The translations under genes and the position numbers were made by a program. Of a DNA stretch of 64,000 nucleotides, positions 1 to 64,000 are shown in pieces (position 1 is the first letter of the stretch; the number at the start of each line of letters is the position of its first letter). This DNA comes from Centroscyllium fabricii (lineage: Eukaryota), in the NCBI GenBank assembly GCA_051313645.2, contig JBNRSN020000005.1:111724001-111788000 (forward strand). The letters are read 5' to 3'. Under the pieces are notes generated by a model. That model was not told the DNA's origin. It made no database searches and saw nothing but the letters and a program-made list of their open reading frames with translations.

Positions 1-108
1 CTTTGAATGGTGCGTGCATGCGCACTGACCGACTTCATTCTGCCAGTTTTTTCACTTTCCTGGCACGGGCCTGGTCCCACCCGTGCCGGATTTCCGGTGC
101 TCAACCTG
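1..108. mobile_element. Right end of a Tigger/pogo-like (Tc1-mariner) MITE, truncated by the window edge
   Basis: Ends in CCGGTGCTCAACCTG followed by TA; 1-108 is the near reverse complement of 36512-36620. Confidence 0.7.
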
Positions 109-611
109 TACTGGTTGAAAGGTAGAATAGAGCCGTGGGATCTTTTGTAAACTCTCCTCAAAAAGGCAGCACCTCGCATAATACAGTAATCAAAAGTACC
201 ATAAAGCAAGGTTGTTCTCCTTTTAGTGTGGAGGCCAGATCTACATGTTCGATTACAAATGAATGCCATTTATATGTACATTCAAGGCTCATGTTAGCTT
301 GTCATCTGTACATCACTTTCCATTTTACTCTCCCCTTCCTGTCCAGTCTTGCCACCACACATTTGCTGTGATCTGGCACATCTACTTGTCTCTACCCCGG
401 TCACTTAAAGTTTGAATGCTTGGGAACCTCTGCTCTTTGAACCTCCTGGTCATGGAGGATTGGGGGAAGGCTGCTCTACTTATTGGCCTAAATCTACTCA
501 TTTTTACTTAACATTTTTGAGTTTATTGTTTGTGCCCCTTTAAAAGGGGAGTACTTTATTTCTGGTTGATTGTTATCCTAATTGGCAATTAAGTGTGGAG
601 TTGCGCACATT

Positions 612-1565
612 GGGCCAGAAATTCCGCTCGACCCGTTTCGTGGGCATCGTTTCCGTTACGTTGCCCACGGGAGACGTCCCGTTTTTGCGCTTGAAAATTC
701 CGATACTGATTACCTTCGTGGGCATCGTTTCTGCTCAGCCAGTTTTGGTGGGCAACGTTTCTGCTTGCTTGCTGCAGCAAGCCCCGCCCTCTGAGGGCTA
801 ATTTAAATGCACACGCCCCCTGATCAAAGTACAGAAAGTGCTGCAGAGAACTGCAACCATTTTATTCAGCAGCAGAGTTTGGTAAATGTGCTTGCTTTTC
901 TGCTGATTCAAACAATTTGGTTAAAAAAATGGTAAAAACGCGATTTTCAAAAAAAATTCTAAACCATAACACTCACTCACAACTTTTACTAAACACCACT
1001 CAAACATCAAAACTGAAATTATTTTGCTGGAACTTAACTTTTAGCAAAGCAAGCCTTAACAGAAACCTTTCAGCACTCCACCAACTAAAATGAAAAACGC
1101 ATTTCTCAGTTATCTGAGACTGAAATCCCCAAAAAAATACTTTCAGCAGTGAGGGATTAGAAGGTACTTAATTTGGTTTGAAAAAACCCCACCATTTTTG
1201 GTTTAAAAAAAACAGGGGGAAAACACTTAAAAACGTGATTTTCGAATTTTTCTCTAAAACGTTCACACTCACTCACAACTTTTACTAAACACCACTCAAA
1301 CATCAAAACTGAAATTAATTTGCTAGAACTTACCTTTTCACGCTGAAACAGTCCTTTCACCGTTCCACACAAGCAGTTACTGCAGCTTTTTTGGAGGGCA
1401 TCTGAAGGCAACGTTGCCCACAGAATCACGGAAAAAAATGACCCTATTCAATCGGAATTTTTGGGTGCAACTCATTCCTGGGTATTATGCTGAGGGCCCT
1501 TCTCCCTCAGCATTGGAAATTTCGGATCCGTGGGCATCTGCTTTAGGCATCGGAATTTCTGGCCC
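612..1565. mobile_element. Harbinger/PHIS-like non-autonomous MITE (copy A)
   Basis: TIRs GGGCCAGAAATTCCG / CGGAATTTCTGGCCC; CpG-rich ends, AT-rich core with an internal direct repeat (~920-1080 vs ~1195-1365); right ~160 bp nearly identical to the right end of 55563-56399. Confidence 0.75.
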
Positions 1566-1865
1566 GTGGTAGCGGGGGGGGAAAAGGAACTGACAAACGC
1601 CTTGATTGTGGGCTGAATGGAATTCGGTGCATCTGCCCAGCAGCGTCATCTTTCAAAGGTCTCTTCAGCTATCATTTGAATGGCTGGCTTGAGGTCATAG
1701 TAATGAAGCTGCATCTTATTCCACGGACCCAAGCTGCCCAAAATTGTCTCACGATTTATTGACAAGATTTCAGCCTTTCTGACTAAATGTCATTTATTAT
1801 CTATTTATTTAATTTCAGTAAGATGAGACTGCTTTAGTTAAACCTTCCTTTTGCTTTTAATGTAG

Positions 1866-1951
1866 GTATTCCCCCTGATCAGCAGCGATTGATCTTTGCT
1901 GGGAAACAGTTGGAGGATGGCCGTACACTCTCTGATTACAACATCCAGAAG
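1866..1951 (+). CDS. rps27a: Ubiquitin-40S ribosomal protein S27a, internal coding exon (ubiquitin moiety); earlier exons lie upstream of the window
   Basis: ag|GT ATT CCC ... CAG AAG|gt; encodes (G)[28 protein letters not shown], identical to ubiquitin; 86 bp. Confidence 0.97.
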
Positions 1952-2084
1952 GTATATTCACTTATTTATGTTGTGCTTGAATACATCTGTGAACTTGCAG
2001 GTAGTCTACTGCACTTGATTCCTAAATTGATGCTTTATGCACCAGAACAAATGGCAGTTTCCACTTCCTACTTTGAGAAAGTAA

Positions 2085-2261
<177 letters not shown>

Positions 2262-2373
2262 TGACATTCCCCTCGGTGTTAAATTGGTAGGAAGCCTGCT
2301 TTTCTTAGAGACACATCTTATCATTTAAGTCCTTGCTCAAAAGTCATAACAGCACCCCTGTTTCCAGCATATG

Positions 2374-2960
2374 AATGCAAGAAGTATCACAACACCAGGT
2401 TATAGTCCCAACAGTTTATTATTTTAAATCACAAGCTTTCGGAGCGTCTGCCCCTTCGTCGGGTGAAAGAGAAGCTGACTTAAAGAACGCACATGTGGGA
2501 GGAAGAGAGAAATCTGATCTCCCACATCTCACCTGAGCAGAGATAGACAGCACACAAAGGCATATTAACATATTTTAACACATCAGTCTGAGATCAATGA
2601 GGCACAGTCACAAGGGGTCAAATGCTGCAAAACACACAATGATTTAAAAAAAAAAAGGAATTTCCATACAAAACAAAGATGTCTCTGGTCCGGGTGACTA
2701 CGTCAGGCAGGGTCACATGTAGCGTGACATGAAGCCAATATCACGGTTGAGACCGTCCTCATGGGTGCGGAATTTGGCTATCAGCCTCTGCTCGGCAATT
2801 TTGCGTTGTCGTGTGTCTCGAAGGCCGCCTTGGAGAATGCTTACCCGAAGATCGGAGGCTGAATGTCCTTCACTGCTGAAATGTTCCCCGACTGGGAGGG
2901 AACACTCCTGCCTGGCAATTGTTGTGCGGTGTCCGTTCATCCGTTGTCGAAGGCTGGTGT
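2374..2960 (-). mobile_element. Penelope-like element, 3' part (GIY-YIG C-terminus plus pLTR with degenerate hammerhead)
   Basis: ORF 2713-2985 ends SLRQRMNGHR...VGEHF...AEQRLIAKFRTHEDGLNRD, typical of the PLE endonuclease end; pLTR shared with 9331-9561 and 13965-14787; hammerhead core mutated (CCGACGA). Confidence 0.85.
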
Positions 2961-3161
2961 ATTTTTTCTCCCAGGTGCTGAGCACTATGTATACAGAGAA
3001 AAAGTTCAGTCTTTTTTAAAGGCCCATCACTATTGTATTGGAATCCAAAATATGGTGCTTGGTTCCATGTTGCTGTGGAAGGAAAAAGTGGCAGTCTTAA
3101 TCTCTGCACGCTATGCAGAATTAGTAGAAGCCTTAATAGTTGGCTGCCTTCTTTGTTAATA

Positions 3162-3914
3162 CAGGTGCACAATCCTTTATCCGAAAATCTCGGGACCAGG
3201 TGGGTCTCGGTTTTAGGATAATTTTGTTTTTTAGAGTTGGCCCAGATCGCATGCGCATTGCCGTGTTTGCAGCCCAGTTCGCAGTCTGAATATATACGAA
3301 ATATCCACGAAAATAACTTTACCAAACATGACATTTATCAACGTAATGTACAACGACGGTCCCTTTTCAATTAGTTTTAAACAAAGCACGGAATCGTAGA
3401 GTTATGTACTGATTCTCCCGCGGGCCCGGGAATATAGACAATTAATTCGGAGGAATATCCGTGTCGTACCTTGGTGGAAAGATTACACAAGTGAAACCGC
3501 GGGTTGTGGTGAGCAGGACCGGTGACGCGGGCCGCGTAGCTGGGACAATCGTCGCCAGGGAGACGTATAGCCTCGGCGCGAGTGCGCGCGCTCTACAAGG
3601 GGGAACGGCATATCGGCCATTTGGAACAGGAGATCGGCTGTTTTTTCCTGCTGTGGAGGTGCCAGTGTTGGACTGGGGTGGACAAATGCAAGACGTCACA
3701 CAACACCAGGTTATAGTCCCAACAGTTTTATTTGAAATCACAAGTTTTCGGAGCGTTGCCCCTTCCTCAGCACGGCATCAACAGCACGAAATCAAGGTTA
3801 AAAACATTTTTTCTGCTGCAGCTGGTCCTTCAATTTATTGAAGAAAAGAATGGTTATTTTGGCGCAACCCTGGACTTCGGTTTTTGGAATTGCGGATAAA
3901 GGATTGTGTACCTG
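3162..3914. mobile_element. Tigger/pogo-like MITE
   Basis: TIRs CAGGTGCACAATCCTTTATCCG / CGGATAAAGGATTGTGTACCTG, TA on both sides; interrupted by a Penelope pLTR fragment. Confidence 0.8.
3652..3766 (-). mobile_element. Penelope pLTR fragment nested in the MITE
   Basis: GTGGAGGTGCCAGTGTTGGACTGGGGTGGACAAATGCAAG... matches 9340-9450 and 13965-14080. Confidence 0.8.
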
Positions 3915-4147
3915 TACAAATGAAAATGGTAGTGAAATATAGAACAATTCCCCATCCAACTTTTTTTTTAAACCAGTGTTTTAAAATGCCCCCAGTGAGT
4001 TCAATTTAATTGCTGTGCAGCACTCCCTCTGCATTGCAGCATCTGAAATATACCCTTCTACAGTGTTGCCTTTCCATTTCTGATGCTTTTGGCCAACCTG
4101 ACTTCAATTGCACATTTGGAGCTGTTTTATGCTGAGGGGCTGTGCTT

Positions 4148-4248
4148 AACAACTTAGTGCATTTAATGTAGCAAACATCCCAAGGCACTTAAGAGCAATT
4201 GGACACTGAGCCACAAAAGGAGATATCTGGGCAGGTGACCAAAAGCTT
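4148..4248 (-). mobile_element. L2-type LINE 3' tail remnant
   Basis: Reverse-complement similarity to the L2 tail at ~52840-52978. Confidence 0.5.
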
Positions 4249-4517
4249 ATTGGGAGGATTGGATGGTCCAAATTTGATTTTGGCACTCTTGTAGCTACTG
4301 GAGACAAATCGGTTAATCTCATTGAATTCAAAAACCCTATTGTAGCACTCTACTTGTACAGCAAGGAGTCCTGTGAATACTGGACCCATGCTCAGTAGGG
4401 GTGCTTTTGTGCTGCAAGATCCTTCGTCCCATCTCCCTTTCACTTTTTTGTCCAGTTTTATTACAGGACTGAGATTTTTGACCAAGCTGAAACTAAGCAC
4501 TTTGTTTTTACTTTTAG

Positions 4518-4667
4518 GTTGATGAATATGGGAAAATCTATCGTCTACGGCGTGAGTGTCCTTCTGAGGAGTGTGGTGCCGGGGTGTTCATGGCCAGTCA
4601 CTTCAACAGGCAATACTGTGGGAAGTGCTGTCTGACCTACTGCTTCAACAAGGCCGAAGATGCATAA
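4518..4667 (+). CDS. rps27a: Ubiquitin-40S ribosomal protein S27a, last coding exon (C4 zinc finger)
   Basis: ag|GTT GAT GAA ... GAT GCA TAA; encodes [49 protein letters not shown]. Confidence 0.97.
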
Positions 4668-4680
4668 TTATATACATTTG

Positions 4681-4703
4681 AATAAACTTTGATGGAAAAT
4701 AAA
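4681..4703 (+). terminator. Two AATAAA polyadenylation signals of rps27a
   Basis: AATAAA at 4681-4686 and 4698-4703 just after the stop codon, followed by GT/T-rich sequence. Confidence 0.8.
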
Positions 4704-4978
4704 TGGTGTTGAACTCTTTCAATTCTGTGTTTTTCCCTTTTGAAGGAGCTGACTTGTTCTGGGGTGGTATGCCATAGAAAATTCCACGGGTAGTAGCAGG
4801 CTTACAGTATCTTGCCCAAGTGGCCATGCTTGATTTAAGTCTACAAAGTCTGTTGCTCCCCTGGCTGAGATGAGCTCATTCAGCATAGACTATAAATGTG
4901 TAACCTTGTGTACATTGCGTAATGCCACACTGTGCCTTTAACCAGTTTTCTTTTGGAGGATTGCTAGAAATGCTACTG

Positions 4979-5227
4979 CAGGTTGAGCACCGGTGGTCCG
5001 GCACGAATGGAAACCGGCGGTCTTCATTTTGCAGAGCAGCTGCTCGGCACCACCGTTTCCCGCGAAGGGTGGGCGAGCACCGATGGCGTCGGGCGTTTGG
5101 GTTGCTGCTTTTTTAGGTCCTTTGTGTTCTACCTGCGCGCCCCCCCTGACCCTTCAGTGGTTTGGAATTTTCAATGGTCCGGCACCGGCCTGGTCCCGAG
5201 GGTGCCGGATTACCATTGCTCAACCTG
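4979..5227. mobile_element. Short Tigger-like MITE
   Basis: TIRs CAGGTTGAGCA...TCCGGCAC / GTGCCGGA...TGCTCAACCTG; right flank TA, left flank TG. Confidence 0.7.
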
Positions 5228-5606
5228 TAGTTCAAATGGGGTGGATACAGTTTTGCTTTCACTTCATTACAAGGTTAATGACCTTGAGCATCGTTTTAGA
5301 TCAACAAAATGCCCTAAACTAAGTGCACGTAGGCTAGATTCCCTAATGCCACTAATTTATCTGCATATTGGCTAGTTTAACCTGCATGTGTTCTTGATTG
5401 TTTTTAAAGGCAGTTTTAGGAAAGCAGAGTTTGTGTAATTCATAAATTTCAGCCCTATTCTTTACTTGATGATAAAACTGCTACTGGTTATTAACTGCTA
5501 TGGGTGATTAATCTACCAATTGAATTTGTTACCTATCCTGAAAAGCCTGAAGTGTATTGTTTAGGCTGGTTTTAAAATGGAAATGGGAGGAAAACATAAA
5601 GATCCC

Positions 5607-5720
5607 ATAATAATAATTCAACTTTATTGTCATTATACAATGTACAAGTACATGAACAACGAAATGTGATCTTGCAAGCTCCCAAGAGTCCAGCAAAGCC
5701 GCTGCGTCTGTGCGCGCCGC
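5607..5720 (-). mobile_element. 5'-truncated copy of the 5S-derived SINE, inserted in a DeuSINE remnant
   Basis: Near-identical to ~40700-40810; flanks rejoin as AAAGATCCCATGG...CAGGGAGTTCT (Deu-domain-like) with CAT duplicated. Confidence 0.8.
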
Positions 5721-6654
5721 ATGGTATTTTCAAGAGCCAGGGAGTTCTTCTGGTATTCTTGCCAAGATTCTTTTAACCAGCAGCATTGTTCATTACTGTG
5801 CACAAACTAGTTGCTGTTTTTGCCTGTAGTTCAAAATACGTGTACAGGGTATTTACATGCAAAACATTTGAGACATAACCAGGTGCTATGTAAAATGCAA
5901 GTCCTTTCAGCAAGTAGATAGAGGCTTTTCTCAACTGACCCGATTTGAACAAAGAGACCAGTTTTACTTGCATTAATGGCTGTAAAACTGGGAAGCATAG
6001 CCTGTCTATGTATAATCAAAATTGGTGCATTTGTTGCATCTTTCATTGAAAGTCCTATATAAACATCTCCCTATGGACGGCACCTGCTCCATGTACCTGT
6101 AACTATATTCCTTGTGACGCCTGTAGACTGCTTTCTAAGGGGGCTTCCTATGTGAATCTCCAGTGCAGTGTAACCTGAACCTGTCTCAGACAAATACCGG
6201 GGTGGGGGGAGAAAAGACAGCTTTTGAGTATTCCGTACAGGATCAGGCCACCTGGTGATATTGCTGAACAATTTTTTCTGTTTGCCAATGCACCAACAGT
6301 AATGAACCATGTTGCTCTGCTATTAGAGGTAAGTAACTGGATAAGTTCTTTATTAAAAATTACATTCTTGCTCATTTGAATCTCCATCCAGACAAAAAAA
6401 GTATCCTTTACTGCCATTTGGAATGTGTGAATTGCAGTAGGTGTCTCCCAGTACTGCCATACAATGTAAATATGTCCCACTAATCACTACAAATGGCAAC
6501 TGCAGCATCAGGTTATGTAAAACATGACATGCTCTGCCTGTCTCTGACTTGCAGTTTCTTTTATTGATTCCCTGGGCTGGGCCACCTCCTGTAAATAAAT
6601 CCTATATGCATGCATTGAGCAAATGCTTAAAAGCTGAATGGTTTGTAGAAGCGA

Positions 6655-6880
6655 TCACAGGAATAGGAGTCGGCCATTTAGCCCCTTCAACCTGTTCTGC
6701 CATTCAATGAGGTGGTGGATCTGTGACTCCATATCCCTTGATCTCTTCGGTTAGCAAAAATCTATCACTCGCATTTAAAATTAACCTAGCGTCAACTGCT
6801 CTTTGCAAGAGTTCCAAAATTCTACCACCCTTTGTGTGTTGAAGTGCTTCCTAACTTCATTCTGGAGGCCTAGCTCTAAT
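6655..6880 (-). mobile_element. CR1 LINE 3' end fragment
   Basis: Decayed GGAGTCGGCCATTTAGCCCCTTCAACCTGTTCTGCCATTCAAT tail; appears to resume near 7425-7450. Confidence 0.7.
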
Positions 6881-6883
6881 AAT

Positions 6884-7411
6884 TGTTAGCCTATGTTCTG
6901 TAGTTCAGGGGGTCCACCAGAGAATGGTGGGTTTCTCGAGGCAGGAGTTATCTGGGGAAGTCCATAGCTGGGGGCGGGTCCTTGGTTGAGTTGAAGGACT
7001 GATCGCAGTCTGACTGGGCCAGAGCAACTATCCAGTGGAATGGTGTCTGGTAGATGCAGGCTGGCTGGGATGCAAAGATTCCTAGCTGTCCCGGGGCAGC
7101 TGACTGGCTTCATTCAGCTGGATGTTGGTTAGAGTCCAGGCCCTGGCTTGGTAATCCTCATGAAAGTCAGTGGAAGGGTCTGCTCTGTGGTGCTGCTGCT
7201 TCTTAGCCTGTCTGTAGGTGCTGGATAGTGTTTCCAAAATAGTCTTATTAAAGCCCAGTAACTGAAAGTGACTGCATCCCCTTACCCCCCTACAGACTGG
7301 GACAAGCTGTCTCCCCACCCCTACACACTGGGACAAACTGACCCCCCACCCCCCAATTTTTATACAGAAAAAGTACTTGTGTTATAAGGGGTCTGCAGAA
7401 CTGTTCTAACA
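6884..7411. mobile_element. Possible solo LTR or other TG...CA element inserted in the CR1 fragment
   Basis: Imperfect inverted ends TGTTAG...GTTCTGTAG / CTGCAGAAC...CTAACA; no clear TSD. Confidence 0.35.
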
Positions 7412-7454
7412 CAGGAGGGGGACCTCTGCCCTAGTCCTAGACTCCCCAACATAA

Positions 7455-8420
7455 GCTCAAGGAACAGCATCTCATCTTTCAATTAGGCACCTTTCTGCCT
7501 TCTGGACTCAACATAGAGTTCAACAATTTCAGATCATAACCTCTGCCCCTATTTTTTTCCATTTTTTTTTACACTTCATCTAGAGCCATCTTTTGTTTCT
7601 TATCTTGTACCATTACCATTCCGTTTTGCCTTGCGCCAACTCTTAATGGCCCGTATTTTCTGATCGCAGGCCTCCCGCGGGTGGATGCCTGCAATCTGGA
7701 AAAATCTGTGCCATTACCTGAGGGCTCCCGGGACACGCACACTTCCAATGCTGGGCCTCGCCAAACTCCCAAGTGCACAGGGCCCACTTATCCCAGAGGC
7801 GCAGGTAGTTTGCACCGTCTCTGGGATCATGTGGGCCATGGGGAGCCAATCACAGAAGTGAATCTCCCTTAATACATTTGACAGGAAGACCTGCCAAATA
7901 TATGAATGGCGATCAATGAAGAAACATAGTAACAATTTTTTAAACTTTGCTACTCTTATCCTGGTAAAAGCCAGCCTTACGCCTGCAGAGGCCCTTCTCT
8001 AAGGCAGCTGGAGGATCTGTCGAGACCATTCTTGACCAATTGGAAATGCTGGTTTTCATCACATGCGCTGTGCATGCCTGAAACCGACATTTCTGATGTC
8101 CCAACGGGTGGGTACACACTGTGTACCCATCCGTAGGGACCGGAATATCCAGGCCAATGTCTCTTTATCTCTGCTGCCTTCCATCCGATCACAGACCTTC
8201 CCTTTTGTTCTTTCCTCCCCCCCACCCCCCCGACCTTTCCCTGCCCCTGCACTTGCTTAAGAACCTATTCCATCTCCAGCTTTTTCCAGTTCTGATAAAG
8301 GGTCATTGACCTGAAACAATAACTGTTTCTCTTTCCACAGATGCTGCCTGACCTGAGTATTTCCATCATTTTCTGTTTTTATTTCAGATTTCCAGTATCC
8401 GCAGTATTTTGCTTTTGTAT
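7455..8420 (+). mobile_element. Second Penelope-like family, 3' end with pLTR, interrupted by MITE B
   Basis: Encodes EQHLIFQLGTFLPSGLNIEFNNFRS*; pLTR with degenerate hammerhead CTGATAAAGGGTCATTGACCTGAAAC near 8293-8318; related to 62203-62340. Confidence 0.75.
7648..8155. mobile_element. Harbinger/PHIS-like MITE (copy B)
   Basis: Ends GGCCCGTATTTTCTGATC / GACCGGAATATCCAGGCC, AAT on both sides; homologous to 40175-41206 in the opposite orientation. Confidence 0.75.
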
Positions 8421-8436
8421 GGAAATGTTCCAATAT

Positions 8437-8972
8437 TCAAGGTAATTTTATTGCCATGTGTAACTCGTACAATGGAATGCTTACTCCCCATTCACTCCCA
8501 CAATATAAGTATAAGTGTAGAAAAGCAAAAAAGTTTTTAAAAAGTATAAATATAGAAAAAATAATAAGCAGCAAATAAACAAATAAGTAACGAGTGCGGT
8601 TAGCAGTTAAGTAGGCGCACTGCCTGTGGGTAGAAACTGTTTTTGAACCTGCTGGTCCTGGTTCGGATGCTGCAGTACCGACAGCCGGACCGCAGGAGGG
8701 AGAACAGATCGTGCCCAGGGTGATTGGGGTCCTTGATGATGGAGCGGGCCTTGTTCCGACATCTGGTCTGGAAGATCTCGATGGATGGAAGTGCACACCC
8801 GATGATTTTTTCTGCTGTCCTCGCGACCCTCTGAATGGTTTTCCTGTCCTGAGCAGTGGTGTTGCTATGCCACACAGTGATGCCACCCGGCCAGACGCTC
8901 GCTATGGTGCCGCGGTAAAAGTTCACAAGCCACTGTGTGCTTATGCTGCATTTCCTCAGGCACCGTAGATGG
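8437..8972 (-). mobile_element. Rex1/Babar LINE 3' end
   Basis: ORF 8600-8926 ...FYRGTIAS...ITVW...QRVARTAEKIIG...RFKNSFYPQAVRLLN, the characteristic Rex1 RT C-terminus; tail GGCAATAAA...TTGAA. Confidence 0.85.
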
Positions 8973-8974
8973 TA

Positions 8975-9289
8975 GAATCATAGAATCATAGAAGATAGGA
9001 GCAGGAGTAGGCCATTCAGCCCTTCGAGCCTGCTCCGCCATTCGATGAGATCATGGCTGATCTTTAGCAAGCTAGTACCCCGTCCCCGCCTTTTCTCCAT
9101 AACCCTTAATCCCTTTAGCTTGAAGAAATACATCCAATTCCCTCTTGAATATGTTTAATGAACTGGCCTCCACCGCCCTCTGGCAGGAAATTCCACAGGC
9201 CCACCACTCTCTGAGTGAAGAAATTCCTCCTCATGTCTGTCCTAAATGGTTTACCCCTTATCCTTAGACTGTGGCCCCTGGTTCTGGAG
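8975..9289 (-). mobile_element. CR1 (HER1-like) LINE 3' end
   Basis: (ATTCTATG)n tail on - strand and conserved 3' UTR shared with the other CR1 copies. Confidence 0.85.
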
Positions 9290-9330
9290 GCGCTGGTGTG
9301 CCTTTTTCAGCATTGCCTTGGTGTTTGGAG

Positions 9331-9561
9331 CCATAATGTAGAGGTGCCGGTGTTGGACTGGGGTGGACAAATGCAAGAAGTCACACAACACCAGATTATA
9401 GTCCAACGGTTTTATTTTAAATCACAAGCTTTCGGAGCTTTTGCCCCTTCGTCAGGTGAATGAGAACTCATTCACCTGACGAAGGGGCAAAAGCTCCGAA
9501 AGCTTGTGATTTAAAATAAAACCGTTGGACTATAATCTGGTGTTGTGTGACTTCTTGCATT
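9331..9561. mobile_element. Penelope pLTR inverted pair forming a perfect hairpin
   Basis: Arms 9370-9464 and 9467-9561 are reverse complements around a 2-nt loop; TTGGTGTTTGGAG duplicated at 9318-9330 and 9560-9572. Confidence 0.85.
9472..9509 (+). ncRNA. Minimal type I hammerhead ribozyme motif (mirror copy on - strand at 9422-9459)
   Basis: TCAC-CTGACGA-AGGGGC AAAA GCTCC-GAAA-GC-TT-GTGA: CUGANGA and GAAA boxes, stem II, 4-bp stem I, palindromic vestigial stem III as in PLE hammerheads. Confidence 0.7.
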
Positions 9562-10467
9562 GGTGTTTGGAGGAGGGAGACCGGCCGTTTGGAGGAGGAG
9601 ATCGGACGTTTTTTTCCTCAGCATGGCATCAACAGCACGAGATCGGGGTAGGAATGTGTTTTTTCTGCTGCAGCTTAAATAATTTTTTTCTTAAATAAAT
9701 TGATGAAAAACTTCGGTTTTTGGAGCGCTTCGGTTTTTGGAGCTGCGGATAAGGGATTGTGTACCTGTAGTTCCAAATTGGCTGTACAGTGTTGTGAAAG
9801 TACCTGGACATCTGTACACCATTTTGTTGTTGATCAGGCAGCAGACATCCATTTGGTATGTCAGTGTTTTCCTGCTGCTTCCATCACATTGTTGCTACCC
9901 TATCATTCTAGAACCACTTTCCTCCTTCAAACTAACCTGTGGGCAATATCATAGATTTACTATTACTATATTAAATTCGGTATGCCTCATTTGCTCCAAC
10001 AAGGTGTCAACTCAAATTTCTAACATTTAACTTTAAAATATTTCCTATGATTAAATATGCCTTTCCTCATTTTTAATTTGATTTAAAAAAAATACAAATT
10101 GAACATTAAAATCAAATAAAGCCTCTGAGGTAATGAGGACAACAGGCTGAGGGGGCCTCTGGCCTCTTGAGATTGGGAAGAGTGAGTAGGAATGAATGGA
10201 GGATTAAGGGTGAGGTGACAGCAGAAGGAAGGATACAGATGTTGAGCAGGTAGCTCAAGGGGGATTAAGTAAGGCTCGTGATGGAACAAGGTTGAGTAAG
10301 AAGGGGGGGCAGTGAGAATTTGGAGAGGTATGAGATGCTATTGAAGTGAGGGTGAAGTACAAGTGATGGGTTTAAGGTGTTGGGGAAAGGAGAGAGGATG
10401 GAGAGAAATGGTTATGCAGAGAAAGCAGGACAAAAACAGCAATAAAGACGAGCGGGAGAGACAATAG

Positions 10468-11760
10468 AGTCATAACAGCACAGGAGGCCATTCAGCCCAT
10501 CGAGTCCATGCCGGCTCTCTGTAGAGAAATCCAGTCAGTCTCATTTCCCCCATTCTATCCCCATAGCCCTGCAAGTTTATTTCCTTCAAGTGCCTATCCA
10601 GACTTCCCTTGAAAACATTGTGTATCTGCCCTCCTGCACCATCTCCAGCCACGCATTCATCTATTCTATCCTTCTATTCCTGTACTAACACGTGGCACCG
10701 GGAGTAATCTGGAGATTACTACCTTTTGAGGGCCTGCTTTTTAATCTCTTTCCTAGTTGCCTAGTCTGCCTGCAGGACCTCATCCCTCTTTCTGCCTATG
10801 TCATTGGTACCGATATGGACAATGACCTCTGGCTGTTTACCCTCCCCCCCTCAGAATGTTCTGCAGCTGCTCAGTGACATCCTTGACCCTGGCACCAGGG
10901 AGGCAACATACTATCCTGGAGTCACGTCTGAGTCCACAGAAATGCCTATCTGTTCCCCTAACCAATGAATCCCCTATCACTGTTGCTCTCCACTCTTCTT
11001 TCTCCCCTCCCTGTGCAGCTGAGCCACCCGTGGTGCCATGGCCTTGGCTCTGGCTGCTCTCCCCAGAGGAGACATCACCCCCACCAGTTTCCAGAACTGT
11101 GAACCGGTTAGCGAGCGAGATGCACTCTAGGGATTCCTGCCCTACCTGCCTGGTCCTCCTTCACTGTCTGGCGGTCACCCATTCCCTCTCTGCCTGCACA
11201 TTGAGGCTGTGGGGTGACCACTTCTCGAATCCTGCTTTCCAAGTATTTCTCAGCCTCGCGGATGCACTGTAGTGACTTCAGCTGCTGCTCAAGCTCTGAA
11301 ACCCGCAGCTCGCATTGCTGCAGTTGGTGACACTTCCTGCACACGTGGTCGTCCAGGCCGTAGAAGCGACCAGGATATCCCACATGGCACAGGATATCCA
11401 AATCACAGGAGTCGGCTGCCCTGCTATGCCTCTATTTGCTAGACTTTGGAGGTAATTTAACAGAAATAAACTCAACAAGGAACACTCAACAGCTACCCAC
11501 CAATCAGCACCTCACTCTATCAGTTAGGCTATGAACAACTTAGCAGAAACATACTCAAACAGGACAAAACAAAACTTACCACAAATACCTCAGCAACCTT
11601 GTGCCAGCTACACCTTTGAATTCTGACGTCGCTCCTTCGTTGTGTCACTTGCCGACTGTCTCCCTTGCAGGTAGTTCACTCCTGCTCTTTCTAAAGTACT
11701 CTGGCTCTCCGCTCTCGCTCTGTTTAAAGTACTCTTCCGCTCCCGCGCTGTTTACCCATA
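10468..11760 (-). mobile_element. CR1 fragments: a 3' end (10468-10625) and an ORF1/5' UTR region (10660-11760)
   Basis: ORF 11108-11401 HVCRKC...ELRVSELEQQLKSL (Zn finger/leucine zipper of CR1 ORF1) followed by esterase-like remnants. Confidence 0.75.
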
Positions 11761-12244
11761 ATACTTGCACCTTTATACACGTAGCATGTGCAACGCCACA
11801 GGTAATCTACTCGTGTAAAGATTAAAATGCAGTTGTTTGGTAGAGTGGCCAACCAGAGCTGAGCACGTACACTGCCCCCATCCCGAGTTTGTGGGATCGC
11901 TGAAACAACAAGAATGTCCCTAAAGGCAACCGGCAGAACCTTGCCAGTCAAATAATTGAAGTAACATTTGATTGGCCCTGTTTTCCTGTGCTCTAGAAGA
12001 GCTGCACCCCCACGAAGGGGGGTCAGAAATGCCTCGTGGGGGTGCAGCTCGGGTGATTACCAGAAACGTGAATTTCCTGTGCTGATGGGCAAGGGGCTTC
12101 AGCTTCCTACCCAGGAAGACTTTGAGCTGCCGATTTCCTGTGGCAGCTGCTCAAAATGCGTGTGTATCACGTGGGCAAGTCTCTCTTCAGCTGCACATTT
12201 AAAAAGCAGTCTTAGAGGTGCTGCAGCAGCTTTGAGAAGTGGAG

Positions 12245-12528
12245 AAACACGTTTAAAGGTAAGTTTTTTTTTGATTCCTTTGCAGATATTTGTCTGTGGT
12301 CTTTCAGCTTTTAAATGGGTAGGGTTTTTTTTTTGGTGAAAGTGAAAAAAAAACGGGTTTTTAACGCGATGTCAGCAGCTCTGATGGCCATCACAGCTGC
12401 TTAATTCGCGTTAAAAACCCGTTTTTTTTTCACTTTCACCAAAAAAAAAACCCTACCCATTTAAAAGCTGAAAGACCAGACAAATATCTGCAAAGGAATC
12501 AAAAAAAAACGTACCTTTAAATGTGTTT
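12245..12528. repeat. ~280-bp near-perfect inverted repeat
   Basis: 12245-12369 is the reverse complement of 12406-12528; the spacer is itself palindromic around TGGCCA. Confidence 0.9.
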
Positions 12529-12570
12529 TTTTCACTTCCACCAAAAAAAACCCTTAACAGCAGCAAAGGC

Positions 12571-12687
12571 AGAAACTTAAAAAAAACAAGGTGCTTCCTA
12601 GAAACTTTAAAAAAACAAGGTGCTTCCTAGAAACTTTAAAAAAACAAGGTGCTTCCTAGAAACTTAAAAAAAACAAGGTGCTTCCTA
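12571..12687. repeat. Four tandem copies of a 29-bp unit
   Basis: AGAAACTT(T/A)AAAAAAACAAGGTGCTTCCT x4, no spacers. Confidence 0.9.
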
Positions 12688-13104
12688 CCCGATATTCTTT
12701 GTCCTGAGGCCGATTCTGTGCTTTGTGCGGGGGGAAAGCCGACCTCAGTGGGCGTGGCCTGCTCACAACCTACGCACAAAGCACCACGCACCAGAAAAAA
12801 ACCAGACCCCTACGCAGCAAAAAAACCTGGCATTTTCCACAGGAAATTGCCGTCAGAAAAAAAAAAAAAATTACGTGCGCGTGCGCCGTGGGTGCACGTG
12901 AGCGCGCACCCGCAGCAATCGGGCCACAGGAAAACAGGGCAATATTTTGATGTCATCATTCTTGCTTCTGGCAATAACAAAGTGCTAAACAAAATGATCA
13001 CTTTCATTGATCTAAGTTTGCATTTTTAAACTACTGTAAAATTTAAAAAATCTGCACTCCCCTAGTGAGCTGTCGGTCCAACCATAAACTGCTGATCCAT
13101 TGCC

Positions 13105-13292
13105 TAGATTCATAGAAGATAGGAGCAGGAGTAGGCCATTCGGCCCCTCGAGCCTGCTCCGCCATTCAATGTGATCATTCAATCTCAATACCCTGTCCCT
13201 GCTTTCTCCCCATATCCCTTTAGCCTTAAGAAATATATCCAACTCCTTCTTGAATATATTGAATGAATTGGCCTCTATTGCCTCTGGTGAAA
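13105..13292 (-). mobile_element. CR1 LINE 3' end
   Basis: CATAGAAGATAGGAGCAGGAGTAGGCCATT tail; translation EANSFNIFKKELDIFL. Confidence 0.85.
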
Positions 13293-13964
13293 TGTTCAAA
13301 TTCTATTCAATTAAAAACATTGCAACATTACAATAACAGAAACCAGATTTATTTTAACAGGATTTATTTTTATTTTGGAAGTTCTCCCCCTCTCCATTGA
13401 AGACATGTATTCTTTATTGAGATACAGCTCCAAAGGTGCCAGGCATCATTTGATATGAGTGGCCATTACTCATGTGTCAATCGTGACAGTATCACAAGGC
13501 TATTCAACTGCAGGTGATGTCACAGCCAAGCCTAATTTTGCCATTGACTGACATCCAAACATACATTTTAGGAGCAGAGGCTCTGGCAAATTTTCCTCCC
13601 TTTTTTCTTGAATGTTGCACATTAAGAATTGAAGTAGATTTTTTTAAATTAAGCATTGTAGGCAGGAAATGCCAAGATATAGAAAATGACATTATCTTTA
13701 GCCATATTCATAGCTAGTGGGGCATAATGGGCTATGAATTTTTTTTCAATGGGGCCCATTCAGACAAAGTTTGAAAACTACCGACTTATACAATGTAAAA
13801 ATAAAGTGCAGTAATCCCTTTGAGCCACCTGATAATCATCAGTATGTCATATAAATACTACATTGTTACAAATTGCTTGAAAAATGTTTAATACCAGTCT
13901 TATTGTACAAACTAGGATCACATCAAATCTGAAAACAGGAAGATTAAGTGACACCATTACTGAC

Positions 13965-14787
13965 GTGGAGGTGCCGGTGTTGGACTGGGGTGGACAATTG
14001 TAAGAAGTCACACAACACCAGGTTATAGTCCAACAGTTTTATTTGAAATCACAAGCTTTTGGAGCGTAGCTCCTTCATCAGGTGTAAGTAAAAGAGATTC
14101 ATTTAAACACAGCATATATAGAGGGAGAGAACAATGTAATGAACGGATGAACGGACACCGCACAACAATCGCCAGGCAGGAGTGTTCCCTCCCAGTCGGG
14201 GAACACTTCAGCAGTCAAGGACATTCAGCCTCCGATCTTCGGGTAAGCATTCTCCAAGGCGGCCTTCAAGACACACAACGCAAAATCGTCGAGCAGAGGC
14301 TGATAGCCAAGTTCCGCACTCATGAGCACGGCCTCAACCGTGATATTGGTTTAAGGTTGCGCTACATGTGACCCCACCTGACGTAGAGTCATCCAGACTC
14401 GAGTCGTCTTTGGCTTGTCCTCACTACGTGGATGTGGCTGCGATTTCCAGCAAGAAAAATCTTTTTTTAAATCATTCTGTGTGGGTTTTCACACAGACAC
14501 CAGATTGCAACATTTGACACTTTGTGACTGCACCTCATTGATATCAGGGTGGTGCCTGACTGACTGACTGATCTGTTAAAACACCGTTCACACCTTTGAT
14601 TGCTGTGGATGTCTCTCTGCTGAGGTGTGATGTAGGACAGTTGTAAAGATTACATTGTTCTCTCCCTCTATATATGCTGTGTTTAAATGAATCTCTTTTA
14701 CTTACACCTGATGAAGGTGCTACGCTCCGAAAGCTTGTGATTTCAAATAAAACTGTTGGACTATAACCTGGTGTTGTGACTTCTTAC
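13965..14787 (+). mobile_element. Penelope-like element: inverted pLTR, GIY-YIG C-terminus, pLTR
   Basis: ~14000-14140 is the reverse complement of ~14649-14787; ORF 14147-14371 matches 2713-2960; hammerhead core CTGATGA...GAAAGCTT near 14709-14736. Confidence 0.88.
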
Positions 14788-15954
14788 CACTAAGACTGTA
14801 AGACCAGTACAAACATTAGCAAAATAATATCCACTATCAAGTGAAGTCATTGTGCAAAAAAATGCCAATTCATAAAGAAAATGAAGAGAAAATGTACATT
14901 GCACAAGCTACATACTACTGAATCAACAGCACATTTGAGAACCCATAATACCTGCACCTTTATACACTTAGAAAATACTTTCCAGTTGTATTGATATTTT
15001 AAACGTGTCATTACAATTTGACACTTTAAGTGGGTACATACGTACACCATCATAGAGGCGCAGGGCTGAATGTAAAAGCAGCTAAGAATTGATACTAAGT
15101 GATCTCATCAGTTCTGGTGGCAATCCATTGACACTTTTAAATTACGTTGCTGGTTTCAGAAGAGCAGCATTGTGCCAGCCTTCCAGCACCACTCCTCCAC
15201 ATCAACATTTCCACCTGCCACCATTCTCCGTCAGGCATTGATTGGGCAGCAGCAGAGTTCAATCAGCAGCAGCTCGGAAGAACCATGAGAATGTGAGTAC
15301 ATGCTGCTGTCAGAACTAAACTGTGTATTTGCTCCAGTTTTAAAATGTAAAAGGGCCTTTTGCAAAGCTTTAATAAAAGGAACATTGCTGCATCAATTTG
15401 ATGCCTATACAATGAATCATTAGAGTATCAGAATCTCCTCTCAGCATTTTATAACAGAAATGGTCATATAAGTCAGTAATTTGAAATATATTAAATATAT
15501 ATTTTTGCATTATTTATACAATACTAGTTAAAACAAAATTAAAATGATGATAATGTAATGTGTATTTTATTTTAACTGCGATAAGTGGCTTTCAGTTCTT
15601 CGATACATTTTTGAGGGTCAAGCTATTGGGAATTTTCTTTAAATCATTCAGGTTTGTACCATAGCGGCTGGGCACCATTACAAGTACAAAAATTCCATCA
15701 AAAGCTAAGTAGCTGACATGTTGATATCAGGGAACTTAAGACAAACAGTTTGACTGCTTTTAATATATTAGTGAAGGTACATGTTTTGATATTTCTAGTC
15801 CCTGAACACAAATAAAAAGTGAATCTATTACATTACCAATATTCATAAAAGCACAGGTTAGCAAAATTGTAATTAAAATATGTCCCATAGTCATTTGCAA
15901 AACATGTATTTTGGCAGTAATTTTAATGAATAATTACACCATCTCAATGTTAGT

Positions 15955-16230
15955 CGGAGTCACAACAGCACAGAAGGCAGCCATTCGGCCCTCAAGTCCG
16001 TGCCGGCTCTCTGCAGAGCAATCCAGTCAGTCCCATTCCCCTGCTCTATCACCGTAGCCCTGCAGTTTATTTCCCTCAAGTGCCTATCCAGTTTCCCCTT
16101 GAAAACATTGTGTGTCTCCACATCCACCGGCAGCAAAGTTTCAGGTCCTCACCACTCGTTGCGTAAAAATGAATTTTCCTCACATTCTCCCCTGTATCTC
16201 TTGCCCAAAACCTTTAAATCTGTGTCCCCT
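15955..16230 (-). mobile_element. CR1 LINE 3' end (subfamily as at 10468)
   Basis: Aligns with 10468-10625. Confidence 0.75.
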
Positions 16231-17350
16231 ACTCCCCAAGATAGTTTGGGCCTCGGGCAGACATCGAATAGTCCCTCCCATCCCACTAACCCAAGAGTCC
16301 ACTTAAACTTGTGACTAATTTTCAGAATCCAATTCAAAGAGTCAAAGTGGAGAAAATATTTTGTGCAGCGATAATATTCTACCCCCATGAGGTATGTAAC
16401 GCCATGTTTAAGTACTTAATAAATGTACTGAAATCTACTGGAAGGATATGAATATTTTAAAACTATACTTACAGGGAGCTTGGTTTGAATCTATTTTTGT
16501 TTTCTGCAGTCGCCTTCAAACTCAAAGGGTCCCTGGGAGCACCGCTCAAAGGGGGGCCCACGACTGCTGTGCGAGAACTCTCTCTATTTTTCTTTTGCCA
16601 CTCCAATCAAGGCTCATTAGAGGCCTGATTCCCATCGCTAAAATGGGGAATATTAAATTCCCTACTTTTAGCTGCAAGTGGCTGACCCAGCTGAAGTTTG
16701 AGAGTCCTGTGAAAATCCTTTTCTTCAATACCATTGGGATTCCGTGAGCCAAATCCTTCATATTAAAAAGTGCGACTGACAGCAAACTACGATCAACAAC
16801 CAATCCTTCAATGTAAAGGTGTGTAATGGTGGTCATTACACCATGTGCATTACCAGATATATCACCAACATCTAGGTCCACATTTAGTCTACTTTAATCA
16901 TGTTTAACTGAACAGTAGCCTGCCACTATTCAAAGGAAACTAAAAATACAACAGTAATACAACACAACACACCACGCACACAATATATACAGCATTTCAA
17001 ACTGTGGCTCGTCAACTCTCCAGGCCATAACCTGATTTTGCAATATCCTTTTCCACAGACTGTTATTTCTAGGATCTTGCTTTGTTCAAAATGGCTTCTG
17101 CATGGCTCCACTGAACGACATTCACTGCCCTTCAAAGTAATTGTTATGAAATGCTTAGAGCCACTTCCAAAGAGAAATGATAAAGCATTATATGAATGCT
17201 AGTCTTTTGTGTTGGCCTGTATTACAAACAGTGGGCTGAATACAGCATTAACATATATTGTCCATTTAATCATTTTACTGGGCAGACTTTATAATAATAG
17301 TGCAATTTAAATGAATTCGGAAATTCTTGGGTTCTTGTAGTAATTAGGTT

Positions 17351-17520
17351 TTAAAATCCTGGATCCCAGGAGATAATTTGCTCAACATCTTTTTCTTCAT
17401 AACAAATTATTTCATCGCCAAGCTTAATATCAATTTCTTTATCCAAGCTGAGGCCACATTCCATGCCTGTCTTCACAACTGTGACATCGTCCTTGAGATG
17501 TTTGAGAGAGGTGAGGGAAC
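17351..17520 (-). CDS. mtif2: Mitochondrial translation initiation factor 2, last coding exon
   Basis: (G)[55 protein letters not shown]; IF2 C2 domain; AG acceptor at 17522-17521, TAA at 17353-17351. Confidence 0.95.
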
Positions 17521-18111
17521 CTGAATGGGGGGAAAAAGTTTTATTATACTGCAAACTTGGTTTTACTCTGTTGGTAATAAACACTTATCGAGCATAAAAC
17601 ATAAAACAATATATACATCTACTGACTTGTTAGCCCCTCTTTTCCTTACCAATACCACCACGGCTACACACCACCCCCCTGGTCAATAGAGCAGACAAAC
17701 AACCTGCTCCCACCCCCACCACCAGTCTTACTGAATTTTAAGTTGCTTCTGACGGCAGGTTTTTACTCTTGCTAGTTTTTTTTGTTGAGTTTCTTGCCAT
17801 TTTATGGACCTCTCCAGAGTCTTAGTGAGCTGCTGGATGATGTTCACAGTACTTTGTCTCTGTTGTACTTTGTGTTGGAATTACTGCAGGTACCCTGAGA
17901 AATTATTTGTTATATGGGGGAATTTTCATAGACAGTGTAAATATAAAATTGTGTAACAATTGGATATTTTGTAAAAGTCCCTTAAAATACTCCTAAACTG
18001 TAAACTGGTTTCCAATGCAACACAATTGCTTTTTCTGAAATAGCAGGATTTTGATTCTATAGCAGCAGTTTTGCTTGTTATAATATAGAACTGTACAAGA
18101 GGAAAACATGC

Positions 18112-18252
18112 CTCTCCACAAAATATGTCCATCACGAATGAGCTTAAACTGCATCTTTCTGTGCAATTGACCCTTCTGGACTCTGCAACCTGCTACAGGA
18201 ATCTTCTTTTTCCCTATTGTCACATGGAAGAGTGCCAACACAGATGCCTCTC
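18112..18252 (-). CDS. mtif2: mtif2 penultimate coding exon (GC donor)
   Basis: (G)[46 protein letters not shown](G); 141 bp; the in-frame donor is AG|GCATGT. Confidence 0.92.
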
Positions 18253-18426
18253 CTGAAAGCAAAATAAACAGCATTAACAAATGGTGACAACATCGTTAGA
18301 TACATGTCTCAATTAGTTAGAAAATAGACATACATCAGGTCGCATTTATAACATATATACAAAGTGAGTTTAAAAAGCTCCATCTGACAAAGAATGTCTA
18401 ATTATTTTATAAGACACAAAACATAC

Positions 18427-18591
18427 CTATTATATTTTCTTCAAGTACTGGTGGCAACTTGCCACTCAGTTCATCCTTGAGGTCATCAATAAGCTTGTAG
18501 ATAACCTTATGCAATTTGATTTTTATTCCTTTCTTAGTAGCCATCTGTTGTACTTCTTTGTTGGCATTTACATTAAAACCATACACCAGAC
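18427..18591 (-). CDS. mtif2: mtif2 coding exon
   Basis: (G)LVYGFNVNANKEVQQMATKKGIKIKLHKVIYKLIDDLKDELSGKLPPVLEENII(G); AG/GT, 165 bp. Confidence 0.95.
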
Positions 18592-18842
18592 CTAAAAATC
18601 CAAAAGAAGAGTGCGGTTTGTCTGCAAGCCATATTCCATGCATTGTTTCCAATTGCAGAAGGGGTACAGGTAACTATACAACCATCCCCTACCCTAATCC
18701 AAAGTTCTGTCTCAGTCAGAAAAGGTGAGAGTAAATGGTTCTCAGCAATGTGGGGACCCATTCTCTTGAGGCAGAGAAACTGAAATAATGATTATTTGGG
18801 GGTGAGTTCGTGCCCAGGTTGAGTGGGGGAGAAACAGGAAAT

Positions 18843-20030
18843 AAGAAACATAGAAGATAGGAGCAGGAGTAGGCCATTCGGCCCCTCGAGCCTGCTCCGC
18901 CATTAAATGAGATCATGGCTGATCATCCAAACCCAGTACCCTGTCCCTGCCTTCTCCCCATGTCCCCTGATCCCTTTAGCATTAAGGAATATATCCAACT
19001 CCTTCTTGAATATATTTAATGAACTGGCCTCCACCGCCCTCTGCGGCAGAGAATTCCACAGGTTCACCACACGGTAGATGAAGAAATTCCTCATCTCAGT
19101 CCTATATGGCTTACCCCTTATCCTTAGACTATGACCCCTGCTTCTGGACTCCCCGGCCATCAGGAAAATCCTTCCTGCATCTAGTCTGTCCAGGCCTGAC
19201 AGAATTTTATAGGTTTCGATGAGATCTACTCTCATTCTTCTAAACTACAGTGAGTACAAGCCCAATCGACACAATCTCTCCTCGTACGTCATTCTAGCCA
19301 TCCCAAGTATCAGCCTGGTGAATCTTCGCTGCACTCCTTCCATGGCAAGACCATCTCGGACCGGAAGGCCCTGCAGCGGGTAGTCAAAACTGCCCAATGA
19401 ATCACCGGCACCCAGCTACCGTCAATTGAATGCATCTACCTCAAACGCTGCCCACACACCCCAGCCACAGTCTGTTCGCCCCCCTGCCCTCCGGGAGACG
19501 CTACGGATCAATTCGCACCCGCACGACTAGATTCAAGAACAGCTTCCTCCCCAGGCCTGTCAGGCTCCTGAACTCTAACAAAAAACTCCAGTATCTGCAC
19601 ACCTGAAATGTACCTTACTGTATGCAATTGTATGTAAATTATTTGCACTACTCTCGGGAGTGAGTCTTCGTCTCGTTGTATTGTACTAGTACTCTGCAAT
19701 GACAATAAAACTTGAATTGAATTGAATCCTTCCTCAGATAAGGCGACCAAAACTGCACACAATACTCGAGGTGTGGTCTCACCAAGGCCCTGTACAGCTG
19801 CAGCAAGACATCCTTGTTCCTGTACTCGAACCCTCTTGCTACGAAGGCCAACATACTATTTGCCTTCTTAACCGCCTGCTGCACCTGCATGCTTACCTTC
19901 AGCAACTGGTGCACAAGAACACCCAGGTCTCTTTGCACTTCCCCCTTCTCCCAATCTATTGCCATTCAAATAATAATCTGCCTTCCTGTTTTTGCCACCA
20001 AAGTGGGTAACCTCACATTTATCCACATTA
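18843..20030 (-). mobile_element. CR1 LINE 3' part (RT C-terminus), interrupted by Rex1
   Basis: ORFs 18903-19235 and 19648-19965 (LYRALVRPHLEYCVQFWSP). Confidence 0.9.
19351..19726 (+). mobile_element. Rex1/Babar LINE 3' end nested in CR1
   Basis: DRKALQRVVKTAQ...RFKNSF remnants; tail AATGACAATAAAAC(TTGAA)3; CR1 flanks rejoin. Confidence 0.85.
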
Positions 20031-20518
20031 TAGTGCAAGAGAAGTTAGACAAGTAAATAAACATTTCTTTTAGTTTTTTACCCAGTGGCAGATACAGGAA
20101 AAAGCTTTCTCCATATTGCCCAACAATGCACTTTAACCCCAAATTGGTCCATAACCACCTATGACTCTATTTTCCACACCAGCATCCAGTGTTGTCCGTG
20201 AGCGCGCTAAATGAGCGCGCGTTCACGAGCGCGTTCACATTTTCGTGAACGCTGAACGAGCGCGCTCTTTCCCAGCAGCCTGAGCGAAAACGTGAGCGTC
20301 GCTCAGTTTGCAGGGATTGAGCGGCGCTCTTGCAGCGCTCTTGCGGTATGTGACGCATGCGCAGATCGTCTCCCAGCGACACGAGTCGCTGCTGCCTTCC
20401 ATGCGGGAAGGGTCGGGTCTGAAGCCATCGACGGTGAGTGTGCCGGACCTGCTGGCTGCTCTGTACTGAGTGCTCTGCGGGGCTTTGCTTTGCAAAAAAA
20501 TCTCTCTCTCTCTCTCTC

Positions 20519-23500
20519 GGGGGGGGGGGGGGGGGGGGGGGGAGAGAGACGGGGGGAGAGAGACGGGGGGGGGGGGGGGGGGGGAAGAGAGACGGGGGGG
20601 GGAAAGAGAGAGACGGGGGGGGAGAGAGAGACGGGGGGGGGGAGAGAGAGACGGGGGGGAGAGAGAGACGGGGGGGGGGAGAGAGACGGGGGGGGGAGAG
20701 AGACGGGGGGGGGAGAGAGACGGGGGGGGAGAGAGACGGGGGGGGAGAGAGACGGGGGGGGAGAGAGACGGGGGGGGGAGAGAGACGGGGGGGGGGAGAG
20801 AGACGGGGGGGGGAGAGAGACGGTGGGCGGGAGAGAGACGGGGGGGGGGAGAGAGACGGGGGGGGGGGAGAGAGACGGGGGGGGGGAGAGAGACGGGGGG
20901 GGGAGAGAGACGGGGGGGGGGAGAGAGACGGGGGGGGGGGAGAGAGACGGGGGGGGGGGAGAGAGACGGGGGGGGGGGAGAGAGACGGGGGGGGGAGAGA
21001 GACGGGGGGGGGGGAGAGAGACGGGGGGGGGGGAGAGAGACGGGGGGGGGGGGAGAGAGACGGGGGGGGGAGAGAGACGGGGGGGGGGGGGAGAGACGGG
21101 GGGGGGAGAGAGACGGGGGGGGGGGGGAGAGAGACGGGGGGGGGAGAGAGAGACGGGGGGGGAGAGAGACGGGGGGGGAGAGAGACGGGGGGGGAGAGAG
21201 ACGGGGGGGGAGAGAGACGGGGGGGGAGAGAGACGGGGGGGGAGAGAGACGGGGGGGGAGAGAGACGGGGGGGGAGAGAGACGGGGGGGAGAGAGACGGG
21301 GGGGGGAGAGAGACGGGGGGGGAGAGACGGGGGGGGGGAGAGAGACGGTGGGGGGAGAGAGAGACGGGGGGGGAGAGAGACGTGGGGGGAGAGAGACGTG
21401 GGGGGGGAGAGAGACGTGGGGGGGGAGAGAGACGGGGGGGGGGGAGAGAGACGGGGGGGTGGGGGGGAGAGAGACGGGGGGGTGGGGGGGAGAGAGACGG
21501 GGGGGTGGGGGGGGAGAGAGACGGGGGGGTGGGGGGAGAGAGACGGTGGGGGGAGAGAGACGGTGGGGGGGAGAGAGACGGGGGGGGAGAGAGACGGGGG
21601 GGGAGAGAGACGGGGGGGGGAGAGAGACGGACGGGGGGAGAGAGACGGACGGGGGGGGAGAGAGACGGACGGGGGGGGAGAGAGACGGAGGGGGGGGAGA
21701 GAGACGGGGGGGGGGGAGAGAGACGGGGGGGGAGAGAGACGGGGGGGGAGAGAGACGGGGGGGGAGAGAGACGGGGGGGGGAGAGAGACGGGGGGGGGAG
21801 AGAGACGGGGGGGGGGGAGAGACGGGGGGGGGGAGAGAGACGGGGGGGGGAGAGAGACGGGGGGGGAGAGAGACGGGGGGGGAGAGAGACGGGGGGGGGA
21901 GAGAGACGGGGGGGGGAGAGAGACGGGGGGGGGGAGAGACGGGGGGGGGGAGAGAGACGGGGGGGGGGGGAGAGAGACGGGGGGGGGAGGGGGAGAGAGA
22001 CGGGGGGGGGAGGGGGGAGAGAGACGGGGGGGGAGGGGGGAGAGAGACGGGGGGGGGAGGGGGGAGAGAGACGGGGGGGGGGGAGAGAGACGGGGGGGGG
22101 GAGAGAGACGGGGGGGGGGAGAGAGACGGGGGGGGGGAGAGAGACGGGGGGGGGAGAGAGACGGGGGGGGGAGAGAGACGGGGGGGGAGAGAGACGGGGG
22201 GGGAGAGAGACGGGGGGGGGGGGAGAGAGACGGGGGGGAGGGGAGAGAGACGGGGGGGGAGAGAGACGGGGGGGGAGAGAGACGGTGGGGGGGGGGAGAG
22301 AGACGGGGGGGGAAGAGAGAGACGGGGGGGGGGAAGAGAGAGACGGGGGGGGGGAAGAGAGAGACGGGGGGGGGGAAGAGAGAGACGGGGGGGGGGGAAG
22401 AGAGAGACGGGGGGGGGGAAGAGAGAGACGGGGGGGGGAAGAGAGAGACGGGGGGGGGAAGAGAGAGACGGGGGGGGAGAGACGGGGGGGAAGAGAGAGA
22501 CGGGGGGGGGGAGACGGGGGGGGGGAGACGGGGGGGGGGGGAGAGAGACGGGGGGGGAGAGAGACGGGGGGGGGAGAGAGACGGGGGGGGAGGGAGAGAG
22601 ACGGGGGGGAGGGAGAGAGACGGGGGGGGGAGAGACACGGGGGGGGGAGAGAGACGGGGGGGGGAGAGAGACGGGGGGGGGGGAGAGAGACGGGGGGGGG
22701 GAGAGAGACGGGGGGGGGGAGAGAGACGGGGGGGGGGAGAGAGACGGGGGGGGGAGAGAGACGGGGGGGGGGAGAGAGACGGGGGGGGGGGAGAGAGACG
22801 GGGGGGGGAGAGAGACGGGGGGGGGGGAGAGAGACGGGGGGGGGGAGAGAGACGGGGGGGGGGGAGAGAGACGGGGGGGGGGGGAGAGAGACGGGGGGGG
22901 GAGAGAGACGGGGGGGGGGGAGAGACGGGGGGGGGGGAGAGACGGGGGGGGGGAGAGAGACGGGGGGGGGGAGAGAGACGGGGGGGGGGGGGGGAGAGAG
23001 ACGGGGGGGGGAGAGAGAGACGGGGGGGGAGAGAGACGGGGGGGGAGAGAGACGGGGGGGGAGAGAGACGGGGGGGGAGAGAGACGGGGGGGGAGAGAGA
23101 CGGGGGGGGAGAGAGACGGGGGGGGAGAGAGACGGGGGGGGAGAGAGACGGGGGGGAGAGAGACGGGGGGGGGAGAGAGACGGGGGGGGGAGAGACGGGG
23201 GGGGGAGAGAGACGGTGGGGGGAGAGAGAGACGGGGGGGGAGAGAGACGTGGGGGGAGAGAGACGTGGGGGGGGAGAGAGACGTGGGGGGGGAGAGAGAC
23301 GGGGGGGGGGAGAGAGACGGGGGGGTGGGGGGGAGAGAGACGGGGGGGTGGGGGGAGAGAGACGGGGGGGTGGGGGGGGAGAGAGACGGGGGGGTGGGGG
23401 GGAGAGAGACGGTGGGGGGAGAGAGACGGTGGGGGGGAGAGAGACGGGGGGGGAGAGAGACGGGGGGGGAGAGAGACGGGGGGGGAGAGAGACGGGGGGG

Positions 23501-26500
23501 GGAGAGAGACGGACGGGGGGGGAGAGAGACGGACGGGGGGGGAGAGAGACGGGGGGGGGGAGAGAGACGGGGGGGGGGGGGAGAGAGACGGGGGGGGAGA
23601 GAGACGGGGGGGGAGAGAGACGGGGGGGGGAGAGAGACGGGGGGGGAGAGAGACGGGGGGGGGGGAGAGACGGGGGGGGGGAGAGAGACGGGGGGGGGAG
23701 AGAGACGGGGGGGGAGAGAGACGGGGGGGGGAGAGAGACGGGGGGGGGAGAGAGACGGGGGGGGGGAGAGAGACGGGGGGGGAGAGAGACGGGGGGGGGG
23801 AGAGAGACGGGGGGGGGGGAGAGAGACGGGGGGGGGAGGGGGGAGAGAGACGGGGGGGGGAGGGGGGAGAGAGACGGGGGGGGGAGGGGGGAGAGAGACG
23901 GGGGGGGGAGGGGGGAGAGAGACGGGGGGGGGGGGGAGAGAGACGGGGGGGGGGAGAGAGACGGGGGGGGGGAGAGAGACGGGGGGGGGGAGAGAGACGG
24001 GGGGGGGAGAGAGACGGGGGGGGGAGAGAGACGGGGGGGGGAGAGAGACGGGGGGGGGAGAGAGACGGGGGGGGAGAGAGACGGGGGGGGGGGGAGACGG
24101 GGGGGGGGGAGAGAGACGGGGGGGAGGGGAGAGAGACGGGGGGGGAGAGAGACGGGGGGGGAGAGAGACGGTGGGGGGGGGGGAGAGAGACGGGGGGGGA
24201 AGAGAGAGACGGGGGGGGGAAGAGAGAGACGGGGGGGGGGAAGAGAGAGACGGGGGGGGGGGAAGAGAGAGACGGGGGGGGGAAGAGAGAGACGGGGGGG
24301 GGAAGAGAGAGACGGGGGGGGGAAGAGAGAGACGGGGGGGGAGAGACGGGGGGGAAGAGAGAGACGGGGGGGGGGAGACGGGGGGGGGGGGGAGACGGGG
24401 GGGGGGGGAGAGAGACGGGGGGGGAGAGAGACGGGGGGGGGAGAGAGACGGGGGGGGAGGGAGAGAGACGGGGGGGAGGGAGAGAGACGGGGGGGGGAGA
24501 GAGACGGGGGGGGAGAGACACGGGGGGGGGAGAGAGACGGGGGGGGGAGAGAGACGGGGGGGGGGAGAGAGACGGGGGGGGGGAGAGAGACGGGGGGGGG
24601 GGGGAGAGAGACGGGGGGGGGGAGAGAGACGGGGGGGGGGAGAGAGACGGGGGGGGGGGAGAGAGACGGGGGGGGGGAGAGAGACGGGGGGGGGGGGGAG
24701 AGAGACGGGGGGGGGGGGAGAGAGACGGGGGGGGGAGAGAGACTGGGGGGGGAGAGAGACTGGGGGGGGAGAGAGACTGGGGGGGGAGAGAGACTGGGGG
24801 GGGAGAGAGACTGGGGGGGGGGAGAGAGACGGGGGGGGGAGAGAGACGGGGGGGGGAGAGAGACGGGGGGGGGGAGAGAGACGGGGGTGGGGGGGGGAGA
24901 GAGACGGGGGTGGGGGGGAGAGAGACGGGGGGGGGAGAGAGACGGGGGGGGGAGAGAGACGGGGGGGGGAGAGAGACGGGGGGGGGAGAGAGACGGGGGG
25001 GGGAGAGAGACGGGGGGGGGAGAGAGACGGGGGGGGGGAGAGAGACGGGGGGGGGGGGAGAGAGACGGGGGGGGAGAGAGAGACGGGGGGGGGGAGAGAG
25101 ACGGGGGGGGGGGGGGAGAGAGACGGGGGGGGGGAGAGAGACGGGGGGGGGGAGAGAGACGGGGGGGGGGGAGAGAGACGGGGGGGGGGGAGAGAGACGG
25201 GGGGGGGGGAGAGAGACGGGGGGGGGGAGAGAGACGGGGGGGGGAGAGAGACGGGGGGGGGAGAGAGACGGGGGGGGGAGAGAGACGGGGGGGGGAGAGA
25301 GACGGGGGGGGGAGAGAGACGGGGGGGGGAGAGAGACGGGGGGGGGAGAGAGACGGGGGGGGAGAGAGACGGGGGGGGGAGAGAGACGGGGGGGGGAGAG
25401 AGACGGGGGGGGGGAGAGAGACGGGGGGGGGGGAGAGAGACGGGGGGGGAGAGAGACGGGGGGGGAGAGAGACGGGGGGGGAGAGAGACGGGGGGGGAGA
25501 GAGACGGGGGGGGGGAGAGTGGGGGGGGAGAGAGACGGGGGGGGGAGTGAGACGGGGGGGGGGGGAGTGAGACGGGGGGGGAGAGAGACGGGGGGGAGAG
25601 AGACGGGGGGGGGGGGGAGTGAGACGGGGGGGGAGAGAGACGGGGGGGGAGAGACGGGGGGGGAGAGACGGGGGGGGGGAGAGACGGGGGGGGGGGAGAG
25701 ACGGGGGGGGGGGAGAGACGGGGGGGGGGAGAGACGGGGGAGAGAGACGGGGGAGAGAGACGGGGGAGAGAGAGACGGGGGAGAGAGAGACGGGGGGAGG
25801 AGAGAGACGGGGGGGGGAGAGAGACGGGGGGGGGGAGAGAGACGGGGGGGGGGGGAGAGAGACGGGGGGGGGGAGAGAGACGGGGGGGGAGAGAGAGACG
25901 GGGGGGGGAGAGAGAGACGGGGGGGGGAGAGAGAGACGGGGGGGGGAGAGAGAGACGGGGGGGGAGAGAGAGACGGGGGGGGAGAGAGAGACGGGGGGGG
26001 AGAGAGAGACGGGGGGGGAGAGAGAGACGGGGGGGGAGAGAGAGACGGGGGGGGGAGAGAGAGACGGGGGGGGGAGAGAGAGACGGGGGGGGGAGAGAGA
26101 GACGGGGGGGGAGAGAGAGACGGGGGGGGAGAGAGAGACGGGGGGGGGAGAGAGAGACGGGGGGGGGGAGAGAGAGACGGGGGGGGGGGGAGAGAGAGAC
26201 GGGGGGGGAGAGAGAGACGGGGGGGGAGAGAGAGACGGGGGGGGAGAGAGAGACGGGGGGGGAGAGAGAGACGGGGGGGGGAGAGAGAGACGGGGGGGGG
26301 AGAGAGAGACGGGGGGGGGGAGAGAGAGACGGGGGGGGGGGGGAGAGAGAGACGGGGGGGGAGAGAGAGACGGGGGGGGAGAGAGAGACGGGGGGGGGAG
26401 AGAGAGACGGGGGGGGGAGAGAGAGACGGGGGGGGGAGAGAGAGACGGGGGGGGGAGAGAGAGACGGGGGGGGAGAGAGAGACGGGGGGAGAGAGAGACG

Positions 26501-29500
26501 GGGGGAGAGAGAGACGGGGGGGGGAGAGAGAGACGGGGGGGGGGGAGAGAGAGACGGGGGGGGAGAGAGAGACGGGGGGGGAGAGAGAGACGGGGGGGGA
26601 GAGAGAGACGGGGGGGGAGAGAGAGACGGGGGGGGGAGAGAGAGACGGGGGGGAGAGAGAGACGGGGGGGGGAGAGAGAGACGGGGGGGGAGAGAGAGAC
26701 GGGGGGGGGAGAGAGAGACGGGGGGGGAGAGAGAGACGGGGGGGGGGAGAGAGACGGGGGGGGGAGAGAGACGGGGGGGGGGAGAGAGACGGGGGGGGAG
26801 AGAGAGACGGGGGGGGGAGAGAGAGACGGGGGGGGGAGAGAGACGGGGGGGGGAGAGAGACGGGGGGGGGGAGAGAGACGGGGGGGGAGAGAGACGGGGG
26901 GGGGGGAGAGAGACGGGGGGGGGGGGAGAGAGACGGGGGGGGGGGAGAGAGACGGGGGGGGGGGGGAGAGAGACGGGGGGGGGGGAGAGAGACGGGGGGG
27001 GGAGAGAGACGAGACGGGGGGGGGAGAGAGACGGGGGGGGGGGGGGAGAGAGACGGGGGGGGGAGAGAGACGGGGGGGGGAGAGAGACGGGGGGGGGGGG
27101 GAGAGAGACGGGGGGGGGGAGAGAGACGGGGGGGGGAGAGAGACGGGGGGGGGAGAGAGACGGGGGGGGGAGAGAGACGGGGGGGGGGGAGAGAGACGGG
27201 GGGGGGGGAGAGAGACGGGGGGGGGGGGGAGAGAGACGGGGGGGGAGAGAGACGGGGGGGAGAGAGACGGGGGGGGAGAGAGACGGGGGGGGGGAGAGAG
27301 ACGGGGGGGGAGAGAGACGGGGGGGAGAGAGACGGGGGGGGAGAGAGACGGGGGGGGAGAGAGACGGGGGGGAGAGAGACGGGGGGGAGAGAGACGGGGG
27401 GGGGAGAGAGACGGGGGGGGAGAGAGACGGGGGGGAAGAGAGACAGGGGGGGGAGAGAGACAGGGGGGGGAGAGAGACAGGGGGGGGGGGAGAGAGACGG
27501 GGGGGGGGGAGAGAGACGGGGGGGGGGGAGAGAGACGGGGGGGGGAGGAGAGAGACGGGGGGGGGGGGAGGAGAGAGACGGGGGGGAGAGAGACGGGGGG
27601 GGGAGAGAGACGGGGGGGGGAGAGAGACGGGGGGGGAGAGAGACGGGGGGGTGAGAGAGACGGGGGGGTGAGAGAGACGGGGGGGGGAGAGAGACGGGGG
27701 GGGAGAGAGACGGGGGGGGAGAGAGACGGGGGGGGGAGAGAGACGGGGGGGGGAGAGAGACGGGGGGGGGGGAGAGAGACGGGGGGGGGGGGAGAGAGAC
27801 GGGGGGGGGGGAGAGAGACGGGGGGGAGAGAGACGGGGGGGAGAGAGACGGGGGGGGGAGAGAGACGGGGGGGGGAGAGAGACGGGGGGGGAGAGAGACG
27901 GGGGGGGGAGAGAGACGGGGGGGGGAGAGAGACGGGGGGGGGGAGAGAGACGGGGGGGGGGGAGAGAGACGGGGGGGGGAGAGAGACGGGGGGGGGGAGA
28001 GAGACGGGGGGGGGGGAGAGAGACGGGGGGGAGAGAGACGGGGGGAGGAGAGAGACGGGGGGGGGAGAGAGACGGGGGGGGGAGAGAGACGGGGGGGGGG
28101 GGAGAGAGACGGGGGGGGGGGAGAGAGACGGGGGGGGGGGGAGAGAGACGGGGGGGGGAGAGAGACGGGGGGGAGAGAGACGGGGGGGGGAGAGAGACGG
28201 GGGGGGGGAGAGAGACGGGGGGGAGAGAGACGGGGGGGGAGAGAGACGGGGGGGAGAGAGAGAGACGGGGGGGGGGGGGTGGAGAGAGACGGGGGGGGGG
28301 GGGAGAGAGCCGGGGGGGGGGGGAGAGAGACGGGGGGGGCGAAGAGAGAGACGGGGGGGGGGGAAGAGAGAGACGGGGGGGGGGGAAGAGAGAGACGGGG
28401 GGGGGGGAAGAGAGAGACGGGGGGGGGGAAGAGAGAGACGGGGGGGGGGAAGAGAGAGACGGGGGGGGGGAAGAGAGAGACGGGGGGGGGGAAGAGAGAG
28501 ACGGGGGGGGGAAGAGAGAGACGGGGGGGGGGAAGAGAGAGACGGGGGGGGGGGAAGAGAGAGACGGGGGGGGGGGAAGAGAGAGACGGGGGGGGGGAAG
28601 AGAGAGACGGGGGGGGGGAAGAGAGAGACGGGGGGGGGGGAAGAGAGAGACGGGGGGGGGGGAAGAGAGAGACGGGGGGGGGGGAAGAGAGAGACGGGGG
28701 GGGGAAGAGAGAGACGGGGGGGAAGAGAGAGACGGGGGGGGAAGAGAGAGACGGGGGGGGAAGAGAGAGACGGGGGGGGAAGAGAGAGACGGGGGGGGAA
28801 GAGAGAGACGGGGGGGGGGGAAGAGAGAGACGGGGGGGGGAAGAGAGAGACGGGGGGGGGGGGGAAGAGAGAGACGGGGGGGAGAGAGACGGGGGGGGAG
28901 AGAGACGGGGGGGGAGAGAGACGGGGGGGGAGAGAGACGGGGGGGGAGAGAGACGGGGGGGGAGAGAGACGGGGGGGAGAGAGACGGGGGGGAGAGAGAC
29001 GGGGGGGAGAGAGACGGGGGGGAGAGAGACGGGGGGGAGAGAGACGGGGGGGAGAGAGAAGGGGGGGGAGAGAGACGGGGGGGAGAGAGACGGGGGGGGA
29101 GAGAGACGGGGGGGGGAGAGAGACGGGGGGGGGAGAGAGACGGGGGGGGGAGAGAGACGGGGGGGGGAGAGAGACGGGGGGGGGAGAGAGACGGGGGGGG
29201 GAGAGAGACGGGGGGGGGGAGAGAGACGGGGGGGGGGAGAGAGACGGGGGGGGGGGAGAGAGACGGGGGGGGAGAGAGACGGGGGGGGAGAGAGACGGGG
29301 GGGGGGGGAGAGAGACGGGGGGGGGGGAGAGAGACGGGGGGGGGAGAGAGACGGGGGGGGGGAGAGAGACGGGGGGGGGGGGAGAGAGACGGGGGGGGGG
29401 AAGAGAGACGGGGAGGGGGGGAGAGAGAGACGGGGAGGGGGGGAGAGAGAGACGGGGGGGGAGAGAGAGACGGGGGGGGAGAGAGAGACGGGGGGGGGGA

Positions 29501-30106
29501 GAGAGAGACGGGGGGGGGGAGAGAGAGACGGGGGGGGGGGAAGAGAGAGACGGGGGGGGGGGAAGAGAGAGACGGGGGGGGGGGAAGAGAGAGACGGGGG
29601 GGGGGAAGAGAGAGACGGGGGGGGAGAGAGACGGGGGGGGAGAGAGACGGGGGGGAGAGAGACGGGGGGGGAGAGAGACGGGGGGAGAGAGACGGGGGGG
29701 AGAGAGACGGGGGGGAGAGAGACGGGGGGGAGAGAGACGGGGGGGAGAGAGACGGGGGGGAGAGAGACGGGGGGGGAGAGAGACGGGGGGGGGGGAGAGA
29801 GACGGGGGGGGAGAGAGACGGGGGGGGGGAGAGAGACGGGGGGGGGGGGAGAGAGACGGGGGGGGGGGGGAGAGAGACGGGGGGGGGGAAGAGAGACGGG
29901 GAGGGGGGGAGAGAGAGACGGGGGGGGAGAGAGAGACGGGGGGGGAGAGAGAGACGGGGGGGGGAGAGAGAGACGGGGGGGGGGGAGAGAGAGACGGGGG
30001 GGGGGGGAGAGAGAGACGGGGGGGGGGGGGAGAGAGAGACGGGGGGGGGGGGAGAGAGAGACGGGGGGGGGAGAGAGAGACGGGGGGGGGTGAGACACGG
30101 GGGGGG
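20519..30106. repeat. ~9.6-kb G-rich minisatellite, unit (GA)3-5C plus a G-run of about 6-13
   Basis: Directly visible; roughly 550 units of ~17 bp (estimate), preceded by (TC)9; no stop codons in most frames. Confidence 0.97.
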
Positions 30107-30121
30107 TCTCTCGCTCATATT

Positions 30122-30509
30122 TAGAAAGATAGGAGCAGGAGTAGGCCATTCAGCCCTTCAAGCCTGCTCCACCATTCAATGAGATCATGGCTGATCATCC
30201 AAACCCTGTAACCCGCCCCTGCCCTCTCCCCATTATCCCTCGATCCCTATCGAGCCTGCACTGACACATATCCCACCCTATTCCCATATATTCAATCTCC
30301 CTAACACTAAGGGTAAATTTATCCTGGTCAATCAACCTAACCCTGCACATCTTTGGACTGTGGGAGGAAACCGGAGCACCCGGAGGAAACCCACGCAGAC
30401 ACGGCGAGAATGTGCAAACTCCACACAGATAGTACCCGAGGCTGGATTTGAACCCGGGTCTCCAGTGCTGTGAGACAGCAGTGCTAAGCACTGTGCCACC
30501 GTGCCGCCC
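30122..30509 (-). mobile_element. HE1-like tRNA-derived V-SINE, full length
   Basis: Head GGGCGGCACGGTGGCACAGTG...GGTTCAAATCC (A/B boxes), V-domain, CR1-like tail. Confidence 0.88.
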
Positions 30510-31222
30510 TATATACTCAGCCTGTGTATATACATACAGACAGTTCTCTATATCGGATATTTGTTCCTCCTGCTTCATAATTTGCATTGAGGATGTTCTA
30601 TTGAAAAATAATAGCTCGGGGCAGCGCATTAGAAGAAAAGAAAAAAAAAAATGAACTTTGAACTGGTTCATTTTTGAGCTGCGAACTGAAGTTCAAAATT
30701 CAAAATTATGAACTATGAACTTGAACTAGTTCATTTTAAAATGATTGAACTGAACTTTGAGCTAGCTCTTGTTAAGTGTGAACTTTCCCAACACTGCCAG
30801 CATCCTTATAGATTTTCTGCTATCAACATTTAAGAACATAGAGGCTCTATGGAGTAACTACCACAGATTTAGAAGGAATAGGAAGTGCCAAACAAAACTA
30901 CTGGAATTCTTAAAGTATGTAGCTAAATTAGTTGATGATGACAAAAAGACTGAAAACTGGCTAAGCAATAAAAGGCAGATGATGATAGTAAGTAGAAAAG
31001 TTGTGGCGTCGGGTCAGCAACTGGTTGCATTCTGTTTCAAATCCCCTCTGTTTATTATTTATAAATAATATGATGGCAACTATTGGTAATGTAGAATTTG
31101 CAGATGACACCAAGCTTTATGGTCAGGTGGCAAGTATAAGAGAAATGGTGGCTTTCAAAAGGCTCTGAACCAATTAAATGGACGGATTTAGAAAGTGCAT
31201 ATGGATTTTGTCAATAGATAAT

Positions 31223-31968
31223 GGGCCGGAAATTCGGGTTGGAGGCTTCCCGCGAGTGTAAGCCTCCAACCTACGCTTGCCTACCGCGCCGGCCATTGAG
31301 CTGTGCCCCCACATGGAATCCCAATGCGGGACCTTCCTGAAGTGCCGGCGCGCCACGCTCCCGGATCCGAGTGGCGCAGTTAGTGTGAGGGATCGCGCGG
31401 GCCACGGAGAGTCAATCGGAGCACAGAATGCTCCATTCATAAGTTTGACAGGAAGATCTGTCAAACGTATGAATACTACAAGCCCCAAAACCAAAGTAAA
31501 TCTTCAAATAATTCTTTTAAAAACATCACATTTTTTAAAATTACTATCAATTACATAAATTAGCTATTTTAAACAAAAAATTTAACATTTTGAAAAAAAT
31601 TAAAGTTTTTAACAGGGCTAAAAATAAACTTACCTTTCGTTAAAGTATTTAAAAATAAAAAACCTGTGGAAAAAATGTTTTAAATTGAATTAATTTACCA
31701 CTTACCTTCTGAAAAGGGGTCTTTGCGCAGGAAAATAGGAGCCGTATCTTTCTCCACACTTACCCAGAGACAGAACCTGTAAAAAAATCGGAAGTGCATT
31801 GCGCACGCGCTGCCACGCACGCATTCCGATATCTGACCCCTTCTGTCAGGGGATCGGAAGTGCCGGTTTCGCGCGCATGCGCTGTGCATGCACGAAACAG
31901 TACTTCGGATGGGCCTATGGGTGAGTACCCAGCGCGTACTCACCCGGGGCGACCGGAATTTCTGGGCC
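31223..31968. mobile_element. Harbinger/PHIS-like MITE (copy D)
   Basis: Ends GGGCCGGAAATTCGG / CCGGAATTTCTGGGCC; flanks AAT / ATT; inverted homolog of 59289-60034. Confidence 0.8.
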
Positions 31969-32350
31969 ATTAGTTACGTACGCTGACTTTGATGGGACAA
32001 GTGAACCTTACATGTTTTATGTTTATATGTTCTTGAAACATTTCCTGATGTAGATCTGGTGTCATGTTTTGTATATAAATGAATCCAGAATTGATTCTAC
32101 TGAGGAGTAAGTTTGGTATTATAAATTTTCTTGGACAGTATAAAAACTTAACCCATAGGTTTCATCCCAGCATGACACAAGCATTAGTGCAGTAAGCGTC
32201 GTTAATTGGGAGTGTGTCAGTGCTGGGGAATCAAACACTTTTCCAGACAATGTCAGCATCAGCCACTTTAAGTTAGATATAGCATTCCCAGATGCAAAGG
32301 AAATCTCCCTTTACTGTGCTTCAACAAAGATAAATGACCTACCTTATAGG

Positions 32351-35300
32351 GTCATAGAGTAATACAGCACAGAAAGAGGCCCTTCGGCCCATCGCGTCCG
32401 TGCTGCCCATCAATCCCAGTCTATACTAGTCCCATTTTCCCACATTTGGTCCATAGCCTTGTATGCTGCAGCATTTCAAGTGCTCATCCAAATGCATTTT
32501 GAAAGTTGTGAGGGTTTCCGCCTCTACCACCCTCTCAGGCAGTGAGTTCCAGACTCCAACCACCCTCTGGGTGAAAAAGTTCTTCCTCACATCCCCACGA
32601 TACCTCCTGCCTCTTAACCTGAAATTATGCCCCCCTAGTTATTGACCCCTCAACCAAGGGAAAAAGATCCACTCCATCCACCTTATCTATTCCCCTCATA
32701 ATTTTGTATACCTCAATCAGGTTCTCCCTCAGCCTCCTCTGCTCCAAGGAAAACAACCCCAGCCTGTCCAGTCTCTCTTCATAGCTGAGGCTCCCCAGCC
32801 CAGGCAGCATCCTGGTGAATCTCCTCTGCACCCTCTCCAAAGCTATTACATCCTTGCTATAGTGTGGTGACCAGAACTGCACACAGTACTCCAGCTGTGG
32901 TCTTACCAGCGTTTTGTACAGCTCCATCATAGCCTCCCTGCTCTTATATTCTATGCCTTGGCTAATGAAGGCAAGTATCCCATATGGGCGGCACGGTGGC
33001 ATAGTGGTTAGCACTGTTGCCTCACAGCTCTGGAGACCCGGGTTCAAATCCAGCCTCGGGTGACTATCTGTGTGGAGTTTGCACATTCTCCCCGTGTCTG
33101 CGTGGGTTTCCTCCGGGTGCTCCAGTTTCCTCCCACAGTCCAAAGATGTGCGGGTTAGGTTGATTGGCCAGGATAAATTGACCCTTAGCGTTAGGGGGAT
33201 TGAATATGTGGGGTTACGGGGATAGGGTGGGATACGTGGGCAGGCTCGGTAGGGATCGAGGGATATGGGGAGAGGGCAGGGGCGGGGTGCTGGGTTTGGA
33301 TGATCAGCCATGATCTCATTGAATGGCGGAGCAGGCTCGAAGGGCCGAATGGCCTACTCCTGCTTCTATGTTTCTATGTTTCTATGCCTTTTTAACCACC
33401 TTATCCACCTGTCCTGCTGCCTTCAGGGACCTATGTACCTGCACACCAAGGTCCCTCTGATCCTCTGCCTTCCCCAGCATCCTACCATTCATGGTGTATT
33501 CCCTTGCCATGTTAGACCTACCGAAATGCATCACCTCACACTTTTCAGGATTAAATTCCATTTGCCACTGTTCCGCCCATCTGACCAACTCATCTATTCG
33601 TCCTGCATGTTGCGGATTTCCTCCTCAGTATTTACCAACCCCCCAACTTTTGTGTCATCTGGAAACTTACTGATCATGCCTTTTACATTAATATCTAAAT
33701 CGTTAATATAGACTACAAACAGCAAGGAACCCAACACCGATCCCTGCGGTACCCCACTGGACACAGGCTGCCAGTCACAAAAACAACCTTCGACCATCAC
33801 CGTCTGCCTCCTGTCACTAAGCCAGTTTTGGATCCACTGTGCCAAGGTGCCCTGGATCCCATGGGCTCTTACCTTCTTGACCAGTCTCCTATGCGGGACC
33901 TTATCAAAAGCCTTACTAAAATCCATGTATACCACGTCCACTGCACTACCCTCATCCACACACCTGGTTACCTCTTCAAAAAATTCAATCAAATTAGTCA
34001 GACACGATCTTCCCTTGATGAAGCCATGCTGACTATCCTTAATTAATCCTTGCCTCTCCAAGTAGAGACGAATTTCATCCCTCAGGATTCTTTCTAGTAA
34101 TTTCCCCACCACTGATGTCAGGCTCACCGGCCTGTAATTCCCTGGTTTCTCCCTACTACCTTTCTTGAATAATGGCACTACATTGGCCATTCTCCAGTCC
34201 TCCGGCACATCCCCTGTGGCCAGAGAGGTTCTGAAAATTTGTGTCAGAGCCCCTGCAATCTCTTCCTTAGCCTCAGCCAGCAGCCTGGGATACATCTCGT
34301 CAGGGCCTGGAGACCTATCCACTTTTAAGCCTGCTAAAACCGCTAGTACCTCCTCCCTGTCAATACTAATATGATCAAGTGTATCGCATTCCTCCTGACC
34401 TATTTCAATGTCCACATTGCCCTTCTCCACAGTGAACACAGATGCAAAAAATTAATTCAAAACACCACCTACATCCTCTGGCTCTACACAGAGATTCCCA
34501 CTTTGGTCCCCACCCTTTCCCTTGTTATCCTCTTGCCCTTAATATATTTTTAAAACATCATAGGATTTTCCTTTATTTTGCCCACCAGGGTTATCTCATG
34601 GCCCCTCCTCGCTCTCCTAATTTCTTTTTTTAAGTAACCCCCTGCACCTTCTATACTCCTCTAGAGCCTCCTCTGTCTTTAGTTCTTTATGTCTGCCGAA
34701 AGCCCCCCTTTTCTTCCGAATCAATTCACGTATATCCCTTGACATCCAAGGTTCCCTGGGCTTATTGGTCCCACCCTTGACCTTACGGGGAACATGTTTC
34801 CCTTGCACTTTCTCAATTTCCTTTCTGAACGCCTCCCACTGTTCTGATGCGGACTTTCCTTCGAGTAGCTGGTCCCAGTCCACTTGGGCCAGCTCTAGCC
34901 TTATCATATTAAAATCGGCCTTGCCCCAATTTAGAACCTTTATTTCTGGTCCATCGTTGTCCTTTTCCATTACTACCTTAAATATTACCGAATTATGGTC
35001 ACTGTCCCCAAAGTGCTCTGCTACGGACACTTCTTCCACTTGTCCATCCTCATTTCCCAGAATTAAGTCTAATATCGCCCCCTCCCTTGTAGGACTTCCT
35101 ACATACTGGCTCAAAAGCTCTCCTGGATGCACTTTAAGAATTCTGCACCCTTTAAGCCCTTCACACTTTGGCTATCCCAGTCAATATTGGGAAAGCTAAA
35201 ATCCCCCACTATTACTACCCTATTATTTCCACACTTCTCCAAGATTTGCCTGCAAATCTGTTCCTCTATTTCCCTCTGACTGTTTGGGGGTCTGTAGTAT

Positions 35301-35600
35301 ACTCCCAGTAATGTGCTTGCCCCCTTCTTATTTTTAAGTTCCACCCAAATAGCCTCATTAGAGGACCCTGCCAATATATCAGCCATTCTTACAGCAGTAA
35401 TTGACTCCTTAATTAATATCGTGACACCCCCTCCTCTTTCCCCCCCCCCCCTCCCTGAAGATTCGATACCCCGGAATATTGAGCTGCCATTCCTGCCCCT
35501 CCCTCAACCATGTCTCTGTAATGGCAACAATATCATATTCCCATGTGCTTAACAATAGCTTCAATTCATCCCCCTTATTCGCCAGACTCCTTGCATTATC
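32351..35600 (-). mobile_element. CR1 LINE, most of ORF2 (APE endonuclease plus RT), frameshifted
   Basis: ORFs 35409-35693, 35111-35386, 34617-35132, 33594-34439 (YMDFSKAFD, GVPQGSVLG), 33382-33588. Confidence 0.92.
32986..33386 (+). mobile_element. HE1-like V-SINE nested in CR1
   Basis: Full head, V-domain and (TTTCTATG)n tail; the CR1 flanks rejoin at TATG. Confidence 0.88.
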
Positions 35601-36511
35601 TTCATTCTTTAAATTATCTGCATTCTCCACACACCAAAGAAGTAAAAGCAAATATACTGGGTTCTGGGGAAACCACATGCTTAGTATGCACATAAAAATG
35701 TTGTCTCAACACTATAGATAGGTGGTGCTGCAAATTCCAATGTTGTATAAAGCCCCAGTGACAGGGCAAATAACTATTCATCGCCTAACTACAAATTCCA
35801 GTTAAGACCTAAAATAATGGCTGGTTGGGATCGTGGTATGTGGAGGATGCAGATCATACAAATAAAGAGGATGGCTGTACAAGGACAGTAAGCAATTCTT
35901 CTTCTTCAGCAAGTATCTTCATACACCAAAGGAGTATAGTTTAGGAGTAAGGAAGCCCCTGTAGATGGGCCCCAACATCAGCTGCCAGGCCAGATCTCCC
36001 AAAGACATTATTGTGCGCAGTAGTCAAATTTAAACAGTAATGTTTAGTAAATTTGTGAGGATTAATCCCTGTGTCAGCTTTCAGATACTGTCAATTGGAA
36101 CCTGGTTAAGAGATATCAAGACATAGCCGCTTATGAGATGATAGCAGTGCAGAATGCACTCAACCGTCCACTTACACACCCACTGCTTGGTCAGTGGCTT
36201 GCCTCCGGTCTTTGCACCAAAGGAAACAAATAACGGTCAAGACTTCCTAAATTGCTTTGTACAAGAGATATACAAACTGATGACTCAATGAGCATCTACA
36301 TTCCAAGTAGAAGCCTTGCTCCCATTCACCTATAAGCTGATAGAGCAGTCATCGAGTGATTGTTATGGGAGGACCATTATTTTTTTATCAAATTGGCTGC
36401 AGTGTAAATAAACTTGTTGAGAATCGAATTGTGTGTGTACGGCACTATATCATTCTTTGGCCGCATATGTCCCTGAAATCTGACCGCCTTTCGGAGAGAT
36501 AATTCGCTGTA

Positions 36512-37391
36512 CAGGTTGCGCACCGGAAATCCGGCACGGGCGGGACCAGGCCCGTGCCGGGAAAGTGAAAAAACCGGCAGAATGAAGTCGGTCAGGGCGC
36601 ATGCGCACACCATGCAAAATGGCCGCGCGCATGCGCACAACATTGGAAATGGCCGCCGAACGATGCAGGAAAAGTCCACAACTAGTCGTCCTCTGAAAGT
36701 GCACGGCACCTAATTTAAAAAGCGGCAGCCAGGTTTCTGGATGCCCATTGCCCCGAGAGAGCCGGGCCCCCGGGAGCCGGGGATGCAGAGGGGAGGCTGG
36801 CTTTGGGAGTTCACAGCAAAGGAGTAATTGATGTTGAGGGGGGCTGAGTGGGGCCATGTGTATGTGCGGATTGGTGCAGGGGGCGGGGGCGGGAGCGGGA
36901 GGGGAGCTATTTTTAGAGTGAGTGCTCACTGGATGTGCTAGTACTGCCGAGACACGAGCCGGAGCTGTTCACTCACTCAGCCAGCCGCTCATCCACTGAC
37001 TCCAGCAGCAGCAAAGCCGGGTAAGGAACTCCGCTCAACATTCCCATTCCCATTCCCGACTCCCGCACCGGGCCAGCCTGCTCGCCGGGAACCGTGCGCT
37101 TCCAGTTGTTTTATTTTCGCCCTGACGCCACGGAAGGCCCGGCGGCCGTTTTGAATGATCTGCGCATGCGCTAGCCATCCGGCGACGCATGCGCAGATCA
37201 TTCAAAACACCCGGCAGTCATTTTGAATGATCTGCGCATGCGCTCGCCGTTCAGCGGCGCATGCGCAGATCATTCGCCGAAGCTGCGATCGCGGCTGCCA
37301 TCTTGCGCATGCGTAGTGCAGTCGGGGCAATTTGTTCCGGCAGACTGAAGCTGCCGGCGTTTCGGGTCACGGATTTTCGGTGCACAACCTG
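36512..37391. mobile_element. Tigger-like MITE, CpG-rich, with repeated GCGCATGCGC palindromes
   Basis: TIRs CAGGTTGCGCACCGGAAATCCG / CGGATTTTCGGTGCACAACCTG, TA on both sides. Confidence 0.82.
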
Positions 37392-38335
37392 TACCTGAAT
37401 TCTGCTTAGTAACTAGGAGGCAGTTAGATTAGTAACATCCCTCCACTGCATCAGTGTGAATGTTACCATCTATCCTGTTTGACCACTCGGGGTGAGATTA
37501 TGAATTTAGTGTAGAATTACAAGAGTTTAATGCTGTTTACCCGCATCATTTAGGAAGTGGATTATAAGAACATACGAAAAAGCCAAAGACGATAAAAGAC
37601 TATTCAGCCCATGAAGCTCATCGCTCTAATATTTCAATTCCCCCAGCCTAGCTTTCAACTGCATCTTGAACTCCCCTAATGTCTTTGATTCCAATTCCAT
37701 ACCTGGTAAGTCTTTCCAAATGTGAAACACCCTGAGAACAAAGATTTTTTTAAATTTTACTTTTCACTCATTTAAAATTGTATTGTCATTCTACTATCTG
37801 ACTAACCTTAACAGTAATATTCTGGGTTCACTATGTCATTTCACTCTTTATACAACACGGTGAAGTTAACATTTTTCTTTCTCAATACTGTAAAGCCTAA
37901 GCTTATCTAATCTTTCATCATAGCTCCCACTTTCATCCCACCAATCCAAGCTGGAATTGAACCTGGGCCCCAGAGGTAAAGAGGATAGAGCGATAACCAT
38001 GGCACCACTCCGTTCCTCTATCCACATGTTCCTGGGCACCTACAGTCAGAACATCATTGCATAACCCCACATCTTGTGTACAATCTGATTTTAAAAGAAC
38101 GACAGTTCTATAAATATTCCAGACCTCAAAGTAAACCTGGCTGAGTGAAGGCCTGGCTTTTGCTTTCCCATTGGGTGAGTGATATCAGAGAATCACCATT
38201 TCATCCACCTCCTCAGGCAAAGGCTAGAGTGAGGAACTCCAGCATAACATCTCAGCTACATTGCAATTACAGGAGGGGAAATAGCAGATAAAAACTAAAT
38301 ATATTTACCCATTAAAGGCAAAATTGAACCCTTAC

Positions 38336-38476
38336 CTGAAAAAATCTCAGCTGAAACAATATCATTTTCACTGATATCTCCAACACCAAAGTGGATCACA
38401 TCGAGGTTACACTGTTCATCAGCATCATAACCATCTAGGATGTTTAGAATGGCTTCAACAGACCCATCAACATCAC
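38336..38476 (-). CDS. mtif2: mtif2 coding exon (not in the ORF track)
   Basis: (G)[46 protein letters not shown](G); IF2 DVxGSVEA motif; AG/GT, 141 bp. Confidence 0.95.
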
Positions 38477-38571
38477 CTACAGGGAAACAAAATACACTTT
38501 TAAAATATTTTAATCACCATCTCAGCTTGCATTTCTACACTTATATTTATAACCAAGATAATACATTATGT

Positions 38572-39497
38572 CATAGAAACATAGAAAATAGGTGCAGGAG
38601 TAGACCATTCGGTCCTTCGAGCCTACACCGCCATTTAATGCTTTCATGGCTGAACATGCTACCTCAGTACCTCATTCCTGCTTTCTCGCCATACCCCTTG
38701 AGCCCCCTAGTTGTGAGTATTATATCTAACTCCCTTTTGAATATATTTAGCGAACTGGCCTTAACAACCTTCTGTGGCAGAGAATTCCACAGATTCACCA
38801 CTCTCTGGGTGAAGAAGTTCCTCCTCATCTCAGTCTTAAATGGCCTCCCCTTTATCCTTAGACTGTGACCCCTGGTTCTAGTCTTCCCTAACATTGGAAA
38901 CATTCTGCCCGCATCTAACTTGTCTAAACCAGTCAGGATTTTAAACGTCTCTATAAGATCCCCCCTCATTCTTCTGCACTCCAGAGGATACAAGTTCAGT
39001 TGATCCAGTCTTTCTTGATATGTCAGTCCGGCCATCCCAGGAATCAATCTAGTGAACCTTCGCTGCACTCCCTCAATAGCAAGAATGTCCTTCCTCAAGT
39101 TAGGAGACCAAAACTGCACACAATACTTCAGGTGTGGCCTCACCAAGGCCCTGTACAACTGTAGCATCACCTCCCTATTCCTGTACTCAAATCCCCTTGC
39201 TATGAAGGCCATCATGCCATTTGCTTTCTTGACCGCCTGCTGCACTTGCATTCCCACCTTCAGTGACTGATGTACCATGACGCCCAGGTCTCGTTGCACC
39301 TCCCCTTTCCCTAATCTGCCACCATTCAGATAATAGTCTGCCTCTGTATTTTTACCACCAAAGTGGATAACCTCACATTTATCTACATTGTACTTCATCT
39401 GCCATACATTTGCCCATTCACCCAACCTGTCCAAGTCACTCTGTAGCCTCCTAGCATCCTCCTCATTGTTCACACTGCCTCCCAATTTAGTGTCACT
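38572..39497 (-). mobile_element. CR1 LINE, 5'-truncated, open RT C-terminus
   Basis: ORF 38664-39587 from DTKLGG onward; tail at 38572. Confidence 0.92.
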
Positions 39498-39769
39498 GCT
39501 GGATAAAGCAGCAAGGAAACAAAAATATTCCTTATCTCCAGAACAAAATTGCAAGCAATAGACCCGATAGACTGGCAGCAGCTTCATCTGATGCCAGATG
39601 GATTCAGAATATGTGATAGCAGTCTAACAGCCCAGCAGAAAACCCAACCATCCAACCCCTTGAGCCTTCTGTGAGGAAAGGTGACAGCAATACACAATAT
39701 GCAGAATTGAAACAATTGCACTGCATCAGTGAAGCACATCATGGTCATCAAGTCTATCCAATGAGAAGC

Positions 39770-39990
39770 TAGGTTATACAGGTGAGGAAGGCCCCAGGTG
39801 CAAACCCCAGCCTCTGTTAGCTGATCTCAACTGGGATTATGGTGGGGCTGAAATAATTGCCCGAGATTAAGGAGGGAAAAAAACTGAGGGATTTAGAGCT
39901 CCTGACCACTTATCGAGCACCTCCTTCTGGAAAAATACGTGGGTGTTGGACAAGGACATGATTGGACTCGGCTGCAAGATCACCAGCACT
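39770..39990 (+). mobile_element. Old unclassified tRNA-derived SINE-like remnant (related pieces at ~13400-13600 and ~54270-54575 on -)
   Basis: Degenerate B-box-like GAAGGCCCCAGGTGCAAACCCC and weak mutual similarity by eye. Confidence 0.35.
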
Positions 39991-40174
39991 TGAATTGCAC
40001 GCCAACATTCAATATCAAGGATCATACATGCATAATAGACACTTGGGCAAGGTATCAGAGGACATTCATACAAGAAGTTAATGTCTTCAGGAGGAGGTGG
40101 GAAGAAAAGCTATTAAAAAAAATTGGTGGAAAAAAAAAAGTGCTATCTCAGTAGAATATTGTGACTGAAACATT

Positions 40175-41206
40175 AGCCCGGATATTCCGATCCCTACGGG
40201 TGGGTACACGGTGTACCCACCCGTAGGGAGATCGGAAATGCCGGTTTCAGGCATGCCAAGCGCATGCGCTGATCTATCAAGAATGTTTTTGACAGATTGG
40301 ACGCCTGCCCTGGAGAAGGGCCTCTGCGGGCGGATAGCTCCGCTTTCTGGAGCCCCTTCGCCCGCAGAAAACCTTTAGAATTCTTAAGCCTGGCAAAAGC
40401 AGGCATAAGGCCTGCTTTTACCAGGATAAGAGTTAAAAACAAAAGTTAAAAAAAGTTTCAGTCATTTATCATTTAAAAATACATTTTTTTTAAAAAAAGG
40501 TAAGTTTATTTTTAGCCCTGTAAAAAAACTTTAATTATATTTTTCAAAAAACGCAAGTTTTGTTTAAAATATTTAATTTCTTGTAATTTCAACTAATTAA
40601 AAAAATTTGATGTTTTTTAAAAATTTATTTAATGTTTTGAAGTGTTTTTGGGGTGATTTCCATTCATATATTTGACAGGTCTATCTAATAATAATAATAA
40701 ATAATAATTCAACTTTATTGTCATTATACAATGTACAAGTACATGAACAACGAAATGTGATCTTGCAAGCTCCCAAGAGTCCAGCAAAGCCGCTGCGGCT
40801 GTGCGCGCCGCCATTCCATCTTTCCATCATTCCGACAATCTTCAGCCAACCGCCCCTCCCCGGGGCTCCTTTCGTGACCTTCTGCACCTAGCATTCCCTG
40901 GTGGTCGCCCTTCCAAGTACTAACCAGGCCTGGCTCTGCTTAGCTTCCAAGCCTTGCCAGTGGCCCTGTCCCTGTCAAGTGTATGAAGGGAGATTCCCTT
41001 CTTTGATTGGCTCTCCGTGGCCCACATGATCCCAGAGATGCTTGCAAACCACATGCGCCCCTGGGATACATAGGCCCTGCACACAGAGTTCGAGGGGCCT
41101 AGCATCGGAAGTATACGCACCTCGGGAGCCCTCAGGTAAGTGAGTAGATTTTTTCCAGATTGGAGGCTTCCACACGCGGGAAGCCTCCAATCGGAAAATA
41201 TGGCCC
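40175..41206. mobile_element. Harbinger/PHIS-like MITE (copy E) hosting the 5S-SINE
   Basis: Ends AGCCCGGATATTCCGAT / ATCGGAAAATATGGCCC; homologous to 7648-8155. Confidence 0.78.
40684..40969 (-). mobile_element. 5S rRNA-derived SINE (SINE3-type) with Rex1-like tail
   Basis: 40948-40878 reads GGAAGCTAAGCAGAGCCAGGCCTGGTTAGTACTTGGAAGGGCGACC..., aligning without gaps to the 5S internal control region; tail AATGACAATAAAGTTGAATT(ATT)n; second copy at 5607-5720. Confidence 0.82.
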
Positions 41207-41401
41207 AAAGTAAATGATGTACTCCAAGGTACAGGATGGTATGTAACTCCATTATTGGTCCAAAATTGCTAGTGTTACCCCCAGAGCTGCAGTGCAACAC
41301 AGTGCATAGGATTATATATGGCTGTAACCCCCGGGTTGTGGGGGGCATAGCGGAGGACGACCTAGTAGCACAGGATGACATAGTAGCACATATCCATTTA
41401 C

Positions 41402-41654
41402 CTTTTACTATTATTGGAAGTGAAAGCTCATCCACCTCAGTCCTCTCTTTAGGCCGTGTTGCCATTAGATGTTTATTGGCTTTGTACATAGCCGATTTTC
41501 TCTGTTTCCAGTTCATGCTACTAAAGCTCTCCCGCTCCTTCTTGTATGCCTCATGGTGTTCCTTCTGTTTTGCTTCAATCACCTCAAAGTCTTGTTTGTT
41601 TTTTTCTTGTGCCTCAACATACTTCCTCCATTCTAAAACCTCTCTGGCCCTTTG
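41402..41654 (-). CDS. mtif2: mtif2 coding exon containing the mitochondria-specific insertion region
   Basis: QRAREVLEWRKY...NWKQRKSAMYKANK...LPIIVK(G); AG/GT, 253 bp, phase-compatible with neighbours. Confidence 0.93.
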
Positions 41655-43182
41655 CTGCACAGCCAAACAGGCAATTAGAAAAATGAAATAAATTAATCAA
41701 GTTTTCAGTAGCTCACAGTACAAGAGACACACATAGGAGAACATAAGAATATAATAAATAGGAGCAAGAGTAGGCCGTTTGGCCCTTCGGGTCTGCTCCG
41801 CCATTCATTAAGATCATGGCTGCTCTTCTACCTCATCTCCACTTTCCTGCACTATCCCCATATCCCTTGATTCCCTTAATACTCAAAAATCTATCGATCT
41901 CTGTCTTGACCATCAATGACTGAGCCTCCACAGCCCTCTGGGGTAGAGAATTCCAAAGATTCACCACCCTCTGAGTGAAGAAAGTTCTCCTCATCTCAGT
42001 CCTAAATGGCTGACCCCTTATTCTGAGACTGTGACCCCTGGTCTAGACTCCCCAGCCAGGGGAAACATCCTCCTTGCATCTACCCTGGCAAGCCCTGTAA
42101 GAATTTTGTATGTTTCAATGAGATTACCTCTCATTCTTCTAGTCTACTCAATCTCTCCTCATAGGACAATCCCCCCATCCCAGGGAACCAGTCTGCGAAC
42201 CTTCGTTGCACTCCCTCTATGGCAAGTATATCCTTCCTTAGGTAGGGAAACTAAAACTGTACACAATACTCGAGGCGTGGTCTCACCAGGGCCCTATATA
42301 ATTGCAGTAAGACATCTTTACTCTTATACTCAAATCCTCTTATAATAAAGGCCAACACACCATTTGATTTCCTAATTGCTTGCTGTACCTGCATGTTAAC
42401 TTAGTGATTCTTGTACAAGGACACCCAGGTCCATCTGAACACCAACATTTCCCAATCTCTCACCATTTAAAAGATATTCTGCTTTTCTATTTTTTCCGAC
42501 CAAAGTGGATAACTTCACATTTCTCCACATTATATTCCATTTGCCATGTTCTTGCCCACTCACTTAGCCTGTCTGTATCCCCTTGAAAACTCCTTGCATC
42601 CTCCTCACAACTTACATTCCCACCCAGCTTTGTATCATCAGCAAATTTCGATGTTTTACATTTGGTCCCCTCATCCAAATCATTGATGTAGATTGTTAAT
42701 AGCGGAGGCCCAAACACTGATCCTTGCAGTACCCCACTAGTTACAGCCTGCCAACCTGAAAATGACCCATTTATTCTTACTCTCTGTTTTCTGTCCTTTA
42801 ACCAATCATCAATACATGTTAGTATATTACCCCCAATCCCATGAGCCCTAATTTTGTTTAATAACCTCTAGTGTGGCAGCTTATTAAATGCCTTCTGAAA
42901 ATCCAAATACACCACATCCACTGGTCCCCCTTTATCTATTCTGCTAATTACAACCTCAAAAAACTCCCAATCCTATTATTATTTTCTAAGTGTCCTGTTA
43001 CCACGTCCTTAATAATAGATTCTAGCATTTTCCCTACTACTGATGTCAGGCTAACTGGTCTGTAGTTCTCCGTTTTCTCTCTCCCTCCTTTCTTAAATAG
43101 TGGGGTTACATTTGCCACCTTCCAATCTGCGGGAACTGTTCGAGAATCTATGGAATTTTGGAAGATGACAACCAGTGCATCC

Positions 43183-44430
43183 ATAGAAACATAGAAGATA
43201 GGAGCAGGAGTAGGCCATTCGGCCCCTCGAGCCTGCTCCGCCATTCAATGAGATCATGGCTGATCACCCAAACTCAGTAACCTTTTCCTGCCTTCTCCCC
43301 ATATCCCTTGATCCCTTTAGCCTTAAGAAATATATCCAGCTCCTTTTTGAATAAATTTAATCAATTGGCCTCTATGACCTTCTGTGGTAGAGAATTCCAC
43401 AGGTTCATCACTCTCTGGTTGAAGAAGCTCCTCCTCATCTCTGTCCTAAATAGCTTACCCCTTATCCTTACTGTGACCCCTGGTTCTGGACTCCTGCACC
43501 ATCAGTAACATCCTTCCTGCATCTAGTCTGTCTAGTCCTTTTAGAATTTTTATAAGTTTCAATGAGATCCCCTCTCATTCTTCTAAACTCCTGCGAGTAT
43601 ATGCTCAATCGACCCAATCTCTCCTCATATGTCATTCCTGCCATCCCAGCTATCAACCTGGTGAATCTTCGCTGCACTCCCTCCATGGCAAGAAAATCCT
43701 TCCTCAGATAAGGCGACCAAAACTGCACACAATACTCAAGGTGTGGTCTCACCAAGGCCCTGTACAACTGCAGCAAGACATCCTTGTTCCTGTACTCAAA
43801 CCCTCTCGCTACGACGGCCAACATACCATTTGCCTTCTTAACCGTCTGCTGCACCTGCATGCTTACCTTCAGTGACTGGAGCACAAGGACACCCAGGTCC
43901 CATTGCACTTCCCCTTCTCCCAATCTATTGCCGTTCAGATAATAATTTGCCTTCCTGTTTTTGACACCAAAGTGGATAACCTCGCATTTATCCACGTTAT
44001 ATTGCACCTGCCATGCTTCTGCCCACTCACCCAACCTGTCCAAATCATACTGGAGCTTCTCAGCATCCTCCTCACAGCACACACACCCACCCAGCTTGGT
44101 GTCATCTGCAAACTTGGAGATATTACATCTAGTTCCCTCGTCTAGATCATTTATATATATTGTGACTAGTTGGGGTCCAAGGACCGATCCCTGCGGTACC
44201 CCACTAGTCACTGCCTGCCACTCGGAAAAAGACCCGCTTATTACAACTCTTTGCTTTCTGTCTGCCAACCAGGTCTCTATCCAAGTCAATACCATGCCCC
44301 CAATCCCATGTGCCTTAACTTTACATGCTAATCTCTTATGCAGGACCTTATCGAACGCCTTTTGAAAGTCCAAATACATCACCATCCACTGGATCTCCCT
44401 AATCTATTTTACCAGTTACACCCTCAAAAA
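43183..44430 (-). mobile_element. Nested CR1, 5'-truncated
   Basis: Own tail at 43183; ORF 43468-44385 with FADDTK RT motif. Confidence 0.9.
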
Positions 44431-44777
44431 ATAGCCACCTCTTTCAAAACCCTAGGATGCAGGCCATCAGATCCAGGAGATTTATCGGCTTTCAGTCCCA
44501 TTAATTTCTCCGGTAATATTTCTTAAATTATTACTAATTTATTTCAGTTCCTCATTCTCGCGAAAGCCTTGGTTCTCTGTTATTCCCGGGAAGTCTTTTG
44601 CATCATCTTCCGTGTTTAATTTCTCTGCCATTTCCTTATTCCCCATTATAACTTCTCCTGTCTCAGCCGATAAGGGACCCACATTTACCATCACTAATCT
44701 TTTCCTTTTTACATACCTATAGAAGCTTTTACAGTCTGTTTTTAGGTCTCTCGCTAGTTTACTCTCATTCTATTTTA

Positions 44778-47700
44778 CATAAGAACATAAGAAATAGGAG
44801 CAGGAGTAGGCCAATCGGCCCCTCGAGCCTGCTCCGCCATTCAACAAGATCATGGCTGATCTGATCCTAACCTCAATTTTATTTTTACTCTCCACCCCGC
44901 CCAGACCAATGTGATCACCTGGGAGAGGTGAAAAACCAGATTAAAAAATAAAATAAAAAAGTAGCCAATTTTGGAGAAAAAAAAAATCAGGAAAATTCCT
45001 CTCCGACCCATCTAGGCGATCGAAAACTGGTCCAGGAGATCACATGGCCGATCTGAACCTAGCCTCACGTCCACTTACCAGCCCGTTCACCATAACCCCC
45101 AATTCCCTTTCATTCCAGGAAACTGTCTATCTCAGTTTTAAATTTATTCAACGTAGTAGCTTCTACAGCTCTCTGGGGCAGCAAATTCCACAGCCGCACC
45201 ACCCTCTGAGTAAAGAAGTTCCCCCTCATCTCAGTTTTGAAATGGGAGCCCCTTATTTTAAGATTATGCCCCCTAGTCCTAGTCTCACCCACCATTGGGA
45301 ACATCCTCACCGCATCCACCCGATCAAGCCCTCTCACAATCTTATATATTTCAATAAGATCGCCTCTCATTCTTCTGAACTCCAATGAGTAGAGGCCCAA
45401 TCCACTCAGCCTCTCGTCATATGTTAGCCCCCTCATCCCCGGAATTAACCTAGTGAATCTTCTCTGCACTGCCTCGAGAGCAAGTATGTCCTTTCTTAAA
45501 TAGGGACACCAGAACTGCACGCAGTATTCCAGGTGTGGTCTCACCAATACCCTGTACAACTGCAGCAAGACCTCCCTGCTTTTATACTCAATCCCCTTAG
45601 CAATAAAAGCCAACATTCCGTTGGCCTTTCTTACCACCTGCTGCACCTGCATATTAACTTTCTGTGTCCCCTGCACCAGGACCCCCAGATCCCTTTGCAC
45701 TGAAGTACTTTCCAGTTCCTTTCCATTTAGATAATAACTCGCTCTCTTATTTTTCCTGCCAAAGTGCATAACTTCACATTTTCCAGCATTATACTCCATC
45801 TGCCAAATCTCTGCCCACTCACTTAGCCTATCTATGTCCTTTTGCAGGTTTTTAATGTCCTCCTCATTCATCACCCTCCCTCCCATTTTTGTGTCATCCG
45901 CAAACTTTGATATGTTGCACTTGGTCCCTTCTTCCAAATCGTTAATATAGATTGTAAAGAGTTGGGGTCCGAGCACCGACCCCTGCGGAACACCGCTAGT
46001 GACTGACTGCCAGTCCGAGAACGAACCATTTATCCCAACTCTGTTTTCTGTTAGAAAGCCAATCCTCCACCCATGCCAGAATATTACCCCCAACCCCGTG
46101 ATTTTTTATCTTGAGTAATAATCTTCTGTGGGGCACCTTGTCAAATGCCTTTTGGAAGTCCAAATACACCACATCCACTGGTTCCCCTTTATCCACCCTA
46201 TATGTTATGTCCTCAAAGAACTCTAGCAAATTTGTCAAACATGACTTCCCCTTTGTAAAACCATGCTGACTTTGTCCTATTAAATGGTGTTTATCCAAAT
46301 GCCCTGTTACTGTTTCCTTAATAATAGATTCTAACATTTTGCCAACCACAGATGTTAGGCTAACTGGTCTATCATTTCCAGCCTTCTGTCTATTACCCTT
46401 TTTAAATAAGGGCGTTACGTTAGCAGTTTTCCAATCTGCCGGAACCTTTGCTGAGTCCAGTGAGTTTTGAAAAATTATTACCAACGCATCCACAATCCCT
46501 ACCGCCACTTCCTTCAAGACCCTAGGATGCAAGCCATCAGGTCCAGGGGATTTATCCTCCTTAAGTCTCATAATTTTCCCAAGTACCACCTCCTTAGTGA
46601 CTTTAAATGTAATTAGCTCCTCCCCCCCTAGAGCCACCTGTTTATCCAATGATGGGATATTTTGAGTGTCCTCTACTGTAAAGACGGATACAAAATATTT
46701 GTTCAGCGCTTTTGCCATCTCCATGTCTCCTACCATTAATTTCCCGGTCTCATCCTCTAAAGGACCAACATTTACTTTAGCCACCCTTTTTCTTTTTATG
46801 TAACGATAGAAACTCTTGCTATCTGTTTTTATATTTTTTGCTAACTTACTTTCATAATCTATCTTCCCTTTCCTAATCAATCTTTTTGTTATCTTTTGCT
46901 GACATTTAAAAGCTTCCCTATCTTCTATCTTACCACTAGATTTAGCTACCTTATATAACCTTGTTTTTAGTCGGATACTCTCCTTTATTACTTTACTTAG
47001 CCACGGATAGTTGTTTTTACTTTTACACCCCTTTTTCCTCAGTGGAATATATTTATCTTGAAAGTTATAAAATAATTCCTTGAATACACACCACTGATCA
47101 TGTACCGTCTTACCCTTTAATCTGTTTCCCCAGTCCACCTTAATCAATTCTGCTCTCATGCCATCATTGTCTCCTTTATTTAAGCTCAGTACCCTTGTTT
47201 GAGATCCAACCCTCTCACCCTCTAATTGAATTTGGAATTCGACCATGTTATGGTCACTCTTTCCAAGGGGATCCTTTACTAGGACATTTTTAATTAATCC
47301 TGTCTCATTACATAGGACCAGATCTAAGATTGCTTGCCCCCTGGTCGGTTCAGTTACGTACTGTTCAAGGAACCCATCCCTAATACACTCAATGAACTCT
47401 TCCTCAAGGCTGCCCTGTCCAACTTGATTAGTCCAGTCAATATGAAAGTTAAAATCTCCCATAATTATAGCTGTTCCCTTATTACAAGCCCCAACTATTT
47501 CCTGATTTATACTCCGACCAACTGTGTTACAACTGTCTGGAGGCCTATAGACTACGCCCACTAGTGTTTTTTCCCTTTATTATTTCTTATTTCCACCCAA
47601 ACTGTTTCACCATCTTGATGCTCTGAACCAATATCATTCCGCTGTATTGCCGTGATACCTTGCCTTACTAACATAGCCACCCCACCTCCCCTTCCTTCCC

Positions 47701-48382
47701 GCCTGTCCCTCCTAATCGTTAAATACCCTTGTATGTTTAATTCCCAGTCCTGGTCACCCTGTAGCCATGTCTCCGTAATTGCCACAAGATCATACCCATA
47801 TGTAACTATTTGTGCCGTCAACTCGTCCATTTTATTACGAATACTACGTGCATTCAAATAGAGGACTTTCAAATATGTCTGACACTTCATTCCTGCTTTT
47901 TCCCTTTTTTCAACTTTACCTTTATCTCCATACATGCTTTCCTTTCCTGACACACTCCGTCTTTTAATTGCCCCATTGTTACCTATGTCCATTACCTTCT
48001 CCAGTGTCATTTTATTTATTTGCTCTCTAGAAACCTCCCCCCCACTAATTAGATTTAAAGCCCTCTCTACAGCCCTAGTTATATGATTCGCCAGGACACT
48101 GGTCCCAGCCCGGTTCAGGTGAAGCCCGTCCCGCCGAAACAGTTCTCTCCTGTCCCAGTACTGGTGCCAGTGTCCCAAGAAGCAAAACCCAATTCTCCCA
48201 CACCAGTCTTTGAGCCACGCATTTAACTCCCTAATTTTATTTACCCTAGCCAAATTCGCTCGTGGCTCAGGTAATAACCCAGAGATTATTACCCTTGAGG
48301 TTGTTTTTTAGTTTGACCCCTAGCTGCTCATACTCCTGTAACAGAACCTTCTTCCTTGTCTTATCTATGTCATTGGTACCAA
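44778..48382 (-). mobile_element. Nested CR1 with ORF1 esterase end and near-complete ORF2 (two frameshifts)
   Basis: ORFs 47561-48253 (DGLHLN, LNARS, ITETW), 45996-47561, 45110-46093; ATTTT on both flanks. Confidence 0.93.
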
Positions 48383-49714
48383 CATTTTCCCTTTCTTTAT
48401 CAATTTCTTGGTCCTCCTTTGCTGAATTCTAAAATCCTCCCAATCCTCAAGGTTACTACTCTTTTTGCCAACATTATAAGCCTCTTCCTTTGATCTAATA
48501 CTATCTTTAACTTCTCTTGTTAGCCATGGTTGGACCACTTTTCCTGTGAGGTTTTTGTGCCTTAAAAGAATATATATTTGTTGTAAATTATGTATTAATG
48601 CTTTAAATGCTAGCCATTGCTCGTCTTCCATCATACCTTTTAATGTATTTTCCCAATCTACCTTAGCCTATTTGCCCCTCATACCTATGTAGTTTGCTTT
48701 CTTTAGATTTAAGACCCTAGTTTTGGAATTAACTAAATCACTTTCAAACTCGATATAAAGTTCTATCATATTATGGTCACTCTTCCCTAAAGGTCCCTTT
48801 ACTACAAGGTTATTAATTAACCCTTTGTCATTGTACTAGATCTAAAATAGCCTGTTCCCTAGTTGGTTCCTCAACATACTGATCTAGAAAGTTATCTTGC
48901 ATACATTCCATGAATTCGTCCTCCATTACTGAAAATTTGGTTTGCTCAGTCCATATGTAGATTAAAGTCCCCCATGATTACTGTATTACCCTTGTTAAAT
49001 GCGCCTCTGATTTATACTCTGCCCTACATTACAACTACTGTTTGGGGGCCTATAAACAACTCCCACCAAATTTATCTGCCTCTTGCTATTTGTTTCTTAG
49101 CTCCACCCAAACTGATTCTACTTCTTGATTTTCCGAGCTAAGATTCTTTCTCTCTACTGAAATTTATCCCATCTTTTATTATCAGGACTAACCCGCCTCC
49201 TTATCCATTTTGCCTATCTCTTCTAAAAGTTAAGTATCCTGGAATATTTAGTTCCCAACCTTGGCCACTTTGCAACCACGTCTCCATTATGGCTGTTAGA
49301 TCAAACCTGTTAATTTCTCCCCAATAAACCTATTCTGAGAAATTTTAATCGACTGTGGGGGTATACTTATTCCAAGAACCAAGACCCTTCCCTCTCCCTT
49401 ACTCCTCTTGTCTCTCAACTATTTTGACTTGCTGGGCATAAACTACACCCTCAATACCAATAGATGCTCCCACGGAACTACTGTGAAAATGTTCAGTAAT
49501 TAACTGCAGGGATATAGCCTATTGCATTAAAACATTCTTATTTATATATATTTTATATGACCTGTGGTAAGTGATGGCTCATATGATTTATACATAAATC
49601 ACTTTGAACCAAAGAGCTGTGAGAGACCTGAGCTTTTGATGTAACCGCTGACATCAGATTATGAAGTGTTAATAATAACCATCATTTCGAGTACAAGACA
49701 TTAGAATTCCTTAC

Positions 49715-49919
49715 CTCTGATTCCACTTCAAGAATTTCATCTCCAGCAGATGGAAGTTCCTTCCAACCAACTATCTCCACCGGGGTGCTTGGTCCAGCAG
49801 CATTCATTGGCTTGTTATTCTCATCAAACATTAACCGTACCTTAGCCCAGCTCTTTCCTGCCACCAGAACACAACCTTTCGTCAATGTTCCACGCTGGAT
49901 AATAGTTGTGCTGACTGGT
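49715..49919 (-). CDS. mtif2: mtif2 coding exon (domain II)
   Basis: (G)[68 protein letters not shown]; AG/GT, 205 bp. Confidence 0.95.
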
Positions 49920-49984
49920 CTAAAAGGAAAAAAAACAGTATTTAGTCCAGTTTATTAAATATCCAATCATAAATTAGATTGATT

Positions 49985-50433
49985 TTCATTTATATAGTAC
50001 TTTTCATGTCCTCAGGACGTCCCAAAGCGCGTCACAGCCAATTAAGTATTTTTGAAGTATTGACACTGTTTTAATGTAAGAAACGTGACAGCTAATTTGC
50101 ACACAGCAAGGTCCCACAAATAGCAATGTGATAATAACCAGATAATCGGTTTTTAGTGATGTTGGTTGAGGAATACATATTGACCAGGACACCAGAGATA
50201 ACTCCCCTGCTTCTTCGAAATAGTGCCATGGGATCTTTTATGTCCACCTGAGATAACAGACAGACCCTTGGTTTACCATCTTATCCGAAAGACGGCACCT
50301 CCGACAGTGCAGCCCTCCCTCGGTACTGCACTGAATTGTCAGCCTAGATTTTTGTGCTCAAGTCTCTGGAGTGGGACTTGAACGCACAACCTTCTGACTC
50401 AGAGGCGACAGTGCTACCCTGAGCCACGGCTGA
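49985..50433 (-). mobile_element. DeuSINE (SacSINE1-like): tRNA head, Deu-domain, L2-like tail
   Basis: On - strand: GCCGTGGCTCAG...GTTCAAGTCCCACTCC, then CTGCACTGTCGGAGGTGCCGTCTTTCGGAT...AAAAGATCCCATGGCACTATTTCGAAGAAG. Confidence 0.8.
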
Positions 50434-51151
50434 CAATAGATAGAATGGTTAGGGAACATGTTGGCCGTAGCAGCGATTTGTAAGAGTGCTCCTCAGCTAT
50501 CAAAGCACTAGGGCTGTATCCTGGGTATCTTCGGCAGAACTGTTGCTTGTTTAAAGGGGAGCCTGGGATCTCACACCACTGGGGAGAGGCCTGGCTTACT
50601 GATGAAAATTGTGCTAGACCACATCCGTCCTTCGGATGAAATGTCACCGTCAATTAATCATATCCGCTTCAACCGGTACGGTGACTGCAAAGAACACTAA
50701 TGATATTGACAACGATCCACCCCGCAGCTCTGGTCAATTTCAACATGCTATCACTATTCTTCTTGTGAAGGCTAGACAGTAGAGACTGTCGCTGAAGGAC
50801 ATGCTCCACAGTCTTAGGTTGCCTCACTGTCAAATCACCCAAGGGCCTCATCTTACTAGCGGTTGGAGCAACAGTGTTTGGAACATGACTTTTGATCTAC
50901 CGGCAGTGACAGCTGGGGAATTAATTTTCAATCATGTAACTTACTGGTTTTTAAAATTAATTGGAGACCATCAAACTTGTTTTATTAAAATGATTCTTGA
51001 TTCTCAGTTTGACATTTGGAGAAATGACACTTCGTTATTGTGGCTTTTAGATTTATCAGCAGTGGATCACGGGGGATCCATCCACAGGCACCAGTATTGG
51101 ATGAGCAGAAATTTTCTCCAAATAAATATTGGGAAGACTGAAGCTAAAAAT

Positions 51152-51894
51152 GGCCCAAAAATGAGCCTTGGAGCCTTCCTGCGAGTGCAAGGCTCCAAGG
51201 TACACTTACCCTGCACTTCTGCCGTTTTACAATTATGGGATGTGAAATCCCGAGTTGTACAGCTACTGCAAGCTCCAAGCGACCTGCTGGTGCAACGCAA
51301 CAGCGTAGTTAGTGGGAGATATCGCACGGGACCACGTAATCTGCAGGGAGCCAATCAATGGAAGCAATCCTCCATTCATAACTTACACGGAGAAATCTGT
51401 GTAAGTTATGAAAAGGAAGAGCTTCAAAAACACATCTAAACACAAAAATAAAATTAAAAAAACACCACATTTTTCAACAACACTCTAACTAACATAAATT
51501 ACCTATTTTAAAGAAAAAATAAAAATTTAGAAAAAAAAATTAAAGTTTTTAACTGGCCTTAAAGTTTAAAAAAATTAAAAACCTGTTAAAACAATACTTA
51601 AATTCTATAGAATAAAGACTTACCTGCTAAAAACGGGTGGTTACGGCTGATATTTTTAAGTGTAAAATCTTCCATACTTACCCCGATAAAAAACTCGGGA
51701 AAAAAACGGAAGTCCACTGCGCTCCTCCCGGTGCGCAGGCGAACGCGATCCAGCCGGCTGCAGCTCGCGATCCCCTGCTGGACGCCATCGGAATTACAGG
51801 TAGCACTGGGAAACGGCTGCTACCTGCAATTCGGAGCTCGGGTGCGTGAACACCCGGCTCAAAAACCTCCCGTGATCATCGCAATTTTTGGCCC
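51152..51894. mobile_element. Harbinger/PHIS-like MITE (copy F)
   Basis: Ends GGCCCAAAAAT / AATTTTTGGCCC; AAT on both sides; internal homology to D and H. Confidence 0.78.
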
Positions 51895-52221
51895 AATCTT
51901 CGATCCCCGCCACAAACTGTGTTCCCTGGCCACAGTTTCCATCCCTGTAAACTGTCTGAAGCTGAGCCAGACCGTTCTCAACCTTGGTGTTGTGTTTGAC
52001 CCTGAAATGAGCTTCCGACCACATATCTGCTCCATCACCAAGACTTTCAATTCCACCTCCGTAATATCGCCGACTCCGACCCTGCCTCAGCTCATCTGCT
52101 ACTGAAACTCTCATCCATGTCTTTGTTACCTCTAGATTTGACTATTCCAACACTCTCCTGGCCGGCCTCCCATCTTCCACCCTGCATAAACTTGTGCTCA
52201 TCCAAAACTCTGCAGCCTGTA

Positions 52222-52493
52222 TCTTCCGGTTTCCTCCCACAGTCCAAAGATGTGCGGGTTAGGTGGATTGGCCATGATAAATTGACCCTTAGTGTTAGGG
52301 GGATTGAATATGTGGGGTTACGGGGATAGGGTGGGATATGTGTTGATGCAGGCTCGATGGAGATCGAGGGATATGGGGAGAGGGCAGGGGCGGGATACTG
52401 GGTTTGGATGATCAGCCATGATCTCATTGAATGGCAGAGCAGGCTCGAAGGGCCGAATGGCCTACTCCTGCTCCTAGTTTCTATGTTTCTATG
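52222..52493 (+). mobile_element. 5'-truncated HE1-like V-SINE
   Basis: Aligns with 33120-33386. Confidence 0.85.
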
Positions 52494-53609
52494 TTAACTC
52501 GCTCCAAGTCTCGTTCACCCATCACCCCTCTGCTTGCTAACCTACACTCGCTCCTGGTCCGACAACGCTTCAATTTTAAAATCCTCATCCTTGTTTTCAA
52601 ATCCCTTCATGGCCTCGCCCCTCCCCATCTTTGTAACCTCCTCCAGCCCTACAAGCCTTTGAGCTCTCTGTGGTCCTCCAATTCTCGCCTCTTGCATATC
52701 ACCGATTTTAATCGCTCCACCATTGGCTGTCGTGCTTTCAGTTGCCTTGGCCCCAAGCTCTGGAATTCCCTCCCTAAACCTCTCCTCCTCTCGAGCTCCC
52801 TTTCCTCCTTTAAGTTGCTCCTTAAAACCTACCTCTTTGACCAAACTTTTGGGTCACCTGTCCTGATATCTCCTTTTGTGGCTTGGTGTCAAAAATGTTT
52901 TTATTGTTATCGCTCTTGTTAAGCGCCTTGGGACATTTTGCTACATTAAATGCACTATATAAATGTAAGTTGTTGTTGGTTATCTCTTTAATCAAAGATG
53001 GTTGCATCATCAAAAATTTCTCAAGTCGTCCAGTGCATAACTGGTGTCTAATGAGTCCAATGCTCACAAGTTTTCTCTCACAACATAGGATAATGTGACT
53101 GCTGCAGACACCAAGATGTTGCCATTTCTTAGAATTCTGCTCAACATGCACAGAAGCTTTCAAAGTGAGAGAACCTCAGGACATGTAACGTTCCCACTGA
53201 TGACTAAGCAATGGATAATCTTGCTGCTACATTTCCATGGATGCCAGTTATCCTTCAGCACCTTGTTCAAGGAGGTGGTTCACCTTCACGGCTTATCCAT
53301 TGCCGTGTCCTCCCGGTCATCAGTGAGGACATTATAAAGAGGACATGCCTTCAGCTTGTTTTTCAAGGAGTCTTTACACTGCTTCTTTTGCCCACCTAGA
53401 ATGTTAACTATTTTTCAGCACAAAACACCTGTTTTGGAAGCCCACGTTCTCCCATTCAAAAAATGTCTAACCATGCTACATTTTGTTGAGCATCGCTTTG
53501 ACAACAGTTGTACTGGCTCTTCACAGGATTTCTAGGTTAATGATCTTGACTTGTCATTAGATGTGCAGAATTGATTGCAGATGACATGTCTTTCATATAG
53601 TGTCTGTTA

Positions 53610-54027
53610 TACATCCATGTCCCAAAACAAGTGTTCTACTCGGAGCTCCGGCATGGCAAAACAGCCCCTGGTGGGCAGAGGAAACGCTTCAAGGACACCC
53701 TCAAAGCCTCCTTGAAAAAGTGTAACATGCCCACCGACACCTGGGAATCCCTGGCCCAAGACCGCACAAAGTGGAGGAGAAGCATCCGGAAGGCACCGAA
53801 CTCCGAGTCTCTTCGCCAGGAGCAAGCAGAAGCCAAGCGCAGACAGCGCAAGGAGCGCACAACAACCCAAGCACCCCACCAACCCGCCCCTCCAACCACC
53901 ATCTGCCCCACCTGTGACAGAGACTGTAGGTCCCGCATTGGACTCATCAGTCATCTGAGAACTCATTTTGAATGTGGAAGCAAGTCATCCTTGATTCCGA
54001 GGGACTGCCTAAGAAGAAGAAGGAGAA
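53610..54027 (+). mobile_element. RTE (BovB-like) LINE 3' end
   Basis: FYSELRHG...GGQRKRFKDTLK...WESLAQDRTKWR...CPTCDRDCRSRIGLISHLRTH; (AGA)n tail. Confidence 0.88.
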
Positions 54028-54734
54028 GTTGTACATCCATGCCTCACAGCTCCACAAAAGAGTTGCGAGTACTACTGGTTTATAAACTATCGCCTAGGTT
54101 TTCAAGAATATTTGAATACAATACACTCCCAGTGGTATAATATGATCTTTGTCACAAGACAAATCCAGGGCAGAAATTAAACTTCTAAATGATATTCATC
54201 AATCTAACAAAGGTCTTCAACATAGTTAGCTAACCTGGTCTATGGTGAGCTGCTAACAATGTTTTCCTCGTGCCAGTTTTTTTCTGCCAATTTTCTCCCC
54301 ACCTTCCTTTCCTGAAGGGGTCAGTTCCTTGCTGCTACATTCCCATGGATGCCAGTTATCCTTCAGCACCTTGCTCAAGTAGCCATAAGCCAATCATGTG
54401 TGAGCCTTCAGCGTGGTGGCAGGCTAGTTGGCACAGTGGGGCATTTCAGCCAAGCTGATTCCTATCCTCATCTGACATCCATATATACACATTCAACAGA
54501 GGCCTGGATTACGATGAATAGCAGGAGCCTTGCCTGATTTTTCCCTTCCCTGACCCACAGGTGCTGATGCCAATTAAAAGCCATTTAGTGAAGTCAGGTT
54601 TTCAGAATGTTGAATGGTCTAAAGTAGGCTAGTATTCCTATTTATGCATGTTTTGCTCCAATCCTCGGTAATGTTGCAAGGCGTCTTATAGAAGCAGTGT
54701 CCATTCACTTCCACACAACCAACAACTGTTCAAT

Positions 54735-57700
54735 CTAGTGCTCTGGGGGAGGGTTTAAACTAAAATGGCAGGGGGTTGGGAACCTGAGAGGGGAGACAGA
54801 GGAAAGGGAATCGACGATAAAAGCAAAAGACAGGAAGGAGAAAAACAAAAATGGCAGACTGAGAAATCAAGGGTTTAAATCAAACATGGCCACAGCAAAT
54901 AATAATTCTAAAAGATTTAAGAGTGTTAAAAAGACAAGGCTTTATGTCTTAATGCGAGGAGCATTTGTAATAAGGTGGATGAATTGGTTGCACAAATAGA
55001 GGTAAACGAATATGATATGATTGGGATTACGGAAACATGGCTCTAGGATGGCCAAGGCTGGGAACTCAACATCCAGGGGTATTTAATATTCAGGAAAGAC
55101 AGGCAAACAGGTAAAGGAGGTGGGGTAACATTGCTGGTTAAAGAGGGGATTAACACAATTGTAAGGAAGTATATCAGTTCTGATGATGTGGAATCTGTAT
55201 GGGTGGAACTGTGAAATACCAAGGGGCAAAAAACGATAGTGGGAGTGGTATATAGACCTCCAAACAGTAATGCGGAGGTTGGGGACGGCATTAAAAGGGA
55301 AATTAGAGAAGCGTGCAAGAAGGGCACAGCAGTTATCATGGGAGACTTTAATCTACATATAGATTGGGCTAACCAAATTAGTAACAATGCTGTGGAGGAG
55401 GAATTCCTGGAGTGTATACAGGATAGTTTTCTGGAACAATATGTCGAGGAACCAACTAGATATCAGGCCATCTTAGACTGGGTATTATGTAATAACAGTA
55501 ATATGAAAGGATTAATTAGTAATCTTGTTGTGCGAGGCCCCTTGGGTCGGAGCGACCATAATGGGCCAGAAATTCGGGTTTGCCGGTTGGTGTGCAACTA
55601 GGACCATGCGGAGCACTTACGAAGCCCAGCAACATCTGAGGTTTTTTTTCCTCAAAACTTCCGATTGGCTCCGCCCCCTTCGTTCGCAACGTGGCAGTCC
55701 AGCCACGTTATGTGCGAAGTGTAAGCCCCGCCCACAGATCCCAAATTTAAATAAAAAACGCCCCCCAGATCCCTAATTTAAATGAACAGATCCCGAGTCG
55801 GACCTTTGTGAGAGCAGGTAAGTGCGGAGCTGCACAACAGACTCGCGGGGAGCAGCGCGGGGGCACAGCAGCTTCGCAGAGGAAGAAACGGCAGGTAAGA
55901 GAAGCCATTTCTTCCCCGTAGATTTTTAAAATTTTTAAATTAGCTAGAGAGTTAGAAATTTCAGAAATTTAACTTTAAAAATTAGCGATTTCAACCAGGT
56001 AAATTAACTTAAAATCGGATTTGTTAAATTTTTAAAAAAACTTTAACTTAAAAATTTAACGTTACCGATCTGGCCACACTACTCCCAAAAACTGTAAAAA
56101 ATTTAAATTAAAGTTAAAAAATTAACTTACTATGCTTAAGAACGTTTCTCTCTACCTCACCAACGAGTTATTCCAGCTTTTTTCAAGTGCATCTGTGGGC
56201 TCCGTTGCCCACAGAATCACGGAAAAAAATGACCCTTTTTGACTCGGAAGTTTTGGGTGCAACTCATTCCTGGGCATCATGCTGAGGGCCCTTCTCCCTC
56301 AGCATCGGAAGTTTCGGATCCGTGGGCATCTCGGATCCGTGGGCATTTTTCGTGGGCATCGCCGTGGGCATCTGCTTTAGGCATCGGAATTTCTGGCCCA
56401 TTATGATCGAATTCTTCATTAAGATGGAGAGTGAAGGAGTTGACTCAGAGACTAGGGTCCTGAATTTAAATAAAGGAAACTACGATGGTATGAGGCACGA
56501 GTTGGGTAGGATTGATTGGAGAATGTCACTCAAAGGGTTAACGGTGGAAAGGCAATGGCAAACATTCAAAGATCGCATGGATGAACTACAGAATTTTTTC
56601 ATCCCAGTTTGGCATAAAAATAAAACGAAAAAGGTGGCTCAACCGTGGTTAACAAGGGAAATTAGGGATAGCATAAGATCCAAGGCGAGGACATATAAAT
56701 TGGCCAGAAAAAGCTGCAAACCTGAGGATTGGGAGCAGTTTCGGATTCAACAAAGGAGGACAAAGGGATTAATTAAGAGGGGGGAAATAGATTATGAGAG
56801 TAAGCTTGCTGGGAACATAAAAAACTGACTGTAAAAGCTTCTATAGATATGTGAAGAGAAAAAGATTGGTGAAGTCAAGCATAGGTCCCTTGCAGTCAGA
56901 ATCAGGGGAATTTATAATGGGGAACAAAGAAATGGCAGACCAATTAAATACATACTTTGGTTCTGTCTTCACAAAGGAGGACGCAAACAACCTCCCGGAG
57001 ATGTCAGGGAACATAGGGACTAATGAGAGGATGGAACTGAAAGAAATCAGTATTTGTAGGGAAATGGTTTTGAGGAAGTTGACAGGATTGAAGGCCGATA
57101 AATCCCCAGGGTCTGATAATCTACATTCTAGGGTACTTAAGGAAGTGGCCCTGGAGATAGTAGATGCATTGCTGGTCATCTTCCAGAACTCGATAGACTC
57201 TGGAACAGTACCCATGGATTGGAGGGTAGCTAATGTCACCCCACTATTCAAAAAAGGTGGCAGAGAAAAAGCGGGGAATTACAGACCAGTAAGCCTGACA
57301 TCAGTAGTGGGGAAAATGCTAGAGTCTATTATAAATGATGTAATAGCGGAGCACTTGGAAAGCAGTGACAGGATCGGACAAAGTCAACATGGATTTACAA
57401 AAGGTAAATCGTGCTTGACTAATCTACTGGAATATTTTGAGGATGTAACTGGTAAAATAGATAAGGGAGAACCAGTGGATGTGGTGTATTTGGAGTTTCA
57501 GAAGGCTTTCGATAAGGTCCCGGATAAGAGATTAGCATGCAAAATTAAGGCACATGAGATTGGGGGCAAGCTATTGACTTGGATAGAGAACTGGTTGGCA
57601 GATAGAAAGCAAAGAGTTGGAATAAACGGGTCGTTTTCCGAGTGGTGGGCAGTGACTAGTGAGGTACCGCAAGGATCGGTCCTAGGACCCCAGCTGTTCA

Positions 57701-58672
57701 CAATATATATATATGATCTGAACAAGGGAATTGGATGTAGTATCTTCAAATTTGCAGACGACACAAAGCTGGGTGGGAGGGTATGCTGTGAGGACGATGT
57801 CGTGAAACTCCAGTACGACTTGGACAGGTTGGGCGATTGGGCAGAAACATGGCAAATGCACTATAATGTGAATAAATGTGAGGTTATCCACTTTGGTGGC
57901 ACAAACAGGAAGGCAGATTATTATTTGAATGGCAATAGATTGGGAGAAGGGGAAGTGCAAAGAGACCTGGGTGTTCTTGTGCACCAGGTAAGCATGCAGG
58001 TGCAGCAGGCGGTTAAGGCAAATAGTATGTTGGCCTTCGTAGCAAGAGGGTTCGAGTACAGGAACAAGGATGTCTTGCTGCAGCTGTGCAGGGCCTCGGT
58101 GAGACCGCACCTCGAGTATTGTGTGCAATTTTGGTCGCCTTATCTGAGGAAGGATGTGCTTGCCGTGGAAGGAGTGCAGCGAAGATTCACCAGGCTGATA
58201 CCTGGGATGGCAGGAATGACGTATGACGAGAGATTGTGTCGATTGGGCTTATACTCACTGGAGCTAAGAAGATTGAGAGGGGATCTCATCGAAACCTATA
58301 AAATTCTGTCGGGCCTGGACAGACTAGATGCAGGAAGGATGTTCCCGATGGCCGGGGAGTCCAGAACCAGGGGTCATAGTCTAAGGATAAGGGGTAACTC
58401 ATTTAGGACTGAGATGAGGAGGAATTTCTTCATCCAGAGAGTGGTGAACCTGTGAAATTCTCTGCCACAGAGGGCGGTGGAGGCCAGTTCATTAAATATA
58501 TTCAAGAAGGAGTTGGATATATTCCTCAAGGCTACAGGGATCAAGGGATATGGGGAGAAGGCAGGGAACAGGGTACTGAATTTGGATGATCAGCCATGAT
58601 CTCATTGAATGGCAGAGCAGGCTCGAGGGGCCGAATGGCCTACTCCTGCTCCTATCTTCTATGTTTCTATGT
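54735..58672 (+). mobile_element. CR1 LINE, full ORF2 region with disablements, interrupted by MITE G
   Basis: ORFs 55239-55601, 56322-56828, 56851-58455 (APE and RT); 3' UTR and (TTTCTATG)n tail. Confidence 0.93.
55563..56399. mobile_element. Harbinger/PHIS-like MITE (copy G)
   Basis: TIRs GGGCCAGAAATTC / GAATTTCTGGCCC; interrupts the CR1 SDHN|MIEF motif; flanks AAT / ATT. Confidence 0.85.
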
Positions 58673-59288
58673 AATCTGAGCAGGTCTAATTTGCAAAAAT
58701 TGGTGAGGAAAAAATATTTTCTGGTTAAAAGGTACTATTACCCATTCCTGATCTTGGTGGATGACAGAGGAGATTTGGGCTATTATAATAATTAACATTA
58801 ATTTCAAGTCCCAAGCATATGCTTAAGTATTCCAATGCCTAACAATTAGAGGAGTTAAGATATTTTTAATGAACGTACCACCTGCGGCTTAGAGGGCAAT
58901 CTATTCCAAGCTTCCACCACTGCTGCTTCGAAACAAGCTGCTCAGAGGTGAGAGCAAACAGCTCGAGGTAATTCGTCCTCCAATTTCTGTGCTGCTCTTT
59001 TGGAAAGTGCCTGGCCTCCACTCAGCACCAACTCTTGAGGTTGGACATCTTAAAAATAGAGGGTGTGCGAAATGAACCCATATTCCATCACAGCATGCTG
59101 TTTGGTTTAGTTTTAAATTATTTTGGTAACTTAATGGTGAAAGAGTAGTTTGCTTGATCTGACTGTTCATTGCAAATACACGGTAAGTAAGTGCATTATT
59201 ATACAGTGTATTTAAGGAAATAATTTATATGCATAACAATCTTGGATATAGTGCTGCAAGATCAAAGGCTCAACTTTTTCATTACAAT

Positions 59289-60034
59289 GGGCTAGAAATT
59301 AGGCCCGCAACGCGCGAGTACGGACGGGGTACTCATGTGTGCGGCTATCTGAAGTGCAGGTTGCCGGCATACACCGCGCATGTGCGCAGAACCGGCACTT
59401 CCGATCCCCTGAAAAAAGGGGTCAGGGGTCGGGACGCGTGAGCGCAATGAACTCCCGATTTTTCCCCAAGTTTTTTTCAGGATAAGTATTGGAAATAGTT
59501 ACGGCTGATATTTTCATGTGCAAAGAGTGGATTTCATCAGGTAAGTCTTTATTTTATTCAATTTAAACATTTTTTCCACAGGTTTTTCATTTTTTTAAAC
59601 TTTAAAGGAAGGTAAGTTGATTTTTAGGCCCGTTACATACTTTAAATAATGTTTTCAAAATTTTTAATTTTTGTTTAAAATAACTAATTTGTGTCATTGA
59701 TAGTTATTTTAAAAAATGTGATGTTTAAAAAAAATTAAGTTTAAGGTTTAGTGAGGTTTTGGGGCTGTAGTAATTCATAAGTTTGACAGGTCTTCCTGTC
59801 AAACTTCTGAATGGAGCATTCTTTGCTCCGATTGGCTCCCCGCGGACCATGTGATCCCGCGGGAAGCTTTGCACTAACTCCGACGCCGAGATGCATCAGC
59901 ACAGCGCACCGGCCTCTCAGCAGGGCCCCGGATCGGGATTTCATGATGGTGGAATCGAGAACGGCAGGCGCGCTCCGTAAGTGTGGGTTGGAGGCTTGCA
60001 CTCGTGGGAAGCCTCCAACCCGAATTTCTGGCCC
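59289..60034. mobile_element. Harbinger/PHIS-like MITE (copy H)
   Basis: Ends GGGCTAGAAATT / GAATTTCTGGCCC; flanks AAT / AAC; inverted homolog of D. Confidence 0.8.
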
Positions 60035-60138
60035 AACATATTAATGCTACAATTTGGTCAACTCTTATTTCTGAATCTTTTAGGAAATACAATACCAATA
60101 GACGAAGACTGGAAGTGTAACAGCAATAATTTACTCAC

Positions 60139-60263
60139 CCTTTTCCTTTATCATTCCGACATTCAATAACAATACCCTCAACAGGTCCTGTGCAATCTGC
60201 TTTCAACTCCAACACTTCAGACAGAGCAACAGTGGCTTCAGCTAAAGCCATCAAATTGTCGCC
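60139..60263 (-). CDS. mtif2: mtif2 coding exon (not in the ORF track)
   Basis: [41 protein letters not shown](G); AG/GT, 125 bp. Confidence 0.95.
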
Positions 60264-60944
60264 CTAAGAAATATTTACAGTACATTAAAATACAAACATT
60301 CAGCACAGTCACAGTTCCAAAGCATATAAAATTCCAGAAATCCAATAATGGTTCCACTTTACCTTTCAAAGGAACATGGACAGTATTTTATTCGTTATAA
60401 GCTTAGAAACTAATTCTGCCAGAATTGGAAATACATACCCTTGTGGTTTCTAGAATAGATTATACCTAGTACACTGATTTCATAACAATGGATGTTACAT
60501 TATTTGAGTAACTGGGAAATATATGTTAATTATCCCCTTACTCTAAACTTTGCACTAACTTTTGTCTAATTAAAAAAAAGACAATTACGAGGTGATACAA
60601 CGTGCTAGCGACACAGTGATAGCGCCGAGGCACGTATTCTGCAGGTGGAGCATTCCCAATCTCAGAAATGTTGCCTGGAAAGCCGCCAAACAGAGTTTAA
60701 GGTGGAAAGAAGGAGGGAAACAATCAAACCAGAGGTCATTCCTCCCAGACTGCTTTCATGCACCCACAAATGGCTTGTTCAGTAGTGAGTAGCCTGAGCA
60801 CAGACTTGGTTGTCAGTCACTTCTTTGTCTTTTTTGACTGTGTAGCATCAGGGAACCCAACGGTGGGGGATATATTTTTAAACAACTGTGATAAAGTTAC
60901 AACATTCAGCCAGAGAGAATGAAGGATTCCATTGAAAAAATTAC

Positions 60945-61084
60945 CTTGAGAGCAGATATATTTATGGACTGAACATCACCACCATACTCCTCACAAATCA
61001 CATCATAGGCTAACAATTCCTTCTTTACGTTTTCATGATCTGCTTCTGGCTTGTCACATTTATTTACTGCCAGAATTATTGGAA
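60945..61084 (-). CDS. mtif2: mtif2 coding exon (G-domain G4 NKCD and G5 SAL motifs); earlier exons lie beyond the window
   Basis: (V)[46 protein letters not shown]; AG/GT, 140 bp. Confidence 0.95.
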
Positions 61085-61121
61085 CTGCAGTGAGAAAAGT
61101 TGAAATTAGATGGGAATAAAT

Positions 61122-61357
61122 AATAAGAACATAAGAAATAGGAGCAGGAGTAGGCCAATCGGCCCCTCGAGCCTGCAACGCCACTCAACAAGATCATGGC
61201 TGATCTGATCCTAACCTCAAATCCACTTTCACTTTCCATCCCGCCCGAACCCATGTGGTCTCCCAGGAGAGGCAAAAAAACAGACAAAAACCCATTGGCC
61301 AATTTGGAAGAAAAAATCTGGGAAATTCCTCTCCAACCCTTCTAGGCGATCGAAACT
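61122..61357 (-). mobile_element. CR1 3' UTR fragment (long-UTR subfamily as at 44778)
   Basis: Aligns with 44778-45030. Confidence 0.8.
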
Positions 61358-62202
61358 TGCAGTACAATATTTAAAGATATTTGATAGTCTACCGATAACA
61401 CCTTTTCATTATTAGCCATTTTTCAATAATCAATTTCCATAGCCCCTTACTCATTTACACTGACAAAAAATGGAACCTTTTTACAGTTAAGTTTGATTAA
61501 CTACAGTAGAATGCCACTAGATCAGGAACCAGGTAATCGAAACAGCTGCACTCAAAAATTGGTTTGGAGCAAACTAATAAAGATACTAGATTCCATTTTA
61601 GTTTGACCTGAAACAGACTGTACACAATGCTATAAGAAAGGATCAAATGATTTTTACAGGAGTTTAATATTGAAATATTAATAAATAGATTTACTAATTC
61701 CATTATAACTGGAGTTGTTCCATTCAATGACATGGAAAAGGATATGTGGCACAGAAAGTTTTCAGTATCAGTAAGTTCTACTGTAAAACACTACTTTGGA
61801 TCCACTTGTGCATTTTCCCTGCTCTCACAGACAACTCACGCGATGATGCGAAGGCTGCAGGAAACCTCACATTATAGTTGCTGAGCTCAGTAACAGAGTG
61901 GTCCACTCTCGATCGATCTTAATTTTGTGCAACAATGGCCCCATTATTATACCCTCAGCTCCAGGCCATTACATCATACCTCTTCCATGACCTTTATCCT
62001 TAGTTTACAGTAACCTCTATTAGTTCATCATTCCAGAGGCTCGCTGTCTCCAAGGTAAAGACCCACGGCCTCCACTTGTAAACTGGCTGGCAAACTACAT
62101 CCAGGGGAAAGGGCAACAGCGTTCCTTGTATGGTTGCATGATAGATAGATTTATCTACCAGAATGTCACAACTACACAAACAACAAACAACTACCTTTAT
62201 GA

Positions 62203-63322
62203 CAAAGGCAAAATGCTGCAGATGCTGCAGATCTGAAATATAAACAGAAAATGCTGGAAATGCTCAGCAGGTCAGACAGCAACAGTGGAGAGAGAAACAG
62301 AATTAACGTTTCAGGTTGGTGACCTCTCACCAGAACTGGAAAATGTTACAGATGTAACGGGTTTTAAGCAAGTACAGAGGCAGGGAAAGCGGATGGGGAG
62401 GAATGAACAAAAGGTCTGTGATAGGGTGGAAGGCAGGAATGGTTAAATGAGAAAAGGGATGATGGTGCAAGGCAAAAGGGAATGGTCCAGAAATGGAGAT
62501 AAGAGAAGTCGAGGAAGGGAAGGTAAGAGTCGGAGATGGACCATGTGAAGGAGGGGTGGAAATTTGAAGCAAAGTTGATGGCATTTTCCAGTTCAGGGCG
62601 AGAGCATGAAGTGGCACTGATACAGTCATCAATGTACCAGAAAAAGAGGTGAGGGAGGGGACCTGAGTGGAACTGAAATAAAGAATTTTCCATGTATCCT
62701 GCGAAAAGGCAGGCATAGCTAGGACCCATACGGGTTCCCATAGTGACACCTTTTATTTGGAGCAAGTGAGAGGAGTCAAAGTTGTTCAATGCAAGAACAA
62801 GTTCAGCCAGGCGAAGGAGGGTGGTGGGGAATGGAGGTGTAGAGGGACCGGACGTCCATGGTGAAAAAGAGATAGTTAGGGCCAGGAAACTGGAAACGGT
62901 TAAAGTGGTGGAGGCGTCGGAAGAGTTGCAGGTGTAGGTCAGAGGCTGAAACGATGAATCTACAGTGCAGTCCTATTTGTGAATCTTGGGAAGGAGCTAG
63001 AAGCGGTCTGTGCGAGGTTGGGGGACTATAAAGTCAGAGGCCGTTGCGGGGGGGGGGGGATTTTCAGAGGAAATGAGGTCAGTGACAGTCTGTGAAATGA
63101 TGGCTTGATGTCCGGTGGTGGGGTCATGGTCCAGGGGGAAGTAGGAGGAGGTGTTGGAGAGTTGGCTTTCAGCCTCCGCAAGGTAAAGGTCTCTTCGTCA
63201 AACAACAACAGCACCGCCCTCGTCAGCAGGTTTAATGACAAAGTCACGGTTGGATCTGAGAGAACGGAATGCTCCAAGTTCAGAGGGAGCTAAGATAGAG
63301 TGAGTGAGGGGAGCAGAGAAAT
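62203..63322 (-). mobile_element. Penelope-like element with RT remnants and pLTR, internally deleted
   Basis: QIKGVTMGTRMGPSYACLF...WYIDDC and VIKPADEGGAVVV; pLTR with degenerate hammerhead CTGGTGA...GAAACGTT. Confidence 0.85.
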
Positions 63323-63324
63323 TA

Positions 63325-64000
63325 AACATAGAAGATAGGAACAGGAGTTGGCCATTCGGCCCCTCGAGCCTGCTCCGCCATTCAATGAGATCATGGCTGA
63401 TCATCCAAACTCAGTACCTGTCCCTGCCTTCTCCCCATATCTCTTGATCCTTTTAGCCTTAAGAAATACATCCAGCTCCTTCTTGAATATATTCAATGAA
63501 CTAGCCTCCACTGCCCTCTGTGGCAGAGAATTCCACAGGTTCACCACTCTCTGGGTGAAGAAATTCCTCCTCATCTCTGTCCTAAATGAGTTACCCCTTA
63601 TCCTTAGACTATGACCCCTGGTTCTGGACTCTCCGATCATCGAGAACATTCTTCCTGCATCAAGTTTGTCCAGACCAGTTAGAATTTTATACATTTCGAT
63701 GAGATCCCCTCTCAATCTTCTAAACTCCAGAGAGTACAAACCCAGTCTCTCCTCATACGTCATTCCTGCCATCCCAGGTATCAGCCTGGTGAATCCTCTC
63801 TGCACTCCCTCCATGGCAAGAACGTCCTTCCTTAGATAAGGAGACCAAAATTGTACACAGTACTCAAGGTGTGGTCTCACCAAGGCCCTGTACAACTGCA
63901 GCAAGACCTCCCGGTTCCTGTACTCGAACCCTTTCGCTATGAAGGCCAACATACCATTTGCCTTCTTAACCGCCTGCTGCACCTGCATGCTCACCTTCAG
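63325..64000 (-). mobile_element. CR1 LINE 3' part, running off the window
   Basis: ORF 63401-63994 RT C-terminus and conserved tail. Confidence 0.92.

Follow-up and report, generated by a model that had tools for sequence, protein, structure and literature searches.

Architecture of the mtif2 locus

The window, a 64,000-nucleotide stretch of Centroscyllium fabricii DNA, contains a 10,610-bp transposable element (20187-30796) within an intron of the mtif2 gene (Table 1). Minus-strand mtif2 exons matching Pfam IF-2 lie on both sides of the insertion, in agreement with the preliminary description, and six exon matches to the IF-2 family were found on the same contig. The host intron extends from 18592 to 38335 (19,744 bp); the element accounts for 54% of its length and the element's minisatellite array for 48.6%, close to the earlier estimate of half of a 19.7-kb intron. 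The genome is 7.2 Gb.

Table 1. Features of the mtif2 locus and of the inserted element (window coordinates)
Feature	Position	Strand	Remarks
mtif2 exon downstream of host intron	18427..18591	-	Pfam IF-2
Left 8-bp target-site duplication, CCAGCATC	20179..20186	+	Present once at the unoccupied site of organisms G and H
Left end: 8-bp TIR and ten TGARC/GYTCA subterminal motifs	20187..20331	+	Common to coding partner L249
CpG-rich filler, without homology to the coding partner	20332..20494	+	
Left half, A7 and (TC)9, of the pyrimidine tract hosting the array	20495..20518	+	
G-run/GA minisatellite, 558 units of Gn(AG)3-4AC type	20519..30106	+	Predicted G4 and triplex former
Two blocks of ~1.85 kb with the same variant-unit order, a few unit gains or losses apart	21080..24700 (approximate)	+	Variant maps
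Right half of the (TC)n tract	30107..30116	+	
SINE passenger	30117..30509	-	Free-standing copies with ~82-90% identity at other loci
Right end: TGAAC/GTTCA subterminal motifs and 8-bp TIR	30589..30796	+	Common to coding partner L249
Right 8-bp target-site duplication, CCAGCATC	30797..30804	+	Exact match to the left copy
mtif2 exon upstream of host intron	38336..38476	-	Pfam IF-2; mitochondrial IF-2 chains, E 1e-17

The element is flanked by an unmutated target-site duplication (TSD) of 8 bp, with exact copies of CCAGCATC on either side, as originally reported. The proposed bracketing ends are present, but their perfect inversion (CAGTGTTG/CAACACTG) spans only 8 bp. Subterminal TGARC/GYTCA motifs number 10 on the left and 13 on the right, and most of them also occur in the coding partner described below. 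The filler adjoining the left end includes a splice-donor-like GGTGAGT, and the same filler is made into tandem units in sister subfamilies.

The array, at 20519-30107, measures 9,589 bp as assembled, or 90.4% of the element, which bears out the figure of about 90% minisatellite at this locus. The account of the element as an array between two ends holds for the array, but it overlooked a SINE of about 390 bp (30117-30509), which most family copies include within the element and which is missing from the shortest ones (707-926 bp; the SINE-less copies are L255, L257, L259 and L262). Comparison of the SINE with Rfam returned two weak matches, both below threshold, and no tRNA match; it may resemble the shark HE1/V-SINE, a type with a tRNA head, a V domain and a LINE-derived tail.

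An empty site is present in two related organisms. In contigs of organisms G and H (runs X20 and X21), a single CCAGCATC joins the left flank to the right flank, and these contigs differ from the flanks of the mtif2 locus at 4 of 151 and 13 of ~294 positions. At 88% identity, these two runs have no coverage of the element's left end, while runs X16 and X17 cover it heavily; the hole in X20 and X21 fits a recent arrival, though a hole of this kind proves little. In organism F, contigs from X16 and X18 show the filled right junction only; both runs may be the assembly's own source, and contigs drop rare variants.

Composition and predicted structure of the array

The array consists of 70% G and 94% purine. 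In keeping with the first description, GAGACG occurs in 515 of the 558 units and a CpG in 529. Variant units are grouped in local homogeneous blocks on the array variant map, and the array contains an internal duplication of ~1.85 kb whose copies differ slightly. Long open reading frames that span the array were set aside as by-products of a repeat without stop codons.

The array had been described as a G4 former with short loops. The loops are in fact long, because 498 of the 557 spacers between G-runs measure 8-11 nt, beyond the 1-7 nt that separate the four G3+ tracts of a classical G4; the canonical G3-N1-7 pattern has only 24 matches in the array, compared to 140 when loops of up to 12 nt are allowed. 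The broader description as a G4-type array is favored by a mean G4Hunter score of 2.21, by scores of at least 1.5 in 98% of array windows compared to 0.8% elsewhere in the 64-kb window, and by a G4 that ViennaRNA predicted for one 80-mer. The G4 label is nevertheless too narrow, since 94% of the bases are purines and purine mirror repeats cover 98% of the array; judged by its composition, the array would form triplex DNA as plausibly as G4.

We considered whether the lengthened array alters mtif2 output, through pausing, methylation or splicing, by enough to matter. The G-runs lie on the template strand, the mean G4Hunter score is high and the array's CpG observed/expected ratio is 1.40, all of which would be compatible with such an effect. 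However, the remaining mtif2 introns are of comparable size (exon positions 11-19 kb apart), the nearest exon is ~1.9 kb away from the array, and the insertion is absent from two relatives. An appreciable effect on mtif2 therefore appears improbable; most likely the array is carried as a passenger that is tolerated.

A young family of non-autonomous hAT elements

A genome search with the element's ends, for which single-copy and never-paired ends had been named in advance as the refuting outcome, found them to be multi-copy and paired. Exact 25-mers taken from the left and right ends match the genome at least 6,035 and 6,365 times, respectively; reversed-pattern controls have 0 matches. Because left and right ends are paired in thousands of copies and the controls are empty, the element is not a chance arrangement. 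Identical 8-bp flanks border 110 of 122 complete copies, a set that includes the mtif2-locus copy, at 108 different sites. End branches in a tree of 119 copies have a median of 0.004, which marks the family as young. Copies range from 0.7 to 12.2 kb, mostly 1-2.5 kb. An apparent 37-kb distance between a left and a right end on contig C2, at first a candidate giant array, proved to be three separate small copies.

hAT elements are defined by 8-bp target-site duplications and TIRs of 5-27 bp, according to the account in PMC3517528. The family has 8-bp TSDs, an 8-bp TIR, subterminal repeats at both ends and a coding partner with a Hermes-homologous transposase; the original assignment to hAT is thus upheld by the partner together with the TSDs. 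Across the 108 sites the TSD preference is S-Y-Y-R-Y-R-R-S, with C at 53 and T at 30 sites in position 2, A at 44 and G at 41 sites in position 7, and no TA at positions 4-5. This pattern is a clean fit to neither of the consensus sequences given in the accounts cited, nTnnnnAn for Ac and nnnTAnnn for Buster (PMC8961557, PMC3517528).

None of 33 translated interior stretches from sister copies matches Pfam. The family resembles MITEs in being non-coding, in its conserved TIRs and in its more than 6,000 copies. MITEs are short and uniform, about 400 bp according to PMC9659126, and a range of 0.7-12.2 kb departs from that size. The family behaves like a MITE and is classed as a non-autonomous hAT. 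A metagenome scan with the right TIR gave 19 loci, eight of which are host-like DNA with related ends (~75-85% identity); no transposase was seen in these 19 loci.

A coding partner and its origin

We identified a coding partner, L249, on contig C1 by matching up the positions of left and right ends. It is 3,223 bp long, has an exact TSD and contains a 671-codon exon followed by a short second exon. L249 matches the left end of the mtif2-locus element at 130 of 145 bases and shares the last 208 bases of its right end; between the ends the two have nothing in common. All 40 copies scored among 163 candidates are 99-100% identical, and exon 1 is free of stop codons in 11 of the 12 copies fetched. 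A search for partners through Pfam Dimer_Tnp_hAT (150 of 2,497 candidates scored, 40 stretches fetched) yielded no transposase between the family's ends, and another candidate, L077, was rejected as a chance neighbor.

The hAT identity of the partner needs a family profile, because the exon-1 protein alone matches no Pfam family and no PDB chain. A profile built from L249 exon 1 and 30 relatives matches Hermes (E 2.4e-23), and residues D193, D260 and E660 fall at the Hermes-aligned catalytic positions. Dimer_Tnp_hAT is matched by 10 of 31 relatives and not by L249 exon 1 alone. Like Hermes (PDB 6dww, 4d1q), the partner has a BED-like finger, a DDE triad, a CxxH motif and an 8-bp TSD.

Among 74 protein matches to L249, the closest named ones are from teleosts, at ~60-78% identity; no match bears the name of a cartilaginous fish. 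The teleost hATs most alike include P0001 from Megalops (70%) and P0007 from Stegastes (78%, with 77% of the query covered). A quick tree built from 34 rows places L249 within the teleost sequences, with an SH-aLRT support of 100. These protein comparisons make horizontal transfer of the hAT likely, with the proviso that database sampling of cartilaginous fishes may be thin.

The array travels as a short tract and probably expanded in place

We found that the array travels with a subfamily as a short tract. A junction 25-mer identifies at least 432 copies of this G-array subfamily, about 7% of the family (432/6,365). The array is present in all 29 of the other copies closest to the mtif2-locus left end, and of 60 copies picked by this junction among the first 100 listed, 58 have at least five G-runs; the first and last array units are shared across the junction-picked copies. 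In the tree of ends, the G-array copies require four label changes, so the array need not have had a single origin, a point against the explanation that we favor.

The length of the array is highly variable. Among the G-array copies, at least 432 in number, 92 closed and gap-free ones besides the mtif2-locus copy have G-runs spanning 159-3,794 bp (median 880 bp), two of them more than 2 kb. This set excludes two copies that run into gaps, a copy split by a LINE, another that has two G-runs, and the L224 tandem pair; the two of the 60 junction-picked copies that end in assembly gaps may be long. The mtif2-locus array, with a G-run span of 9,588 bp, is 11 times the median and the longest among the family copies measured. 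The suggestion that members of the family are typically about 90% array is accordingly not sustained, as the typical array is 0.88 kb and confined to a subfamily of ~7%. The two copies whose left ends are 100% identical to that of the mtif2-locus element have arrays of 833 and 380 bp.

Several further measurements point to growth at the mtif2 locus itself. An exact 35-mer covering two units matches the genome 86 times, and 37 of these matches sit in the mtif2-locus array. Variants produced by CpG decay are rarer there (3/518) than in 76 sister copies (76/1,880; Fisher P = 1e-5), as expected after a recent amplification. Together with the length distribution, the variant blocks and the internal duplication, these results indicate that the array most likely reached 9.6 kb by growth in place.

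Alternatively, the array could already have been long in the parent copy, so that an element of about 10 kb jumped into mtif2 whole. Long copies are known (3.8 kb in L086 and 3.3 kb in L118), and a 12.2-kb copy enlarged by LINE insertions still has exact TSDs, although it may have grown after it inserted. No other element-bound locus has a long cluster of the exact 35-mer, and the nearest copies in the tree are short (380 bp in L026 and 565 bp in L009), which makes a long parent very improbable.

A different concern is that the assembly has inflated the length of an array that is truly long, for instance where two alleles were placed one after the other and appear as the 1.85-kb duplication. 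The array does contain one large internal duplication, six of the seven arrays outside the element (see below) have a 200-N gap inside or within ~1 kb, and a preprint describes long reads as biased against triplex-forming AG repeats (bioRxiv 10.64898/2026.07.13.738322). However, the 64-kb window contains no N, and the two ~1.85-kb blocks differ in units other than homopolymers. Because ~5.5 kb beyond the blocks has variant blocks of its own, ~7.7 kb would remain without the duplication, still twice the length of the next longest copy. We consider an inflated length unlikely.

Other repeat units and arrays outside the element

Next to the (TC)n tract, where the G subfamily has its array, sister subfamilies carry about ten other units, roughly 5-58 bp long. 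These arrays mostly derive from the neighboring filler, and some copies have only (TC)n. In L028, a short inverted copy of the first units is found at the far end of the array, which indicates local fold-back copying. The source of the G/GA array may be either a captured, pre-existing GA-rich array or an inversion of part of the element's own pyrimidine tract.

We then compared the element-borne arrays with those elsewhere in the genome. The exact 35-mer marks 21 loci, 14 inside the element and seven free. The free G/GA arrays measure 1.6-12.3 kb, and no element ends were found near any of the seven within the 10-30 kb fetched. As the motif attains the length of the mtif2 array without a transposon, growth belongs to the motif and not to the transposon. 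The proposal that the element disperses G-run arrays is thus supported by its subfamily of at least 432 copies, but a role of the element as the source of long arrays is not supported, given equally long G/GA arrays that lack its ends.

The opposite reading would make the transposon the genome-wide source of the minisatellite, with free arrays as old copies that have lost their ends, following the miDNA4 model. It accords with the 14 of 21 loci that lie within the element and with one free array, C667, that begins at a gap able to hide a left end. Neither a left nor a right end accompanies any of the seven free arrays within the 10-30 kb fetched, however; loss of both ends is unlikely in so young a family (median end branch 0.004), and the free arrays either merge gradually into plain GA-rich DNA or come after LINE tails. 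We regard a genome-wide source role for the transposon as unlikely.

Discussion

Our overall account is that a young, non-autonomous hAT element inserted into mtif2 with an array of ~1 kb, which then expanded in place to 9.6 kb; we assign it a probability of roughly 0.8. To judge from the shared ends and the family's youth, the coding partner probably mobilized the element in trans, and its transposase may bind the subterminal motifs that the two have in common. On entering the mtif2 intron, the element would have brought along a ~1-kb G-run minisatellite, and subsequent growth to 9.6 kb could have proceeded by slippage and unequal exchange, possibly aided where the purine strand folds into G4 or triplex DNA. 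In this genome, the element acts as the repeat's carrier, and the expansion is a property of the motif.

Elements of this kind are already known. Non-autonomous DNA transposons with variable internal arrays include miDNA4 and Xstir (PMC12628747, PMC9659126) and DTC84 (PMC3879986), and MER6 is a MITE that captured a SINE (PMC6887750). The present family likewise has a variable-copy array between conserved flanks and beside a microsatellite, and it is a further example with features of its own. The miDNA4 MITE of Xenopus tropicalis is similar in being non-autonomous and in its internal tandem repeat of variable copy number, with some long arrays; as described in those reviews, it is a Tc1/mariner element with one satellite monomer, whereas the present family is a hAT with a coding partner, a 16-22-bp G/GA unit and about ten other units in its sisters. 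The clam DTC84 and pearl-type elements are alike in that conserved flanks enclose a variable array in the manner of a cassette, with a microsatellite alongside and with ordered variants. DTC84 has an AA duplication and ~160-bp units in up to five repeats; the present family has an 8-bp duplication and arrays of about 10 to 558 short units. The MER6 MITE, with its V-SINE domain, is similar as a DNA transposon derivative that spreads a captured SINE; it differs as an inactive mariner derivative of mammals, and its abstract describes no array.

A description of a hAT carrying a G4 minisatellite was not found in the literature, and the family may already be named in Repbase or Dfam, which lie outside that search. 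The mtif2 locus alone is an ordinary outlier of a known process.

A more far-reaching scenario, which we regard as speculative and rather doubtful, connects these observations. A bony-fish hAT would recently have entered a cartilaginous-fish lineage, and the pyrimidine tract of its non-coding derivative would have become a repeat factory. In a burst at less than ~2% divergence, at least ten minisatellites would have arisen at one site through error-prone, transposition-linked gap repair. A G4/triplex unit would have been planted at more than 400 loci, with runaway growth mainly where the G-strand is the transcription template, as in mtif2.

With a partner that looks intact and a wide range of repeat types, the family is more useful than the single mtif2 copy. 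Active vertebrate hATs are described as rare (PMC4890040), and the partner offers an apparently intact vertebrate hAT transposase in dozens of near-identical copies, for which the protein tree points to horizontal transfer. The roughly ten units that arose at one site represent minisatellite birth in replicate. Finally, hundreds of near-identical, recent copies prone to form G4 or triplex DNA, placed in varied settings, constitute a natural experiment on repeat expansion with respect to transcription, strand and methylation.

Related elements and arrays

The coding partner of the hAT family, which shares its ends and carries a Hermes-like transposase frame, is present in at least 40 near-identical copies, and its transposase is placed inside a group of teleost transposases. 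It is a candidate both for an active element and for acquisition by horizontal transfer. Sister subfamilies differ in captured inserts, each several hundred bases long, for which Pack-type capture is a possible origin; none of the inserts scanned had a Pfam match.

Coordinates and stretches of the features described.
Feature	Position	Stretches	Remarks
Autonomous hAT	G000:C1:97205464-97208686	L249:115-3337; further stretches L256, L265-L276	apparently intact
Copies with captured inserts		L033, L035, L036, L037, L045, L046, L056, L173, L260
Copies with (TTGAA)n-tailed LINE		L054, L089, L091, L092, L094, L097, L163-L165, L169, L178, L245-L248, L253, L263
Free G/GA array	G000:C667:115.394-115.406 Mb	L220-L222
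Free G/GA array	C678:110.117 Mb	L225
Free G/GA array	C856:28.015-28.021 Mb	L231
Long inverted repeat	window 12336-12520		arms about 60 bp
Tandem repeat, 29 bp x4	window 12571-12687		beside the inverted repeat

Two neighbouring copies lie head-to-tail in L224. The copies in L111 and L112 form a close inverted pair at a distance of 12 kb, possibly through a local hop. Target-site duplications are identical within the neighbouring pairs L171/L172 and L029/L030, which are likely segmental duplications.

G/GA arrays without element ends (2-12 kb) adjoin CpG-island-like sequence on all three contigs tabulated, and these neighbours look like gene starts; beside the C667 array, the sequence resembles a first coding exon, possibly USB1-like. 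Within the window, the long inverted repeat is probably another small DNA element. CR1-like LINE fragments are numerous in the mtif2 introns (32600-49500), mostly on the minus strand, like mtif2.

A single 12.2-kb family copy (L245-L247, G000:C1:120.295 Mb) contains several LINE insertions and a left filler forming a perfect palindrome with arms of ~110 bp, and its target-site duplication is still exact. In many family copies, the (TC)n tract holds an antisense LINE with a (TTGAA)n tail, whose proteins are 99% identical between L097 and L164. The hAT family element may be a source of landing sites for a TC/GA-targeting LINE.
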